In this document: piece after piece, positions 1-55,898 of the stretch
Numbering within the stretch: position 1 is the first letter of the stretch
Layout of the letters: every line of letters begins with the position of its first letter
Source of the DNA: Candidatus Parcubacteria bacterium
GTDB taxonomy: Bacteria; Patescibacteriota; Minisyncoccia; Phycocordibacterales; UBA2100
Direction of reading: 5' to 3'
NCBI GenBank assembly: GCA_003599295.1
Contig: QZJK01000009.1
Span: forward strand, 1-55,898
Length of the DNA: 55,898 nucleotides
Translations under genes and position numbers: made by a program
The notes under the pieces: model-generated
The model's database searches: none
Told to the model about the DNA's origin: nothing
Seen by the model: only the letters and a program-made list of their open reading frames with translations

Positions 1-245
1 CGGCGCTCGCGAAAGCGGACTTGGCACTTGTCGCGCCGATATACGCCGCGCGCGAGAAGCCGGACCCGGCCGTTTCCAATCACGCGCTCGCGAGCGCGGC
101 GTATGGTCTCGGAAATCCGGTGGAAGCCCTCGATTCATTCGATGCTATTCGCGAGCGTCTGCATAAAGAAAACGAAGGCACGCTCATAATCACCATGGGA
201 GCTGGCGACATCTACAAGGTTGCGGAGCAAATCACCGAGGAGTAG
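1..245 (+). CDS. murC: UDP-N-acetylmuramate--L-alanine ligase, C-terminal fragment (5-prime part outside window)
   Basis: The frame is open from the window edge to TAG at 243-245. The tail ...LVAPIYAAREKPDP...LIITMGAGDIYKVAEQI resembles the C-terminal end of Mur ligase MurC. Confidence 0.55.
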   Translation, partial: ALAKADLALVAPIYAAREKPDPAVSNHALASAAYGLGNPVEALDSFDAIRERLHKENEGTLIITMGAGDIYKVAEQITEE

Positions 246-254
246 TCTCTATAA

Positions 255-935
255 ATGGGCACGCTTTCTATAGTCGCAACGCCGATAGGAAACCTCGGCG
301 ATATCACGTTCCGCGCGCTGTGGACCTTGAAAGAGGCGAATGCAATTTACGCTGAAGACACGCGGGTGACCGCCAAACTTCTTCATCACTACGGCCTTCG
401 CACGCCACTCTTCCGACTGGACGCGGCGACCGAAGCGAAAAAGGCGGGAGAAGTCGTGAAGCGCCTTGAGGCGGGCGAGAAGATCGCGGTCGTGTCGGAC
501 GCGGGAACGCCGGGCATATCCGACCCGGGCGCGCGGCTCGTTGCCTACGTTCGGGAGACGCTCCCAGAGGCAAAAATTGAGGCGATACCGGGACCTTCCG
601 CCCTGACTGCCATGCTCTCTATCGCGGGCATTTCCGCAGACGTTTTTCTTTTCTTGGGTTTTTTACCCCATAAGAAAGGGCGACAGACTGCCCTCAAGGG
701 CATCGCAGAGAGCACCATTCCTGTCGTTCTGTATGAATCCCCTCATCGCATACTGAAACTTCTTGGAGAACTCGCCAAAACGGACTCGAAAGCGCGGGTC
801 GTCATTGGGCGGGAGCTCACGAAGCTGCACGAGGAAGTGCTCACCGGTGCGCCCGAAGAACTCGCGAAAACACTAGAGAAAGGGAAGAAGGTACGAGGCG
901 AATTCGTCGTCATCATCAAACCTTCTAGAAGGTAA
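255..935 (+). CDS. rsmI: 16S rRNA (cytidine1402-2'-O)-methyltransferase
   Basis: 226 aa. The motifs LSIVATPIGNLGDITFRAL..AEDTR and SDAGTPGISDPG are typical of the tetrapyrrole-methylase-fold RsmI family. Confidence 0.9.
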   Translation: MGTLSIVATPIGNLGDITFRALWTLKEANAIYAEDTRVTAKLLHHYGLRTPLFRLDAATEAKKAGEVVKRLEAGEKIAVVSDAGTPGISDPGARLVAYVRETLPEAKIEAIPGPSALTAMLSIAGISADVFLFLGFLPHKKGRQTALKGIAESTIPVVLYESPHRILKLLGELAKTDSKARVVIGRELTKLHEEVLTGAPEELAKTLEKGKKVRGEFVVIIKPSRR

Positions 936-962
936 GCCGGAGACACGGTATACTGTACGCCC

Positions 963-1190
963 ATGACCTTGGACACACTCATCATATTAGGAGGCGCTTT
1001 CGTGGCCGTACTCCCTTTTTTAGGGTTTCCTTCAAGCTGGGATTCAGTACTCTTGTTCTTGGCCGGCATTTTCGTCATAGGCCTTGGCGTCACCTTGCGC
1101 CGCCGCAGGAGCAGCGGCGCGCGAGAGAAGAGCGACGACATGTTAGTCAATACTAGCCAGACGCAACGAGGCGAACATGACCCATACTAG
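963..1190 (+). CDS. small membrane protein (two predicted TM helices, basic C-terminal tail)
   Basis: 75-aa ORF with hydrophobic stretches LIILGGAFVAVLPFLGF and VLLFLAGIFVIGLGV. It overlaps the next gene by 14 nt. No family was recognised. Confidence 0.45.
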   Translation: MTLDTLIILGGAFVAVLPFLGFPSSWDSVLLFLAGIFVIGLGVTLRRRRSSGAREKSDDMLVNTSQTQRGEHDPY

Positions 1191-2397
1191 TTTCGGCTTC
1201 CTCGCTTCGACCGCAATGGTGGCCGGTCTTGCCGCCACGGCGATGATCTCCTCGAGCGCGGAGATCTCTTTTACGCGCGCGCTCGGCGGAGAACCAACCG
1301 CCAGCTCGACCCCCGAAGTGTCGAGCGTCCCGCATCTTCAGACCCCGGTACCCCTCAAAGCCATCTACATGACGCAGTGCGCGGTCGGGACGCCGTCATT
1401 TCGCGAAGACCTAACGGCACTCATCGATGAAACGGAGTTGAATGCCATCATCATAGACATCAAAGATTATTCTGGCGGCATCGCGTTCCCCTCCGAGAAT
1501 CCCGCACTCGCGCCATACATCTCTGACAAATGCGGCGCGCGTGACATGAAAGCGTTCATCGAGTTATTGCATGAAAAAAATATCTACGTCATCGGACGCA
1601 TCACCGTGTTCCAAGACCCCTTGTACACGAAAGCGCATCCCGAGCTCGCAGTGAAAAAAGCGAGCGCAACAACGACCGTGTGGAAAGACCATAAAGGACT
1701 GTCATTCATAGACGTCGGGGCAAGGCCATTTTGGGATTACATGGTCGCGCTTGCGAAAGAATCGTACTCACTCGGTTTTGACGAACTGAACTTCGATTAC
1801 ATTCGTTTCCCGTCGGACGGCGACATGAAGGATATTTATTTCCCGTGGAGCGCAGGAAAAGGGAAGCAAGTCGCGCTCGAAGAATTCTTCAAATACCTGC
1901 ACGCTGAGCTCAAACCGACCGGAGCCGTTCTTTCCGCAGACCTCTTCGGCATGACCGCAACGAACGAGGACGACCTCAACATCGGACAGGTCTTGGAGCG
2001 CGCGCTCCCGTATTTCGATTATGTCGCCCCCATGGTGTACCCGTCCCACTATCCGAAAGGGTTCCACGGTTATACGGACGTGAACGCGAATGCGTACAAC
2101 ATCGTGCACTTTTCGATGAGCGAAGCGGTGCGACGCACGCTCGCGACGACGACCGCGACACAGTCGTTCACCCATACGCGTATCGGCACGTCGACACCTG
2201 CCGTGTATACGAAGCCGCCGTACCCCGCATCGAAAATGCGCCCATGGCTTCAGTCGTTCGACTATCCGGTCACCTATACGCCGGAAATGGTCGCGGCACA
2301 GATTAAAGCGACGAACGACGCCGGCCTCGACAGTTGGATGTTTTGGGACCCTGCGAATAAATATCGTTCACTACGGGCGATTCTTCAATCCGAATAG
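1177..2397 (+). CDS. putative glycoside hydrolase-like TIM-barrel protein (DUF4015/COG1306-like) with N-terminal membrane anchor or signal
   Basis: N-terminal hydrophobic segment. The core ...AIIIDIKDYSGGIAFPS...IYVIGRITVFQDP...GFDELNFDYIRFPSDG matches my recollection of the DUF4015 putative glycosyl hydrolase family. Confidence 0.7.
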   Translation: MTHTSFGFLASTAMVAGLAATAMISSSAEISFTRALGGEPTASSTPEVSSVPHLQTPVPLKAIYMTQCAVGTPSFREDLTALIDETELNAIIIDIKDYSGGIAFPSENPALAPYISDKCGARDMKAFIELLHEKNIYVIGRITVFQDPLYTKAHPELAVKKASATTTVWKDHKGLSFIDVGARPFWDYMVALAKESYSLGFDELNFDYIRFPSDGDMKDIYFPWSAGKGKQVALEEFFKYLHAELKPTGAVLSADLFGMTATNEDDLNIGQVLERALPYFDYVAPMVYPSHYPKGFHGYTDVNANAYNIVHFSMSEAVRRTLATTTATQSFTHTRIGTSTPAVYTKPPYPASKMRPWLQSFDYPVTYTPEMVAAQIKATNDAGLDSWMFWDPANKYRSLRAILQSE

Positions 2398-2449
2398 GAT
2401 GTGGCATCGCTCGCCCTATGTCGCCAGTAAAAGCGCTATAATACGAGGC

Positions 2450-4225
2450 ATGAATCCCAACGAGCGGGATGACGACCGCCGCGTTACCTATTTTGCGGCG
2501 ACGCACACGCGCGGAAAGCGCGAAATGTTCGGCATTCGAGCCGCCGACCGGGGAAAGCACATCTATGTCATCGGGAAGACCGGTATGGGAAAGTCCACCA
2601 TGCTCGAGAACATGGCGATACAAGATATCCAGAACGGCGAAGGCGTCGCGTTCATTGACCCGCACGGTGCGACGGCGGAGAAACTTCTCGACTTCATTCC
2701 GCATGAGCGCATCAAAGACGTCGTCTATTTCGCGCCGTTCGATACCGACCATCCGATAGGTTTTAACGTAATGGAGGACGTAGGATACGACAAACGCCAT
2801 CTCGTGGTATCGGGACTTATGGGGGCCTTAAAACGCATCTGGGTGGACGCATGGAGCGCAAGAATGGAATACATTCTCCAGAACACGCTTTTGGCGCTCC
2901 TCGAATATCCTGACTCGACGCTCCTCGATGTGAACCGCATGCTCACGAACAAAATGTTCCGCGCATCGGTCGTCGAAAAGATTACCGACCCTATCGTGAA
3001 AGGGTTTTGGACAGAGGAATTTGCGGCTTTCACCGACACGTATACGCGCGAGGCGACGCCCGCTATCCAGAACAAAGTCGGGCAATTCACCGCAAATCCG
3101 CTCATCAGGAACATCGTGGGCCAGGCTCACTCGAGTTTCGACCTGCGGAAGATGATGGACGAAAAGAAGATATTCATCGTCAATCTCTCGAAAGGGCGCA
3201 TGGGAGAAACGAACGCCGCACTACTCGGTTCGATGCTCGTCGTGAAGATATACCTTGCGGCGATGTCGCGCGCTGACGAACCGGCAGCGCGTCTTGCGAG
3301 CCTTCCGCGCTTTTATTTCTACGTCGACGAATTCCAGTCGATGATGAACGAAGCGTTCGCGGACATCCTTTCGGAATCGCGGAAATACAAACTGGCGCTA
3401 ACGCTCGCAAACCAGTACATCGAGCAGATGGAAGAAAAAGTGCGCGACGCGGTCTTCGGCAACGTCGGAACCCTCGTATGTTTCCGGGTCGGGCCGTTTG
3501 ATGCGGAAGTATTGAAGATAATTTTTGAGCCCACGTTCACTCCGGAAGACCTTGTGGGGCTCGGTATCGGGCAGATATACCTGACCCTTATGATAGATGG
3601 CGTCGGTTCGCGGCCCTTTTCCGCGGAGACCATACCGCCAATTGAATCGCCCCCGATCTCATATCGCGACGATGTTATCCGAAGTTCACGAGAGCAATAC
3701 TCACGGCCGCGTGCGGAAATGGAAGCGCTTGTGATGAAACGACAGAAAGACTTTGCGCTTCAGCCGAAAGTCGACCAGCGAAGACCGCGCGACGGCGAAC
3801 GGCCGCGGGGAAGCGGAACCCCTCACATGGGGGATCGAGGGAGGAGAGAGAGGGACGCGCGACCCCAAGCAGACGTTCGTCCTCGGGAGCGTGTGCAGCA
3901 ATTTCCCGAACATGCAGCGCCTCCTCCGCGTGCTCGAGAAACGCCGCCCCAGAGCGCAGTCCAGCGCGATGCCTTGCGCGCGGCCATAGCGGCGGCGCAT
4001 CCTATTCCCGGCGCCCCTCCGAGACGCACGCCAGCAGACATCATGCGCGAGCGCCTTGCGAAAAAGCCTAGCTCCGAGGCACCGGAGACTCCGCAGAGCC
4101 GCCCGATACCTCCTATGCCTCCCGCCGAAGACGCACGCAATGATGATGCGAGCGGGAGAGGAAAAGGCGAAGTCTCTCCGGAAGTGCTACAGAAAGTGCT
4201 TCGCGGGGATGAGACGCATGAGTAA
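2450..4225 (+). CDS. soluble VirD4/TraD-like (type IV coupling protein-like) P-loop ATPase with Arg/Pro-rich disordered C-terminal tail
   Basis: Walker A is GKTGMGKST and the Walker B-like motif is FYFYVDEFQS. Also present are DPHG and a TLANQY motif, as in T4CP/TrwB-type DNA-binding ATPases. No N-terminal TM helix is present. The ORF opens at 2399, but the ATG at 2450 follows a GAGG. Confidence 0.7.
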   Translation: MNPNERDDDRRVTYFAATHTRGKREMFGIRAADRGKHIYVIGKTGMGKSTMLENMAIQDIQNGEGVAFIDPHGATAEKLLDFIPHERIKDVVYFAPFDTDHPIGFNVMEDVGYDKRHLVVSGLMGALKRIWVDAWSARMEYILQNTLLALLEYPDSTLLDVNRMLTNKMFRASVVEKITDPIVKGFWTEEFAAFTDTYTREATPAIQNKVGQFTANPLIRNIVGQAHSSFDLRKMMDEKKIFIVNLSKGRMGETNAALLGSMLVVKIYLAAMSRADEPAARLASLPRFYFYVDEFQSMMNEAFADILSESRKYKLALTLANQYIEQMEEKVRDAVFGNVGTLVCFRVGPFDAEVLKIIFEPTFTPEDLVGLGIGQIYLTLMIDGVGSRPFSAETIPPIESPPISYRDDVIRSSREQYSRPRAEMEALVMKRQKDFALQPKVDQRRPRDGERPRGSGTPHMGDRGRRERDARPQADVRPRERVQQFPEHAAPPPRARETPPQSAVQRDALRAAIAAAHPIPGAPPRRTPADIMRERLAKKPSSEAPETPQSRPIPPMPPAEDARNDDASGRGKGEVSPEVLQKVLRGDETHE

Positions 4226-5699
4226 GTTCGTTCAAGCGCTTTCTTTCGCACTTTTCTTTGCACCCGGCATAACGACTGCGCAAGTCGTCATCTCCGAGAT
4301 CATGTACGACCTCGAAGGATCGGACACCGGCCGCGAATGGGTCGAGGTATTCAACACGGGCTCTACACCTGTTCCCCTTACTGAATGGAAACTATTCGAA
4401 GCTGACTCCAATCACAATATTATCGCGTATTCAGGGGGCGAATCCCTTCCCGGGGGCGCATACGCAATCATCGCGGACAATCCTGCAAAATTCCTCGTGG
4501 ATAGGCCGACGTACACGGACGCGCTCTTCGACAGCTCATTTTCGCTCTCGAACACTGGAGAAACGTTGACTCTTCGCTGCTGTAGCACGGACGAGAATCT
4601 CATCGACAAGGATTCTGTTTTTTATGATCCGGGGATAGGGGCGGCAGGCGACGGAAACACGCTCCATCGAGCAAGCACTCAAAGTTCTTCGTTTGCCGCC
4701 GCGGCGCCGACGCCGGGCACGGGCAGTTTGCAGAAGACAGGGGGTGGTAATAATTCTGTTCCGGCATTTGATACTGATGGTGTTGCGGTGGAGGCTCCGG
4801 AATCCAACTCAAGTTCCGCCGGAACCGTTTCTTCCAGTTCAGCAGTTCTTGCGCGGGTGAGTGCTGGGAGTAATCGTACAGTCATTGCAGGAATCGAAGC
4901 GCAACTGGAAGCCAGCGCCTACGACGGTTCGAATCGTCCCGTTGAAGCGGAATTCCGGTGGAACTTCGGCGATGGCGCAACCGCACTCGGCCGGAGTGTG
5001 TCGCACAAGTGGGAATACGCAGGCCGCTATGCGGTCGTTCTTGAAGCGGTTCGGTATGGAGAAAAAGCGTCGCATCGGATAACGGTTTCCGTCGAATTTC
5101 CGGAACTATCGTTCAAAGCGCTCCCCGACGGGGGCGTCATCATAGAAAACCTCTCGAACCGCGAGCTCGACCTTTCCGGATGGCGCATCGCAGAGCGGGG
5201 AATGACGTTCGTTTTTCCTCAAAATACCATAGTGCTTCGGGGTGCATCCATCCGGCTTTCTTCTACGAACATCGGATTTTTCGCATCGGCGTCCATAACA
5301 CTCCTTTATCCGAATGGGACAGTGTTCTCTACGGGGACTCCGGATGTCACTGAAGAAGGAGCACTAACCCCAGCTTTGGCAGAAACCACATTCGTCGATA
5401 CTTCGGCGATCGAGCCGACCCTCGAAAATAGGCTCGAACCTGATAGCGCACTTATAGAAGATGTGGAACCAGATATAGTCCAAGAAAAGACCGAGGAGGA
5501 AACTCCGCCTCCCCAAGATCAAGCGGGGCAACGTTCAGAACAACTTGCCGCGGCCGCTGCAGCGGGGGTCGGCTCGAACATGTCGCTTCTGTGGTGGCTT
5601 GGAGCCTTGCTTCTCTTGGCGCTCGCCGGCGTCGCAGTCTATGCGGCGAGACGCCTAGGGCGGCGGGAGTGGGCTATCATTGAAGATACGTCGGAATAA
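4218..5699 (+). CDS. membrane-anchored surface protein: signal peptide, lamin-tail domain, PKD-like domain, second lamin-tail-like domain, C-terminal TM anchor
   Basis: Signal peptide MSKFVQALSFALFFAPGITTAQ. LTD motif VVISEIMYD..GREWVEVFNTG..L..WKL. PKD-like FRWNFGDGATALGRSVSHKWEYAGRYAVVL. C-terminal anchor LWWLGALLLLALAGVAVYAARR. The start overlaps the ATPase stop by 8 nt, and the ORF-track extension from 4056 is probably not translated. Confidence 0.75.
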   Translation: MSKFVQALSFALFFAPGITTAQVVISEIMYDLEGSDTGREWVEVFNTGSTPVPLTEWKLFEADSNHNIIAYSGGESLPGGAYAIIADNPAKFLVDRPTYTDALFDSSFSLSNTGETLTLRCCSTDENLIDKDSVFYDPGIGAAGDGNTLHRASTQSSSFAAAAPTPGTGSLQKTGGGNNSVPAFDTDGVAVEAPESNSSSAGTVSSSSAVLARVSAGSNRTVIAGIEAQLEASAYDGSNRPVEAEFRWNFGDGATALGRSVSHKWEYAGRYAVVLEAVRYGEKASHRITVSVEFPELSFKALPDGGVIIENLSNRELDLSGWRIAERGMTFVFPQNTIVLRGASIRLSSTNIGFFASASITLLYPNGTVFSTGTPDVTEEGALTPALAETTFVDTSAIEPTLENRLEPDSALIEDVEPDIVQEKTEEETPPPQDQAGQRSEQLAAAAAAGVGSNMSLLWWLGALLLLALAGVAVYAARRLGRREWAIIEDTSE

Positions 5700-5715
5700 G
5701 TGTACTGTGGCTTAC

Positions 5716-6576
5716 ATGGCTAAGAAAAAGACTATTTTGGTGACGGGTGGAGCCGGATTCATCGGTTCGCATCTGTGCGCTCGCCTCGTCAAAGACGGCA
5801 ACCGCGTCATTTCGCTCGACAACTATTTTTCGGGCTCGAAAGAAAACCATGTTGACGGAGTCGAGTATCGGGAAGGGCACACGAAAGATATTGAGGCGCT
5901 CGTACCGGAAACCGATGTCGACATCATTTACCACCTCGGCGAATACGCGCGGGTCGAGAGCAGCCTCGCGGAACCGGGCACAGTATGGGACCTTAATGTT
6001 CTTGGCACGTTCCGCGTGCTCGAATTCTGGCGAACCCGCAAATGCAAATTGGTGTATGCCGGCTCCTCGACGAAATTCGGCGACGGAGGCCTAGGCCGGG
6101 ACCAAAGCCCGTATGCGTGGACGAAAGCGATAAACACCGAACTCGTGCGTAATTATGGAGCCTGGTTCGGACTTTCATACGCGATAACATATTTTTACAA
6201 TGTCTACGGTCCCGGCGAACGGTCGGAAAAATACGGTACGGTCGTCGAGATATTCCGGCAGAAGCATCTGAAGGGCGAGTCGCTCCCCGTCGTCGCGCCC
6301 GGCATGCAGAAGCGCAATTTCACGCACGTCGACGATATCGTCGACGGGCTCATGTTGATCGGGGAAAAAGGCGAAGGCGACGAATTCGGTTTAGGCAATA
6401 GACGCACCTACACTATCCTCGAACTCGCGCAACTCTTCGGAGACCCCATAGAAATGCTTCCGGAGCGTCCGGGGAATCGCATGGATGCGTCAATCGAAAC
6501 ATCGAAATCAGAGGCGCTCGGCTGGGGCGCGAAGCGGGAGCTTGCGGAATATATCCGCGAAGCGACCGCACAATGA
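5716..6576 (+). CDS. NAD-dependent nucleotide-sugar epimerase/dehydratase (SDR family)
   Basis: Rossmann motif ILVTGGAGFIGSHL and the catalytic YAWTK (YxxxK) motif. Confidence 0.8.
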   Translation: MAKKKTILVTGGAGFIGSHLCARLVKDGNRVISLDNYFSGSKENHVDGVEYREGHTKDIEALVPETDVDIIYHLGEYARVESSLAEPGTVWDLNVLGTFRVLEFWRTRKCKLVYAGSSTKFGDGGLGRDQSPYAWTKAINTELVRNYGAWFGLSYAITYFYNVYGPGERSEKYGTVVEIFRQKHLKGESLPVVAPGMQKRNFTHVDDIVDGLMLIGEKGEGDEFGLGNRRTYTILELAQLFGDPIEMLPERPGNRMDASIETSKSEALGWGAKRELAEYIREATAQ

Positions 6577-6579
6577 ATC

Positions 6580-7749
6580 GTGCCAAAGAAAGTCCTCATT
6601 TTCTCACTCGCGTACTTTCCGAAGTTCGTCGGAGGCGCAGAGGTCGCGGTGAAAGAGATCACCGAACGTATCTCTGATATCGAGTGGCACATGGTGACGT
6701 TGCGATTCGATCGTGCGGCACCTGATATCGAAAAAATAGGGAATGTCACGGTGCATCGGGTAGGGAGTAGGGGCTCGTATCTTTCCAAAATGATCTTCTT
6801 ACCTCTCGCAGCGCTCAAAGCGCGGAGACTCCATCGGGAGAAGTCGTTTGACGCCGCGTGGGCCATGATGAGCTACATGCTACTTCCGCTCATCTTTGCG
6901 CGTTTACGTCTCCCGTACGTTCTAACGCTCCAAGAGGGAGATACTGAACATCACATGTTCGGCCGTCTGCGCATACTTCCATTCCTGCCATTCATCAACT
7001 ATGGCTTTCGTCATGCGAGTATCGTGCAGGCCATCTCGACGTACCTTGGAACGTGGGCCAGGCGGCGCGGCTTCAAGGGTCCGCTCGAAATTATCCCGAA
7101 CGGCGTGGATGTCCCGCGTTTTTCCGAAACGTATCCACCACGAGTCATTGACGAAGTGAAAGATGAATTAGGAAAACGCATGGGCGATGTATTCCTCGTT
7201 ACGACCTCGCGCTTGGTGCATAAGAACGCACTCGATGTTTGTCTAACGGCGCTCACAATGCTTCCGGAACACGTGAGATTCGTCGTTATCGGAACGGGTC
7301 CGCTCGAATCCGACTTAAAACTAAAAACTAGAAACTTAAAACTTGAGTCGCGCGTGCAATTCATCGGCCACATCGGACACGAGGAGCTGCCGAAGTATCT
7401 AAAGGCGTGCGATATATTCGTGCGCCCCTCGCGCTCCGAAGGCATGGGCAATTCGTTCATTGAGGCGATGGCCGCAGGGCTACCCGTTGTCGCAACACAA
7501 GAGGGCGGCATCGCAGATTTTCTTTTCGATGAGAAACGGAACCCTGATAGGGAAATAACGGGTTTTGCGGTAGACAAAGATTCTTCGGAGGAGATAGCAC
7601 TGCAGGTAAAGAACATCATGGAACATCCGGAGAAGACGAGAGCAGTTGTTGCTACGGCTCGTGCGATGGTCCTCGAAAAGTACGATTGGGACATACTCGC
7701 GAAAGACATGCGCGAAAAAGTCTTTGGCCGAGTCATTAAAACCAGCTAG
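6580..7749 (+). CDS. glycosyltransferase, GT4 (GT-B) family
   Basis: GTG start. The C-terminal half has RPSRSEGMGNSFIEAMAAGLPVVAT (E-x7-E motif). Confidence 0.85.
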   Translation: MPKKVLIFSLAYFPKFVGGAEVAVKEITERISDIEWHMVTLRFDRAAPDIEKIGNVTVHRVGSRGSYLSKMIFLPLAALKARRLHREKSFDAAWAMMSYMLLPLIFARLRLPYVLTLQEGDTEHHMFGRLRILPFLPFINYGFRHASIVQAISTYLGTWARRRGFKGPLEIIPNGVDVPRFSETYPPRVIDEVKDELGKRMGDVFLVTTSRLVHKNALDVCLTALTMLPEHVRFVVIGTGPLESDLKLKTRNLKLESRVQFIGHIGHEELPKYLKACDIFVRPSRSEGMGNSFIEAMAAGLPVVATQEGGIADFLFDEKRNPDREITGFAVDKDSSEEIALQVKNIMEHPEKTRAVVATARAMVLEKYDWDILAKDMREKVFGRVIKTS

Positions 7750-7758
7750 AATCGTGGA

Positions 7759-8766
7759 ATGCGGCTCGTAATCGCAACAGGCATTTACCCGCCGGACGTC
7801 GGCGGCCCTGCCTACTATGCGGAAGGCCTTGCCGCCGCTTTCAAGAAAGCGGGCCACAGCGTCGGCGTGGCGCAGTATGGGTTTTTGAAGAGACTTCCCA
7901 CTGGCATTCGGCACCTCGTCTACGCTCTGAAATTATTTCCGGCCGCATGTTTCGCTGATGCGGTCATCGCACTTGACACCTTTAGCGTCGCTCTGCCCGC
8001 GGCACTCGTCTGTTCCGTCACGCGCACGCCGCTCATCATACGGACCGGCGGAGATTTTCTGTGGGAAGCATATGCCGAGAGAACACATCACCTTATTCCG
8101 CTTCAGCGTTTTTACCAGGAACACAGACCCTTTACCCTCAAGGAACGCGCGATATTCCGATTGACGAAATTCATACTTCGCCGCGGGACGCTTGTCTTCA
8201 GCACCGCGATGCAGCGCGACGTGTGGCAGACCCCGTATAAGCTCGATGCATCCCGAATGGAGGTTATCGGGAACGCCGTTCTAGAACCGTTAGAAAGCGA
8301 GACTCCGCGTGAGAAGAACTACCTGTGGCACGTACGTCCGACAGCGATAAAAAACGGCGAGCATGTGCGGGCGGCATTCGCGAAAGCGAAAGAGAAACAT
8401 CCGGATATCATCATAGAAGAAGGAATACTCCCGAAGGCGGAGTTGTTGTCGCGGATGCGCAGCTGCTACGCAGTAATACTCCCGTCCGTGACAGAGGTAA
8501 GCCCGAATTACATCCTCGATGCACTCCGCTTTCGAAAGCCGTTCATCATGGACAAATACTCCGGACTCGCACCGTGGCTCGCTCCCTATGGCATCCTGGT
8601 CGATCCGCTCGATGAGGACGATATCGCGAATGCTCTCGCACGGCTCGCGGAGTCTGAGGGCTATGAGGAAGCCAAAAAGAAAGCGGCCGCTTTTTCGTTC
8701 ACACAAACCTATGATGATGTCGCGAAGGACTTTCTCGGACTTATCGAGAGAAGGCATTTGTCTTGA
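7759..8766 (+). CDS. glycosyltransferase (GT-B-like)
   Basis: N-terminus MRLVIATGIYPPDVGGPAYYAEGLA is typical of GT4-type enzymes. The C-terminal motif is degenerate. Confidence 0.65.
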   Translation: MRLVIATGIYPPDVGGPAYYAEGLAAAFKKAGHSVGVAQYGFLKRLPTGIRHLVYALKLFPAACFADAVIALDTFSVALPAALVCSVTRTPLIIRTGGDFLWEAYAERTHHLIPLQRFYQEHRPFTLKERAIFRLTKFILRRGTLVFSTAMQRDVWQTPYKLDASRMEVIGNAVLEPLESETPREKNYLWHVRPTAIKNGEHVRAAFAKAKEKHPDIIIEEGILPKAELLSRMRSCYAVILPSVTEVSPNYILDALRFRKPFIMDKYSGLAPWLAPYGILVDPLDEDDIANALARLAESEGYEEAKKKAAAFSFTQTYDDVAKDFLGLIERRHLS

Positions 8767-8796
8767 AAAACCCCATAAAATCGGTACAGTTCGGTG

Positions 8797-10767
8797 ATGC
8801 GAGTCCTTTCCATCTCCACCGACTGGAACGTATTCAATGAAGACAGCGTTGTCGCGAGGCGACAGCGTATGCAGGCTGCGACCGTTGAGCGGCTTGAGGT
8901 GTTCGTTCCGCACGGGCCGGCGCGGATTGTTCGTCTTGCACCGAACGCGACCATGCGCGGTTTCGGCATGGGAAAAGTGCTCGGAGCTTTGCGCACGCTC
9001 ATTGCAGCGCTAGCAGTCCCGCGCCCTGACGTTGTATCTGCGCAAGACCCTTTCCTCATCGGACTGCTTGCATGGGTTATCGCGCGTCTGCGCGGCGCAC
9101 GACTCCACGTGCAAGTCCATACGGACCTTTTCAATCCGGCATTTGCCGCGCACTCGCGCGCGAACCGGCTGCGGACATATATCGCGCGTTTCGTACTGCG
9201 GCGTGCTGACGGTGTTCGGACCGTATCGGCGCGCATCAAGGAATCGCTGGCGGGTCTCAATCTTCGTGTTCCGGTCTCAGTACTACCGGTCTTCGTCGAT
9301 GCGGAGGCGGTCGCACGCGCGGAGAGCATAGATGCGAGAAAAGAGTATCCGGATTTCAAGAAACTTATCATTATCATTGCAAGACTCGAGCCGGAGAAGA
9401 ACGTCGCGGATGCTATACATGCGATGCCGGACATCCTTAAAGCGCAGGAAGGGGCCGGCATGGTCGTCGTCGGCGATGGTGCGCAAATGGAAACTCTTAA
9501 AGCGCTTGCTCGGGAACTTGGCGTCGAAAAACGTGTTGTGTTTGCAGGTGCGCGAAACCCGTATTCCTACTACAAAGCGGCAGACGTGCTTCTTTCTACG
9601 TCCGATTACGAAGGATACGGCATGGTCATCGTCGAAGCGCTTTCGGCGGGTTGCCCCGTCGTTTCCTACGATGTCGGAGTCGCAAGCGAAGCAGGCGCCA
9701 TTCTCGCGGGGAAAGAAACGCTGGCAAAGACTGCCATAGCCATCCTCTCGGAGGGGAAACGCGGCTCCCTTGCCTTCACACTTCCTTCGGAGGCCGAGTA
9801 CCGCGACATGTGGCGCGCGGAGATCGGTGCCGCGCTTGCAGGCGCTCTTGCCGGAGCTCCGGAACGCGCGGCGCCCTCGAAAAAACTCCTCGTCGGGTAC
9901 GTGGGACAGGGCTTTATCGGAAAGAATTACGCCGACGATATGGAGCGGCGCGGATTCAGCGTCATCCGCTACGCACTTGAGGAGCCCTACCGTGCGAACA
10001 AAGAGAAGATATGCGATTGTGACATCGTGTTCATCGCAGTGCCGACGCCGACGACGCCGGAGAAATTCGATGATTCCATCGTGCGCGCCGCACTCTCGCT
10101 TGTGGGGAAAGGAAAAACGGCGGTCATAAAATCGACGCTGTTGCCGCATACCACGGAGCGCCTCCAGAAAGATTTTTCCGACATCTTCGTGATGCATAGC
10201 CCTGAATTCCTGCGGGAAGCGACTGCGGCGTACGATGCATCGCATCCCGACAGGAACATCATCGGCATTCCCGAAGACACCGACTCGTTCAGGGAGCGCG
10301 CGAAAGAGGTGCTGCGCATCCTTCCGCAAGCGCCGTTCGAGCTTGTTTCTTCTTCGCTTGAAGCAGAACTCGTTAAATATGCCGGGAACAGCTGGCTCTA
10401 TGTGAAAGTCATCTACGTGAACATGCTCTATGACCTTGCACAGGCGCTTGGAGCCCGCTACGAGGTCGTGCGCGATGCGCTTGCCGCAGACCCGCGCATC
10501 GGAAGAAGCCACCTCGATCCGGTGCACCAGAGCGGACACGGCGGCCCCCCGGGGCGCGGTGCCGGCGGCCACTGTCTCATTAAGGATTTCGAGGCCCTGC
10601 GGCGCTTGTATATAGACAAAGTTCCCGACGAGTATGGCGCAGGGGTTTTCGATACCATCGCCGCGAAGAACATCGACCTTCTGCTTTCAAGCGAAAAGGA
10701 TATCGAGCTTCTCAAAGGCGTCTATGGAGAGGATGTCGAGAAAGCAAAAAAGGACCTCCTTTCTTAG
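8797..10767 (+). CDS. fusion protein: GT4 glycosyltransferase (N) + short UDP-glucose/GDP-mannose dehydrogenase-family domain (C)
   Basis: The N-terminal half has STSDYEGYGMVIVEALSAGCPVV. After an Ala-rich linker come VGYVGQGFIGKNY (Rossmann), VFIAVPTPT, SPEFLREA and the catalytic-Cys motif GGHCLIKD. The third (UDP-binding) domain is absent. The frame is continuous. Confidence 0.75.
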   Translation: MRVLSISTDWNVFNEDSVVARRQRMQAATVERLEVFVPHGPARIVRLAPNATMRGFGMGKVLGALRTLIAALAVPRPDVVSAQDPFLIGLLAWVIARLRGARLHVQVHTDLFNPAFAAHSRANRLRTYIARFVLRRADGVRTVSARIKESLAGLNLRVPVSVLPVFVDAEAVARAESIDARKEYPDFKKLIIIIARLEPEKNVADAIHAMPDILKAQEGAGMVVVGDGAQMETLKALARELGVEKRVVFAGARNPYSYYKAADVLLSTSDYEGYGMVIVEALSAGCPVVSYDVGVASEAGAILAGKETLAKTAIAILSEGKRGSLAFTLPSEAEYRDMWRAEIGAALAGALAGAPERAAPSKKLLVGYVGQGFIGKNYADDMERRGFSVIRYALEEPYRANKEKICDCDIVFIAVPTPTTPEKFDDSIVRAALSLVGKGKTAVIKSTLLPHTTERLQKDFSDIFVMHSPEFLREATAAYDASHPDRNIIGIPEDTDSFRERAKEVLRILPQAPFELVSSSLEAELVKYAGNSWLYVKVIYVNMLYDLAQALGARYEVVRDALAADPRIGRSHLDPVHQSGHGGPPGRGAGGHCLIKDFEALRRLYIDKVPDEYGAGVFDTIAAKNIDLLLSSEKDIELLKGVYGEDVEKAKKDLLS

Positions 10768-10768
10768 C

Positions 10769-11722
10769 ATGCGACTTCTCATCTGCACGCAATCGGTGGA
10801 CAAGAACGATCCAGCGTTAGGTTTTTTTCACCGATGGATAGAAGAGTTCGCGAAGCGGTGCGAGCAGGTCATCGTCGTGTGTCTTCGGAAAGGGGAATAC
10901 GCGCTGCCCGCGAATGTTGAAGTAATCACGCTCGGCGAGCGTAACCGTGCCCTGCGCGCGGTCGAGCTCTGTGCAATTTCGTGGGGGCGGCGCCGTGAAT
11001 ATGACGCAGTCTTTGCACACATGAGCCCCGAGTTCGTCGTGGTGTCGGGCTGGCTCTGGCGGCTCCTCCGAAAAAAAGTGGGACTGTGGTACGTGCACAA
11101 GAGCGTGACACTCTGGCTACGGCTTGCCATTCCGTTTGTGCACCGTGTTTTTACGGCCTCTCAAGAAAGTCTCCGAGTCAATACGCCGAAACGCACGATT
11201 ACGGGCCACGGCATTGACACCGATTTTTTCATGCCGGACCCTGCTGTTCCCCGAGGAAATCACTTGCTTTCCGCGGGACGCCTTGATAAAAGCAAAAATC
11301 ACACGCTCATCATACAGGCTGCAAAGAAAGCCGGGCTTTCGCTTCGCATTGCCGGCGAAGGGCCGGAAAAGGAGGCGCTTGCTATGATAGCCAAGGAAAT
11401 AGGTGCCAATGTTGAATTTCTCGGAGGATTAACACAGACGGAACTTCTGGACGAGTATCGCAGGGCGGCGCATTTTGTCCACGCTAGTACGACTGGCGGC
11501 ATGGACAAGGTTGTTCTCGAGGCGGCGGCATGTGACTGCGATGTGATCACTACTGTAGACTGGCTGCATACGTATTTCCCCGTACATTCTGTCGACCCGA
11601 CTCCTGAAGCGATAGCGCATGCGGCTCTTGAGAATGCGCGGGAAAGTGCCGATCGGGTCAGCATCATACGCGCGCACCATTCACTCCACGCACTCATCCC
11701 TAAAATTCTTGCATTCTACTAA
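10769..11722 (+). CDS. glycosyltransferase (GT-B/GT4-like)
   Basis: MRLLICTQSVDKNDPALGFFHRWIEEF... with a C-terminal ...HASTTGGMDKVVLEAAACDCDVI motif. The ATG lies 1 nt after the upstream TAG, and the ORF-track extension from 10634 overlaps the previous gene. Confidence 0.7.
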   Translation: MRLLICTQSVDKNDPALGFFHRWIEEFAKRCEQVIVVCLRKGEYALPANVEVITLGERNRALRAVELCAISWGRRREYDAVFAHMSPEFVVVSGWLWRLLRKKVGLWYVHKSVTLWLRLAIPFVHRVFTASQESLRVNTPKRTITGHGIDTDFFMPDPAVPRGNHLLSAGRLDKSKNHTLIIQAAKKAGLSLRIAGEGPEKEALAMIAKEIGANVEFLGGLTQTELLDEYRRAAHFVHASTTGGMDKVVLEAAACDCDVITTVDWLHTYFPVHSVDPTPEAIAHAALENARESADRVSIIRAHHSLHALIPKILAFY

Positions 11723-11899
11723 GGACTCGTTGAAAAATAACTTCCAATCTTATGCCCGCTGCATCTCCGACTACAGCCGCTCCTCAATCACAAAATCTCT
11801 CAACGTACCTCGGGTACGCTTCAAGATTTTGTTCAATCGGAGCGCCCGTATTCGGAGCGCATTGAACATAATCTTAGGAACTTATTTTTCAACGAATCC
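11723..11899. repeat. 177-nt structured element bounded by 23-nt terminal inverted repeats (MITE-like or leader RNA)
   Basis: Arms GGACTCGTTGAAAAATAACTTCC (11723-11745) and GGAACTTATTTTTCAACGAATCC (11877-11899) are reverse complements at 21 of 23 positions. Nested hairpins lie at 11790-11832 and 11831-11867. The element fills the whole gap between a GT gene and asnB. Confidence 0.7.
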
Positions 11900-11905
11900 T
11901 AACCT

Positions 11906-13738
11906 ATGTGCGGCATAAACGGCGTTACGGGAAAAAACGAGGAACTGGTACAGCGCATGAACGAGGCGACGCGCCACCGCGGGCCCGACGCAACGGCAAC
12001 CTGGAGTGATGGACATATGACCTTGGGCGCGAACAGGCTCGCTATCATTGACCTCTCGAAAGAGGCGAATCAGCCGATGCGGAGCGAGGGCGGCCGCTAC
12101 ACGATCGTTTTCAACGGAGAGATTTATAACTACCGCGAACTGCGACGCGAACTTGAAGAGTCGTATCCTTTTAAAACAAAGAGTGATACGGAAGTGATCG
12201 CGGCACTCTTTGCGAAAGAGGGAGCCGCCGCGTTTTCCCGGTTACAGGGCATGTTTGCGATCGCGATATGGGATACTGTTCTGAAACAATTGACGCTCGC
12301 GCGTGATCACTCTGGGATCAAACCTCTGTATTATCGGCATACGGGCGATACGTTTGCTTTTTCATCTGAAATAAAAGGGCTTCTGGCCGACGCGCGTATC
12401 TCGCGAAAGATTGATCGGCACGCACTTCTCTCCTACCTGCGCCTTCGCTATGTGCAGGGGCCCTTGACCATGATAGAGGGGCTTTCAAAGCTCCCGCCTG
12501 CATGCTTCGCCGTGTTCAGCGGCGAGACGCTTAAAATTCAACGTTATTTCGAAGTCCCGCTCCGGCCGCTGTCGATGACAAACTATTGCGAAGCGGAAGA
12601 AGAAGTGCGCACACTCATCGACGCTTCGGTAAAAAAGCAGCTTATTTCCGACCGTCCTTTGGGCGTGTTTCTCTCCGGAGGTCTTGATTCAAGTGTTGTT
12701 CTCGATGCGGCAACGAAGGCGGGTGGCACCATGAAAACATTTTCTCTTGGATTTCAGCTAGGGCGAAATGAAGAGCCGGAGAAATTTAATGCGGATGCAG
12801 TTCTGGCTCGAATGACCGCAGAATACTACGGTGCGGAACATCATGAGCTGATGCTTTCTGAGCAGGAGTTCGTCCGGCTTTTGCCGGAGGCCATACACTA
12901 TCTTGACCAGCCCCTCGCGAATGCAACGGCGGTTGCGCAATATGCGCTCGCGAAAGAAGCGCGCAAAAAAATAGTAGTTGCCCTGCAGGGTGATGGAGGA
13001 GACGAGCTTTTTGGGGGATACCCGCGTTACCGGCTGAATCACTTCATGGATTTGTACCAGACACTTCCGGCGTTTGTCCGTGCTCCTCTTTCCGCGCTTC
13101 ATCCGAAACTGGAGAAACTGAATACGCCGCGGGGGATTCCGCGTATCGAGCTTTTTCACTTTGAAAAAGATTCGCAGCTTGCGCGCGCCGTCGCGTCGGA
13201 ATTTATTTCTTCCGAACCCGCGCGGCGGTTTGACGAGCAGTATCTGCATGGCCGCGACGAAGCCGATTCTACTCAACTTCTTATGGATGTGGATCGTAAA
13301 GCGTGGCTCGTGGATGAGGCGTTGGCGCGAACCGACACCATGACAATGGGAGCTTCGCTAGAGAGCCGCGTGCCGCTACTTGATCCGGAGATCATTCTCT
13401 TTGCGTCGCGCCTGCCGACGGAGCTTCGCGTCGGATATTCTGCGAACAAAAAACTGTTACGAGCGGCGTTCAAAGAGCGTCTTCCTGCGCATGTCCTTTC
13501 TGAAAAGAAGCGCGGCTTTTTCTCGCCGACCGCAAAGTGGTTACGCAGGCCGGCTCTTCTCTCGCTCGCGCGTGAGGTACTCTCGCGGGGCTACCATGAA
13601 CCGACTGACCAGTTGCTGGGTACCAATGTCCTCACACTTCTTGACGAGCATGTAACAAAGGGCAGATATGCTATGACGACATTGTGGGCACTCGTGACAC
13701 TTCGGATATGGGCGAGAACCTTCGATGCACGTCTATGA
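11906..13738 (+). CDS. asnB: asparagine synthase (glutamine-hydrolysing)-type amidotransferase
   Basis: N-terminal MCGI nucleophile, RGPD, and the SGGLDSS pyrophosphatase loop. 610 aa. Confidence 0.9.
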   Translation: MCGINGVTGKNEELVQRMNEATRHRGPDATATWSDGHMTLGANRLAIIDLSKEANQPMRSEGGRYTIVFNGEIYNYRELRRELEESYPFKTKSDTEVIAALFAKEGAAAFSRLQGMFAIAIWDTVLKQLTLARDHSGIKPLYYRHTGDTFAFSSEIKGLLADARISRKIDRHALLSYLRLRYVQGPLTMIEGLSKLPPACFAVFSGETLKIQRYFEVPLRPLSMTNYCEAEEEVRTLIDASVKKQLISDRPLGVFLSGGLDSSVVLDAATKAGGTMKTFSLGFQLGRNEEPEKFNADAVLARMTAEYYGAEHHELMLSEQEFVRLLPEAIHYLDQPLANATAVAQYALAKEARKKIVVALQGDGGDELFGGYPRYRLNHFMDLYQTLPAFVRAPLSALHPKLEKLNTPRGIPRIELFHFEKDSQLARAVASEFISSEPARRFDEQYLHGRDEADSTQLLMDVDRKAWLVDEALARTDTMTMGASLESRVPLLDPEIILFASRLPTELRVGYSANKKLLRAAFKERLPAHVLSEKKRGFFSPTAKWLRRPALLSLAREVLSRGYHEPTDQLLGTNVLTLLDEHVTKGRYAMTTLWALVTLRIWARTFDARL

Positions 13739-14847
13739 AGATTGTCTACATCGCAAATATCAGGTTCCCGACGGAGCGTGCGCATGGCGCACAAATTGCA
13801 AAGACATGCGAAGCGTTTGTACAACACGGTAGCGAGGTTTCTCTGTGGGTGCCGCGGCGTCATACAAACATTTCCGGAGACCCCGTATCGTTTTACGGGC
13901 TACGAGCACGTTTCCCGGTGCAGAGACTGTTCACGATCGACAGCGTCGCGCGGGGACGATGGGGTTTCTTTCTTGAATCAATCCTCTTCGCAGTATCGGT
14001 GTTGTTGAAAGCGAGGCGGATGAAGGCCGATGTCTTCTACTGCCGTGACGAAATGGTCGTCGCGATATTGTGTCTCTTTGGCGCACCGCTCGTGTGGGAA
14101 TCTCATACGGGCGCATGGGGATTATTCGGAAGTTTTGCGGCGCGGCGCGCGCGCCGTATGGTCGTCATATCACATGGTCTCAAAACGTTTTATGTTGAAA
14201 AGGGAATTGCCGCGTCCAGGATACTTGTTGCTCCTGATGGTGTCGACCTCGACGCTTTCAAAGTTCGGAGTTCGAAAGAGTCGGCACGTACGCGTCTCGG
14301 CCTTCCACACGACGCGAAGATCGCATTGTACGTGGGGAGCATCGGAAGCACGAAGGGTACGGACGTTGTCTTTACAGCAGCCGAACTTTTGCCGCGGGAG
14401 GTGACGATGGTCATCATTGGTGAGGGAGAGGAAAAACTCGAGACTCTTAGAAAGCACTTTCCGCATATGTTGTTCGTCGGCGCTCGACCGTATCGTGAAC
14501 TCGCGGACAATCTTGCAGTCGCAGATGTGCTAGTCTTGCCTAGTACGGCGCAGAACATCGTCTCAGCGCGTTTTACCTCTCCGCTAAAGCTGTTCGCGTA
14601 CATGGCCTCGCACGTGCCGATTGTGGCATCGGACGTTCCGAGTATTCGCGAAATACTGGACGACGAGACTGCGTTTTGGTTCCGCGCGGACGATCCCGCT
14701 CAACTCGCGTCAGTCATCCGGCGCGTGTTTGAGGAAGGGGAGCGTGCGGCTCAAAAAGGACTGCATGCATCGCAAAAGGTTCATCAGTACGCCTGGGGAT
14801 TGCGGGCGAAGAAGATAATTGACTTTTTGTCGACTGACGTTTCTTAA
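13735..14847 (+). CDS. glycosyltransferase, GT4 family
   Basis: MKIVYIANIRFPTERAHGAQI N-terminus. ATGA overlap with the asnB stop. Confidence 0.8.
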   Translation: MKIVYIANIRFPTERAHGAQIAKTCEAFVQHGSEVSLWVPRRHTNISGDPVSFYGLRARFPVQRLFTIDSVARGRWGFFLESILFAVSVLLKARRMKADVFYCRDEMVVAILCLFGAPLVWESHTGAWGLFGSFAARRARRMVVISHGLKTFYVEKGIAASRILVAPDGVDLDAFKVRSSKESARTRLGLPHDAKIALYVGSIGSTKGTDVVFTAAELLPREVTMVIIGEGEEKLETLRKHFPHMLFVGARPYRELADNLAVADVLVLPSTAQNIVSARFTSPLKLFAYMASHVPIVASDVPSIREILDDETAFWFRADDPAQLASVIRRVFEEGERAAQKGLHASQKVHQYAWGLRAKKIIDFLSTDVS

Positions 14848-14863
14848 CGCATACTAGAACACT

Positions 14864-15955
14864 ATGAGAATAGGATATATCGCCGAGCCGTACGAGGAAC
14901 AGGGCGCTTCGGGCATGGGGTATGTTGTGCACGAAACCATGCGTCATATGCTGGTCGAAGGACGCGGCACACATACGTTCGTTTTCTACTCGTCGACGCC
15001 GATCAACCGATCTTTTATTGAGGGCGAGTACGAGAATGTGCGTATGCCAAAGGGATTCATACGTCAATTCATTTGGTTCCTCACGCATCGACTCCGCGTG
15101 GACGTATTGTTTTTCATGGTGCCGCTCCTGCCGCTCCTGATACGAAAGGGCACAAAAACAATACCGATATTGCAAGAACTCGAGGGCAAAGATGTCCTCT
15201 CTTCGATGAGTCTCCGAACAAAAATCGTGGAGTTTACACATGATCGTATACTGCTGCCGCTGACATTACGTCGTGCTGCGTGTAGTATCGTTCCATCGAA
15301 TGCGACAAAAAAGGAGGTACTGGCGGCGTATCGCATACCTCAAGAGCGGCTTTCTGTCATTCCCAATGGGTTCCAAAATCTGGAAAATGTGCAGAGCATT
15401 CCTCCCGCACCTTCCCTCAAGCCGTATTTTTTCTTCGCGGGCCGCGTAAAGTTCCGTAAGAATGTACACGGCATTGTCGCCGCGTTCATTGCTTTTAAGC
15501 AACGGACACACGCGCCGGTCCAATTAGTCATCGCCGGCCCGCACGGCGGGGCATATTTTCGCGAGCTTCAGGAAAAATTAGCACAAGCAGGGCTTACCAA
15601 TGATGCTCACTTTCTCGGGTATGTCAGTACTGAAGAGTTGCGGGGCCTGTTCGAAAACGCGCTCGCGTGCGTTTTTCCCTCATTGCACGAGGGTTTTGGT
15701 ATGCCTATACTGGAAGCGATGAGTCTCGGGGTTCCTGTCATTACGTCCTCGGTCTCTTCAACGGCTGAAGTTGGAGCTGATGCGGCGTTATTGGTCTCGC
15801 CGACGGATACGCACGCGATCAGTGAGGCAATGGAGAAGATACATACTGATCCGGCGCTTCGGGTGACACTCATAAAGAAAGGCCTCGAACGCGCACGATT
15901 ATTCTCTTGGTCGAGGGCGGCACGAGAGTATCTTGCCTTGGCTACTACCGTATGA
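14864..15955 (+). CDS. glycosyltransferase, GT4 family
   Basis: FPSLHEGFGMPILEAMSLGVPVITS (E-x7-E) motif. Confidence 0.85.
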   Translation: MRIGYIAEPYEEQGASGMGYVVHETMRHMLVEGRGTHTFVFYSSTPINRSFIEGEYENVRMPKGFIRQFIWFLTHRLRVDVLFFMVPLLPLLIRKGTKTIPILQELEGKDVLSSMSLRTKIVEFTHDRILLPLTLRRAACSIVPSNATKKEVLAAYRIPQERLSVIPNGFQNLENVQSIPPAPSLKPYFFFAGRVKFRKNVHGIVAAFIAFKQRTHAPVQLVIAGPHGGAYFRELQEKLAQAGLTNDAHFLGYVSTEELRGLFENALACVFPSLHEGFGMPILEAMSLGVPVITSSVSSTAEVGADAALLVSPTDTHAISEAMEKIHTDPALRVTLIKKGLERARLFSWSRAAREYLALATTV

Positions 15956-16015
15956 ATCCCAGCAATTGTCACGGTTGTTACCAAGGGTAAGTTGTGAGAT
16001 TATCACGGTCATTCC

Positions 16016-17323
16016 ATGAAGATCAACACCGTTTGTGTAATAGGTTTAGGCTATGTGGGGCTCACATTGGCCACAATTTTGGCGAAAAACGGCTTTGAGG
16101 TATTTGGAATAGAAAAAGATAAAAAAAAATTAAGTCTTCTTAAAAAAAGGAAGCCCCACTTCCATGAAGTGGGATTGGCTGAATTATTAAAAAAAACTGA
16201 GGGTAAGCAGCTGCACCTTCTACAGAACATTCCAAGTAATAAAAGAATGGATTGTTTCATTATTGCAGTTTCAACGCCTGTTGACGAGATAACAAAAGAG
16301 CCGAAGATCGATTCTATTATCGCAGCAACGGAGGAGATTGCGCCCTACGTAACCTCGGGTCAGCTGGTAGTATTGAGAAGCACTATTCCAGTGGGAGCAA
16401 CCAGAAAAATCGTGTTGCCGATTTTGAAAAAAAGATCAGAGCACTTTCTCCTAAGTTTTTGTCCGGAGAGGACGGCCGAAGGTAAGGCTTTGGAAGAGTT
16501 AAAAACATTGCCACAAGTAGTGGGTGGTTTAGATCAGGCCAGCACAGACGCTTCTGTGGAACTATTTTCTAAAATCAGCCCCCTAATCGTCGGGGTTAAT
16601 TCATTGGAAGCGGCGGAAATTGTAAAATTAGTGAACAATAGTTATCGGGATTTAGTGTTCGCGTACGCCAACCAAGTAGCCTTTATATGCAAGAGCTTGG
16701 GTCTGAACGCCAAAGAGGTGATTGACGCCGCAAATTTGGGCTATCCAAGGAGCGATGTTAAGTCGCCAGGAGTCGTGGGAGGGTTTTGCTTGGAAAAAGA
16801 TCCTCACATTTTAATGAAATCTGCCAAACACGATGTTTCTTTGATAAAAGCCGCCAAAGAATTGAACGAAAGCGTTGCGGGTCACATTTTGCAAGCAGTA
16901 CAGCGACACCTCAAAGCATGGGGCAAGGATCCAATGACGTCCAGAGTATTTATGTGCGGTTTTGCATTTAAGGGTGAACCGGAAACGGATGATGTGCGTT
17001 CAAGTCAAGCTATAAAGCTATTGAAATTATTGAAAGACAACGGTTTTTCTACTATATATGGTCATGACCCCGTTGTCACAAAAAAACTCCTCAGGGGTTT
17101 GGGAATTCGACCAGTTTCCATCGGAGCCGGTTTTAAAGATGCCGATGTGGCAATATTTATGAATAATCACAAATCATATTCAGGACTCAAAATAGAGCCA
17201 TTGAGTAAAAAGATGAGAAAGGGAGGCCTTGTTTTCGACGGTTGGCACATGTTTTATGATCAACTTTGGGATAGTAATTATGTAAAGTACGAATCGCTTG
17301 GATTTTCGAGTAAAAAAAGATGA
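16016..17323 (+). CDS. nucleotide-sugar 6-dehydrogenase (UDP-ManNAc/UDP-GlcNAc/UDP-Glc dehydrogenase family, full length)
   Basis: VIGLGYVGLTLA Rossmann motif, FCPERTAEG, and the catalytic GGFCLEKD. The third domain is present. The gene is visibly AT-richer than its neighbours. Confidence 0.85.
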   Translation: MKINTVCVIGLGYVGLTLATILAKNGFEVFGIEKDKKKLSLLKKRKPHFHEVGLAELLKKTEGKQLHLLQNIPSNKRMDCFIIAVSTPVDEITKEPKIDSIIAATEEIAPYVTSGQLVVLRSTIPVGATRKIVLPILKKRSEHFLLSFCPERTAEGKALEELKTLPQVVGGLDQASTDASVELFSKISPLIVGVNSLEAAEIVKLVNNSYRDLVFAYANQVAFICKSLGLNAKEVIDAANLGYPRSDVKSPGVVGGFCLEKDPHILMKSAKHDVSLIKAAKELNESVAGHILQAVQRHLKAWGKDPMTSRVFMCGFAFKGEPETDDVRSSQAIKLLKLLKDNGFSTIYGHDPVVTKKLLRGLGIRPVSIGAGFKDADVAIFMNNHKSYSGLKIEPLSKKMRKGGLVFDGWHMFYDQLWDSNYVKYESLGFSSKKR

Positions 17324-18339
17324 GCCAGTTGGATTTTAAAAACGGAAAAGTCTTGATTACAGGCGGAGCAGGGTATGTCGGCTGCAGGCTGGCCTTGATG
17401 TTGCATGGAAAAGGCTACAGGGTCACGGTTGTTGACAAGGTCACTCCCAAAGAGCGAGGTATAACTTTTCCCGCCGCTATTGAATTCAAGCACGGTGACT
17501 TGCGCGACGCGCACATTGCTAAGGAAGCGGTTAGTGGTATTGATACCATCGTGCATCTTGCTGCTAATATCGGTTCATTAACCTATATGCATAACCACCA
17601 GGCGGAAATTTTACAGGAAAATTCGGCTATTGACGCCACGTTATACCCAGCCGCTGTGGAGGCTTGTGTAAAAAGAATTATCTACTCCTCTAGCTCGATG
17701 GTGTTCCAGCGCGCACTTAAGTTTCCATATGTAGAAAAAGATTTATCAGAGGTGTTGTTACCAACCAATGTGTATGGTATGTCAAAATTGGTTGGAGAGT
17801 ATTTTTGTTGCGCTTACTTTGAGCAATTCAAGTTACCCTACGTGATTTTGCGTTACCACAACATTTATGGCCCAGGGGAAGATTCAAAAGGGGAAGGCCC
17901 CGGCGATTTGCATGTTATTCCTGCTTTAATAGAAAAGGTTGTCAACGGGCAGTATCCTCTAGAGATTTTAGGAGATTTGCACGCTACTCGCCCGTTTACG
18001 TACGTTGATGACGCCGTGTTGGCGACCTTTATGATTTTCGAAAAAGCGTTTGCGGACGATCCTAACGTGATAAACAACGATTTTAATATCGGTCCAAAAG
18101 AAGCCACGAAAATTCTGAATTTGGCCCAATTAATTTGGGAACTTTTAGGCGATGGACGTCCTTTCCAATATAGTACGAAGGATACCAAAGCAATTACTGC
18201 CATTCGCCGGGAAGTGGATCCACGAAAAATCAGTTCGGTGATAGGGTGGCAGCCAAAAGTAAGCTTGAAAGACGGAATTTTAAAAACCGCCGAGTGGATA
18301 AAATCTCGGAAAGACAAGCCGCGCTCTGTCCTGAGTTAG
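17320..18339 (+). CDS. NAD-dependent nucleotide-sugar epimerase/dehydratase
   Basis: ITGGAGYVGCRL and YGMSK (YxxxK) motifs. ATGA overlap with the upstream dehydrogenase. AT-richer composition. Confidence 0.8.
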   Translation: MSQLDFKNGKVLITGGAGYVGCRLALMLHGKGYRVTVVDKVTPKERGITFPAAIEFKHGDLRDAHIAKEAVSGIDTIVHLAANIGSLTYMHNHQAEILQENSAIDATLYPAAVEACVKRIIYSSSSMVFQRALKFPYVEKDLSEVLLPTNVYGMSKLVGEYFCCAYFEQFKLPYVILRYHNIYGPGEDSKGEGPGDLHVIPALIEKVVNGQYPLEILGDLHATRPFTYVDDAVLATFMIFEKAFADDPNVINNDFNIGPKEATKILNLAQLIWELLGDGRPFQYSTKDTKAITAIRREVDPRKISSVIGWQPKVSLKDGILKTAEWIKSRKDKPRSVLS

Positions 18340-18407
18340 AATGTATGCGCCAACCAAGCATGTGAGAGTGAAATTCTCGCATCTCAAAAGCACTGTGCAA
18401 AACAAGT

Positions 18408-19508
18408 ATGAGTGATTCTCGAATGTTGCGCCTGTATGTTGACCCCGCGTGGAGGCGCGCAGGTGCCCTCCACTCGCCGCTCCTCTTTCCCTTTTGGGGA
18501 AATCCGACGACAGAAGTATCCCTCTTCGCGAAGGAGATGTTCGATAGTTATCCGATGAACACGCGCTTGTTTACGGTTACGGAAAAGATCAACGAGGCTG
18601 ACATGGTATTCCCGCCCTACAGGCACAGCTGGCTTTTGGAGCACGATGAGGCACTCCTTAGGGAGTGCGTGCGGCAGGCCGAGGAAACAGGCCTGCCGCT
18701 CTTTATTGACGGCGCTGGTGATGTCGAATTTCCAGTCGGCATCGAGAACGCGTACGTCCTGCGCATCGGCGGATATCGCTTTCTGCCCGAAAAGAATCGT
18801 ATTCAAGTTCCTGCGGCAGCCGACGACCTTCTCGAGCGGTGCGCTGGCGGGCGGGTGCAGATACGCGCGAAGCGCGAAGGGGAGAAGCCTATCGTCAGCT
18901 TCGCCGGCTGGGCAGAGCTCACACTGACACAGACTCTCCGTACGGTAGCAAAAGAATTACCGTCGCGCCTGCGCACTGTCGTGGACTCACGCTATCGTGC
19001 AATGCGCAAAGGTGTCTTCTGGCGGAAGCAGGCACTCAATACTCTTGCTCGTTCCGACAAGGTAGAACTTCGCGCCATCAAACGGCGCACCTTTTCAGGC
19101 AGTGCGAAGACGGCGGGCGCTCCCATGCGCCGACTCCGGCAAGAGCTGGTTGATCTCGTCCTTGCAAGTGATTATGGGCTCGATGTGCGCGGAGATGCCA
19201 ATGAGTCCACGCGGTTGTACGAGATACTTTCACTCGGACGGATCCCCATCATTCTCGATACCGAACGCAACCTCCCGTTTCGGGACGTCGTTCGCTATGA
19301 AGATTTTTCGCTCATTGTCGATTTTCGCGATATCAAACGTCTACCTGAGCGTATTGCGGATTTTCATCGCTCTGTGCGACCCGATGTGTTTGAAGAGATG
19401 CAACGCGCCGCGCGCGCGGCATTCGTTGCCCACTTCCGCACGGACGCGCATATGCGCCACATTGTCCGCCAGCTTGAAGCATTGGGAGCGTTGACGGGAA
19501 ATAGATAA
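18408..19508 (+). CDS. exostosin-like (GT47-like) putative glycosyltransferase
   Basis: The C-terminal region RLYEILSLGRIPIILDTERNLPFRDVVRYEDFSLIV resembles the exostosin family signature. Confidence 0.55.
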   Translation: MSDSRMLRLYVDPAWRRAGALHSPLLFPFWGNPTTEVSLFAKEMFDSYPMNTRLFTVTEKINEADMVFPPYRHSWLLEHDEALLRECVRQAEETGLPLFIDGAGDVEFPVGIENAYVLRIGGYRFLPEKNRIQVPAAADDLLERCAGGRVQIRAKREGEKPIVSFAGWAELTLTQTLRTVAKELPSRLRTVVDSRYRAMRKGVFWRKQALNTLARSDKVELRAIKRRTFSGSAKTAGAPMRRLRQELVDLVLASDYGLDVRGDANESTRLYEILSLGRIPIILDTERNLPFRDVVRYEDFSLIVDFRDIKRLPERIADFHRSVRPDVFEEMQRAARAAFVAHFRTDAHMRHIVRQLEALGALTGNR

Positions 19509-19535
19509 TTTCATCATAGAGGATATACTAGGCGC

Positions 19536-20720
19536 ATGAAGAAATGCAGCATATGCGGCGAGGACACAGCGGTGTCCTTTTTAGATTTAGGGAAGCAGCC
19601 GCTTGCGAACAAATATCCTCGCGAAGAAGACTTTGCGTCTGAGGATTTTTTTCCTCTAGAAGTCTTTTTCTGCACGACCTGCAGAAACGTGCAGCTTGGC
19701 ACGATCGTCTCGCGCGAGCGGATGTTCGTGGATTACTACTACCTCTCCTCGGTGAATCAGGGGCTGGTACGCCACTTTGAGGGATTGGCGAAAAAGCTCG
19801 CCGGCTCAAAGTTCGTGGTAGACGTCGGCTCGAACGACGGCATCCTCTTGAAACCTTTGAAGGAAATGGGTATTACAGCAGTCGGCATCGAACCGTCCGT
19901 CAATGTCTCGAAAATAGCGAATGATGCAGGGCTTACGACGATCACTGCCTTCTTCAATGCCGAAAGCGCGAAAGAAACGAAGGAAAAGTACGGTGAGCCC
20001 GACGTTATCGTCGCAAGCAGCATCTTCACGCACTTGGAAGATCCACATGATTTCGTTGAGGTCGTGAAGAAACTGCTCGCTAAGAATGGGAAATTCATCA
20101 TTGAGGTTGAATACATCGGGAATTTCATCAAGGACATACAATTCGAGCGTTTTTATCTCGACCGTGTCTTCTATTACTCGCTCTCGTCGCTCAAGTATCT
20201 CGCCGATATGCACGGCATGTACATTTCTGACGTGGAGCACATTGAACCACACGGAGGCTCTTTGCAGGTCACGATGCAGAGGAAGGGGGAAGGCGCGGGG
20301 GAGAGCGAGCGTGTAACGAAGCAGCTCACGGCAGAAGAGAGGGAGCTAACGCAAGCCACGATGCAGGCGTTCAAAAAAGAGGTTGATGCGCAGATTAAGG
20401 CGTTCCGCGAGGCGCTTGAAGCGTTCAAGAAAGAAGGTGTCGCTGTCGCGGGCTACGGAGCGCCCGCGCGCACGACGACCATTTGCAATTACGGGCATAT
20501 CGGCCCCGAATTGATTCCTTTCACGGTAGACGATAGTCCCTTAAAGCAGAATAAATTCACTCCGGGCACGCACATCCCGATCGTTCCGCGTACGTACTTG
20601 GATTCACACAAGCCGGATGTCTTGGTGGTGTTCGCGTATGAATATTTAGATGACATCAAGAAAAAGACCGGCAGTGCATACCGGTACTTCATTCCCATCC
20701 CGCCGCGCGAAGTGGGTTGA
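19536..20720 (+). CDS. NDP-hexose C-methyltransferase (TylC3-like; Zn-ribbon + SAM MTase + C-MT C-terminal domain)
   Basis: N-terminal CSICG..(x)..CTTCRNVQL zinc ribbon, SAM motif VDVGSNDGILL, and a C-terminal GYGAPAR...FTPGTHIPIV domain. Confidence 0.8.
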   Translation: MKKCSICGEDTAVSFLDLGKQPLANKYPREEDFASEDFFPLEVFFCTTCRNVQLGTIVSRERMFVDYYYLSSVNQGLVRHFEGLAKKLAGSKFVVDVGSNDGILLKPLKEMGITAVGIEPSVNVSKIANDAGLTTITAFFNAESAKETKEKYGEPDVIVASSIFTHLEDPHDFVEVVKKLLAKNGKFIIEVEYIGNFIKDIQFERFYLDRVFYYSLSSLKYLADMHGMYISDVEHIEPHGGSLQVTMQRKGEGAGESERVTKQLTAEERELTQATMQAFKKEVDAQIKAFREALEAFKKEGVAVAGYGAPARTTTICNYGHIGPELIPFTVDDSPLKQNKFTPGTHIPIVPRTYLDSHKPDVLVVFAYEYLDDIKKKTGSAYRYFIPIPPREVG

Positions 20721-20765
20721 TTTCTTTTTCATCTTGGAAGTGGTATAGTGCGGCACACAAATCCC

Positions 20766-21824
20766 ATGTCGTCAATAATTACGGAAGACATCGCGAAAAT
20801 CGCCGAAAAACTCGGCGACGATGCGCATCGATTTGCGGGTAAAACGGTTCTCATTTCGGGAGGTGCCGGTTTCCTCGGCCGCTATTTCCTCGCGCTCTTC
20901 CGTCATTTGAACGCATCTGTCCTCAAGGAGAAGAAGGTGCGAGTCATCTCTGTCGACAACTACATCACCGGGTCAGAGGACACAGGAGCACACGATCCGT
21001 ACATTTCGCACGTGCGGGCTGACGTCATCCATCCGCTATCGGTCTCTGAGGACATCCATTACATCATTCATGCCGCCGGTATCGCGTCGCCGGTCTACTA
21101 TATGAAGTATCCGCTCGAGACTATCGAAAGCGCCGTCACCGGTGTAAAAAACCTGCTTGAGCTCGCACGCAAGAATAAAGGTCTCGAAGGTTTCTTGTTT
21201 TTCAGCTCCAGCGAGATATACGGCGATCCGAGTCCTATGGCGGTCCCCACCCCTGAGACTTATCACGGGTATGTCTCGAGTGTCGGCCCGCGAGCGTGCT
21301 ACGACGAGTCAAAACGGCTTGGAGAGACCATCACAACGATCTATCACCAACTCCACAAAGTGCCGGCAGTCATCGTCCGCCCCTTCAATGTGTATGGCCC
21401 TGGCATGGGTCACGTTGATCGACGCGTCATCCCGATGTTCACATATCAGGCATTCAAAAAAAATCCCATTCCCGTTCACGGCGAGGGGACGCAGACGCGT
21501 ACGTTCTGCTACATCAGCGATGCCGTGACAGGCTTTCTTCAAGTGTTGCTGAAGGGTGAACGCGGGCATGCCTATAATATCGGAAATGCCGACAGCGAAA
21601 TCACCATGAAGGACCTCGCGCGTATGTTTACAGAACTCGTCCCGGGTGCGTCGCTTCAGACGATACCCTATCCGGATACGTACCCTGCTGGCGAGCCACA
21701 GCGGCGCTGCCCCGATCTTTCGAAGGCTAAGTCACATGTCGGCTATTCATACAGTGTCGGGCTTCGAGACGGATTAGAGCGTTTTATTGCGTGGGCACGG
21801 ACAGAGCCCGGCTATCGCGCTTGA
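20766..21824 (+). CDS. UDP-glucuronate decarboxylase-like SDR (UXS/ArnA-decarboxylase type)
   Basis: ISGGAGFLGRYF, SSSEIYGDP and YDESKRLGE motifs. The ORF track opens at GTG 20748, and I prefer the ATG at 20766. Confidence 0.7.
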   Translation: MSSIITEDIAKIAEKLGDDAHRFAGKTVLISGGAGFLGRYFLALFRHLNASVLKEKKVRVISVDNYITGSEDTGAHDPYISHVRADVIHPLSVSEDIHYIIHAAGIASPVYYMKYPLETIESAVTGVKNLLELARKNKGLEGFLFFSSSEIYGDPSPMAVPTPETYHGYVSSVGPRACYDESKRLGETITTIYHQLHKVPAVIVRPFNVYGPGMGHVDRRVIPMFTYQAFKKNPIPVHGEGTQTRTFCYISDAVTGFLQVLLKGERGHAYNIGNADSEITMKDLARMFTELVPGASLQTIPYPDTYPAGEPQRRCPDLSKAKSHVGYSYSVGLRDGLERFIAWARTEPGYRA

Positions 21825-21882
21825 CCCTGAGCTGAATATCGACTGACTTTTCTTAGCGCGCCAAGGTAGTAGGATATCAGTC

Positions 21883-22818
21883 ATGACTCATCCCAAAAGT
21901 CCCGAAATATCTGTCGTCGTTCCCGTGTACGGTTCTGACGACGTCTTGCGGGAATTATACCGGCGCGTGGTCGCAACGGTGGAAAAGATAACGACTGAGC
22001 TCGAGCTCATCCTCGTCAACGACGCGAGCCCCGACAACGCGTGGCAGGTGATACGGGAATTGGCCTCACAAGACAAGCGCGTCCGCGGGCTCAATCTCTC
22101 ACGCAATTTTGGCCAATATCCGGCGCTGACCGCAGGGCTCCAAGCGTCCCGCGGGGAGTGGGTCGTCGTCATGGATTGCGACCTCCAGGATCAGCCGGAA
22201 GAAATTGCGCGCATGTACGAGAAAGCGCAGGAAGGGTTTTTCGTCGTCGTCGGGTCGCGGCAGAAGCGGCACGACAGCATGTTCCGCTCGTTTTTCTCCC
22301 GCGCCTTCTATGGTGCGCTGAGCTACCTCTCGGGCACCTACCAAGATCCTAGTGTCGCCAATTTCGGCATCTACCACCGAAAAGTCATTGATGCGGTCCT
22401 GTCCCTCGAAGACCACATGCGCTACTTTTCGGTGATGGTGCGGTGGGTTGGGTTTCGCACAGCGAAGGTGCCGGTCCAACATGCAGAGCGGAAGGGTGGC
22501 AAATCAGGATATTCACTCCGAAAGTTATTCAGCCTCGCGATTGACATTATTCTCACATACTCCGAAAAACCCCTCCGGTTCATCGTCAAAGTAGGCGCTG
22601 TGGTCGTTTTGTGTGCGGGACTGTATCTCGCCATCGTCTTGTTTCAAGGATTCGCCTCAGGCTCCCTCGACCTTATGCGCGTGCGCTTCCTCATTGGTTC
22701 CGTATGGCTCATCTTCGGACTCCTCGTGGTGATGCTCGGCATCATAGCCCTCTACCTGGGAAAGACGTTTGAGGAGGTGAAAAAACGGCCAATTTACATC
22801 GTGCAGGAAGAGATATAG
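21883..22818 (+). CDS. GT2 polyprenyl-phosphate sugar synthase (GtrB/ArnC/DPM1-like) with two C-terminal TM helices
   Basis: ISVVVPVYGS, LVNDASPDN and MDCDLQDQPE (DxD) motifs, plus a C-terminal hydrophobic pair. Confidence 0.85.
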   Translation: MTHPKSPEISVVVPVYGSDDVLRELYRRVVATVEKITTELELILVNDASPDNAWQVIRELASQDKRVRGLNLSRNFGQYPALTAGLQASRGEWVVVMDCDLQDQPEEIARMYEKAQEGFFVVVGSRQKRHDSMFRSFFSRAFYGALSYLSGTYQDPSVANFGIYHRKVIDAVLSLEDHMRYFSVMVRWVGFRTAKVPVQHAERKGGKSGYSLRKLFSLAIDIILTYSEKPLRFIVKVGAVVVLCAGLYLAIVLFQGFASGSLDLMRVRFLIGSVWLIFGLLVVMLGIIALYLGKTFEEVKKRPIYIVQEEI

Positions 22819-22830
22819 AATGCGGCGACC

Positions 22831-23928
22831 ATGGCAGGCACAAAGCTGCGGCGTTCCTCAAGGGGGCCGGATGTGACGTTAAACGGCAAGAATATATTGG
22901 TCTGTGGCGGGGCCGGATTCATCGGCTCGAATTTTATCCACTATATCCTAGGAAAGTATCCGAAAGCAAAGATCGTTAATCTCGACAAACTCACCTATTC
23001 GGGCAATCTCGACAATCTCCGCGATCTCGCAAACGAAGCACGCTACACATTTGTGCGCGGCGATATTGCCGATAGAAAGAAAATCACTGCCGTTTTCAAA
23101 AAGTATACGCCACACTACGTTATCAATTTTGCCGCCGAGACACACGTGGATCGCAGTATCCACGTCGGGGCGCTTGAGTTCATAAACACCAATATTGTCG
23201 GCGTGTACAACCTTCTCGAAGCAGTCAAGGCGGCGGGCACCACGCATTCGTTTGTGCAGGTTTCAACTGACGAAGTGTACGGCTCGCTTGATTTGCGATC
23301 CAAGGACAAATTTTCCGAAAGCACGGCGTTTGCGCCCAATGTTCCGTATGCCGCGACGAAAGCGGGCGGCGACATGCTCTGTCGCGCGTATCACAATACG
23401 TGGAAGGTACCGGTCATTGTGACTCATTGCTCTAACAATTACGGTCCGCGCCAATACCCCGAAAAGTTAATCCCATTTTTCGTACTTCGAATGCTCGAAG
23501 GGAAGAAGCTTCCGCTCTATGGCGACGGTAAGCACGTACGCGACTGGATTTATGTTATCGATCATTGTAAGGCGCTCGAGTTGTGTCTTTTGCGCGGGAG
23601 GCCGGGCGCCGTATACAACATCGGCGCGGATAATGAAATGAGTAATCGGAAGATCGCATCCCTGATCCTCAACTATTTTGGGAAGGGTGCGGATGAAATC
23701 GAATTTGTGGGCGACAGGCCGGGACACGATCGTCGCTATGCAATTGATGCATCGCTGATCCGAAAAGAGCTAGGTTGGAAGCCGGAATATCGTTTCGAAG
23801 ATGCATTTCGAGAGACGATCCACTGGTATACTGACAATAAAAAATGGGTCGAGAGAGTGCGTCGGAAAACAGGCGTATTCAATCCCCACATCGATTTATG
23901 GCGAAAACACAGCGTAAAAGGAAAGTAA
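22831..23928 (+). CDS. rfbB: dTDP-glucose 4,6-dehydratase
   Basis: ILVCGGAGFIGSNF, NLDKLTYSGN, STDEVYG and YAATKAGGD motifs. Confidence 0.9.
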   Translation: MAGTKLRRSSRGPDVTLNGKNILVCGGAGFIGSNFIHYILGKYPKAKIVNLDKLTYSGNLDNLRDLANEARYTFVRGDIADRKKITAVFKKYTPHYVINFAAETHVDRSIHVGALEFINTNIVGVYNLLEAVKAAGTTHSFVQVSTDEVYGSLDLRSKDKFSESTAFAPNVPYAATKAGGDMLCRAYHNTWKVPVIVTHCSNNYGPRQYPEKLIPFFVLRMLEGKKLPLYGDGKHVRDWIYVIDHCKALELCLLRGRPGAVYNIGADNEMSNRKIASLILNYFGKGADEIEFVGDRPGHDRRYAIDASLIRKELGWKPEYRFEDAFRETIHWYTDNKKWVERVRRKTGVFNPHIDLWRKHSVKGK

Positions 23929-23954
23929 TCCTGTTGTAGAGTTTCGGTTCGGTT

Positions 23955-24221
23955 ATGTTCTACGTGTATGTGCTTGAGAGCCAAAAGAATGACAGTCTAT
24001 ACATTGGAAGTACCTCTGACTTGCAGAAGCGGCTCAAAGAACATAACCAGAGATTGTCTACTTCGACCAAGCGCTATGCCCCGTGAAAACTGATTTACTA
24101 CGAAGCAAGTCTCAATCACACGGATGCGATCCGTCGAGAAAAATGGCTAAAAAGCACCCACGGGCGTAGAATGCTCAAACTGAGGATTCGCGAATATATA
24201 TGGGAAAGAACAAAAAACTGA
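23955..24221 (+). pseudogene. GIY-YIG nuclease-domain gene interrupted by an in-frame TGA (24084-24086) at the conserved Trp position
   Basis: MFYVYVLESQKNDSLYIGSTSDLQKRLKEHN...RYAP-TGA-KLIYYEASLNHTDAIRREKWLKS. Both halves are in one frame, and family members normally read ..P-W-x-L-x-Y-Y-E at that point. Confidence 0.7.
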
Positions 24222-24244
24222 ATAAACCGAAACTTCACAACAGG

Positions 24245-24958
24245 ATGAAGGGTGTCGTCCTCGCGGGAGGGCTCGGCACGCGCCTGCGCCCTCTCACACT
24301 CATCACCAACAAACACTTACTGCCGGTTTATAACAAGCCGATGATCCTGTATCCCCTGGAGACACTGAAGCGCTCCGGTATCACTGACATCATGGTGGTG
24401 ACCGGTCGTGAGCATGCGGGGCACTTTATGAATTTCCTTGGGTCTGGAAAAGAGTACGGCGTGAAAATTTCTTACGCGCTGCAGGATACAAACAATGGAG
24501 GCATCGCGGACGCACTGCGGTATGCGGAGGATTTCTCAGATAACGGCCCGATTGCGGTCATCCTCGGCGACAATATTTTTGAACAGAATTTCCGGAGGGA
24601 CGTTGCTTCTTTCAAACACGGCGCCAAGGTCTTTTTCAAGGAGATGAAAGATCCGACACGCTTCGGCGTGCCGGTTTTTGATACGTCTCGCAAAAAAATA
24701 GTAACAATTGAGGAAAAACCAAAACAACCAAAATCGAAATTCGCACAAACGGGTTTCTACATGTACGACCAGAATGTCTTTTCTTTCATCAAGACGCTCG
24801 CGCCTTCGGCGCGCGGCGAATTGGAGATTACCGACGTTAACAACATCTATCTCAAAAAGAAGAAACTTTCATATGGCATTATTAAGGGGCTGTGGTCAGA
24901 CGCGGGTACGTTCGAGTCGCTCCACACGGTGAGCAATGAGATCGCGAAGCGCGTATGA
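24245..24958 (+). CDS. rfbA: glucose-1-phosphate thymidylyltransferase (short form sugar nucleotidyltransferase)
   Basis: MKGVVLAGGLGTRLRPLT signature. The ORF opens at 24200, but homologues start at the MKG.. position. Confidence 0.85.
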   Translation: MKGVVLAGGLGTRLRPLTLITNKHLLPVYNKPMILYPLETLKRSGITDIMVVTGREHAGHFMNFLGSGKEYGVKISYALQDTNNGGIADALRYAEDFSDNGPIAVILGDNIFEQNFRRDVASFKHGAKVFFKEMKDPTRFGVPVFDTSRKKIVTIEEKPKQPKSKFAQTGFYMYDQNVFSFIKTLAPSARGELEITDVNNIYLKKKKLSYGIIKGLWSDAGTFESLHTVSNEIAKRV

Positions 24959-25812
24959 CCTCGTATGATTTCTCGAAAGTTCTTACGACTGGAGCGAATG
25001 GGATGATCGGGTCGTATGTCGATTTCGGGATGCGCACTGATAGTGCAACTCTCGATATTCTGGACGCGGAGGGAACGATGCGTCTTGTAGAGGAGTATCG
25101 GCCGAGCGCGGTCATACATCTCGCGGGGGCGACCGATATGGAAAGGTGTGAGCGTGAGCCTGTGTACGCGTACGAACTTAACGTGCGTGGTACCTACAAT
25201 GTTGCACGCGCGGCGCGTGCAGTGGATGCGGTGTTTGTGTATGCGTCAACATCACGGGTGTTCAAGGGAGACAAGAAAGCGGCTTACACCGAAGAGGATA
25301 CACCGGATCCAGTGGGGCGTTATGCAGAGACAAAATATTTCGGAGAACTGGTTACCGCCTCGATCGCGCCGAAATATATCATTGCACGTACAGTGTGGGT
25401 TTTCGGCGGCGGCCCCGAGAGGGACAACAAATTCTACGGTAACGTTTTGCGACAACTCGACAAGCCGGAGATCGTGGCTTTGAATGACGTACGTGGCTCT
25501 CCGACGTATGGTAAGGATTACGTGCAAGCGATCAAGAAATTACTCATGGAAGGAGAGTATGGAATCTTCCACATCGCGAACGAAGGCATAGCGACACGTT
25601 TTGATACCGCTTCCGCGATAGCTACGCAGCTGAAGTCGGACGCAAAAGTGCGTGCCGTTGACCGTAGTTTTTTTCCATTCGGGGCAACACTTCCCACAAA
25701 CGAATCGATCGTATCAAAGCGAGTCACGCTACGGCCCTGGAGGGAGGCGCTTGCGGAATATATTACGGACGAATGGGAGCCCTACCTGCGATCCGCTACA
25801 ATCACCTCATGA
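24955..25812 (+). CDS. dTDP-4-keto-6-deoxyhexose 4-reductase (RmlD/dTDP-4-dehydrorhamnose reductase family)
   Basis: TGANGMIGS, HLAGATD and the YAETKYFGE (YxxxK) motif. ATGA overlap with rfbA. Confidence 0.8.
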   Translation: MTSYDFSKVLTTGANGMIGSYVDFGMRTDSATLDILDAEGTMRLVEEYRPSAVIHLAGATDMERCEREPVYAYELNVRGTYNVARAARAVDAVFVYASTSRVFKGDKKAAYTEEDTPDPVGRYAETKYFGELVTASIAPKYIIARTVWVFGGGPERDNKFYGNVLRQLDKPEIVALNDVRGSPTYGKDYVQAIKKLLMEGEYGIFHIANEGIATRFDTASAIATQLKSDAKVRAVDRSFFPFGATLPTNESIVSKRVTLRPWREALAEYITDEWEPYLRSATITS

Positions 25813-27038
25813 ACTACGTTCATAAGGACACGTGCCGGATCTGCAAAGGCCGCGATCTCACGCGTATCCTCTCTCTCGGCAACCATCCGCCGGTCGATAA
25901 TTTCACGGATGTCGAGCATCTGAAAAACGAAAAACGCTACCCTCTCAATGTGTATTTTTGCGGCACGTGCAATCTCGTCCAACTTCTCGATGTCGTCTCG
26001 GAAGAGGAGCTCTTCCACGGCGAATATGCGTATTTCTCCTCCGCCTCGAAACCGCTCGTCGAGCACTTTCGCTCGTATGCAGATGATCTTGCGCGTGAAC
26101 AGTTGAAAGACGATGATCTCGTCGTCGATATCGGTTCAAACGATGGCATTCTTTTGCAACACCTCGCCCACAGATATCGCGTACTCGGCATCGAGCCGTC
26201 AGCGAACGTGGCGGAGGCCGCCCGAAAGAAAGGGGTCGAGACGCTCGACGGTTTCTTTACCGTTGATATGGCGAAGAAAATGGTTGAAAAATATGGAAAA
26301 GCAAAAGTCGTGGCAGCCAACAACGTCTTCGCGCACATCGATGATCTCGACGAAATTGTTCAGGGTGTGAAAGAACTCCTCTCTGAGGATGGCGTATTTG
26401 TCTCCGAGTCGCACTACCTCCTCGACCTTATCGAGAGACGCGAATTCGACACTGTCTACCATGAGCATCTCTGCTATTACAGCGTCAAGCCGCTTCAACA
26501 TCTTTTCAAACGATTTGGTATGGAAGTATTCGACGTAGGGCGCGTTGACGTGCACGGCGGTTCGATTCGTGTGTATGTGCGTCTTGCTTCCGGTAAGCCT
26601 CTCAAGAATTCCGTGCGCGTGCTATGCGCGCTTGAAGAGAAGGCGGGGCTCTACACCCTTGAGAGGTTCAGTGGTTTTCAGAAGGATGTCGAGGTCATAC
26701 GTGACAAGCTTGTGTCGCTCATACGCGGATTCCGCAAAGAGGGGAAAATAGTTACTGCCTATGGCGCGCCAGCCAAAGGCAATACGCTTTTGAATTTCTG
26801 CGGTTTTACTCCAGATGATCTCAAGTACGTGACCGATACGACACCCCACAAGATCGGTCTCCTCACTCCCGGGAGCCATATCCCTGTTGTATCGCCCGAC
26901 ATTCTCAAGAGTGAGACGCCGGATTATATCTTGCTTCTCGCATGGAATTACCGCAACTTCATTCTCGAAAAAGAAAAAGAGTTGCGTAGTCGCGGTGCCA
27001 AGTTCATTATTCCCATACCCGAGGTTGAAATCGTATGA
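25809..27038 (+). CDS. NDP-hexose 3-C-methyltransferase (TylC3-like), second paralogue
   Basis: CRICKG..(x)..CGTCNLVQL zinc ribbon, VDIGSNDGILL, and a C-terminal AYGAPAKG...LTPGSHIPVV domain. ATGA overlap with the upstream gene. Confidence 0.85.
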   Translation: MNYVHKDTCRICKGRDLTRILSLGNHPPVDNFTDVEHLKNEKRYPLNVYFCGTCNLVQLLDVVSEEELFHGEYAYFSSASKPLVEHFRSYADDLAREQLKDDDLVVDIGSNDGILLQHLAHRYRVLGIEPSANVAEAARKKGVETLDGFFTVDMAKKMVEKYGKAKVVAANNVFAHIDDLDEIVQGVKELLSEDGVFVSESHYLLDLIERREFDTVYHEHLCYYSVKPLQHLFKRFGMEVFDVGRVDVHGGSIRVYVRLASGKPLKNSVRVLCALEEKAGLYTLERFSGFQKDVEVIRDKLVSLIRGFRKEGKIVTAYGAPAKGNTLLNFCGFTPDDLKYVTDTTPHKIGLLTPGSHIPVVSPDILKSETPDYILLLAWNYRNFILEKEKELRSRGAKFIIPIPEVEIV

Positions 27039-27673
27039 ACGAAGACATCGATATCCAGCCCATTCTCACGTGGCTCAAAGAGCGGCAGGCGTCATATCCG
27101 GTCACCGTGGAAGAAGTCGGTATCAATGAGCTACGAGGGTGGCGAGTTGATTCTTCAAGTGGGAACATAACCCATGAATCGGGCAAGTTCTTTTCTATCA
27201 TCGGCGTAAAGGTGACCGGTGCGGCAGATCGCGAGGTGCCATCGTGGAGCCAGCCAATGTTGAAACAGGAAGAAGTCGGCATTTCGGGAGTTTTGGTGCA
27301 GACGAAAGGCGGCATTACGCGCTATCTGTTCTACGCGAAATTCGAGCCGGGAAATATCGATAAAGTGCAGATATCTCCAGCACTCCAAGTTTCCGAAGGA
27401 AATCTCTCACAAGCGCACAAAGGGAAGCGGCCACGGCTCGCGGAATATTTCGATGGGACGAAGGGGAGACTCATCGCTTCCGTGGCGGGCGTCGAGGATG
27501 GCGGCCGGTTCTACCACAAAGTAAATCGCTCGATACTCGTTGAGGTCGACGAGTCTGAAGAGGTGCCGATAACCGAAGATTATATTTGGCTCACGCTTCC
27601 GCAGATAAAAAAGCTTCTTCGTGTCGACAGAGTCGTGAATTCGCTCGCGCGCAACGTATGCGCCCTTTTATGA
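27035..27673 (+). CDS. NDP-hexose 2,3-dehydratase, single-domain (half-length) form
   Basis: ELRGWRVD..GNITHESGKFFSIIGVKV...REVPSWSQPMLKQEEVGISGVLV...YLFYAKFEPGN...ISPALQVSEGN matches the Hexose_dehydratase repeat of the EvaA/TylX3 family. It is only 212 aa. ATGA overlaps on both sides. Confidence 0.8.
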   Translation: MNEDIDIQPILTWLKERQASYPVTVEEVGINELRGWRVDSSSGNITHESGKFFSIIGVKVTGAADREVPSWSQPMLKQEEVGISGVLVQTKGGITRYLFYAKFEPGNIDKVQISPALQVSEGNLSQAHKGKRPRLAEYFDGTKGRLIASVAGVEDGGRFYHKVNRSILVEVDESEEVPITEDYIWLTLPQIKKLLRVDRVVNSLARNVCALL

Positions 27674-28665
27674 GAAAGACACGCGTCGGTATACTCGGGT
27701 GCGCGAATATCGCGGAAAAATACGCGATCGCGGCTTTTAGGTCGCTTCCCCAAGTCGAGCTCGTCGCGATTGGGAGCCGAAAGAAGGCTAAGGCAGAAGA
27801 GTGGGCGGCACGCCACCGCTTGGAGGCAGAAACCTACGATTCGCTCATCGCACGCAAGGATATTGACATCATGTATAGCCCGCTTCCTGTCGGATTACAG
27901 GAAGAATGGACGCTAAAAGCGGCCGCGGCAGGGAAGCATGTCGTCTGCGAGAAATCGATTACGTACAGCCTCCAATCGGCGGAGCGTATGGTGGACGCGT
28001 TCAAAAAAAACGGTCTCGCGCTCTATGAGAATTTTGTCCCGGAATTTCATCCGCAGCACGCACAGGTGCTTGCCCTCATTAACAAGCAAAAAATCGGCAT
28101 CCCGCATGTCTGGAACGGAGCATACGGATTCCCGCCGTTTCCGAAGGGTGACATTCGATTTCGAGCAGAACTAAGGGGCGGTGCCTTGAATGACTGCGGC
28201 TGCTACACGGTATTTATGGCACGAAAGATCATGCAGCAGGAACCAGTTGCCGTCACCTGCGCGCTTTCAAATGATGAAGCCGAAGTCGACGTCAAGGGCT
28301 CGGCGCTCCTTGAATTCGAGAATGGAGAGGCGCTGATGTCGTTCGGCTTCGACCATCTCTACCAGAACACCTATTCCGTCTGGGGCTCGAAGGGGATGGT
28401 ACGGACGAACCGCGCGTTCGCGGTGCCACCCTCGATGGCGCCGACAGTTGAACTCATTACGAACGATGGAAGGGAGGAGAAGTGCGATATGATTGATGTT
28501 CCCGCAGCCAATCAATTCGCATTGAGCTTTGATTTTTTCTGCAAAGCGGTCGCCACAAATGAACGAGGTCAATTCGAAGACATGTACGAACGCATCCTCC
28601 ACCAGGCCAGTGTTTTGGAGGCTATGCGCGTATCAGCGCGAGAGAGGAGACGCGTCGAGCTTTAG
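27670..28665 (+). CDS. Gfo/Idh/MocA-family oxidoreductase, candidate NDP-hexose 3-ketoreductase (TylC1/KijD10-like)
   Basis: RVGILGCANIAEKYA Rossmann N-terminus and an EK(S) active-site region VVCEKS. It lies immediately downstream of the 2,3-dehydratase and is translationally coupled to it. Confidence 0.7.
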   Translation: MRKTRVGILGCANIAEKYAIAAFRSLPQVELVAIGSRKKAKAEEWAARHRLEAETYDSLIARKDIDIMYSPLPVGLQEEWTLKAAAAGKHVVCEKSITYSLQSAERMVDAFKKNGLALYENFVPEFHPQHAQVLALINKQKIGIPHVWNGAYGFPPFPKGDIRFRAELRGGALNDCGCYTVFMARKIMQQEPVAVTCALSNDEAEVDVKGSALLEFENGEALMSFGFDHLYQNTYSVWGSKGMVRTNRAFAVPPSMAPTVELITNDGREEKCDMIDVPAANQFALSFDFFCKAVATNERGQFEDMYERILHQASVLEAMRVSARERRRVEL

Positions 28666-28964
28666 TCTCCAGACTTTCCTTCAAACCATGCGAGCACTTT
28701 TTCAAGCTCGTTCTCGACATCGACGCCGCGCTCCTCGGCGAAAATCAGGACGTCCGCAATAAGCGCGCCGATCCGGTGATTGGGATCCTGGTGCGCGTGG
28801 TCGTCGCTTTGCCGCGCTCCGCGCTCGACTTCGAGCGCCGCTTTCACGTCATCAAGCTGCTTTTGAATGGAAGTCACGCGCTCGGACTCGCCCCACCCGC
28901 TGTTTGGAAATTTGCGACCAGCCGCCGTTTTGAATGCCTTTTGCCACTCACTGACGCTTTTCAT
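28662..28964 (-). CDS. MazG-like nucleotide pyrophosphohydrolase (small all-alpha NTP-PPase)
   Basis: 100 aa. The motif ..IGALIADVLIFAEERGVDVENELEKVL.. resembles the MazG-family helix pair. The stop overlaps the convergent upstream gene by 4 nt. Confidence 0.5.
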   Translation of the reverse strand: MKSVSEWQKAFKTAAGRKFPNSGWGESERVTSIQKQLDDVKAALEVERGARQSDDHAHQDPNHRIGALIADVLIFAEERGVDVENELEKVLAWFEGKSGD

Positions 28965-29044
28965 AGCTGCAATTCAATCCAACCATACCACATCCAAGAT
29001 ATCCTTTATAGCGGACACAATGTTCCAGGTCCTTTGATTTTTGC

Positions 29045-29746
29045 TCAAGCTCTGAACTCTGCATCAGTTCTTACAAACACTACGTCGCATTGGTATAACT
29101 TGTTATTTCGATTCGCTCCTGCCAACATGTCGAAGACGGAGAAGCCGTGTTCACGCATGGCATATACCACGTCACCGAATTCGGCACCGCTATCGTACTT
29201 TCTTGCGATTGAAGTTTCGATAATGACAGCTTCGGCATGTCGTAACGTTTGCGCGGCTCCTTTGATAACTTCGAGCTCTGCGCCCTCAACGTCTATCTTT
29301 ATGATGTAAGGTTTCTCGAGATCTTTCTCAAGCACTAACCTGTCGAGTGTTTTAACAGGTACCTTCACTATTCCTGTCTGTCTATGAGGGGCGAGCAAGG
29401 TAAACGCAGAGGAGTATTCGGAATTCGCATGAGTGTTAAGCCTGATACTTCCTTCTCCCGCTCCGCAAAAGGCCATTTCGAAATCAGCATGCATCGTGCG
29501 TGCCAAAGATTCTACGACGTTCCGATTCGCGGGATCAGCCTCAACAAGTAAGTACCGATATTTATCGGAAGGAAATGCTCTGTAGAGTTCGGGGGTTCCG
29601 TTTGCGACGCCGATGTCTATGATGCTTCGAACATTCAAGTATTTCGCGAGTCTCTCAAGGCCGCCCTCGAGAGAACGCATCGGTGTGTCAATCCGCTGGA
29701 TTTTCAAATCAAAAATGGCCAGGAGCTTTTTTGTCAATTTTTTCAT
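29045..29746 (-). CDS. FkbM-family SAM-dependent methyltransferase
   Basis: IIDIGVANG and IIKIDVEGAELEVIKGA motifs. Visibly AT-richer than the flanks. Confidence 0.8.
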   Translation of the reverse strand: MKKLTKKLLAIFDLKIQRIDTPMRSLEGGLERLAKYLNVRSIIDIGVANGTPELYRAFPSDKYRYLLVEADPANRNVVESLARTMHADFEMAFCGAGEGSIRLNTHANSEYSSAFTLLAPHRQTGIVKVPVKTLDRLVLEKDLEKPYIIKIDVEGAELEVIKGAAQTLRHAEAVIIETSIARKYDSGAEFGDVVYAMREHGFSVFDMLAGANRNNKLYQCDVVFVRTDAEFRA

Positions 29747-29753
29747 ATTAAAA

Positions 29754-29837
29754 TCAAGTAGATATATGAATCATGTCACAATTCTCACGATTCGCAGCTG
29801 TTTTGAATGCCTTTTGCCATTCGCGCAGGCTTTTCAT
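29754..29837 (-). pseudogene. duplicated 5-prime remnant of the MazG-like gene (27 codons then stop)
   Basis: It translates to MKSLREWQKAFKTAANR..., against MKSVSEWQKAFKTAAGR... at 28964 downward. DNA 29794-29837 aligns with 28921-28964, including a perfect 19-mer TTTTGAATGCCTTTTGCCA. Confidence 0.65.
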
Positions 29838-29910
29838 CGCCACATAGTATGCACGCGCGCGCGGTAGTTGTCATCATCAGGATGATGTGATTAATTGTGC
29901 AGACAGTACG

Positions 29911-30960
29911 ATGAAAATACTTCTCCTGGTGAGCAATGCGGATACGAAGGCGGGAAGCGGACGGAACGTTGCGACCATCTCCGCCGTTCTGCGTGATGCC
30001 GGGCATGAGGTGACGGTTCTTGCCTACACAAAAGGATTCTGGCGATTTGTCAGGGAGGTGCGCAAACGCGCAAAGACGAATGATATCGTTCAGGCGATTG
30101 ATATCAATCCGGTCGGACTGCCTGGATATCTCGCAACGCGCTTCACCAAAGCAAAATTCATCATCATCGCGCAAGCGGCATACGCAATTGCGCCGCTCTA
30201 CAGTCGCAAGGCGGCGCTCTTGTCACGCATCGTGTATCGTGGCGCGGATGCGGTTGTTGCGGGGAGTTCGTTCGTCGCGCAGGAAATACAAAAGAAAGTG
30301 CCGGGTTTGGAAGTATCGGTAATCGATCCCGGCATCGATATGTCAAAATTTTCGGATGTGGCAAACACGGGCAAGCACACGGCACGGACAGACCCCTACA
30401 TCATCGGAGTGGGTGCGGTGAAAGCGCGAAAGGGGTATGACGTCTCATTGCGCGCATTTGCGCTCCTGAAGGCCGATTTTCCGCGCTTGCGGTACGTCAT
30501 CGTCGGGTCGCAAACCGATGAGCCGCTATATTTCTCCATGCTCACGGAGCTTGCGCGCGAACTCGGCGTCGGGCGTGACGTTGACTTCCTCGCCAACGTT
30601 CCAGACGCTGGATTGAACGAGCTGTATGACCGCGCATCCGTCTTCGTCCTTACTTCGGTAAATCTCGGCTTTCATTTCGAGGGCTTCGGAATGGTCTTTT
30701 TGGAGGCGGCCGCGCACGGCCTCCCGAGCGTTGGCACGCTCGGCAACGGCATCGCGGATGCGGTGGAGGATGGAACGACGGGCATCCTCGTCCCGCAACA
30801 TGATCCCGAAGCGACAGCGCGGGCCATCAGGACTATCCTTACGGACACGGCGAAAGCAGAACGCATGAGTATCCGCGCACGAGCGTTTGCCCGCGAACAC
30901 GATCTCCCGCACCTTACGCGCTGTTATGAGGGCCTCTATCGTGATATCTTCACCTCCTGA
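29911..30960 (+). CDS. glycosyltransferase, GT4 family
   Basis: MKILLLVSNADTKAGSGRN N-terminus and a FEGFGMVFLEAAAHGLPSV (E-x7-E) motif. Confidence 0.85.
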   Translation: MKILLLVSNADTKAGSGRNVATISAVLRDAGHEVTVLAYTKGFWRFVREVRKRAKTNDIVQAIDINPVGLPGYLATRFTKAKFIIIAQAAYAIAPLYSRKAALLSRIVYRGADAVVAGSSFVAQEIQKKVPGLEVSVIDPGIDMSKFSDVANTGKHTARTDPYIIGVGAVKARKGYDVSLRAFALLKADFPRLRYVIVGSQTDEPLYFSMLTELARELGVGRDVDFLANVPDAGLNELYDRASVFVLTSVNLGFHFEGFGMVFLEAAAHGLPSVGTLGNGIADAVEDGTTGILVPQHDPEATARAIRTILTDTAKAERMSIRARAFAREHDLPHLTRCYEGLYRDIFTS

Positions 30961-30963
30961 AAT

Positions 30964-31611
30964 ATGTACATCTATCAAATAGAACGAACACTCATCCACG
31001 CGCAAGTTAAACGGTTCGCGAAGCATATCTCGGGCGATGTTTTGGACGTAGGCGGGGGCGAGCGCAACCGGTACAAAGATCTCTTTATCTACAAGACGTT
31101 CACCTGTCTGGATATTTCTGCGGGGCCAGAGGTCGACATCGTAGCGTCGGCCGACGCGATTCCCTTGCCGGATGGGAGTAAAGACGCCGTCGTCTCTACA
31201 CAGATGCTCGAGCACGTCAAATACCCGGAGCGGTGTGTACAGGAAATGTATCGCGTGCTGAAAAAAGGCGGGCACGCGCTCGTCACGGCTCCCCAATGGA
31301 ACGAGCTCCATTCCGAGCCGCACGACTACTGGCGGTACACGAAGTACGGATTTATCGAGCTGTTCGAACGCAACGGATTCCGCGTCGTCGAGTACGAGCA
31401 GCGTGGTGGATTTTTCTCCAATGCCGCGCAGATGACCTTGCGGTATTTTCTGGACCGGCTCCATCTCCACAACCGTCCGGTACTCGGCAGGGTTTTCAGC
31501 CGCATATTTCAGGCTATGGGCGCGTTCGCCATTTTTCTTGACCGGCATGATACGAGCGAGGCGAACCGGAAGCACGCGATCGGCTGGTGCTTCTTGTTCC
31601 GGAAAGAATAA
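30964..31611 (+). CDS. class I SAM-dependent methyltransferase
   Basis: [10 protein letters not shown] motif I and LKKGGHALV post-II region (Methyltransf_11-like). Confidence 0.75.
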
Positions 31612-31645
31612 AACCCCGTTGCCCGCATCCCCGCAAGGGGATAGA

Positions 31646-32659
31646 ATGAGCTTCACTATGAAGAAAGCCTTCATTACGGGTATTACCGGGCAGGATGGCT
31701 CATATCTCGCCGACCTGCTACTCGAGAAGGGGTATGAGGTGCACGGACTCGTGCGCCGCACGAGCCGCTATATCATCGGCTCTCACGAGGGTTCACTTGC
31801 CACGGAACAGGCGAAAACGGACAATCTCAAGTTGTACTACGGTGACCTGAGCGATTTCAGCTCCATCTCGCGCATCATCTCGCAGGTCAAGCCGGACGAG
31901 GTCTACAATCTCGCGGCGATGAGCGACGTGCGAGTGAGCTTCGATATTCCCGAATACACGGGTGACATCTCGGGGCTCGGTGCCGCCCGCGTGATAGAAG
32001 CAGTGCGCCAAGGAGGCATCCCGGCGAAGATCTATCAGGCCTCGACTTCCGAGTTATACGGAAAGGTCCTCGAAACCCCGCAGAGCGAAACGACTCCCTT
32101 CAATCCGCAATCCCCCTATGCGGTGAGCAAATTGTATGCATACTGGATGGGCAAAAACTATCGCGAGAGTTATGGGATGTTCGTAGTCAATGGCATCCTT
32201 TTCAATCACGAGAGCCCGCGCCGTGGACCGAATTTCGTGACGCGCAAGATCACGCGCGGCGTCGCGGACATTGCGCTTGGTCGCCCGCGCAAGATCTACC
32301 TCGGCAATCTCGACGCGAAACGCGATTGGGGCTATGCGCCGGAGTACGTCGATGCCATGTGGCGCATGCTCCAGGCAGACAAGCCGGACGACTATGTGCT
32401 CGCGACCGGCGAGACGCACACGATCCGCGAGTTCCTCGAAGAAGCGTTCTCGCTCATCGGCAAACACTGGGAAGACCATGTAGAAATAAAGAAGGAGCTC
32501 TTCAGACCGGCGGAGGTCGACCTCCTGATCGGTGACTCGTCGAAGGCAAAGCGCGATCTCGGATGGGAAGCGAAAGTGAAATTCAAGGAATTGGTGCGTA
32601 TCCTCTTCGAAGCGGACCTCGAAATGGCGAAAAACACGGCATTGAATAAAGACGCCTAA
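31646..32659 (+). CDS. gmd: GDP-mannose 4,6-dehydratase
   Basis: [52 protein letters not shown] and NHESPRRG motifs. The ORF-track N-terminal extension from 31538 overlaps the previous gene. Confidence 0.9.
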
Positions 32660-32671
32660 AGGTTATCTTGT

Positions 32672-33919
32672 ATGAGGATAGCAGTCCTTCAGGACGACTT
32701 TCCTCCCTACCATGAGGGCGGGTCAGGTGTCGTCGCTCATCAGCTCTCGCATGAGTATGTCCGCAGGGGACACGGAGTGCTCGTTATTTCGTCAGTACAT
32801 TCTCCGGAACATGCCGGGATCTCGAATCTCGACGGAATGCAAATCGCGCGTTTGTATTCGGATTACCACGTACGCTGGCGTGCCTATCGCAGTCTCTATA
32901 ATCCGAGCGTCGTCGGGAAGATCGATGCACTTTTAAAGGGCTTTCAACCGGATGTGGTACATGTCCACAATGTCCATACCCACCTTTCCTACTACTCGCT
33001 CGTTCTCGCCCGAAGATATACGCGCAATGTCTACATGACTGCACATGATGTGATGTCGTTCCATTTTGACAAGCTGCTATCAGCGGATGAAGCCTCGGTG
33101 AATTTTTCCGAGGAGAACACGTACGTGGAATCTCACCTGCGCCAGATGCGAGTCCAGGGATTGCGATATAACCCTTTCCGTACAACACTCATCCGATACC
33201 TTCTCAATAGTAATGTCCGTCGCGTCATCGCTGTGTCCGAGGCGCTTAAGCGCGGAATGGTGAAAAACGGTATCAATAACGTCGATGTCGTGCATAACGG
33301 CATAGAGACCAGTGATTGGAAGGAGCCGTCTGGGACGGCGGCGTTCAAGCAATCGCGCGGTATTGGGGATGCAGCCATTCTTTTCGGAGGTCGTCTTTCA
33401 GCGGCAAAAGGCGCGTTTGCAATACTCGATGTGCTCCAGGCGATACGTGAGAAAGTACCGCACGCGCAGGTAGTGGTGATCGGTAAGAAGGATGCCTATG
33501 CCGAACCAATGATCGCGTACGCGCGAAAGCGGGGGATTGAAGAAGGATTGGTGTTTACGGGATGGATAACCGGGGACGACATCCGAGCTGCCTACTATGC
33601 GGTGACCGTCGTTGCGGTGCCGTCGCTCTATCTCGATCCATTTCCCACGATCAATCTCGAGGCATTTGCGTGTGGGAAACCTGTCGTTGCGACGTGTTTC
33701 GGCGGGTCCCGGGAGATCGTGGAGGACGGCGTCTCCGGCTTCATCGTGAATCCGCTCGATACGAGGATTATGGCGGAAAGAATCTCAATGCTCCTGCAGG
33801 ACAAAGACATGAACACAGCGTTCGGACAGGCGGGATACCGGCGCGTCACGAAGGATTTCTCACTCACAGTCCAAGCAGGAAAATACTTGCAAATATTCAC
33901 CGACAGTTCTGCGGCATAA
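32672..33919 (+). CDS. glycosyltransferase, GT4 family
   Basis: MRIAVLQDDFPPYHEGGSGVV N-terminus and a VPSLYLDPFPTINLEAFACGKPVVAT motif. Confidence 0.85.
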   Translation: MRIAVLQDDFPPYHEGGSGVVAHQLSHEYVRRGHGVLVISSVHSPEHAGISNLDGMQIARLYSDYHVRWRAYRSLYNPSVVGKIDALLKGFQPDVVHVHNVHTHLSYYSLVLARRYTRNVYMTAHDVMSFHFDKLLSADEASVNFSEENTYVESHLRQMRVQGLRYNPFRTTLIRYLLNSNVRRVIAVSEALKRGMVKNGINNVDVVHNGIETSDWKEPSGTAAFKQSRGIGDAAILFGGRLSAAKGAFAILDVLQAIREKVPHAQVVVIGKKDAYAEPMIAYARKRGIEEGLVFTGWITGDDIRAAYYAVTVVAVPSLYLDPFPTINLEAFACGKPVVATCFGGSREIVEDGVSGFIVNPLDTRIMAERISMLLQDKDMNTAFGQAGYRRVTKDFSLTVQAGKYLQIFTDSSAA

Positions 33920-33940
33920 CGCGCACGCACGTGTAGGGAA

Positions 33941-34396
33941 TTACTCCAAGACCGGCGGCTTGTAGTTCGGATCACCGTGATCACCCGTACCCATGCCTAG
34001 ATTTTCGTGCACGATCGGTGGATCGCAATCGTCCCATTTTTTCGTGAGGAACGTCACGAGGTTGCAGTCCGTGATGGCATAGAATACATGAGATACGCCC
34101 TGTGGAATAAAGAGGCAGTCGCCTTTACCGACGTATAAAAACTCATCTTTGCCGTCATCGGTTTTCGTCACCATGACCCCGTTCCCGTCCGTAATGAGAT
34201 AGTACTCATCGTATTCGGGGTGGTAGTGGTTACCGCGTATCTTGCCCTTATTCAAGAATTGAAAATTAAATTCGAGAATAGGCTTGTCCGGATAAAACGT
34301 GAATATACCACCGCGCCCGTCGCGAACGGTATCTAGATTTGATTGGGGCGCTATTTTTTTAATTTTCATGCGTATGTTCCGCGCACGCCATGTCAT
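33941..34396 (-). CDS. cupin-fold sugar-nucleotide epimerase/isomerase-like protein
   Basis: Cupin core RGNHYHPEYDEYYLITDGNG....GDCLFIPQGVSHVF. The start at 34396 forms an ATGA overlap with the flippase stop, and an alternative ATG lies at 34369. The specific activity is not determinable from sequence. Confidence 0.55.
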   Translation of the reverse strand: MTWRARNIRMKIKKIAPQSNLDTVRDGRGGIFTFYPDKPILEFNFQFLNKGKIRGNHYHPEYDEYYLITDGNGVMVTKTDDGKDEFLYVGKGDCLFIPQGVSHVFYAITDCNLVTFLTKKWDDCDPPIVHENLGMGTGDHGDPNYKPPVLE

Positions 34397-35664
34397 TTTA
34401 TCACTACCGCAATGATCGTGCCAATCATGTTAATCACATTCGAGATGATTGTGGCAAGAATGGCGCCCATAATCCCGAATATCGGTATGAGTACGATAAA
34501 CAGTATTAGCTGTGTCACTGATCGAACCGTGGTCAGCACATACTGTGCCTTTGTACGTTTTTGGGCGGTCAGCAGTGTGGCTGGCATTGTTTGCGCCCCG
34601 GTAATAAGGGAGAGCGCCAAGATTTGAGAGAAAAAGATACTTTCCGTATAAGACGGGAATAGCGTATGGAAGAGAAGGGGGGCGATCGCAATGTAGACAA
34701 GCGATACGATTGCAAGTAACGAAGTGTAGAGAAAAAACTTATACCAAAAATGCCGTGGAGGGCGGTGCGTCTCTATAGAAGCGTGCGCGGCAAACTTCGG
34801 GAGCATGATACTGCTCATGCCTTTCAGCGGTCCCTTGACCTGTTCAGGAATGGCAATAGCGAACGCATACACAGCGAGTTGCGCGGGGCCAAGGAATTTC
34901 CAGAGCAGTATTTTGTCGATGTTTCCTGATATCACTCCCAAAATCTGCATCGCCGTCAGATGTTTGCCGTAGGTGTGTGTTTCTTTTAATACGGCCACTC
35001 CCGCTTCGTCTTTGGGGATAGTACGCGCCATGTGGAGGTACAGAAATCCTCGAACCAAAGTGAGCGGTACGAAGTATGCAAGAAGAATAAGAATGATGTT
35101 GTGTGTGAGGAAAATGGTGCCGATGAGAATGCCGGTACTTACCGTTTGCGTGAGAAAGTAGTAAGCGGTTTGCAGGTCGAAACGGCGCTTACCGAGCAGG
35201 TAGGAAAGGTGGCCGGTTGCGGTATCAAAGACAGGAAGCGTGGCGGCGATAACGAGAAGCGCGAGCGAGAGTTCTAGATTCTCGTTTAAAAAGTAATAGC
35301 CGCTGCCGGCAAGCGCCACGATACTTCCAAGAAGAGAATGCATAACGCGCGAGCGCGTGACGGAATGGATAAGTCCCTCGTGTCCTTGTGCCACCGCACG
35401 AACAAGCGCAGTGTTCATTCCCGGAAGCGTGAAGATGGCGAACACCCCGGCAATAGAAAGAAGATATTTATAGGTGCCGTAGGTTTCGGGCGGGACGAGG
35501 TTTGCAAAGGCGACGGCAAGCGCGAGAGCGGACAGAGAGGAAACGGCCTGTCCGAGCGTAAGCCAAAAGCCACCGTGAGCGAGGTAGAGCATGTCAGTTT
35601 TTGTGTATTGTTCGCTCCAACGCAAAAAGCGGTAAAGTCGGCTACGGACACTCTCGTAATTCAT
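34393..35664 (-). CDS. Wzx-type oligosaccharide flippase (MOP superfamily polysaccharide biosynthesis protein)
   Basis: 423 aa with about 12 hydrophobic helices. Its position in a glycan locus and its N-terminal region are typical of flippases. Confidence 0.7.
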   Translation of the reverse strand: MNYESVRSRLYRFLRWSEQYTKTDMLYLAHGGFWLTLGQAVSSLSALALAVAFANLVPPETYGTYKYLLSIAGVFAIFTLPGMNTALVRAVAQGHEGLIHSVTRSRVMHSLLGSIVALAGSGYYFLNENLELSLALLVIAATLPVFDTATGHLSYLLGKRRFDLQTAYYFLTQTVSTGILIGTIFLTHNIILILLAYFVPLTLVRGFLYLHMARTIPKDEAGVAVLKETHTYGKHLTAMQILGVISGNIDKILLWKFLGPAQLAVYAFAIAIPEQVKGPLKGMSSIMLPKFAAHASIETHRPPRHFWYKFFLYTSLLAIVSLVYIAIAPLLFHTLFPSYTESIFFSQILALSLITGAQTMPATLLTAQKRTKAQYVLTTVRSVTQLILFIVLIPIFGIMGAILATIISNVINMIGTIIAVVIK

Positions 35665-36110
35665 GGTGTCATCCTATACCCCATGAGATAAAAACTCCAT
35701 TCATCACTCAACGCTCACTTGTTGCAAATATTAAACTCTGCCCGTACATATCTGCGTTTTCTATCTCACGGGTATAGGCACATCACGAACGGAACAGGCT
35801 GTCTAATGGAAATAATCGGCGGACTGTCAAGTGTTTTCAGAGTAACACACATTGTATTCGCTGCCACGAATCGCAAGACATCCAAAACGACAGATCAAAA
35901 AAATCTTGGGCAGACGCTAAGAAGAAAGGCCCCTTGAATGGACCGACGAGGTAGTACAGATAAATCATGGCATCGCCATCGTCCGAGGAACTCGTGCTCG
36001 CAACACGAGTTATACCCAGGTTATTCACAAATTCCCCTGAAATCACGGTTTCCTGGAGAAAATGGAGAGGAGTACTATGCACGTTATTAATCACCTCACA
36101 AAATTTACGT

Positions 36111-38051
36111 ATGGGGAAGTTGTCACAAAGTATCGTTCGAACAATTCTGCTCGTGATTTTATTATTGGGTTTTGTAACTTTTGTGAGCATACAGCACTCC
36201 TTTGCCGTGGAGTCGGGTCTCCTGGATTCGGAGATTCTCGGAGCATCAGCTCTCGGTGGAGATATTCAGTCGGTTAGCAGCAAACTCGAAGGTAAATCAG
36301 CGCGTGAGGGGGCAAATATCAAGGCAGCGGAAATCGCTCGGCAAGGCATTACGGGTTCATTCACGAGCGGCGATGTTAGAATGGATATCGAGAGTGTTGA
36401 GAAAATAGAAGGCGGTGTGCAAGTATTTGCCCGTGCATGGAGGAACGGGGAACCCATCGGATTTGGCGCCGATGGAACGGTAGAAGTCGAGCGTTTCCTT
36501 ATCTACAACCCACCGATACTCGTTCCGGACGAAAGTGGTCCCATCGTTCGCAGTTATAAAGATGAAAATGGTGAGACGAAAGAAGTAAAGTACCGAGAAG
36601 ATATTCGAGCGGCGCTCATCGAGACTTTGGCGCATACGATGAAAGTAGCGGGGCAAGATGGATCAAGGATTATAAAAGGAAAACGGGGGAATACGACAAG
36701 CACATTTTATTCATCAACAAGTGACGCCACTATTGCAGTTGATGGTACAGGTAGTTGGTCTGCAGCTCGAGACGCAACAAGCGGAACGGTGTACAGCAGT
36801 GACACATCCAACAATGTAGTTCATGCCTCACAAGGGGGTTCAAGCGAGTTTTATGTACGACGCTTCGTTGTCTTCTTCGACACTTCACCAATAGGAACCG
36901 ATTCAATATCTGCTGCGACATATTCATTATTCACGTCGGACACACATGAAAGTGCTGATTCCGACACGATTCATGTCGTTAATGCATCGGCTTTGAGCGA
37001 TCCACCTGTCTCTGCGGATTTTAATGACTTCGGTGCAACGTCGGGCGGCTCGAAAACAATCGCGACCTTCTCCAATACGGTCGGAGTCGAAAACGATATT
37101 ACTCTCAATGCAACCGGTATAGGCTTCATAAACAAAACTGGTACTACGACGATCGGACTTCGAAGTCAGAGAGATATGGACAATGCCTCTCCGACAGGCT
37201 GGAACCGAGTCAAACTGTATATGGCGGACCAAACAGGCACTACCAATGACCCGAAACTTGTCGTAGTGCACTCAATGGCAGGAACAGCACCGACCAGCCT
37301 TCTTACCAACGGACAAACTAATCCTTCCGACCTTTCTGGCACCACACCGGAGTTTTCGGCAGTTTACAATGACCCAGATTCAAGTGATGTCGCAATGAGT
37401 TATCGGATTCAAGTCGCAACTTCTTCAGCGTTTACGAGTGCCTATTGGGATAGCGGAAAGGTGACGCTTGCGAGTTCGACGCCACAGGGGACTCGTATTG
37501 CCGATGTGACATACGGCGGTACGGCACTTGCTTCAAGCACTACATACTACTGGCGTATCAAATTCTGGGATTCCGCAGATGTAGAGGGAGCCTGGAGCAC
37601 CGAGACCGCAACGTTCTCGCTTGCCGCCGCTGCTCCAACGAAAGTACGAAAATCGGTAAACGAGTCACTCGCGAATTCAACACTATTGCAATCAGACGAT
37701 CAGTTGCGAATTGCTTTGACCGCAAACACAACGTACATAGTTGACGGCATCGTTTTCGCATCTTCGACAAGCGGGACTCCTGATCTGACGATAGGATTTT
37801 CCTCCCCATCGGGGGCCACTCTCACCATCGGATACACCAATGCCGCAGATCAAGAGGTGTTGACAGCAAATGCCACAAGTTCACGAATCGCATTGACAGC
37901 CAACACACCACGATCAGTACACTTCAAGGGAACCATTAAAACATCAGGCTCTTCTGGGGGCGATCTCATCCTACAATGGGCGCAGGCGACGGCGAATGCC
38001 GCGGCGACCACAGTCATGCAGGGCAGCTATATAAGAGTTGATGCAATCTAA
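36111..38051 (+). CDS. secreted multidomain protein with FN3/alpha-L-rhamnosidase-N-like module
   Basis: Signal peptide MGKLSQSIVRTILLVILLLGFVTFVSIQHSFA. The module TPEFSAVYNDPD...YRIQVATSS...YWDSGKV....YGGTALASSTTYYWRIKFWD..GAWS resembles the repeated FN3-like domain at the rhamnosidase N-terminus. The ORF-track start at 35967 is unlikely. Confidence 0.6.
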   Translation: MGKLSQSIVRTILLVILLLGFVTFVSIQHSFAVESGLLDSEILGASALGGDIQSVSSKLEGKSAREGANIKAAEIARQGITGSFTSGDVRMDIESVEKIEGGVQVFARAWRNGEPIGFGADGTVEVERFLIYNPPILVPDESGPIVRSYKDENGETKEVKYREDIRAALIETLAHTMKVAGQDGSRIIKGKRGNTTSTFYSSTSDATIAVDGTGSWSAARDATSGTVYSSDTSNNVVHASQGGSSEFYVRRFVVFFDTSPIGTDSISAATYSLFTSDTHESADSDTIHVVNASALSDPPVSADFNDFGATSGGSKTIATFSNTVGVENDITLNATGIGFINKTGTTTIGLRSQRDMDNASPTGWNRVKLYMADQTGTTNDPKLVVVHSMAGTAPTSLLTNGQTNPSDLSGTTPEFSAVYNDPDSSDVAMSYRIQVATSSAFTSAYWDSGKVTLASSTPQGTRIADVTYGGTALASSTTYYWRIKFWDSADVEGAWSTETATFSLAAAAPTKVRKSVNESLANSTLLQSDDQLRIALTANTTYIVDGIVFASSTSGTPDLTIGFSSPSGATLTIGYTNAADQEVLTANATSSRIALTANTPRSVHFKGTIKTSGSSGGDLILQWAQATANAAATTVMQGSYIRVDAI

Positions 38052-38188
38052 GTGGACCATTCGATTCGAAACGACCCAATGCGCGTGTAGGGGAATTGTC
38101 GGAAGGCTCCGATGATGCGTCTCATATATGGTTCCAATATAACAGGAAAGCTTTGGTATTGTGAGTAACAGAGATGGGATATTTCCTC

Positions 38189-39223
38189 TTAGGACAAGGC
38201 ATTTAAGCCGGATTTTTGCCACTGCCATGCTGTGCGAAGCATATCCGTTAGTGTGTAGTGCGGTTCCCATTTTAGAATGTCTCGCGCTTTCTGTGTGTCC
38301 GCGACGAGGCATGCTGGGTCGCCAGCGCGTCGGTCTGCATATTTGAACGGCACACTGACACTGTTTACCTTTTGAAATTCATCAAGCATTGTCTTTACCG
38401 AGTATCCGGAACCCGAACCGATATTGAATACCTCAAAATAGTTTTCCGCTTGAGTATCGACATGTGCGAGCGCTGCCACATGCGCCTGCGCCACATCCAT
38501 GACATGAACGTAATCGCGTATACACGTACCGTCGGGGGTCGGGTAATCATCGCCGAAGATGACGAGTTCCTTCCGCAATCCCGCTGCAGCCTCGCACATG
38601 GCGGGGACAAGGTGGAAGACCGGCATACGATACTGCTCGCCAAGCAATCCGCTGGGGTGACCTCCGGCGGGATTGAAATAACGCAGGGCTACCGCTTTCC
38701 CGCCATGCGTAGATACATAATCCCGGAGCATTGATTCTCCTTTCTGTTTCGTTACTGCATACGGCGACGGAGGGAGCGCAAGCGGTTCATCCTCGCGTAA
38801 CGGCATTTTTCCGGAGTTGCCATATACGGCGGCGGATGAGGAAAAGACGAGCGGAATACTTTTCCCATCTTGCGTCGCGAAATGCAATACCGTCGCAAGC
38901 GTACCGATATTGTTTGCGTAGTACTTATCGGGCGCTGCGACCGACTCGGGAATCGAGACGTATGCTGCGAAATGAATAATTCCAGCAAATTGGTGGCGGG
39001 CAAAAACCGACCCCATCTCGTCTCTATTGGAGACATCTGCGTTGACCCATTCGACGTTGCCAGGCGAGATCTTCCGAATCCGTTCGAGGGTATCGGGGAA
39101 CGAGTTGGCGCAATTATCAACGATGACGACATCGTACCCGGCGTCGAGAAGCAGAGTGGCTGTGTGCGAGCCGACATACCCCATGCCTCCGGTGATCAGT
39201 ATGCTTTTGTTGTTTCGTTGCAT
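38189..39223 (-). CDS. galE: UDP-glucose 4-epimerase
   Basis: ILITGGMGYVGSH, SSSAAVYG, YAVTKQKGE and NPAGGHPSG motifs. The start is taken at MQRNNKS; the ORF opens at 39250. Confidence 0.85.
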   Translation of the reverse strand: MQRNNKSILITGGMGYVGSHTATLLLDAGYDVVIVDNCANSFPDTLERIRKISPGNVEWVNADVSNRDEMGSVFARHQFAGIIHFAAYVSIPESVAAPDKYYANNIGTLATVLHFATQDGKSIPLVFSSSAAVYGNSGKMPLREDEPLALPPSPYAVTKQKGESMLRDYVSTHGGKAVALRYFNPAGGHPSGLLGEQYRMPVFHLVPAMCEAAAGLRKELVIFGDDYPTPDGTCIRDYVHVMDVAQAHVAALAHVDTQAENYFEVFNIGSGSGYSVKTMLDEFQKVNSVSVPFKYADRRAGDPACLVADTQKARDILKWEPHYTLTDMLRTAWQWQKSGLNALS

Positions 39224-39302
39224 GGCAGGGGCCGTCTCATTCACGTACAAAGTAGCTTATCAGAATTAGCCGATAATGCCTTAACCTGCTAGAGTACCTC
39301 CC

Positions 39303-39629
39303 ATGAAAAAAGAGCGCGTCGTCGCTGTCTCTGGTGGGTTTGATCCACTCCACATCGGGCACGTGCGCATGTTCAAGGCAGCACGGAAACTCGGTGACAA
39401 GTTGGTCGTTATTCTTAATAATGACAACTGGCTGAAAGGCAAAAAGAAGTACGCTTTTATGCCGAAAGACGATCGGAAGCCCGACGGCGACCCGGTACCG
39501 GAAGTCGCCGCGTGCGAAGAGCTTGGTATCAAAGTCGTGTACAACGTCGGAAAGGGCGGCAAAGTGCAATCCTCGTCGTGGATGGTTAGTAACGCAGTAC
39601 AAGTGGTCTCTCGCAAGAAAACGCGTTGA
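39303..39629 (+). CDS. degenerate cytidylyl/adenylyltransferase-like paralogue (HIGH-motif domain with internal deletion)
   Basis: VAVSGGFDPLHIGHVRMF..DKLVVILNNDNWL.. then ..LGIKVVYNVGKGGKVQSSSWMV. Both ends align with gene 43816-44622, but about 50 central residues are missing. Confidence 0.55.
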   Translation: MKKERVVAVSGGFDPLHIGHVRMFKAARKLGDKLVVILNNDNWLKGKKKYAFMPKDDRKPDGDPVPEVAACEELGIKVVYNVGKGGKVQSSSWMVSNAVQVVSRKKTR

Positions 39630-39658
39630 TGCATGCGGATTCCTGGGTCTGAGGCAGG

Positions 39659-40945
39659 CTACGGCTTTTTCCAGAAGCGCCGGGCATGCTCAAGGAGATA
39701 CGCGCCGCCGACAGCAGCGAGTGCGAGAATAATAGGATCGACCGGGAGCCGGTAGCGGGGATTCGTGCCGAATGCCGCGATGGCGCTGGTGAGTGCGAAG
39801 TATGCGACAAGGAGGATGATGAGAATCGCAAGCTGTGAACGCCGCGTCAGAAGATATACAAAAGCGCCGACGAACGCGGCGATGGTTATCGCTACCCACA
39901 CGAGCCGCGCCGGAATGAGAAGCCACAGGAAGTTGGCCGGCTCGTACCCCGTCATCACAAGAAGCGTATAAAGCCCATCGTTCGTAAAGAAAGTGAAGAG
40001 CGACTTGACTGCGACGAATGCGGTAGCAATCGGGTACATGAATATAACGTCGAGCGCTTTTGCAATGTATTCGTCACCATTTTTGAGTGTAATGACGTTA
40101 CTGGTGCGTTCTGTATAGGTTGAGAACGTCGTAAACTCGAGAGCGAACTCACTCCCGCGCGCGACGGAGAGCACGGCGGGAGCGAAGTTGGTATACAACA
40201 CGTACGCTTTCTGCGAACTCAATCCCGGCGCGCCAAATTCGCTGTAGTTTCGCGCTATCCACGGCGTAAGGATCACGGCAATGATAGCGAGATACGCGAT
40301 TCCCTGCGCGGCACGATGTTTCCAATCCTCTCTCCCGAATCGCCACAGAATAAAGGGAACGAGGAGGAGTGGAACAAATTGCGCCGTCGGCCTGACGAGT
40401 ATGGCAAGCCCGAGTACAACGGCGCCGATCGCAAGCAGAGTCCAGTCTCGTCTCTCAAAATAACGGAATGTGAGGAGTGTCCATGCAAAAAAGAGGACGA
40501 GAAAGAGCGTATCGGTGTAGAACTGAAAAGAGAGGAGTGCGAGCGTCGGATCGAGTGCCAAGATTATTCCTGTAGCGATGCCGATACGGAGCGAATTCGT
40601 AATTCGCCGCGTGATGTGGAGTCCCAGGACCGGTATAAGAGTGGAGAGGAGGAGTTGTACGATTGCCGCTCCGGCAATTCCGACGGTTCCGATGAGGCCG
40701 GCGAGAAAATAAATGTAGCCGGGCGTACGGAGAGCATTGGGTACAAAGGGCGATGTAGTCGCCATAGAAAACCCGTTGCCCGCGAGGAGATTGGTAGCGA
40801 TTTCAAAGTAGCCATCGTCGGCACGGACGGTATCAAGGACGCTACCATTGTTCGCATCTAAAACGGCGAGGAAGACGATCGTATGTACAGAGAGCGCGAG
40901 CAGTGCAACAATGATTTCCCATCGGTACGTGTAGACGGAGGTCAT
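39659..40945 (-). CDS. GT-C fold membrane glycosyltransferase (ArnT/PMT, GT39/GT83-like)
   Basis: Polytopic protein. The first-loop acidic motif RADDGYFEIATNLLAGNGF is typical of ArnT/PMT-type enzymes. The ATG forms an ATGA overlap with the stop of the GtrA-like gene. Confidence 0.7.
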   Translation of the reverse strand: MTSVYTYRWEIIVALLALSVHTIVFLAVLDANNGSVLDTVRADDGYFEIATNLLAGNGFSMATTSPFVPNALRTPGYIYFLAGLIGTVGIAGAAIVQLLLSTLIPVLGLHITRRITNSLRIGIATGIILALDPTLALLSFQFYTDTLFLVLFFAWTLLTFRYFERRDWTLLAIGAVVLGLAILVRPTAQFVPLLLVPFILWRFGREDWKHRAAQGIAYLAIIAVILTPWIARNYSEFGAPGLSSQKAYVLYTNFAPAVLSVARGSEFALEFTTFSTYTERTSNVITLKNGDEYIAKALDVIFMYPIATAFVAVKSLFTFFTNDGLYTLLVMTGYEPANFLWLLIPARLVWVAITIAAFVGAFVYLLTRRSQLAILIILLVAYFALTSAIAAFGTNPRYRLPVDPIILALAAVGGAYLLEHARRFWKKP

Positions 40946-41391
40946 GACGACGCGATAGGGGTGCGGTCGCGAAATACGAAATACCGGTAGCCGAAGTAGC
41001 CTGTGACCGCGATCGTGGCGGTTGCGAACATTTGCGCGAATAAGTACCACACACCCGCGTGCTCCACTAGAAAATAAACGAGCGCCGTATTGAGAAGCAG
41101 ATTTGAAAGAATAACGACGAGATAACGCGCGAATTGCGTGTGCACATCGTGCAAGGGTTTGTCGCGAAAGGTCCAGAATTTTTGCATCGTGAAAGAAACG
41201 GCGATCGATACTACGAACGCGAGAATCGACGCATATAAATAGTACATATGGCCAAAATGCACGAGGAGGAAAAACACAGTCAAGTTAGTTGCCGCCGCCG
41301 TGCCACCCGAGATGAGATAGCGTACGAGCCTAAAGAGTCGGGCTCCTAACAGTGCTTCGGCGGATTCATGGAGCGCGCCTAGCCATGTCAT
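40942..41391 (-). CDS. GtrA-like small membrane protein (polyprenyl-phosphate sugar translocation family)
   Basis: LVRYLISGGTAAATNLTVFFLLV...FTMQKFWTFR.. with four TM helices, matching the classical GtrA pattern. The start is taken at MTWLGAL; the ORF opens at 41571. Confidence 0.75.
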   Translation of the reverse strand: MTWLGALHESAEALLGARLFRLVRYLISGGTAAATNLTVFFLLVHFGHMYYLYASILAFVVSIAVSFTMQKFWTFRDKPLHDVHTQFARYLVVILSNLLLNTALVYFLVEHAGVWYLFAQMFATATIAVTGYFGYRYFVFRDRTPIASS

Positions 41392-41443
41392 GGCGAATAG
41401 TATACTCCTTAATACTTCGCGGGGTATACTCCTTCGTACTGAT

Positions 41444-43063
41444 ATGTTGACGTGGGCACTGAATGGGTTGCGGCATAGACGGTGGGAGGACGCGGCCGTC
41501 GCGCTATTTGGAGCAAGTTTTTTCATCGGCGTGTGGTATGCGCTCCCAATGGTCAATACGATCACCGACACATGGGCGTTTGGAGGCGGGGTATTGCGCG
41601 CAATGCAGGCACATACCCTTCTGCCTGGGGTTGGTGTCGATTATGGGACGCTTTCGTTCTATCAGAATTATCTGGCGATGGCCGTGGCGCTCGGCTTCGG
41701 CTACATGCTGTCAGGTTTTGATCTTGAGGCGTTGAAGACGGTGCTTATCCTTAATCCCTCATACAGCCTCCTCGTACCGCGTATCACATCCGCCCTCACC
41801 GCTGTCGTTTTTCTCGTCATAGTGTATCGGTTTCTGAAGGTCCACGTGGAGTCCGCCCCGTGGCGCCTCGCGCTCCTCATGCTTACGTTCGGTAATGTTC
41901 TCGCTGTTATCTTGACGCGCTCGGGAAAGATGTGGATGCTTTCGACCGCACTCGGTGTCATCTCTTTCATCTATCTCTATCGGGCGATTACCGAAGAGGT
42001 AAAAACAGGACCGGGTCGCTTATCGGTAACATCCATTCTCACGGCATTTCTCGCAACCGCCAACTTTCCCTTTGCGGCCGTTTTTCTCGTCAATATTCCT
42101 ATTCTTTTGTACGTTCTGCCACGGACGCACCAGTCTATACTGCGCCTCTTATACGCGATTGCCGCAGGGGCAATAGCATTTCTCGCCGTGTTTCTGCTCA
42201 ACGCGGAAAATATAATCGGGCAGGTTTCGGGTTTTGTCTTGCAGTTCTTCGATCCCCTTGCTCCAGGCGTAGCTTCCGGATTGAGTGCGCTTACGCCGTT
42301 TGAGTCATTTATGGTCAACGCACGTCAGGGTGTCGAAGCCTTCCCACTGCTTCTTCTCGCGCTCATTCCGGCGTTTGCGTACGGTATACGGGACAAAACG
42401 CTCGCATACCTCGCGCTTATCTACGGCGCGGTCTACATCGTCGCTGTCGCGGTCGTTTTTAGGACTGACCACGGGCTCGCCTTGAATGTCAGACACATCT
42501 TTCCCCTCTGCTTTTTTCTGCTGTTCCTTATCGCCGCGTGGAGACCCCCCTCCCGCTCCATAGCGGTTTCTTTTTTCATTGTCGGCGCCTCTATATATGT
42601 ATACAGTGTCGTACTTCTCTCAATCCCAACGACGTACAACGCGGCGGCTGATTTTATCGAGAGTCGTTATACTGACACGGCGATTCGCATTGACGAACAC
42701 ATCTGGGAGCTGACACTACCGATGAACAAAGCCTCATACGGACTCTTCGCGTCGTCGTCCTGTGGATCGACATGCCAGCACGTGCAAGAACTTCCGCGCG
42801 ACATCGCCTTTCGACCACTCGTCGTGACAAACGAGACGGATCCCGCTACTCTCGCAACACTCCCGCCACCCGATCTCGTAGTTGTGGAACGCGCGATCGC
42901 GGGGTGTGCCCCGCTCGCGCGTTTTGGCAACAACGTGCCGGACGACGAAGTGTTCGATATCGACATCAATCTCGGGCGCATGCTTCTACCGTCCTTCTAT
43001 ACACTCCGTCAACTGGGAAAAAATATCTACATCTACGACGCGAAAGAGTGCCCCGGATCGTAA
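41444..43063 (+). CDS. polytopic membrane protein with C-terminal soluble domain (possible GT-C glycosyltransferase)
   Basis: At least 10 hydrophobic helices followed by a roughly 140-aa hydrophilic tail. An alternative ATG at 41390 would overlap the divergent GtrA start codon. No confident family was recognised. Confidence 0.5.
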   Translation: MLTWALNGLRHRRWEDAAVALFGASFFIGVWYALPMVNTITDTWAFGGGVLRAMQAHTLLPGVGVDYGTLSFYQNYLAMAVALGFGYMLSGFDLEALKTVLILNPSYSLLVPRITSALTAVVFLVIVYRFLKVHVESAPWRLALLMLTFGNVLAVILTRSGKMWMLSTALGVISFIYLYRAITEEVKTGPGRLSVTSILTAFLATANFPFAAVFLVNIPILLYVLPRTHQSILRLLYAIAAGAIAFLAVFLLNAENIIGQVSGFVLQFFDPLAPGVASGLSALTPFESFMVNARQGVEAFPLLLLALIPAFAYGIRDKTLAYLALIYGAVYIVAVAVVFRTDHGLALNVRHIFPLCFFLLFLIAAWRPPSRSIAVSFFIVGASIYVYSVVLLSIPTTYNAAADFIESRYTDTAIRIDEHIWELTLPMNKASYGLFASSSCGSTCQHVQELPRDIAFRPLVVTNETDPATLATLPPPDLVVVERAIAGCAPLARFGNNVPDDEVFDIDINLGRMLLPSFYTLRQLGKNIYIYDAKECPGS

Positions 43064-43066
43064 TGT

Positions 43067-43792
43067 ATGCATCTCCTCGCTAACCTGATCGACCAGTATC
43101 TGTACCTCCTCGTACACCTCAAAGGCATGCTCACGCATCGTTTCGCGGGGAAGCACTACGGACAATGGGCGGAAGACGTAATTATCGATTCGCTGACAGC
43201 AGGGAAACGTGCGGGAGTCTATGTTGATGTGGGTGCGTACCACCCATTCCACTACTCGAATACCTATCTGCTCTATCGGCGCGGATGGCACGGGATCAAT
43301 ATTGACCCTAATCCGAGCGCTATCATGCTTTTCAACTGGCACCGGAAACGGGACATCAATCTCAATCTGGGCGTCAGTGACATCCCGGGCGAAAAAAAGT
43401 ATTACCTGTTCAACCACCAGGCATACAATAGCTTTTCGTCTTCCGCTCGGGACAGTGCCTTGAAAAACCGGCATGTCCGGCAGATCGGAGAGCGCATGAT
43501 CCCGTGCCTGCCGCTCTCCGACATCGTGACACGGCATCTTCCGGACGCCGAGATCGATGTCCTCAACGTCGATGTCGAGGGTATGGGTATGGCTGTCCTC
43601 AAGACCGTCGATTGGGTTCGGATGCGGCCGTTCGTCATCTGTGTCGAGGATGATGATTTTGATGCATCGGAAGAGGGGCATGGAAGCGAAATATACGCGT
43701 ATCTTACCGAGCGATCATACCGATTGCATGCGCATGTCGGCGCTTCGTGCATCTATTGTTCTGCCTCCGCACTCAAGTATGAAGAGTCCTAA
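43067..43792 (+). CDS. FkbM-family SAM-dependent methyltransferase
   Basis: YVDVGAYHP..NTY and VLNVDVEGMGMAVLK motifs. Confidence 0.75.
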   Translation: MHLLANLIDQYLYLLVHLKGMLTHRFAGKHYGQWAEDVIIDSLTAGKRAGVYVDVGAYHPFHYSNTYLLYRRGWHGINIDPNPSAIMLFNWHRKRDINLNLGVSDIPGEKKYYLFNHQAYNSFSSSARDSALKNRHVRQIGERMIPCLPLSDIVTRHLPDAEIDVLNVDVEGMGMAVLKTVDWVRMRPFVICVEDDDFDASEEGHGSEIYAYLTERSYRLHAHVGASCIYCSASALKYEES

Positions 43793-43815
43793 CAACGTGA
43801 TAAGCTCGCAGGGCC

Positions 43816-44622
43816 ATGAGTAGAAAACAAGGAAACTCTGAACAAAAGGAGCGGTGGGTCGCGGTCTCGGGCGGTTTCGATCCACTGCACATCGGGCACG
43901 TGCGGATGTTTAAAGAGGCAAGGAGACTTGGCGACAAACTCGTCGTCATTGTTAACAACGACAACTGGCTCCGAGCGAAGAAGGGTTTTTCTTTTATGCC
44001 TCAAAAAGAGCGCGTGGAACTCATCGGAAGCTTTCCCTTTGTCGATAAGGTTGTCCTCACGGATCACAAAAAAGATGACTCCGACAGGAGTGTGTGCCGC
44101 ACACTTCGGAAAATCCGGCCACACATTTTTGCGAACGGGGGAGATCGATTAAAGAGCAATGTGCCGGAAGTTGCGCTCTGTAAGAAACTCGGCATCAAGA
44201 TGGCCTTTAATGTCGGGGAGGGTGGGAAGGTGCAGTCGTCTTCGTGGATGATAGAAGCGGCGCGGCGCCCGGCTTCGCGAAGTGTTCGCCCGTGGGGCGA
44301 ATACTATGGTTGGGACAGCGGGAGGGGATGGAATTTGAAAACCATTTATATAAAACCGAACAAGCGATTAAGCCTTCAATATCATCATCACCGAGAGGAG
44401 TGGTGGCTTCTTGTAGCGGGGGATGCGCTTGCGACGTTCGGCGAAGGAAAGAAATCCGTCGTTATTCCTTTGAAAAAAGGAGAGGTGCTTCGTGTTGGTA
44501 AAAAGCAGATCCATCGCCTTTCTTCGAGAAAAGGCGGGGTTGTTGTCGAGGTTGCCTACGGCAAATTCAATGAGAATGACATCGTGCGGCTACAAGATGA
44601 CCACGGACGGGTGAAGCGCTAA
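43816..44622 (+). CDS. bifunctional-looking protein: HIGH-motif cytidylyl/adenylyltransferase domain fused to mannose-6-phosphate-isomerase-type cupin
   Basis: The N-terminus has VAVSGGFDPLHIGHVRMF and ANGGD. The C-terminus has RPWGEYY...LKTIYIKPNKRLSLQYHHHREEWWLLVAGDA....DIVRLQDDHGR, as in the ManC C-terminal cupin. Confidence 0.75.
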   Translation: MSRKQGNSEQKERWVAVSGGFDPLHIGHVRMFKEARRLGDKLVVIVNNDNWLRAKKGFSFMPQKERVELIGSFPFVDKVVLTDHKKDDSDRSVCRTLRKIRPHIFANGGDRLKSNVPEVALCKKLGIKMAFNVGEGGKVQSSSWMIEAARRPASRSVRPWGEYYGWDSGRGWNLKTIYIKPNKRLSLQYHHHREEWWLLVAGDALATFGEGKKSVVIPLKKGEVLRVGKKQIHRLSSRKGGVVVEVAYGKFNENDIVRLQDDHGRVKR

Positions 44623-44652
44623 AAGCTCTTTAGACATGCTACAATCGCCGCT

Positions 44653-46872
44653 ATGACACTTGAGAAGGCTTTGCGGTGGGTAGCGCTCGGGGGCGTATTT
44701 GCTCTTCCGTTCGTAGTATTCATCGTCGCGGAGTCGCTCTATTTTCCCTTTATCACTGGGAAGAACTTCGCATTCCGCATCATCGTCGAGGTGATGACGG
44801 GTGCGTGGCTCGCACTTGCGGTCATGAACCCGGCATACCGCCCGCGTCGCTCGTGGCTCTTGGCGGCGTTCGCGCTCTTTCTTGTCATCATTGCCGCCGC
44901 GGACCTATTCGGGGTTAATCCCTTCAAAAGTTTCTGGAGCAACTATGAGCGCATGGACGGGTGGGTGACCTTAGCGCACCTCTTTGCATATTTCGTCGTC
45001 GCTTCGACAATGCTTTCGGAGAAACTCTGGCGCGCGCTCCTTCAAACATCACTCGCCGTTTCTGCAGTGGTCGGTCTCTATGCACTACTTCAACTCTTCG
45101 GCATTGCGAGCTTGAATCCGGGATTTTCCTCCACCGCGCGTCTCGACGCAACATTCGGGAACCCCATCTACTTGGCGGCCTACATGCTCTTCCACGTCTT
45201 TTTTGCGGCGTTCCTTCTTGCGGGTGTATGGCGGCGGGAGAGGTCTCGGTCACTTTCGCCGCTCGTCTATTTTTACATAGGGGTGCTCATTCTGGATACT
45301 CTCATACTTTTCTTAACAAGTACCCGCGGCGCGATACTAGGCCTTCTCGGCGGCGCGATACTAGCGGCGTTGCTTTACGTCTTTTCGTTCGATGCGTCTC
45401 TAAAGACACGTCGGATCGTCGTGGGCGCAGTCATTCTTGTGATGCTTTTTGGGGTCATCGTACGATTCTCGCGCGAGACGACGTGGGTGGAGAGCATATC
45501 GTTCCTTCAGCGTCTTGCCAGTATTTCCCTTGAAGACTCAACTACCAAGGCGCGCATTATGAACTGGGGCATGGCTTGGGAGGGTGTCAAAGAACGGCCG
45601 ATTTTGGGATGGGGGCAGGAGAACTACGCCATAGTGTTCAGTAAATACTACAACCCGAATATGTACGGTCAGGAGCAGTGGTTCGACCGCGTGCACAACG
45701 TCATATTCGACTGGCTCGTAGCGGGAGGCTTGCTTGGACTTGCGGCATACCTTTCCATCTTCGCCATTGCGCTGCGATACCTCTGGAGAAAGGGAGAAGA
45801 AACAGCGGCCGCGTTCACGCCCGCCGAGAAGTGCCTGTTAACGGGTCTTCTTGTCGCGTATTTCTTTCATAATCTCTTCGTGTTCGATAACGTCATGAGT
45901 TATATAACGTTTACTACCGTATTAGCACTTATTGCTTCCCGCTTCGGCACAGCGACGAATGCGAAGAGGCTCTTCGCCAACGTGGTGGTACCCGCTCGAA
46001 CCTTTCCAGGCGTTGCATTTGCCGCTGTAGTTCTTGTCTGGGGAGTAGCCTGGTTCGTGAACGCGAACGCACTTTCGGCAAACCGCGCGCTTCTCCAGAG
46101 CCTCGCCCCGCATCCGGAAGGTATCTTGAAGAACCTCGAATCTTTCGAGAAAGCGATTCTCTATAACTCGTACGGCACACAAGAAGCACGGGAGCAGCTT
46201 CTTCAGGCGGCGGTCCAGGTCTCTCAGATAGAACAAGTAGACATCGAAACAAAGCGGAAGTTCCTTGAGACCGCGGCACAGCAAATGACGTTGCAAAGCA
46301 AAGTTTCGCCGCTTGACCCGCGTTTTCCTTTTTTCTTGAGTTTTCTCCTCAACTCATACGGCGTGTATGACGCAGCCGCTACTGTTCTTGAACAAGCGCA
46401 CGCTCTCTCTCCGGCCAAACAAACCATTCTTTTCGAAATGGCGGCAAATGCCTTCGCGCGAGGCGACAACGACCGAGGCCTCGAGTTATACAAGCAGGCA
46501 TTCGAACTTGCTCCAGCATATGTGGAAGCACGCATCCTCTATGCATCCGCCGCGATACAAATGGGGCGGGACGCTCTCGCCGATGAACTCATCCTCCCGA
46601 TTATCGCTACCGATCGTATATTGGATGCCCGCATCACCTCTTCCTATATTTCCCGCAATCGCTACGACAAACTAATCTCGATACTCGAAGCCCATATCGA
46701 AGCTCGTCCGGAACACACGCAGGCGCGCTTCACGCTTGCAGCCGCATATCATGCGGCGGGTAACTCTGCAAAAGCGATAGCAGTGCTCCAGGAAGCAATC
46801 CGGGTGGACCCCTCGATAGAGGTGGAAGCGAACGCACTTATTCAGGACATCAGGAACGGAACTTCGCAGTAG
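44653..46872 (+). CDS. O-antigen ligase/Wzy-like polytopic membrane protein with C-terminal TPR repeats
   Basis: Multiple TM helices, the Wzy_C-like loop LTSTRGAILGLLGG, and about 250 C-terminal residues with TPR-like A/L/Y periodicity (..AFELAPAYVEARILYASAA..). Confidence 0.75.
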   Translation: MTLEKALRWVALGGVFALPFVVFIVAESLYFPFITGKNFAFRIIVEVMTGAWLALAVMNPAYRPRRSWLLAAFALFLVIIAAADLFGVNPFKSFWSNYERMDGWVTLAHLFAYFVVASTMLSEKLWRALLQTSLAVSAVVGLYALLQLFGIASLNPGFSSTARLDATFGNPIYLAAYMLFHVFFAAFLLAGVWRRERSRSLSPLVYFYIGVLILDTLILFLTSTRGAILGLLGGAILAALLYVFSFDASLKTRRIVVGAVILVMLFGVIVRFSRETTWVESISFLQRLASISLEDSTTKARIMNWGMAWEGVKERPILGWGQENYAIVFSKYYNPNMYGQEQWFDRVHNVIFDWLVAGGLLGLAAYLSIFAIALRYLWRKGEETAAAFTPAEKCLLTGLLVAYFFHNLFVFDNVMSYITFTTVLALIASRFGTATNAKRLFANVVVPARTFPGVAFAAVVLVWGVAWFVNANALSANRALLQSLAPHPEGILKNLESFEKAILYNSYGTQEAREQLLQAAVQVSQIEQVDIETKRKFLETAAQQMTLQSKVSPLDPRFPFFLSFLLNSYGVYDAAATVLEQAHALSPAKQTILFEMAANAFARGDNDRGLELYKQAFELAPAYVEARILYASAAIQMGRDALADELILPIIATDRILDARITSSYISRNRYDKLISILEAHIEARPEHTQARFTLAAAYHAAGNSAKAIAVLQEAIRVDPSIEVEANALIQDIRNGTSQ

Positions 46873-47091
46873 GTTTCTTGCCCGGTTAGCATAATTTGGC
46901 ATAGGTTCTGCCGCCTTATCTTGAGAGTGCTCATGAATAACCAGGAGTGTGACATTTTTTGAGCTGGCGCTCGTTGAATCATCGCCAAGGCAATGCCAAA
47001 TTTTTCTACCGGGCTTGCCCGTTTTCCGGTGGGTGATAGAATTGTGTTGTGAGTGCCACTAATGTGTGGCTCTCCAGAGAAAGTCGCGTAG

Positions 47092-47120
47092 ATCCCGCCC
47101 ACGGCGGGGTTTACGTTTTG
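47092..47120 (+). terminator. possible intrinsic terminator
   Basis: GC stem ATCCCGCC/GGCGGGGT with a 3-nt loop, followed by TTTACGTTTTG. It lies 220 nt downstream of the ligase-like gene. Confidence 0.35.
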
Positions 47121-47200
47121 TAGAGGGGTGCTATCGTTTGTTAAGAGGCGCATAAAGCGGAGGGCGGCGGCACTCACATAGACTTTCTACTTTGGAGCTC

Positions 47201-47445
47201 GCACCCGTCCTCCGCTTTCTGCGTCTTTTCGTTTACGAAAAAGGACGGGTGCACAAGCACAAACCCCCACGGCGGAAGGCAGTGAGTGAGCATAGCGAGC
47301 GAACGTTGGAAACCGAGGGGTTTCCAAGATGGGGTGTGGGGGTTTGTGCCCGTGGTGGAAAGATGGAAAACCGAGAGGTTTTCCAGACGGGGGTCGGGGG
47401 CTTGTGGAAACACCTGCTCCTCCGCTTTGTGCATCTTTTTGGTTT
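47201..47445. repeat. composite non-coding repeat/hairpin array
   Basis: - 10-bp stem at 47201-47210/47243-47252.
- 13-bp stem CACAAACCCCCAC/GTGGGGGTTTGTG at 47258-47270/47336-47348.
- Tandem hairpin units at 47308-47348 and 47365-47406, with a 57-nt period.
- Direct repeats TCCTCCGCTTT(C/G)TGC.TCTTTT at 47208-47234 and 47418-47445. Confidence 0.75.
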
Positions 47446-47635
47446 TGATAATTCCGAAAAGGTTATTTTGAAAATTGAAAATTGTAAGATTCGAAAATTA
47501 AAAAAGTTATCCACACATGCAAAGTGAAAATGTATTATTCACACGCATCAATGCAATAATGAAATAGAAAACGCATCTTCGCGAACTAAACGCAAGTGCG
47601 GGTCGAAGTTAACACTCTCAATACACAACAAACGT

Positions 47636-47680
47636 ATGGCAAAGAAAAAGAAGAAGGGTGGCAAGAAGAAGCGCCGCTAA
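47636..47680 (+). CDS. candidate 14-codon poly-basic mini-ORF (MAKKKKKGGKKKRR)
   Basis: ATG..TAA downstream of a strongly AT-rich tract and immediately followed by two hairpins. There is no clear Shine-Dalgarno sequence. Coding status is unproven. Confidence 0.3.
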   Translation: MAKKKKKGGKKKRR

Positions 47681-47707
47681 GGTAAGTCTCTCGAGTACTC
47701 GAGACAC

Positions 47708-47740
47708 AGAACGCCGCACATCGTGCGGCGTTCTCTTCGT
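47708..47740 (+). terminator. 12-bp hairpin (AGAACGCCGCAC/GTGCGGCGTTCT) with weak U-tract; terminator or attenuator
   Basis: Perfect 12-bp stem with a 3-nt loop, followed by CTTCGT. It is preceded by a palindrome TCTCGAGTACTCGAGA at 47689-47704. Confidence 0.5.
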
Positions 47741-47748
47741 GGAATGAA

Positions 47749-47894
47749 GCCGTGTTTGCCCCCACACCTTTCCTCCCCTTGTTTTGCGAGGAGATACTCA
47801 ATTAAGCGGTTAAATATCGAGTTCACATTCCATATTGGAAAACGTACGGCCGATGAACGGCAAAACAGGAGCGAGAGGAGGAAAGGTGTGGGGG
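47749..47894 (+). promoter_or_regulatory. 18-bp long-range stem in secA leader pairing CCCCCACACCTTTCCTCC with GGAGGAAAGGTGTGGGGG
   Basis: 47749-47766 is the perfect reverse complement of 47877-47894. The 3-prime arm contains the only GGAGGA motif upstream of the secA start at 47916. Confidence 0.55.
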
Positions 47895-47915
47895 TTTGTG
47901 ATAGGATGCGCCACG

Positions 47916-50402
47916 ATGGCATTTTGGAAGCGATTGCTGGGGGACGAGAATACAGCGGCACTTCGAGCGGCGGAGCCTATCGTCGCGCAGGTAAATGCGT
48001 TCGAGCTCGGCATGCAAGCGTTGTCCGATGCCGACCTCAAGGCAAAAACTGGAGAATTCCGCTCGCGGCTCCGGGCCGGAGAATCCCTGGAGGATCTTGC
48101 TCCGGAAGCATTCGCGGCGGTGCGCGAGGCGTCGCGCCGAACCCTCGGCCAGCGGCATTTTGACGTCCAGCTTATCGGAGGAAAGATACTCCACAACGGG
48201 GACATCGCTGAAATGAGGACGGGCGAAGGCAAGACGCTTGTCGCGACGCTTCCCGCATATCTGAACGCGCTCGAAGGAAAAGGTGTGCATGTTGTCACGG
48301 TGAACGACTACCTTTCACGGCGCGACGCTGTCTGGATGGGACAAGTCTATTATGCGCTCGGCATGTCAGTCGGCGTGTTGAATCATGAGGCCTCGTATAT
48401 ATATGATCCGACCGCGGCAACGGACGATAAAGAACGGGACGAAATGGGGGCGTTCAAAGTCATGCATGATTTTCTTCGTCCCTCGACGCGGCGCGAAAGC
48501 TACGCTGCCGACATCACGTACGGCACGAATAACGAATTCGGATTTGACTACCTCCGCGACAATCTCGAGTACGAACCGCAAGATTTGCGCCAGCGCGGGT
48601 ATCAATACGCGATAGTGGACGAGATCGACTCTATATTAATAGACGAGGCGCGCACACCGCTCATCATCTCTGCCCCCGTTTCAGACGCCGAGAATCTCTA
48701 TGAACGGTTTACCTCGATCGCGCGCGGTTTGGAAAAGGAGGAAGATTACACCGTCGACGAAAAACATAAACAGCTCCAGTTAACCGATAGCGGCATCGAG
48801 AAAGCCGAGAAAGCCTTGGGCATTGAGAACATATACACCGATGCCGGCATCAAGTATGTGCACCATCTGGAGACGGCCGTTCGCGCAAAAGCCCTTTTTC
48901 ACAAAGATAAAGAGTATGTAGTGCGGGATGGAAAGGTCGTTATCGTCGACGAATTCACAGGGCGCCTTCAGCCCGGGAGACGCTGGAGCGACGGACTTCA
49001 CCAGGCCATTGAGGCGAAAGAAGGGGTTTCCGTCCAGCAAGAATCGAGAACGTTCGCTTCCATTACCTTCCAGAACTACTTCAGGCTCTATAAGAAGCTC
49101 TCCGGCATGACGGGTACCGCGCTCACGAGTTCGGAGGAGTTTTTCAAGGTCTACGGGCTCAATACTGTAGCAGTGCCCACCAACAAGCCCTCGCATCGAG
49201 CAGACCTCAACGATCTTATCTTCCAGACGGAAGAAGGGAAGTTGCGCGCAATGGCGCGCACCGTGAAGCAGCTCAACGAGAAGGGTCAGCCGGTCCTCGT
49301 CGGTACGGTATCGGTCGAGAAGAACGAGATACTCTCGGCGCACTTCAAGCAAGAGGGCATTCCTCATGAAATACTGAATGCGAAAAATCACGAGCGGGAG
49401 GGGGAAATAATCGCGCAAGCAGGGCGGAAAGGCGCGGTCACTATTGCGACAAACATGGCCGGCCGCGGTGTCGACATCAAGCTTGGCGGGAATCCGGGGA
49501 GCGATGCGGCATACGAAGAAGTGAAAGAGCTGGGAGGTCTCTTTGTACTCGGCACCGAGCGCCATGAGGCGCGACGAATCGATAATCAGCTGCGCGGACG
49601 CGCTGGTCGCCAAGGGGATCCGGGAGAGACTCAATTTTTCGTTTCTCTGGAAGATTCGCTGATGCGAATATTCGCCTCCGATACCATCAAGCGGGTCATG
49701 GGAACGTTCAAGATCCCGGAGGATGAACCCATCTACAACTCGATGATAACGCGCTCACTTGAGAAGGCGCAGACGCGGATAGAGGAGTTGAACTTTGATG
49801 CCCGGAAACACGTGCTCTCCTACGACGACGTCCTTAATGTGCAGCGCCAAAGCATCTATGGCCGCCGACATGCACTATTGACCGGGGGGTCCGAAGCCGT
49901 CGATGCAGAACTCGCTCAAATAGTAGAGCAGGATCCGTCGCTTGCCAGTGCCGTCTCAGCAAAGAAAGAAGAGCTTGGGGAAGCTTTCTATCCGGCCCTT
50001 CGCCGCTTTTTGCTTCGCAGCATCGACTTCCTCTGGGTGGAGCACCTTGAACAGATGGAGTATCTCCGCTCTTCAGTGAGCCTTCGTGCGTACGGGCAGC
50101 GCGACCCTTTGGTTGAATACAAGAAAGAAGGACTACGACTCTTCAAGGATATGGAAACATCATATGTTGTGCGTATTTCACAAGCGCTTCCGAGCCTGGC
50201 GTCGGCGAAAGAAGCTCCCGCGGGAGAAACCCGCACCATACAACGGGCCGTGCACTCTATTACGGGGGCGACGAAAGCCCCCATCCGGAAAGCATATGAG
50301 CGCAACGAGCGCGTCACCATCACGAACGGAAAGGAGCAAAAAGAAATGAAATATAAGAAAGCGGAGCCGCTTCTCGCGGCAGGGTGGAGGATAGTCGGAT
50401 AG
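47916..50402 (+). CDS. secA: preprotein translocase ATPase SecA
   Basis: MAFWKRLLGD..., FDVQLIGG, MRTGEGKTLVATLPAYLNAL, VTVNDYLSRRD, DEIDSILIDEARTPLIIS and TNMAGRGVDIKLGG motifs. The ORF opens at 47835, but alignment logic favours 47916. Confidence 0.95.
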   Translation: MAFWKRLLGDENTAALRAAEPIVAQVNAFELGMQALSDADLKAKTGEFRSRLRAGESLEDLAPEAFAAVREASRRTLGQRHFDVQLIGGKILHNGDIAEMRTGEGKTLVATLPAYLNALEGKGVHVVTVNDYLSRRDAVWMGQVYYALGMSVGVLNHEASYIYDPTAATDDKERDEMGAFKVMHDFLRPSTRRESYAADITYGTNNEFGFDYLRDNLEYEPQDLRQRGYQYAIVDEIDSILIDEARTPLIISAPVSDAENLYERFTSIARGLEKEEDYTVDEKHKQLQLTDSGIEKAEKALGIENIYTDAGIKYVHHLETAVRAKALFHKDKEYVVRDGKVVIVDEFTGRLQPGRRWSDGLHQAIEAKEGVSVQQESRTFASITFQNYFRLYKKLSGMTGTALTSSEEFFKVYGLNTVAVPTNKPSHRADLNDLIFQTEEGKLRAMARTVKQLNEKGQPVLVGTVSVEKNEILSAHFKQEGIPHEILNAKNHEREGEIIAQAGRKGAVTIATNMAGRGVDIKLGGNPGSDAAYEEVKELGGLFVLGTERHEARRIDNQLRGRAGRQGDPGETQFFVSLEDSLMRIFASDTIKRVMGTFKIPEDEPIYNSMITRSLEKAQTRIEELNFDARKHVLSYDDVLNVQRQSIYGRRHALLTGGSEAVDAELAQIVEQDPSLASAVSAKKEELGEAFYPALRRFLLRSIDFLWVEHLEQMEYLRSSVSLRAYGQRDPLVEYKKEGLRLFKDMETSYVVRISQALPSLASAKEAPAGETRTIQRAVHSITGATKAPIRKAYERNERVTITNGKEQKEMKYKKAEPLLAAGWRIVG

Positions 50403-50426
50403 AATAAATTCGAAACACTAAACCCT

Positions 50427-50850
50427 AAATTCTAAACAAATCCCAATGAATCAAAACCCAAATAACAAAACATACAACCTAGAGGAGCGGGCTTTACAAT
50501 TCGCGCAGAGAGTCAACAATTATGTGAGGGATCTGCCAAAGGACCTACCAAATATTGAGAATGGCAAACAGCTTGTGCGTTCTGCCGGTTCAGTAGGCGC
50601 GAACTATATAGAGGCTAATGAATCGTTAAGTAAAAAGGATTTTGTGATGCGCACGAAGATTTCCAAGAAAGAGGCGAAGGAGAGTCGATACTGGTTAATT
50701 TTGACCCAGCCTAGGGCAGCAAGCCAAAGAGAGAAAGAAATTTTAGTGCAGGAAGCGACCGAGCTGATGAAGATACTCGGTTCAATACTAGAGAAGTCGA
50801 AGTAGTGTTTGTTAATCTGGAGTTTAGAATTTGTCGTTTGTTTAGAATTT
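50427..50850. repeat. imperfect inverted repeats bracketing the four-helix-bundle gene
   Basis: AAATTCTAAACAAA (50427-50440) pairs with TTTGTTTAGAATTT (50837-50850). There is an extra GTTTAGAATTT copy at 50822-50832, and TAGGGTTTAG/TAGGATTTAG-type matches lie further out. Confidence 0.65.
50446..50805 (+). CDS. four-helix-bundle protein (TIGR02436 / 23S rRNA intervening-sequence protein family)
   Basis: 119 aa. LEERALQFAQRV...LP....E...GKQLVRSAGSVGANYIEANES.SKKDF..K..I..KEAKESRYWL is the family signature. AT-rich. Confidence 0.85.
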   Translation: MNQNPNNKTYNLEERALQFAQRVNNYVRDLPKDLPNIENGKQLVRSAGSVGANYIEANESLSKKDFVMRTKISKKEAKESRYWLILTQPRAASQREKEILVQEATELMKILGSILEKSK

Positions 50851-50924
50851 CGATATTAGGATTTAGTATTTTTAGCAGTATCTGTGCTTTGGGCTTTTGA
50901 TGAGTTAGTGATATCTTATCATTG

Positions 50925-52376
50925 ATGTCGTACGTACCGACCATCGGCCTGGAGATACATGCCGAGCTGAAGACCAGAACGAAGATGTTCTGCAACTCCA
51001 AGAATGACGCTAATGAAGAGCGCCCGAATGTGAACGTATGCCCCGTATGCCTCGCGCACCCGGGGACGCTCCCTGTTATCAATAGGGAAGCGGTGCGGCA
51101 TGTCCTTCGGGTCGGCGTTGCGCTCGGCGGAACGTTGGCCGATTACACCGAATTTGATAGGAAGAATTATTTCTATCCCGATCTCCCTAAGGGGTACCAG
51201 ATAAGCCAATACGAGCACCCGCTTGTAGCTGGCGGGTCATTGGCCGGAGTCGCAATCACGCGCGTACATCTTGAAGAAGATACGGCGAGCTCGATGCATG
51301 AAGAGGGGAGCGGGACGACCATCGACTATAACCGCGCAGGCGTTCCTTTGATGGAGCTTGTAAGCGAGCCCGTCATTGAAAGCGCAGAAGAGGCAGGACG
51401 TTTTGCGCGAGAACTTCAATTACTACTCCGTTACCTTGATGTGAGCGAGGCGAACATGGAAAAAGGAGAGATGCGCGTTGAAGCGAATATCAGCGTATCA
51501 AGATTGGACGAAGGAAAGAAAATCCTCGGAACGAAAGTCGAAGTAAAAAATCTTAACTCTTTCAGAACAATGGAGCGCGCGATCGCGCATGAAATACAAC
51601 GCCAAACAAAGTTGCTGGAGAAAGGCGAGACGGTAGTGCAGGAGACGCGCGGCTGGGATGAATCCAAACAGGCAACATTCTCGCAACGCATAAAAGAGGG
51701 TTCGGCAGACTACCGTTACTTTCCCGATCCTGACCTTCCGTCTTTGCGATTGTCCGAGATCGAAGATTTTCATGGAGACGCGTTTCGAATGTCTATTCCG
51801 GAATTGCCTTCCGAGCGTCGGGAACGGTATTTGAAACTCGGACTCCAAGCCGAGGATGCCGACCTCTTTGTGAAGATCCCGGAGGTGGGTGAGTACTTCG
51901 AATCGGCCATTGCCGCCTATCCGGAGGGTTCATCCGCCATCAAGCTGGTATCAAACTATGTCGCGAATGACCTGATGAAGTTACTCCGAGATACCGGTGA
52001 GCAAGATTCATTCATGAGACCCGAGAGAGTAATCTCGGCACGTAATTTAAGCAAAATCGTTGACTTGCAGGCGGCCGGCAAAATATCTTCTCGGACGGGG
52101 AAAGATCTCCTTGTTGCCTCGATTGCATCTCCAGAAAAGGACCCGGAGGACATTGCTCGCGAGAAAGGTCTATTTCAAGTTACGGATACTGCAAGCATCT
52201 CTGTCGTAGTAGATGACGTAATAGCTGCCAACGGAGGCGTAGTCTCTGACTTTAAAGCCGGAAAAGGCCCGGCTCTGGAGTTTCTTGTCGGTCAGGGCAT
52301 GAAAGCTCTGAAGGGCGCGGCCGACCCAAAAACACTTCGGGAACTCTTCCGCACAAAGATAGACAAGACATTCTAA
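50925..52376 (+). CDS. gatB: Asp-tRNA(Asn)/Glu-tRNA(Gln) amidotransferase subunit B
   Basis: YVPTIGLEIHAELKTRTKMFC, CPVCLAHPGTLPV, NYFYPDLPKGYQISQ and HLEEDTA motifs. Confidence 0.95.
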   Translation: MSYVPTIGLEIHAELKTRTKMFCNSKNDANEERPNVNVCPVCLAHPGTLPVINREAVRHVLRVGVALGGTLADYTEFDRKNYFYPDLPKGYQISQYEHPLVAGGSLAGVAITRVHLEEDTASSMHEEGSGTTIDYNRAGVPLMELVSEPVIESAEEAGRFARELQLLLRYLDVSEANMEKGEMRVEANISVSRLDEGKKILGTKVEVKNLNSFRTMERAIAHEIQRQTKLLEKGETVVQETRGWDESKQATFSQRIKEGSADYRYFPDPDLPSLRLSEIEDFHGDAFRMSIPELPSERRERYLKLGLQAEDADLFVKIPEVGEYFESAIAAYPEGSSAIKLVSNYVANDLMKLLRDTGEQDSFMRPERVISARNLSKIVDLQAAGKISSRTGKDLLVASIASPEKDPEDIAREKGLFQVTDTASISVVVDDVIAANGGVVSDFKAGKGPALEFLVGQGMKALKGAADPKTLRELFRTKIDKTF

Positions 52377-52391
52377 TCCACATCATTCTCG

Positions 52392-52422
52392 GCCGAGATG
52401 CCCTTTATTTACGCATCTCGGC
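52392..52422 (+). promoter_or_regulatory. 10-bp perfect hairpin between gatB and the HTH gene, abutting a TATACT -10-like hexamer
   Basis: GCCGAGATGC (52392-52401) pairs with GCATCTCGGC (52413-52422), with an 11-nt loop. TATACT at 52423-52428 ends 7 nt before the ATG at 52435. It could be a terminator without a U-tract or an operator. Confidence 0.4.
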
Positions 52423-52434
52423 TATACTAGGATT

Positions 52435-53373
52435 ATGACTGACGAGATCAACGTAGGCGGCAAGCGCTACATCTTGTCCCGTCGTGCAGCGGAAATGAGC
52501 GGGTATAGCCAAGATTACATTGGTCAGCTGGCGCGCGGAGGACACATAGATGCGCAACGTATCGGGGGTTTGTGGTACGTAGAGATGGAATCCCTTTTGA
52601 ACTACAAGAAAGATTCAGACAACCAAAAACCAGAACCGCCGAAACCGAGCATCCAACAGGATCCGGACACGCTCGTCTTTTTTGATGGTAAAGAGTTCAT
52701 CTCGGCAAGCCGAGCTTCGAAATTAAGCGGATATGCGCAGGATTATGTCGGACAACTGGCTCGTTCTGGTAAGGTGCTTTCTCGACAGGTCGGGACCCGT
52801 TGGTACGTTGATCGCGAGGCGCTTTTAGAGCACAAGAAAGAGAAGGACGCTCTTCTGGCGGCTGTTCAAGCTAACGCTGTAGGCATCAGGCGAAACGAGC
52901 CTCAGCCTTTGGAGGAGGCAGCAAACCCATCGGAAAGGCCCCTTGGATTGCATTTTAACTATGCCCCTGAACACGCTGATTTGCTGCCCCGACTCTCTGA
53001 AAATCCTTCTCTTGAGGAAGATCGAACAAAGCCGGAAGAGGAAATTCACGCGATACCGATTCATATCGTGCGAAGAGAAAGCTCTGTGAGGCACCAAACA
53101 GCGCCTCAGAGCGAAATTTCTAAGACACCTAGTCGTTTGTGGCAATATCGAACCGGCGTAGCACCAAAACTGCTAGCGGTACTCTCGTTGACACTGATTC
53201 TAGGCGTTTCGAGCCTCATCGCTTTTAGAGGAATTGCCGGTTCGTTTGCCGGCAATCCCGCTAAAAACGAGTCGTTTGCCGTCGTTTCTGGGGCACTCGG
53301 AGGTCTCGATGGCGTCACTGCCATGCTGGAGAGGCTGTTGGTACCGGAAATCATCTACAGGCGCTCCCGTTAA
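52435..53373 (+). CDS. membrane protein with two tandem excisionase/MerR-type HTH modules and a C-proximal TM helix
   Basis: Two roughly 55-aa repeats: GGKRYILSRRAAEMSGYSQDYIGQLARGGHIDAQRIGGLWYVEMESL and DGKEFISASRASKLSGYAQDYVGQLARSGKVLSRQVGTRWYVDREAL. TM helix LLAVLSLTLILGVSSLIAF. Confidence 0.75.
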   Translation: MTDEINVGGKRYILSRRAAEMSGYSQDYIGQLARGGHIDAQRIGGLWYVEMESLLNYKKDSDNQKPEPPKPSIQQDPDTLVFFDGKEFISASRASKLSGYAQDYVGQLARSGKVLSRQVGTRWYVDREALLEHKKEKDALLAAVQANAVGIRRNEPQPLEEAANPSERPLGLHFNYAPEHADLLPRLSENPSLEEDRTKPEEEIHAIPIHIVRRESSVRHQTAPQSEISKTPSRLWQYRTGVAPKLLAVLSLTLILGVSSLIAFRGIAGSFAGNPAKNESFAVVSGALGGLDGVTAMLERLLVPEIIYRRSR

Positions 53374-53414
53374 GATAATCCAGCTTGCGTCCACTTTTTG
53401 GCTTTAAATATAGA

Positions 53415-53439
53415 ATCTCGGATGTCCGAGATTTTTTTA
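53415..53439 (+). terminator. rho-independent terminator
   Basis: Stem ATCTCGG/CCGAGAT with loop ATGT, followed by a run of seven T. Confidence 0.7.
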
Positions 53440-53607
53440 TATACACGACGCGCACAAAGCGCCAAGGTATCTACGAAATTTCTAAAGTCCTGAAAATCCA
53501 GCGCGCTTTAGCCAATTACAGCAGCGGCACCCCAAGTTAGCCCAAAGTATCTCGACTCTTCACCTTAGGACTGGTCGTCGATCGTTTTTTTAGCGCAAAA
53601 ATTCTCC

Positions 53608-53647
53608 CGCAGTTGTTATCCACACGCAAACGCAGTTGTTATCCACT
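53608..53647 (+). promoter_or_regulatory. two 16-nt direct repeats CGCAGTTGTTATCCAC, each containing a DnaA-box-like TTATCCAC(A/T)
   Basis: Repeats at 53608-53623 and 53631-53646, 23 nt apart start to start. TTATCCACA lies at 53616-53624 and TTATCCACT at 53639-53647. They sit about 65-100 nt upstream of the ATG at 53712. Confidence 0.55.
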
Positions 53648-53711
53648 CGATATCCGAAATAACTAGTAAAATCTAGATAAGTCGTGTGAACGAACTCTCC
53701 ATCAACTCATC

Positions 53712-55898
53712 ATGAATGACGAAGTTTTCTTTGATGGCACGAAGTACATTTCTGCAAACGACGCAGCGACTTCTTCGGACCTGACGAGAGATTACATTGC
53801 TCGTCTTTGCAGAGAAGGGAAAATAAAAGGTCGTCAGATAGGGAAGAACTGGTACGTAAATCAAGAATCACTCTCCTCGTTTCTTCTCAAGCAAAGTTAT
53901 TTAAAAGCCACACGCAGAAAGGAGGTTACTCAAGAGCGCCTTAACGAATACTACAGAGTTCTTCAAGAACCGATACGAACGGCTTCTTCGCCTCTGGGAC
54001 CGACTCCTGGACATTCGTCTAAAGAATCAAGCGCCACCCCCTTACCTCTCATTCAGAAGAAATTCGATGTTCATAGCGCTCTTGCACGAGCGGTCATCAA
54101 GCGCAGTTCGATCGTTCCCGGAGGCATGCTACACGCAGCTTCGAGTGTCGGAGCGCACCTTACGCCGCATGCGCTCTCTCCCGTTGCGAATTTTTTGCAC
54201 AAAGTAATCGCACTTACTGCGGCGCTTCTTCTCACCATCGGAACGTATGTGCTAGTAAATCCTGACGCCATCACGATGGCGGGTGAGATAGCTAATCGCG
54301 CGAAGCTCGCATTGCAAAACGGAATTAAATCCGTTGAAGACGGTAGTTTCGAACGGATATTTGAAAATGCGGGAGTGCAACTAGCCGCAGCGGTTGAGAA
54401 CCCATCGTTCACTCTCGGAACTCTCGTTCAAAAAGCGGGAGATCTTGCGCGCACGTTTAACCGGACTGTTGATTCTTATGCGTACAAAGTGGCGTTCCCT
54501 GATTGGCTCGTATATGAAAATCTTTTTGCGGAACGCCCCTATGGCGGCACGGTAGTTGCAAGAATAACTCCAAGGACTTTGACGGAAACTACGCCGACGG
54601 CAACGCCGCCCTCGCGCGGAGGAACCGTGTATGCGGGAGGTCCCACGACAGTGATCAACCAACCAGTCGTTGAGCGCATAGTTGAGCGTGTTGTCGCAGT
54701 CGGCGGAATCAGCGAGGACTCTCTGAACGCGCGTCTCGTTGCCCTTCACAGCGATCTCTTGAATCGCATCTACTCCCTCTCTTCCGCTCAGACGACCGTC
54801 ATCAACAACACATACGAAACACTCGGCGCCGTCGCACGAAGCGACAACTTCGACGACATCAACATCGACGATTCGGACATTACGAACTCAAGGATCTCCG
54901 GCTCTTCCGTAGATGCCACCACGCTCACCACAAGCGGTGATGCCTCGGTAGGCGGTAATCTCACGGTCACAGGCAGCCTCACTGTCTCGGGTGCGCAGAC
55001 GCTCTCCGGCGCGATAACGATTCCCTATCTCAATGCGACCTCGACGACGGCAAGCACGTTCCTCAACGCCTCTACGACACTCCTCTCCGTCACCAATCGC
55101 GCCTACTTTGGCGGCACCTCCACAACAACGATCGACAGCATCGGCTCCATCACGCTTCCTTCGGCCGCACTTCTCACCGCTCCCTACGCCTCCTCGACCG
55201 CGCTCACGGTCTCTGGCACGGGCTACTTCGGCACGGCAAGTACGACCAACCTCACCGTCTCCTCGCTCACTGCAACGAGGATTCCCTTCGCGACCACAAG
55301 CGGCGCATTCACCGATTCTGCGAATCTCACGTTTGCATCGGACGTCCTCTCATCGCCGTCTTTCCTCGCCACTTCCTCCTCAACCCTCCAGAACTTCACT
55401 TTCCAGAATGCGACGGGCACCGCGGCGACAACCACGAGTTTTTTCGCAACTACCGCATCCTCAACCAACCTCTTCACCTCTAACTTCTCGTTGGGTTCCC
55501 TGAACGGACCACTCCACGCCAATGCCGGTGTCGTCTCTGCTACCACCTCAATCGGCGTTCTCTACGGAGGCACTGGCCTCACAATTGCACCAAGTTACGG
55601 ACAGCTTCTTCTTGGTCAGTCAAACGGCACGTATGCGCTCACCGCCACAAGTTCTCTCGGCCTTATCTCCGAGCTCCAGCGTGACTGGCAGGTCACCAAT
55701 GGATACCTCACCCCCACCACCACCATCGGCATCCTCGTCAACGCATCCTCAACGATCGGCAACGGCGCGCAGGCAGGCGGACTCACCATTTCAGGAGGGG
55801 CGACGACCTCGGGGAACTTCCTCGTGCAAGGCAACACGACACTCGCAAGCGCGACCTCCACCAACTTCGCCATCACGTCGATCGCTTCCGGCAACCTC
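53712..55898 (+). CDS. giant surface protein, N-terminal part (HTH module, TM helix, Ser/Thr/Ala-rich repetitive extracellular region); 3-prime end outside window
   Basis: My own translation shows 729 codons open from ATG 53712 to the window edge. The ORF is absent from the supplied track because it has no stop. N-terminal HTH VFFDGTKYISANDAATSSDLTRDYIARLCREGKIKGRQIGKNWYVNQESL. TM helix VIALTAALLLTIGTYVLV. After that come recurring A-S/T-S-T-N-L/F motifs. Confidence 0.8.
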   Translation, partial: MNDEVFFDGTKYISANDAATSSDLTRDYIARLCREGKIKGRQIGKNWYVNQESLSSFLLKQSYLKATRRKEVTQERLNEYYRVLQEPIRTASSPLGPTPGHSSKESSATPLPLIQKKFDVHSALARAVIKRSSIVPGGMLHAASSVGAHLTPHALSPVANFLHKVIALTAALLLTIGTYVLVNPDAITMAGEIANRAKLALQNGIKSVEDGSFERIFENAGVQLAAAVENPSFTLGTLVQKAGDLARTFNRTVDSYAYKVAFPDWLVYENLFAERPYGGTVVARITPRTLTETTPTATPPSRGGTVYAGGPTTVINQPVVERIVERVVAVGGISEDSLNARLVALHSDLLNRIYSLSSAQTTVINNTYETLGAVARSDNFDDINIDDSDITNSRISGSSVDATTLTTSGDASVGGNLTVTGSLTVSGAQTLSGAITIPYLNATSTTASTFLNASTTLLSVTNRAYFGGTSTTTIDSIGSITLPSAALLTAPYASSTALTVSGTGYFGTASTTNLTVSSLTATRIPFATTSGAFTDSANLTFASDVLSSPSFLATSSSTLQNFTFQNATGTAATTTSFFATTASSTNLFTSNFSLGSLNGPLHANAGVVSATTSIGVLYGGTGLTIAPSYGQLLLGQSNGTYALTATSSLGLISELQRDWQVTNGYLTPTTTIGILVNASSTIGNGAQAGGLTISGGATTSGNFLVQGNTTLASATSTNFAITSIASGNL

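Follow-up and report, generated by a model that had tools for sequence, protein, structure and literature searches.

Organization of the locus

The window analysed here is the whole stretch of 55,898 nucleotides. Its host is a CPR bacterium, of an ultra-small uncultured Kaiserbacteria type, in agreement with the reduced-genome host proposed in the preliminary description. The cassette lies in a locus of ~40 kb dominated by polysaccharide genes; the window encodes Wzx at 34393-35664, a protein with a Wzy_C domain at 44653-46872, and numerous GT4 glycosyltransferases. The genes considered in this work are the following:

21883..22818, + strand: GtrB/ArnC-type polyprenyl-phosphate glycosyltransferase (GT2, 311 aa), with GtrB sll0501 and ArnC matches
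22831..23928, + strand: dTDP-glucose 4,6-dehydratase (RmlB), TIGR01181 equivalog (454 bits, cut-off 365)
23955..24221, + strand: small GIY-YIG nuclease gene, broken by a single in-frame TGA (24084-24086)
24200..24958, + strand: short-form glucose-1-phosphate thymidylyltransferase (RmlA-like), PF00483, E 3.6e-57
24955..25812, + strand: RmlD-family NDP-4-ketohexose 4-ketoreductase, RmlD_sub_bind, E 6.5e-56
25809..27038, + strand: TylC3/MtmC-type sugar 3-C-methyltransferase, Methyltransf_13, SAM methyltransferase and Methyltransf_14 domains
27035..27673, + strand: half-size NDP-hexose 2,3-dehydratase, 212 aa, one PF03559 domain
27670..28665, + strand: KijD10/TylC1-type NDP-hexose 3-ketoreductase (Gfo/Idh/MocA), KijD10 (3rbv), E 2e-56
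39659..41050, - strand: PMT_2-family GT-C membrane glycosyltransferase, candidate extracytoplasmic transferase, PF13231, ~11 hydrophobic segments
40942..41571, - strand: GtrA-family small membrane protein, candidate flippase of a lipid-phosphate-linked sugar, PF04138, E 1.3e-24
41390..43063, + strand: conserved 557-aa polytopic membrane protein, ~10 hydrophobic segments, no Pfam match

From RmlB to the 3-ketoreductase, the ORFs and their Pfam families are those described previously, and the sequence reads ATGA at each of the four proposed start/stop overlaps (24955, 25809, 27035, and 27670). The operon had been taken to begin with RmlB; the conserved unit begins one gene upstream, with the GT2 gene that ends 12 bp before RmlB. 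The resulting order (GT2, RmlB, RmlA, 4-ketoreductase, C-methyltransferase, 2,3-dehydratase, and 3-ketoreductase) recurs, with protein identities of 58-89%, in 10 of 15 related CPR loci, a conservation far beyond chance; in the other five, the cassette runs into a contig end or, in the case of L012, has been rearranged. A promoter and terminator scan of the 19-30 kb region yielded counts not above the shuffled expectation. Profile searches detected no polyketide genes in the window, as had been stated, and in the literature we found this set of enzymes reported neither for surface glycans nor for CPR bacteria. Taking pathway and delivery together, we consider it rather probable, judging from homology and conserved linkage, that the 21883-28665 cassette forms a self-sufficient unit dedicated to a branched deoxysugar.

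The GIY-YIG remnant previously noticed between RmlB and RmlA is indeed present: when a tryptophan is placed at the single in-frame TGA, a residue that its relatives presumably carry at this position, the ORF matches PF01541 with E 2.4e-18. Three related loci (L007, L013, and L014) have homologous ORFs between other genes of the cassette, and this gene is a selfish insert outside the sugar pathway. The dehydratase P0177 is GIY-YIG-interrupted as well.

Predicted synthesis of the dTDP-sugar

The closest model of the RmlA-like protein is TIGR01207 rmlA (positions 1-236 of 286, 238 bits, under the cut-off), of which it lacks the C-terminal ~50 residues. Its true start is probably the ATG at 24246 (MKGVVLAGG...), which would give a protein of ~237 aa with the GGxGTRL motif after this start. 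A CDP-linked pathway was considered and rejected, as the CDP-glucose dehydratase and glucose-1-phosphate cytidylyltransferase models score far below the dTDP ones. The 4-ketoreductase (179.5 bits against TIGR01214, under the equivalog cut-off of 224) has RmlD structures as its top PDB matches and carries the TGANGMIG and Y123xxxK127 motifs.

The C-methyltransferase has the complete three-part architecture of its family, with PF08421, PF13489, and PF08484 each over cut-off and corresponding to the Zn-binding N-terminal domain, the SAM domain, and the C-terminal Methyltransf_14 domain. It possesses Cys9, Cys12, Cys51, and Cys54, as well as Y217-H-E-H220, which we take, following work on TcaB9, to be the Zn-binding cysteines and the Y-x-E-H active-site motif, respectively. 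Its best solved relative is the D-mycarose 3-C-methyltransferase MtmC (4rv9), aligned end-to-end with E 8e-100 and 338 bits, whereas the amino-sugar enzymes KijD1 and TcaB9 score ~1e-84 and ~287 bits. This closer proximity to MtmC is no more than suggestive of methylation at C-3 of a 4-keto-2,6-dideoxyhexose. The 3-ketoreductase matches KijD10 with 195 bits, compared with 90 bits for the next PDB protein, and carries the EK motif (E94-K95) and the tyrosine of GGALNDCGCY. Together with EvaA for the dehydratase (see below), MtmC and KijD10 are the nearest characterized enzymes, and this homology supports well the proposed prediction of a dTDP-2,6-dideoxy-3-C-methylhexose.

A predicted single-domain 2,3-dehydratase

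The annotation of the 27035..27673 product as an NDP-hexose 2,3-dehydratase holds at the level of family, since it matches Hexose_dehydrat (PF03559) with E 3.6e-60 and 203 bits (gathering score 25) over profile positions 3-203 of 203, and EvaA with E 6e-63; what had been missed is that it is a single-domain protein half the size of EvaA or TylX3. Instead of the two tandem Nudix-like domains of the EvaA pattern (~470 aa), found in 140 of the best 150 library representatives, it has one domain in 212 aa, closer to the N-domain of EvaA (134 bits) than to the C-domain (80 bits). EvaA has one active pocket, in which E139 and E190 are essential, and one remnant pocket (PMC8987622, a review). The cassette residues E104 and E154 align with these two glutamates and do not vary within the single-domain clade, and the protein keeps a series of N-domain-specific residues (Q78, E80, G85, K102, N107, Q112, N123, H128, G130, F139, and K162). 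With 94 of its 212 positions at least 98% identical among 120 homologues, the dehydratase is under very strong purifying selection.

Such a half-size architecture could also mean that the protein does not dehydrate at all but is inactive, has a regulatory role, or hydrolyses sugar nucleotides as a Nudix-type enzyme, in which case the product would be a 6-deoxy-3-C-methylhexose retaining the 2-OH, as in evalose or virenose. The second domain of every characterized 2,3-dehydratase is indeed missing, and the AF2 monomer, whose closest structure is EvaA, has a Nudix superfamily fold and shows poor order over residues 67-77 and 123-128. However, the invariance of both catalytic glutamates and of the N-domain signature under such strong selection, the translational coupling of the gene on both sides, and its constant association with a KijD10-type 3-ketoreductase, an enzyme known only for reducing the 3-keto compound that 2,3-dehydration yields, make this explanation very unlikely. 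The 2,3-dehydratase that we favour instead would probably work as a homodimer mimicking the two-domain EvaA subunit.

More than 120 homologue clusters of ~212 aa were found. The single-domain dehydratases fall into two large subfamilies, and almost all of the named organisms they come from are Patescibacteria. A neighbour-joining tree (100 bootstraps) was built from 70 N-domains, 70 C-domains, and 12 single-domain proteins; the last grouped together with 99% bootstrap support, and the placement of their clade outside versus inside the N-domain diversity received 41% and 59%, values that do not tell a pre-duplication relic from a secondary loss. The second, divergent subfamily (55-59% identity) occurs at four loci with the order RmlA, GtrB-like GT2, and dehydratase, the stop of the GT2 gene overlapping the start of the dehydratase. 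A Gfo/Idh/MocA gene is present in all four (adjacent in L022), three of them having an orthologue of the cassette 3-ketoreductase by tblastn, and PMT_2 genes lie nearby in L019 and L020.

Configuration of the sugar

The cassette had been described as the full mycarose set except for an epimerase. This does not hold, because the reconstituted TDP-D-mycarose cassette (desIII, desIV, oleV, oleW, cmmC, and mtmTIII) contains no epimerase (PMC10269268), and the six corresponding enzymes, namely RmlA, RmlB, 2,3-dehydratase, 3-ketoreductase, C-3 methyltransferase, and 4-ketoreductase, are already complete in one operon here. The cupin at 33941-34396, put forward as the candidate for the missing step, was discarded: it has an HxH...E metal motif, it is most similar to the bicupin Sll1358 and to oxalate decarboxylase, and resembles RmlC with just E 2e-3. 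Its gene shows coupling to Wzx, on the strand opposite to the cassette, and homologues are found in 0 of the 15 related loci. No dTDP_sugar_isom protein was detected in the window by profile searches, and a Salmonella RmlC query, a soft test, gave nothing below E 0.25 in 302 kb made up of the window and the related loci. Since the cassette comes without an epimerase, the simplest prediction for its product is D-mycarose or an epimer of it at C-3/C-4. Characterized members of the RmlD family normally reduce L-configured sugars; an epimerase encoded elsewhere or a bifunctional reductase could be involved.

Of the earlier label "mycarose/virenose-type", the first half finds good support in the MtmC, KijD10, and EvaA homologies. 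The second fits the cassette poorly because virenose retains its 2-OH, and may better suit separate genes for a second C-methyltransferase and a GDP-mannose dehydratase.

Proposed transfer to the cell surface

The GT2 encoded by the first gene of the cassette aligns end-to-end, its two C-terminal TM helices included (segments 229-260 and 264-297), with GtrB sll0501 (5ekp, E 3e-49, residues 7-308) and ArnC (9hwj, E 1.5e-48). GtrB, GtrA, and a GT-C enzyme constitute an established three-component system, in which GtrB-type enzymes have been described with UDP-sugar donors (PMC11127046); from its operon linkage, a dTDP-sugar donor is predicted for the cassette GT2. Candidates for the other two components lie 11 kb from the cassette in this window. 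The PMT_2 protein had no match among PDB sequences at E 0.1, the true start of GtrA is probably internal to the 40942-41571 ORF, and the 557-aa membrane protein may be a second GT-C-like transferase. In five related loci (L005, L006, L008, L010, and L015) the PMT_2 orthologue is directly downstream of the 3-ketoreductase, with GtrA beside it and the 557-aa protein (55-67% identity) beside GtrA; PMT_2 and GtrA are also near the 3-ketoreductase in L011. Homology and this conserved linkage point to a three-component route, from dTDP-sugar to lipid-phosphate-linked sugar to transfer outside the membrane.

The sugar would therefore probably not be built into a Wzx/Wzy repeat unit by cytoplasmic Leloir glycosyltransferases, as first proposed. 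In its complete form, that proposal would have a tylosin-type dTDP-L-mycarose made with the cupin as 5-epimerase, and we regard it as unlikely. It draws on the Wzx, Wzy_C-domain, and GT4 genes of the window, on the preference of the RmlD family for L-sugars, on the weak likeness of the cupin to RmlC and to the Cap5F cupin domain (E 2e-4), and on the distance of PMT_2 and GtrA from the cassette. Nevertheless, the cupin has the features of a metal cupin and belongs to a block of ~11 kb that five related loci lack between their PMT_2 gene and the cassette, RmlC-like sequences were not retrieved by the searches above, and the glycosyltransferase accompanying the cassette is of the GtrB type rather than a Leloir polymer glycosyltransferase.

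Within the three-component route that we prefer, the lipid-linked sugar might also become part of a glycolipid of the membrane or of a small glycoconjugate that is secreted, the chemistry remaining the same. PMT_2/ArnT-type enzymes can modify lipids such as lipid A, and genes for FkbH, an ACP, a phosphopantetheinyl transferase, and MaoC are found nearby in L022. By contrast, CPR bacteria are devoid of lipid A, the surroundings of the cassette are mostly polysaccharide genes, and no lipid-tailoring genes were found in the window, so that we deem such a destination quite improbable.

The favoured pathway would start with the formation of dTDP-glucose by the short RmlA and its conversion by RmlB into the 4-keto-6-deoxy intermediate, from which the 212-aa dehydratase, probably as a homodimer, would remove the 2-OH. 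The KijD10-like enzyme would then reduce the C-3 ketone, the MtmC/TylC3-like enzyme would add a methyl group from SAM at C-3, and the RmlD-family reductase would act on C-4 to yield dTDP-2,6-dideoxy-3-C-methylhexose. The cassette GT2 would move this sugar onto polyprenyl phosphate, the GtrA-type protein would flip it, and the GT-C enzyme (PMT_2, perhaps also the 557-aa protein) would attach it, outside the membrane, to an envelope glycan or protein. Extended to the Patescibacteria, a reading that we advance tentatively, as possible rather than probable, is that 2,6-dideoxyhexoses decorate the envelope or surface proteins of many of them, with a D-mycarose-like 3-C-methyl sugar in the Kaiserbacteria-type ones. 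It would involve two previously undescribed features: a homodimeric, unduplicated EvaA-fold 2,3-dehydratase with two equivalent active sites and a GtrB-type synthase that turns a dTDP-deoxysugar into a lipid-phosphate-linked donor for extracellular GT-C transfer.

Comparison with known systems

Sugars of the 2,6-dideoxy and C-branched kinds are considered a hallmark of the antibiotics of actinomycetes. In the present case, a full predicted pathway is under strong purifying selection in more than 100 lineages of ultra-small, host-dependent bacteria that produce no polyketides, which implies a structural or recognition role for the sugar on the CPR surface, an almost uncharacterized structure that probably mediates host attachment. 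The dTDP-L-mycarose pathway of tylosin and erythromycin (TylX3, TylC1, TylC3, TylK, and TylC2) has the 2,3-dehydratase, 3-ketoreductase, C-3 methyltransferase, and 4-ketoreductase steps in common with the cassette, but a TylK/RmlC-type epimerase was not found in the cassette, the window, or the related loci (for the latter by the soft RmlC test). The TDP-D-mycarose pathway of the aureolic acid (mithramycin/chromomycin) producers, with MtmD/E, a 2,3-dehydratase, a 3-ketoreductase, MtmC/CmmC, and MtmTIII, comprises the same six activities and likewise no epimerase (PMC10269268). It differs in that the cassette resides in a CPR host without polyketide genes, its dehydratase has one domain, its 4-ketoreductase is of the RmlD family, and its predicted transferase is a GtrB-type lipid-phosphate enzyme instead of a GT1 natural-product glycosyltransferase.

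The EvaA of Amycolatopsis orientalis (PDB 4j7g/4j7h) belongs to the same Pfam family and is the best structural match of the cassette dehydratase, which shares its catalytic glutamates and most resembles its active N-domain. In contrast with the 471 aa of EvaA, where an active and a remnant pocket lie in tandem domains, the cassette enzyme is a minimal, possibly ancestor-like model for the origin of the two-domain enzymes and could serve as a compact part for glyco-engineering. Finally, the Gtr systems (GtrA/GtrB/Gtr* of Shigella and Salmonella phages, ArnC/ArnT, CsbB/GtcA/YfhO, and GacI/GacL) similarly combine a GT2, a GtrA-family protein, and a GT-C enzyme, which are linked in the related genomes of the cassette. 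Whereas known GtrB-type donors are UDP-sugars (PMC11127046), the donor predicted here is a dTDP-linked branched 2,6-dideoxyhexose, and a complete nucleotide-sugar pathway shares one operon with the GT2. If this GtrB-type enzyme accepts a dTDP-dideoxysugar, the donor range of three-component glycosylation would be wider, which would be new.

Gene content and conservation of the cassette

Searches with Pfam and NCBIfam profiles confirmed the gene families of the operon as the preliminary description had assigned them, from rfbB through the 3-ketoreductase. The sequence reads ATGA at 24955, 25809, 27035 and 27670, so that the last five cassette genes are indeed linked, as described there, by four start/stop overlaps. 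The cassette begins one gene upstream of RmlB, with a GT2 glycosyltransferase, and contains the following ORFs:

21883-22818, + strand, GT2 glycosyltransferase, 12 bp upstream of RmlB
22831-23928, + strand, dTDP-glucose 4,6-dehydratase (rfbB/RmlB), exceeding the equivalog cut-off
23955-24221, GIY-YIG ORF in the spacer between rfbB and rfbA, with a single in-frame TGA at 24084-24086
24200-24958, + strand, nucleotidyltransferase, nearest to RmlA
24955-25812, + strand, RmlD-family reductase, under the RmlD equivalog cut-off
25809-27038, + strand, three-domain sugar C-methyltransferase
27035-27673, + strand, PF03559 (Hexose_dehydrat) protein
27670-28665, + strand, Gfo/Idh/MocA oxidoreductase

For RmlA, the ATG at 24246 (MKGVVLAGG...) is the probable start, which gives a short form of ~237 aa. 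The alignment of the C-methyltransferase with MtmC (4rv9, deposited under the name 'D-mycarose 3-C-methyltransferase'; E 8e-100) spans the full length, and the matches to KijD1 and TcaB9 are weaker (about 1e-84); the enzyme retains cysteines 9, 12, 51 and 54 as well as the YHEH motif. Compared with EvaA, the dehydratase gives E 6e-63; neither of these two enzymes is thus nearer to families with a different chemistry. The Gfo/Idh/MocA protein scores 195 bits with the sugar 3-ketoreductase KijD10 (next solved structure, 90 bits), and the RmlD-like protein, the presumed 4-ketoreductase, has intact GxxGxxG and YxxxK motifs.

A scan of species-representative genomes yielded 15 CPR loci. The order GT2, RmlB, RmlA, 4-ketoreductase, C-methyltransferase, dehydratase, 3-ketoreductase is kept in ten of them (58-89% protein identity), several of which also share the methyltransferase/dehydratase overlap; the remaining five are interrupted by a contig end or rearranged (L012). 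One locus that shares both the cassette and the PMT_2/GtrA/557-aa synteny of the Kaiserbacteria loci (L015, JBLHGD010000001.1) is labelled Candidatus Azotimanducaceae (Gammaproteobacteria), and its contig is probably misbinned. Several loci (L002, L006-L008 and L012) bear a 'Saccharibacteria' label from an automated pipeline.

The GIY-YIG ORF is, as previously proposed, a remnant: it is broken by the TGA, at which position its relatives presumably carry tryptophan, and restoring W gives a match to PF01541 (E 2.4e-18). Such nuclease ORFs (~88 aa) occupy different intergenic sites of the cassette in different genomes, namely RmlA/4-ketoreductase in L007 (1870-2103), C-methyltransferase/dehydratase in L013 (7728-7925) and dehydratase/3-ketoreductase in L014 (8677-8874), and look like mobile selfish elements. 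One homologous dehydratase ORF (P0177) contains an in-frame GIY-YIG domain (PF03559-PF01541-PF03559), possibly an intron- or intein-like insert.

Configuration of the sugar

The preliminary description considered an epimerase to be missing from the pathway and proposed the cupin at 33941-34396 for that step. The reconstituted TDP-D-mycarose cassette consists of desIII, desIV, oleV, oleW, cmmC and mtmTIII, that is, RmlA, RmlB, 2,3-dehydratase, 3-ketoreductase, C-methyltransferase and 4-ketoreductase, with no epimerase (PMC10269268). The enzyme set of the window is exactly the same, so that no step needs to be regarded as missing. The cupin itself is an unlikely pathway epimerase: it is soluble, carries an HxH...E metal-cupin motif, has the bicupin Sll1358 and oxalate decarboxylases as its best matches (E 1e-9 to 1e-7; RmlC, E 2e-3) and has no homologue that we could find in any related locus. 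Its 151-aa ORF is coupled to the Wzx flippase gene, whose stop it overlaps by 4 nt (33941-35664, - strand, opposite to the cassette). Since, in addition, no dTDP_sugar_isom protein was found in the window, a D-series product is the simplest reading. An L-series sugar is possible, as the 4-ketoreductase belongs to the RmlD family, and would also be allowed by a bifunctional epimerase/reductase or by an epimerase whose gene lies elsewhere; the D-series is nonetheless the more economical choice given the epimerase-free set.

A half-size 2,3-dehydratase

The 471 aa of EvaA comprise two Nudix-like domains in tandem; pocket A is the active site, with E139 and E190, and pocket B is a remnant of gene duplication (PMC8987622). 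In contrast, the window dehydratase is half that size (212 aa) and consists of one completely covered PF03559 domain, closer to the N-domain of EvaA (134 bits) than to its C-domain (80 bits). The catalytic glutamates of pocket A are kept, E104 and E154 aligning onto E139 and E190. When 12 single-domain proteins were aligned with 70 N-domains and 70 C-domains, the former had the N-domain-specific residues Q78, E80, G85, K102, N107, Q112, N123, H128, G130, F139 and K162, and 94 of the 212 dehydratase positions show at least 98% identity across 120 homologue clusters. The structure nearest to an AlphaFold2 model of the dehydratase (pLDDT 78.8) is EvaA (E 2e-14, TMq 0.67); homodimeric Nudix enzymes, NUDT5 among them, come next. 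Segments 67-77 and 123-128 are unplaced in this monomer model, yet are among the most conserved, which would fit loops that need dimerization or bound substrate to become ordered. Most likely the protein works as a homodimer in which both pockets are active and which mimics the two-domain subunit of EvaA. In a neighbour-joining tree with bootstraps, the single-domain proteins form a clade (99%) whose placement outside the N-domain diversity receives 41%, and the tree is therefore compatible with either a 'pre-duplication relic' or 'loss of the remnant domain'.

More than 120 clusters, at 76-95% identity and each of 210-237 aa, belong to the 212-aa form; their named sources are Kaiserbacteria, Paceibacterota, Parcubacteria and Patescibacteria, plus one labelled Azotimanducaceae. 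When 50%-identity representatives were searched exhaustively, 140 of the 150 best proteins had two domains and only three were single-domain relatives. One of these three (P0133, 248 aa, 59% identical), used as query, led to another large subfamily of single-domain proteins, 245-260 aa long: among 1287 matches at E <= 1e-20, the best 120 were all single-domain, the named ones again being Patescibacteria. With two such subfamilies, single-domain 2,3-dehydratases are common in CPR bacteria; our literature search found no paper describing them.

Probable link to a lipid-phosphate carrier system

The cassette GT2 matches polyprenyl-phosphate glycosyltransferases over its full length (GtrB, 5ekp, E 3e-49; ArnC, 9hwj, E 1.5e-48) and carries, as that family does, two C-terminal membrane helices. 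In five related loci (L005, L006, L008, L010 and L015) the 3-ketoreductase is followed by a PMT_2 GT-C gene, a GtrA-family gene and a gene for a conserved 557-aa polytopic membrane protein, and in L011 by the same trio after one intervening gene. In the window this trio lies at 39659-43063, and between it and the cassette is a ~11-kb block (28700-39650) encoding an FkbM methyltransferase, a GT4, a methyltransferase, a GDP-mannose dehydratase (GMD), a second GT4, the cupin, Wzx, a Rha78-like (Rha78-Ig) protein and an SDR. The gene at 43816-44622 has a cytidylyltransferase-like N-terminal half, of which a truncated copy with an internal deletion (51% identity) stands at the right end of the block (39306-39587). 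This truncated copy, together with the absence of the block from the same five loci, suggests insertion or recombination. The cupin, weakly similar to the Cap5F cupin domain (E 2e-4), may belong with the GDP-sugar genes of this block. The 557-aa protein (41390-43063; ~10 membrane segments, 55-67% identity beside GtrA/PMT_2 in the five loci) matched no Pfam family and may be a new GT-C-like transferase.

Four loci of the second dehydratase subfamily (L019-L022) have the order RmlA, GtrB-like GT2 (31-33% identical to the window GT2; two TM segments where checked, in L019, L020 and L022), single-domain dehydratase, with the GT2 stop overlapping the dehydratase start. RmlB is nearby, as are PMT_2 genes in L019 and L020, and each locus has a Gfo/Idh/MocA gene, broken into two short calls in L021; tblastn confirmed a 3-ketoreductase orthologue (44-51% identity) adjacent in L022 and one or two genes further in L019 and L020. 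We found neither a TylC3-type methyltransferase nor an RmlD-type reductase in these loci. What travels together across Patescibacteria is therefore a core made up of a GtrB-type transferase and the 2,6-dideoxyhexose pathway, the C-methyl branch being peculiar to the Kaiserbacteria-type cassette. L020 also encodes a 756-aa protein (2447-4717) in which a GT2 domain is fused to a PMT_2 GT-C domain.

In the classical three-component system of GtrB, GtrA and a GT-C enzyme, a sugar is placed onto undecaprenyl phosphate, flipped and transferred outside the membrane (PMC11127046). The cassette product would likewise be loaded onto lipid phosphate by the GT2, flipped by GtrA and transferred outside the membrane by the GT-C enzyme; we infer that it enters this route and not a repeat unit via cytoplasmic Leloir transferases. 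The acceptor could be a polysaccharide from the surrounding ~40 kb glycan locus, which contains GT4s, UGDH, AsnB, Wzx and Wzy_C-TPR. A surface protein is another candidate, as some PMT_2 enzymes are protein O-mannosyltransferases.

Other genes of the window

The window encodes, at 19536-21824, another TylC3-family C-methyltransferase (394 aa; 35% identity to the cassette enzyme) with an SDR after it; where the cassette enzyme has the active-site motif YHEH, this one has YLDR. A bona fide GMD lies 10 kb away (31538-32659), and in L010 a GMD gene adjoins a C-methyltransferase-like gene. The two may form a second, GDP-linked branched 6-deoxyhexose pathway, which 'virenose/evalose-type' chemistry would fit better than the main cassette. 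A GT4 glycosyltransferase and an incomplete UDP-glucose/GDP-mannose dehydrogenase, which matches its profile from position 71 onward, are encoded together by one 657-aa ORF (8794-10767). This is either a gene fusion or a duplicate in decay; a complete UGDH is present at 16016-17323. Just upstream of the glycan locus are genes for a VirD4/TrwB-like coupling-protein homologue and a secreted-type lamin-tail/PKD protein (2399-4225 and 4056-5699).

Comparison with known systems

Every enzyme family described here, and the three-component logic, is already known, and all functional statements are drawn from sequence, synteny and conservation. Our literature searches found the enzyme set of the cassette only in actinomycete natural-product clusters, and none for CPR. 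What is new is the single-domain architecture of the dehydratase, and the finding that a predicted pathway for a branched 2,6-dideoxysugar of the antibiotic type is conserved in many CPR genomes, where it is apparently linked to a lipid-phosphate carrier system. The implied donor would also be new: known GtrB-type enzymes use UDP-sugars (PMC11127046), whereas the predicted donor of the cassette GT2 is a dTDP-dideoxysugar, which, if true, would be a new variant for an enzyme of this type.

What the first reader, a model, noticed from the sequence alone, without database searches (positions are those of the whole stretch)
46873..47915. One-kilobase gene-free region packed with related hairpins, G5/C5 stems and direct repeats upstream of secA
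In an otherwise tightly packed window, this is the only long stretch without a credible ORF; every frame gives only short, compositionally odd peptides. It contains:
- A terminator-like GC hairpin at 47092-47120.
- A 10-bp stem at 47201-47210/47243-47252.
- A 13-bp stem CACAAACCCCCAC/GTGGGGGTTTGTG at 47258-47270/47336-47348.
- Two tandem units, each a GGAAA(A)CC-GAGR-GGTTT(T)CC hairpin followed by G-runs (GGGGTGTGGGGG and GGGGGTCGGGGG), at 47308-47348 and 47365-47406.
- Direct repeats TCCTCCGCTTT.TGC.TCTTTT at 47208 and 47418.
- A very AT-rich tract with three GAAAATT copies at 47465-47500.
- A third copy of the GTGTGGGGGTTTGTG motif at 47886-47900, whose complement lies at 47749-47766.
The reuse of one G5/C5 motif in two separate long-range stems suggests a family of structured RNA modules or a decayed repeat element. 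The G-runs could also form G-quadruplexes. I cannot match it to tmRNA, RNase P, SRP or 6S RNA by eye.
Basis: seen in the sequence. Interest (0 to 1): 0.6.

Follow-up and report, generated by a model that had tools for sequence, protein, structure and literature searches.

The report
Two interacting small RNAs plus insertions
The "empty" kilobase before secA in this ultra-small (Kaiserbacteria-type) bacterium is a mosaic: two conserved small-RNA genes that have co-evolved to base-pair with each other, a 14-codon lysine-rich micro-gene, and recent insertions of a mobile hairpin repeat that supply most of the eye-catching stems.

Summary

Its parts are:
1. A MITE-like insertion (46877-47024).
2. 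sRNA A (47048-47125), with a promoter, a 5' seed and an intrinsic terminator.
3. sRNA B (47143-47241), a long hairpin.
4. A polymorphic "gene-end" repeat cassette (47242-47417), flanked by a duplicated B 3' half.
5. A conserved promoter, a 14-codon poly-Lys ORF (47636-47680) and a terminator.
6. A lineage-specific long hairpin in the secA leader, built from the same repeat pieces.

The B model matches 110 of 151 genomes of the order. 17 of its 28 pairs show compensatory changes. A lies within 1.5 kb of B in 41 of 50 loci.

Two single-stranded stretches of A complement B's apical loop. The variable part of that loop covaries with A: cognate pairs average -11.1 kcal/mol and non-cognate pairs -6.9 (permutation p<=1e-4).

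Neither RNA matches Rfam 15. The G5/C5 stems and tandem hairpins belong to a dispersed cassette family that sits mainly beside tRNA genes.

Earlier notes of this scan found the A/B pair on other DNA. New here: in this genus B is uncoupled from murB yet still conserved.

The parts
46877..47024 (.). MITE-like insertion. It has 21-nt terminal inverted repeats (46882-46902 / 46993-47013, 81%) between 11-nt direct repeats CTTGCCCGGTT / CTTGCCCGTTT (46877-46887, 47014-47024).
   Evidence: Repeats: (I3, D3). Single copy in the own genome. A contig of run X20 joins the end of the upstream ORF directly to 47014, i.e. an 'empty site' in a relative (tables 7 and 8). Weak copies occur in two genus relatives (G021 70% over query 2-142; G024 88% over query 9-42).
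47015..47042 (+). Promoter of sRNA A: TTGCCC, 16 nt, TAGAAT with TG.
   Evidence: Consensus scan. The same -35/-10 pair (TTGACT/TTGACA ... TATACT-like) sits 5-7 nt before the YGUGAG start in relatives of many families (sequences printed).
47048..47125 (+). sRNA A. Order of parts: 5' seed UGUGAGUGCC; hairpin GCCAC/GUGGC; single-stranded AGAGAAAGUC (seed 2); intrinsic terminator CCCGCC-CAC-GGCGGGG plus U-tail.
   Evidence: Fold -37.8 kcal/mol, z -6.0. Alignment A2 of 27 sequences. Model R2 gives full-length hits in 41 of 50 B-centred sources, of which 27 were seeds and 14 are new. Rfam gives only sub-threshold rnk_pseudo hits of 21-35 bits against a gathering score of 55.
47129..47137 (+). Extended -10 element of sRNA B (TGCTATCGT).
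   Evidence: This column aligns with TGnTATACT/TATAAT-like elements upstream of B in 40 loci. It is read from sequence; the start site is inferred.
47143..47241 (+). sRNA B. It is a long hairpin (47143-47229) with invariant inner strands GGCGGCGGCACUCACA / UGGAGCUCGCACCCG, a variable 15-22-nt apical loop, and here a U-tail.
   Evidence: Model R1 hit at 47143-47229, 84.2 bits. 28 pairs, 17 with compensatory changes. 95.0% of cells are paired against 76.0% in shuffles; covariation score 0.523 against 0.171 (0 of 500 shuffles), and slid controls reach at most 0.167. Fold energy is -49.8 on + and -41.7 on -. Found in 110 of 151 genomes of the order.
47169..47197 (+). A-binding region of B. GGCACUCACA (47169-47178) pairs with A 47048-47057. 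GACUUUCU (47181-47188) pairs with A 47078-47085. GGAG (47194-47197) may pair with the CUCC just 5' of seed 2 in A.
   Evidence: Inverted repeat I9, 10 nt perfect. Duplex energies. Covariation of the loop with A's linker across families.
47242..47417 (+). Inserted 'gene-end' repeat cassette. It begins with an inverted copy of B's 3' strand (AGGACGGGTGC, 47242-47252). Unit 1 is 47258-47348, enclosed by CACAAACCCCCAC/GTGGGGGTTTGTG. Unit 2 is 47349-47406.
   Evidence: Relatives have about 70-80 nt here instead of about 280. DNA contigs of X1, X2 and X3 join 47258 to 47349 (skip 90). One X2 contig joins 47231 to 47443 (skip 211). Unit 2 matches C8:22629-22663 at 97% and C2:14879-14917 at 90%.
47404..47451 (+). 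Diverged direct duplicate (X') of B's 3' half and tail. It flanks the cassette on its far side.
   Evidence: D2: 47208-47241 versus 47418-47451, 79%. The extension back to about 47404 is read by eye. The same layout is seen at B in genome G008 (L010) and at tRNA genes.
47452..47560 (+). Promoter region of the micro-gene. It has an AT-rich tract with 3 x GAAAATT, an invariant AGTTATCCACA (47505-47515, the DnaA-box consensus by recall), and an extended -10 TGCAATAAT (47552-47560).
   Evidence: Alignment of 25 loci. 21 of 25 carry TTATCCACA and 3 of 25 carry TTATCCCCA. The -10 column is conserved.
47636..47680 (+). 14-codon Lys/Arg-rich ORF, MAKKKKKGGKKKRR*, with a 5' leader of roughly 70 nt (inferred from the -10 element) that contains a conserved GGGTCGA.
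   Evidence: Translation. MAKKKK...RR-type ORFs of 12-30 codons occur in 20 relatives' loci and in the 25-locus alignment. There is no Pfam or NCBIfam hit for 7 longer homologues.
47686..47745 (+). Palindrome GTCTCTCGAGT/ACTCGAGACAC, then a 12-bp GC hairpin (47708-47734) with a T-rich tail. This is the micro-gene's terminator.
   Evidence: I11 and I7. Equivalent hairpin-plus-U-run elements follow the ORF in relatives.
47749..47900 (+). Lineage-specific long hairpin in the secA leader. Its arms reuse the repeat pieces GGAGGAAAGG and TGTGGGGG.
   Evidence: I2. Fold of 47752-47898: -63.9 kcal/mol, z -7.15. It is not conserved: the 8 relatives' leaders printed differ, and one (L010) has an unrelated long inverted repeat.
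47902..47918 (+). secA ribosome-binding site TAGGAT (47902-47907) and start codon ATG at 47916.
   Evidence: TAGGAT 8-9 nt before the ATG is seen in 7 of the 9 leaders printed (not in L002 and L003). The SecA N-terminus MxFWKRL.GDEN aligns from this ATG. Pfam SecA domains.

Best explanation
The spacer is a mosaic of independent units, not one element. Its conserved core is a pair of adjacent, separately transcribed small-RNA genes.

**sRNA A (about 75 nt).** It starts with the invariant seed GUGAGUG. It then has a small covarying hairpin, a single-stranded linker (AAAGUC-type) and an intrinsic terminator.

**sRNA B (about 90-100 nt).** It is a long hairpin. Its outer stem covaries and its inner strands are invariant. 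Its apical loop varies in sequence and length.

**Proposed interaction.** A's linker pairs with B's variable loop. A's 5' seed pairs with the adjoining invariant CACUCACA, which opens B's 5-bp inner helix. Complementarity and covariation are shown. Binding itself and its consequence are inferred.

**Context.** In most families of the order, B ends just before the murB start codon, so A probably controls that leader. In this genus murB sits elsewhere. B ends in a U-tract in most genus members, including this window, and is inverted in one member, yet both RNAs stay conserved. I therefore infer that B also acts on its own, as a decoy or protein-binding RNA gated by A.

**The rest is younger.** A 'gene-end' repeat cassette inserted behind B and duplicated B's 3' half, as the same family does at tRNA genes. 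A MITE-like insert lies before A. Repeat pieces form a hairpin in the secA leader. Between the cassette and secA lies a conserved poly-Lys micro-gene with its own promoter and terminator.
For: **Conservation by module.** 27 of 41 relatives match the region, but only in blocks: window 47049-47119, 47157-47222 and 47502-47679. B is 90-98% identical in the genus, where secA DNA is about 70%.

**B is a structured RNA.**
- 28 pairs, 17 with compensatory changes.
- 95.0% of cells are paired against 76.0% in shuffles. Covariation is 0.523 against 0.171 (0 of 500 shuffles). Slid controls reach at most 0.167.
- Model R1 matches 110 of 151 genomes of the order, essentially once per genome. A broad phylum sample gave 3 of 151.
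- Strand: many G-U pairs, better energy on + (-49.8 against -41.7), and lower reverse-strand scores.

**A is a gene.** It has a conserved promoter and terminator. Full-length model hits occur in 41 of 50 B-centred sources.

**A and B are independent units.** A and B share orientation in 38 of 41 loci and are opposed in 3 (L004, L028, L029).

**A-B pairing.**
- 10-nt perfect complement 47048-57 / 47169-78.
- Compensating loop-linker pairs, for example GAUAUUUACUUU/AAAGUAAAUAUC, GACAUUUUACUUU/AAAGUAAAAUGUC and CAACAUUUCGUUU/AAACGAAAUGUUG.
- 36 of 40 cognate pairs have a Watson-Crick run of at least 7. 37 of 40 have a seed run of at least 6.
- Cognate pairs average -11.1 and non-cognate pairs -6.9 kcal/mol over 34 representatives, with permutation p<=1e-4.

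**murB link elsewhere.** In 18 of 47 distinct loci a murB-like ORF starts 30-54 nt after the B core marker. In 23 of 47 it starts within 250 nt. 16 of 16 tested ORFs are MurB by Pfam.

**Uncoupling here.** The genome's murB is on contig C7 behind uvrB, with no B copy there. The 12 genus pairs keep a mean duplex energy of -10.3 kcal/mol.

**Insertions.**
Against: **No expression data.** No run on record as RNA holds the stretch. The one 'RNA?' contig laid on it looks like DNA, because it spans a promoter and the end of a coding gene. Transcript ends, abundance and the interaction are therefore all inferred.

**Seed-1 pairing rests on invariant sequence.** It has no compensatory support. Where B varies (CACUCAUA, CACUCACG), A does not compensate.

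**Odd topology.** The two A segments are in permuted order relative to a simple antisense. The complex would be a crossed, pseudoknot-like topology that I could not model.

**Related sequences.** The cognate test uses related sequences. The cognate partner ranks first in only 13 of 34 cases because many loops share AGACUUU.

**No other target found.** No further target of A and no partner of B turned up in the genome. The 'independent function of B' is an argument from conservation only.

**Sampling limits.** B is not found in 41 of 151 genomes of the order. The model search scored only 29 first-look candidates per genome.
Confidence: 0.72

Rival explanations
1. B is only a cis-acting 5' leader of murB: a riboswitch-like or protein-binding hairpin that occludes the start region. 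A is merely its regulator. In this genus, where murB has moved away, the pair is a relic with no function of its own.
For: B ends just before the murB start codon in 18 of 47 distinct loci, and murB lies within 250 nt in 23 of 47. Invariant internal-loop strands between covarying helices resemble single-hairpin aptamers. Earlier notes of this scan reached this reading on other genomes.
Against: In the window's genus no murB follows B in any of 13 loci, and the genome's murB has no B. Yet B stays 90-98% identical, against about 70% for secA DNA, and A-B complementarity is kept. B carries a U-tract after its stem in roughly 9 of the 13 genus loci (my count). B is inverted relative to A, the micro-gene and secA in L004. 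In L043 the gene behind B is a transketolase.
Confidence: 0.15
2. The whole kilobase is one large structured RNA, or a set of homologous structured-RNA modules using the G5/C5 motif for long-range helices.
For: Long-range stems are real and very stable. The motif is reused three times within 650 nt.
Against: The G5/C5 stems lie in segments that are absent from relatives and polymorphic in metagenome DNA. The same units occur at 10 other loci, mostly beside tRNA genes. Promoters and terminators subdivide the region. The secA-leader hairpin is not conserved. There is no Rfam match.
Confidence: 0.03
3. The region is, or contains, a replication origin or other DnaA-controlled DNA element: a perfect DnaA box, a near-perfect second box and an AT-rich repeat tract.
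For: TTATCCACA lies at 47507 and TTATTCACA at 47535, next to an AT-rich tract with 3 x GAAAATT. The box is conserved in 21 of 25 loci.
Against: Boxes with at most 1 mismatch are not enriched in the window: 11 found against 7.7 expected, and 16 of 100 shuffles reach 11. There is no GC-skew switch at 47 kb. dnaA is on another contig, C3:57774. The box sits at a fixed distance of about 40 nt upstream of the micro-gene's -10 element, like a transcription-factor site.
Confidence: 0.03
4. The region is a degraded protein-coding gene or plain junk spacer. The conserved blocks reflect only promoters and terminators of the neighbouring genes.
For: Several 86-111-aa ORFs overlap the region. Terminator and promoter motifs are abundant.
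Against: The ORFs have no Pfam hit and span insertions that relatives lack. B's substitution pattern is that of paired RNA, not codons. The conserved B core is invariant across many families, far beyond what a terminator needs.
Confidence: 0.02

Closest known systems
Antisense RNA and leader-hairpin pairs of plasmids (CopA-CopT of R1; RNAI-RNAII of ColE1 and pT181). Recalled, not read here. Also the comparison chosen by earlier notes of this scan.
   Same: A small terminator-ended RNA contacts the single-stranded apical loop of a long hairpin that, in most of the order, forms the leader of a downstream gene. Pairing then extends into the stem.
   Different: A and B are trans-encoded neighbours with only 6-10 nt plus 7-13 nt of split complementarity in permuted order, not fully complementary counter-transcripts. 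They are chromosomal and conserved across an order. In this genus the hairpin no longer leads any gene.
Trans-encoded base-pairing sRNAs with a 5'-terminal seed and their RNA decoys or sponges (for example ChiX with the chb spacer, GcvB with SroC, RybB/RyhB with 3'ETS-leuZ). Recalled.
   Same: A has its own promoter, an invariant seed at the extreme 5' end and an intrinsic terminator. B could titrate it through a seed-matching site.
   Different: No mRNA target of A was found in the genome. No chaperone was looked for. B is more conserved than A, the reverse of what a mere sponge would show.
Single-hairpin riboswitch aptamers with conserved internal loops (THF-II/folE, NMT1/xanthine, nhaA-I). 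Recalled.
   Same: B has covarying helices around invariant internal-loop strands. In most families it sits immediately upstream of one gene class (murB), with its basal stem next to the start codon.
   Different: No ligand is known. The variable apical loop co-evolves with a second RNA. B persists without a downstream gene in this genus. There is no Rfam match.
Integrative elements that target the 3' ends of tRNA/tmRNA genes and leave a duplicated gene end (recalled), and the 'gene-end insertion cassette' family noted earlier by this scan in this genome (e1-798968).
   Same: The insert behind B is flanked by a direct duplicate of the RNA gene's 3' part. Cassettes here flank 9 of 40 tested tRNA genes in the same way. 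Presence is polymorphic.
   Different: The inserts are only about 100-180 nt and carry no integrase. They also hold an inverted copy of the target's 3' end. The duplicated length varies (9-40 nt). Here the target is a small regulatory RNA gene, not a tRNA.
Tiny basic ribosomal proteins (bS22, bL37, Thx, eL41).
   Same: The micro-ORF encodes a 12-30-residue Lys/Arg/Ala peptide and is a conserved stand-alone gene with its own promoter and terminator.
   Different: No family model matches. Ribosome association is untested.

Membership tests
SRP RNA (Rfam RF00169 small, RF01854 large) | Match to the covariance model | tested here: not met
   No hit in the own genome for either model. RF00169 hit 0 of 31 relatives at E<=0.1. 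The full-Rfam scan of the region found nothing relevant.
SRP RNA (Rfam RF00169 small, RF01854 large) | Presence of the protein partner Ffh and the receptor FtsY | tested here: not met
   PF02978 and PF00448 are absent from the own genome. Three motif scans of the six-frame translation found no SRP GTPase. The literature agrees: ffh and ffs were undetected in Parcubacteria (PMC4508563, abstract and section 16 passages).
6S RNA (RF00013) | Model match; RNA of about 150-200 nt with a central bubble | tested here: not met
   No RF00013 hit in the genome. B is a hairpin of about 90-100 nt with an apical loop, not a central bubble.
tmRNA / RNase P RNA / 5S rRNA / tRNA | Model or ARAGORN match at this place | tested here: not met
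   These genes lie elsewhere: RNase P at C1:7469-7827, tmRNA at C1:63904-64291, 5S at C17:12828-12933. There is no tRNA in the window.
Trans-encoded base-pairing sRNA (A) | Own promoter and intrinsic terminator bounding a short non-coding unit | tested here: met
   A's orientation is independent of its neighbours in 3 of 41 loci.
Trans-encoded base-pairing sRNA (A) | Conserved single-stranded seed complementary to a target, with covariation | tested here: met
   The invariant GTGAG.G lies at the 5' end. Linker-loop covariation.
Trans-encoded base-pairing sRNA (A) | Detected transcript of the predicted size | not testable with these tools
   No RNA holder is listed, and contigs cannot show transcript ends.
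Antisense control of a leader hairpin (CopA-CopT type) | Target hairpin is the leader of the regulated gene | tested here: not met
   It is met in other families (murB directly follows B in 18 of 47 loci). It is not met in this window or its genus.
Antisense control of a leader hairpin (CopA-CopT type) | Cis-encoded, fully complementary counter-transcript | tested here: not met
   A is encoded 20-360 nt or more away, usually on the same strand, with split partial complementarity.
Riboswitch (B) | Conserved pocket nucleotides between covarying helices | tested here: met
   21 invariant columns are concentrated in the inner strands. 17 pairs carry compensatory changes.
Riboswitch (B) | Consistent position upstream of genes of one pathway | tested here: inconclusive
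   murB follows within 250 nt in 23 of 47 loci. No gene follows in the 13 genus loci. A transketolase follows in L043.
MITE (46877-47024) | Terminal inverted repeats, flanking direct repeat, empty site in a relative | tested here: met
   I3 and D3. The X20 contig lacks the insert.
MITE (46877-47024) | Multiple copies in the genome | tested here: not met
   Single copy in the own genome. Only weak copies occur in 2 relatives.
tRNA-gene-end integrative element / gene-end cassette | Insert flanked by a direct duplicate of the RNA gene's 3' end | tested here: met
   At B: D2, 34 nt at 79%. At G008 B. At tRNAs: exact repeats of 16, 16, 11 and 9 nt at Asp, Lys, Gln and Val. 9 of 40 tRNAs score direct >=17 and inverted >=19.
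tRNA-gene-end integrative element / gene-end cassette | Integrase or other mobilising gene inside the element | tested here: not met
   The insert is 176 nt and non-coding.
Chromosomal origin (oriC) | Cluster of DnaA boxes, an unwinding element, a GC-skew switch, usually beside dnaA | tested here: not met
   Two boxes only and no enrichment. No skew switch. dnaA is on C3.
G-quadruplex | Four G-tracts with short loops able to fold in competition with duplex | not testable with these tools
   Four G4-5 tracts exist at 47329-47396, but with a central loop of about 44 nt. They pair with C-runs in the minimum-energy fold.

The most novel reading that the evidence does not exclude
B is not just a gene leader. 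It is a free-standing, protein-binding or decoy RNA of SRP-less Parcubacteria, gated by a dedicated antisense partner, A. This would be the first conserved RNA-RNA regulatory circuit in the candidate phyla radiation.

The genome also treats the B gene like a tRNA gene. The same 'gene-end' cassettes insert behind it, independently in two species, and copy its 3' end in both orientations. That points to an undescribed insertion mechanism that recognises or uses the 3' ends of stable RNAs.
Probability: 0.3. Interest if true: 0.8.

Novelty: new member of a known kind. Interest (0 to 1): 0.6.

Why it matters
I know of no experimentally characterised small regulatory RNA in Patescibacteria (CPR), and my paper searches found none. 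These bacteria have very few protein regulators.

A pair of co-evolving RNAs, present in roughly three quarters of the sampled genomes of an order, is a concrete and testable regulatory circuit. It is tied to cell-wall (murB) and secretion (secA) loci. This window adds a natural experiment. In the Kaiserbacteria-type genus the hairpin RNA has lost its murB context but not its conservation. That argues it does something on its own.

The window also shows that the conspicuous G-run/C-run stems are young insertions of a cassette family that targets the ends of stable-RNA genes. This matters for anyone mining CPR spacers for structured RNAs, because the most striking helices are not the conserved ones.

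Tried and rejected
- **Rfam.** The whole window at gathering thresholds gave 0 hits. The region at E<=10 gave only chance miRNA- or terminator-like hits. 20 relatives' loci at E<=1 gave only sub-threshold rnk_pseudo, P9, L20_leader and IS128 hits.
- **tRNA/tmRNA.** ARAGORN found none in the window.
- **B as a divergent SRP RNA.** I considered this because no SRP RNA model hits the genome or 31 relatives. I rejected it because Ffh and FtsY are absent too and this absence is published for Parcubacteria.
- **oriC.** Rejected.
- **Other partners of A or B.** Exact 11-mers, seed matches near start codons and positional enrichment of CACTCA-type motifs were all at chance level.
- **Expression.** No RNA holder is listed. 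The single 'RNA?' run laid gave one DNA-like contig.
- **Micro-ORF family look-up.** No Pfam or NCBIfam hit.
- **Literature.** Searches on CPR with SRP, murB with riboswitch, Parcubacteria with structured RNA, and CPR with MITE/REP and passages of PMC11665869 found no description of these RNAs or cassettes. Only search listings and abstract starts were seen, apart from the two papers read by passages.
- **Not attempted.** A column-wise A-B covariation test and a 3D or topological model of the permuted two-site duplex.
Full report
**Setting**

The window is contig C5 of a 716,511-bp, 18-contig genome rated 97.9% complete. The closest SecA relatives in public genomes carry titles such as Candidatus Kaiserbacteria (78-80% identity). 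More distant ones are titled Parcubacteria/Paceibacteria-type. The spacer lies between a 739-aa Wzy_C (O-antigen-ligase-like) plus TPR protein gene (44653-46872) and secA (ATG at 47916; Pfam).

**Check of the observation**

Predicted folds are much more stable than dinucleotide shuffles:
- A: -37.8 kcal/mol, z -6.0.
- B: -49.8 kcal/mol, z -6.7.
- Cassette unit 47252-47354: -49.4 kcal/mol, z -5.6.
- secA-leader hairpin: -63.9 kcal/mol, z -7.15.

The 15-mer GTGTGGGGGTTTGTG occurs nowhere else in the genome. The region is not gene-free. It holds a 14-codon ORF, MAKKKKKGGKKKRR* (47636-47680), and two small-RNA genes.

**Known families**

- Rfam 15 gives nothing at gathering thresholds for the whole window.
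- It gives only chance-level hits at E<=10 for the region.
- ARAGORN finds no tRNA or tmRNA.
- RNase P RNA, tmRNA and 5S rRNA are elsewhere in the genome.

**Conservation is modular**

A DNA search of 41 relatives matched 27, but only in blocks: window 47049-47119, 47157-47222 and 47502-47679. Mapping on 11 genus loci shows the order A, B, micro-gene, secA. The spacing between B and the micro-gene block is about 70-80 nt there, against about 280 nt here. B is 90-98% identical while secA DNA is about 70%. In L004 (G016), B alone is inverted relative to A, the micro-gene and secA.

**sRNA B**

- A 93-nt query found single copies in 42 of 201 genomes of the order by BLAST.
- A 40-sequence alignment (A1) has 21 invariant columns in the inner strands GGCGGCGGCACUCA / UGGAGCUCGCACCCG.
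- RNAalifold predicts 28 pairs, 17 with compensatory changes.
- The count test gives 95.0% paired cells against 76.0% in shuffles. Covariation is 0.523 against 0.171 (0 of 500), and at most 0.167 when partners are slid by 1-3 columns.
- Covariance model R1 matches 110 of 151 genomes of the order, almost always once. It matches 3 of 151 genomes drawn across the phylum: the window's own genome, one of the same order and one of the same class. The search scored only 29 candidates per genome, so absences are soft.
- The + strand is favoured by many G-U pairs, by folding energy, by reverse-strand scores, by a conserved extended -10 about 10 nt upstream, and in this genus by a U-tract after the stem.

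**sRNA A**

A near-consensus promoter (relatives) precedes an invariant GUGAG.G. After it come a small hairpin whose arms change together (GCCAC/GUGGC, GCUAC/GUAGU, GCCGAU/AUCGGU, GACCGAC/GUCGGCC), a single-stranded GAAAGUCU-type linker and an intrinsic terminator. Model R2 gives full-length hits in 41 of 50 B-centred sources (27 seeds, 14 new). A and B share orientation in 38 of 41 loci and are opposed in 3 (L004, L028, L029). They are therefore separate transcription units.

**A pairs with B**

In the window, A 47048-47057 is a perfect complement of B 47169-47178 (I9). A 47078-47085 complements B 47181-47188. Across families the variable part of B's loop changes together with A's linker. Examples are GAUAUUUACUUU/AAAGUAAAUAUC, GACAUUUUACUUU/AAAGUAAAAUGUC, CAACAUUUCGUUU/AAACGAAAUGUUG, AGGCAUUUG/CAAAUGCCU and UAAAUCUU/AAGAUUUA.

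- 36 of 40 cognate pairs have a perfect run of at least 7 nt.
- 37 of 40 have a seed run of at least 6 nt.
- With 34 non-redundant loops, cognate duplexes average -11.1 kcal/mol and non-cognate ones -6.9. None of 10,000 permutations reaches the observed mean. The cognate A ranks first for 13 of 34 loops. Relatedness inflates such tests.

The two A segments are in permuted order relative to a simple antisense, so the complex must be a crossed two-site structure. Seed-1 pairing is supported only by invariance.

**What B does**

Outside this genus a murB-like ORF starts 30-54 nt after the B core marker in 18 of 47 distinct loci, and within 250 nt in 23 of 47. All 16 tested ORFs are MurB by Pfam. 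In L043 the gene is a transketolase. In those families B is therefore a leader hairpin that abuts the start codon.

In the window's genus none of 13 loci has murB behind B. This genome's murB follows uvrB on contig C7 with no B-like sequence. Yet B and A remain conserved and complementary, with a mean duplex energy of -10.3 kcal/mol in 12 genus pairs. I therefore favour an RNA with a function of its own, gated by A, over a mere murB leader. This last step is inference.

**Why B is not SRP RNA**

No SRP RNA model hits this genome or 31 relatives, which made B a candidate. But the protein side is missing too:
- The Ffh M domain and the SRP GTPase domain are absent.
- Three motif scans find no SRP GTPase.
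- Relatives and a 151-genome phylum sample give only P-loop-level hits of at most 26 bits.
- Nelson and Stegen 2015 report that ffh and ffs are undetected in Parcubacteria (PMC4508563, abstract and section 16 passages).

**The striking stems are insertions**

The GGAAA(A)CC-N4-GGTTT(T)CC hairpins with GGAGGAAGG and GGGGTCGGGG boxes occur at 11 loci in the genome.
- 9 lie within 110 nt of a tRNA gene (tRNA coordinates).
- 1 lies behind B, in this window.
- 1 (C10:6853) is beside no called RNA gene.

At tRNA genes the layout is: tRNA, inverted copy of its 3' end, cassette core, direct copy of its 3' end. Exact direct repeats are 16 nt (Asp), 16 nt (Lys), 11 nt (Gln) and 9 nt (Val). By local alignment, 9 of 40 tRNA genes score high for both direct and inverted copies. 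Some of these carry a second core family.

The same layout holds at B:
- The inverted copy AGGACGGGTGC lies at 47242-47252.
- Two nested or tandem cores lie at 47252-47406.
- A diverged duplicate of B's 3' half lies at about 47404-47451 (D2).

It arose independently at B in G008 with a different core. L010 has an inverted copy at 1590-1614 and a direct copy at 1690-1732.

DNA contigs of three metagenome runs join 47258 to 47349, and one joins 47231 to 47443. Both the first unit and the whole insert are therefore presence/absence polymorphisms.

**Other parts**

- 46877-47024 has 21-nt terminal inverted repeats and 11-nt flanking direct repeats. It is single-copy here and missing in a related contig.
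- The micro-gene has an AT-rich tract and an invariant AGTTATCCACA (21 of 25 loci exact). It also has a conserved extended -10, a leader with GGGTCGA, a 12-30-codon Lys/Arg/Ala ORF and a terminator. No family model matches.
- The secA-leader hairpin (47749-47900) is not conserved. Most of the printed genus leaders share only TAGGAT 8-9 nt before the ATG.

**Earlier notes of this scan**

After reaching the above I looked up earlier notes. Several AI notes on other genomes describe a small RNA co-evolving with a murB-leader hairpin, and the poly-Lys micro-gene. Notes on this genome describe insertion cassettes at tRNA ends. They agree with my reading but are not independent evidence.

What this window adds:
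- B is uncoupled from murB.
- B is inverted in one genome.
- The cassettes target the B gene as well as tRNA genes.

**Verdict**

The main point was missed: the conserved RNAs are A and B. The pair is a new family of a known kind, a base-pairing sRNA with a structured partner. I found it neither in Rfam 15 nor in the papers I could search.

Noticed in passing
47452-47745: A conserved stand-alone 14-codon poly-Lys/Arg micro-gene (47636-47680). It has its own promoter, structured leader and terminator. An invariant AGTTATCCACA (the DnaA-box consensus by recall) lies about 40 nt upstream of the -10 element, in 21 of 25 loci across the order. There is no family match.
   Followed up: partly
whole genome G000 (no window coordinates); checked also in G001-G040 and a 151-genome phylum sample: No Ffh, FtsY or SRP RNA is detectable. 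This agrees with the published absence of SRP in Parcubacteria (PMC4508563), so it is known.
   Followed up: yes
L018 (G000:C1:46556-49647), L015-L017 (G000:C2 about 13.2-16.5 kb), and C1:27.4-28.8 kb, C3:22.5 kb, C6:46.0 kb, C8:22.3-22.7 and 30.0 kb, C13:16.9 kb: At least 9 of 40 tRNA genes are followed by an inverted copy of their own 3' end, then a repeat core (two core families), then a direct copy of the 3' end of 9-20 nt. The mechanism is unknown. Several copies begin right after the tRNA with a shared (AGAG)TGAACGAAGTGA-like motif.
   Followed up: partly
L010:1560-1740 (G008): An independent cassette insertion lies behind the B gene of another species. It has a 25-nt inverted copy and a direct copy of about 42 nt of B's 3' half.
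   Followed up: partly
L004:1040-2112 (G016): B alone is inverted relative to A, the micro-gene and secA. I did not look for flanking repeats that might explain the inversion.
   Followed up: no
46877-47024: A MITE-like insert with terminal inverted repeats and flanking direct repeats. It is single-copy in this genome and absent from a related contig.
   Followed up: partly
53616-53647: A second pair of DnaA-box-like sites (TTATCCACA at 53616, TTATCCACT at 53639) lies just upstream of an HTH_17 ORF starting at 53712. Cumulative GC skew stops rising near 53 kb.
   Followed up: no
50446-50805: A 119-aa '23S rRNA intervening-sequence protein' family gene (PF05635) sits between secA and gatB, away from any rRNA.
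   Followed up: no
15000-19000: A low-GC stretch (0.43-0.47, against about 0.53 elsewhere) with high GC skew.
   Followed up: no
L010:2020-2170 (G008): The secA leader of this relative carries an unrelated, very long inverted repeat (fold of the 230-nt leader: -115 kcal/mol). Long but non-homologous hairpins recur before secA in the genus.
   Followed up: no
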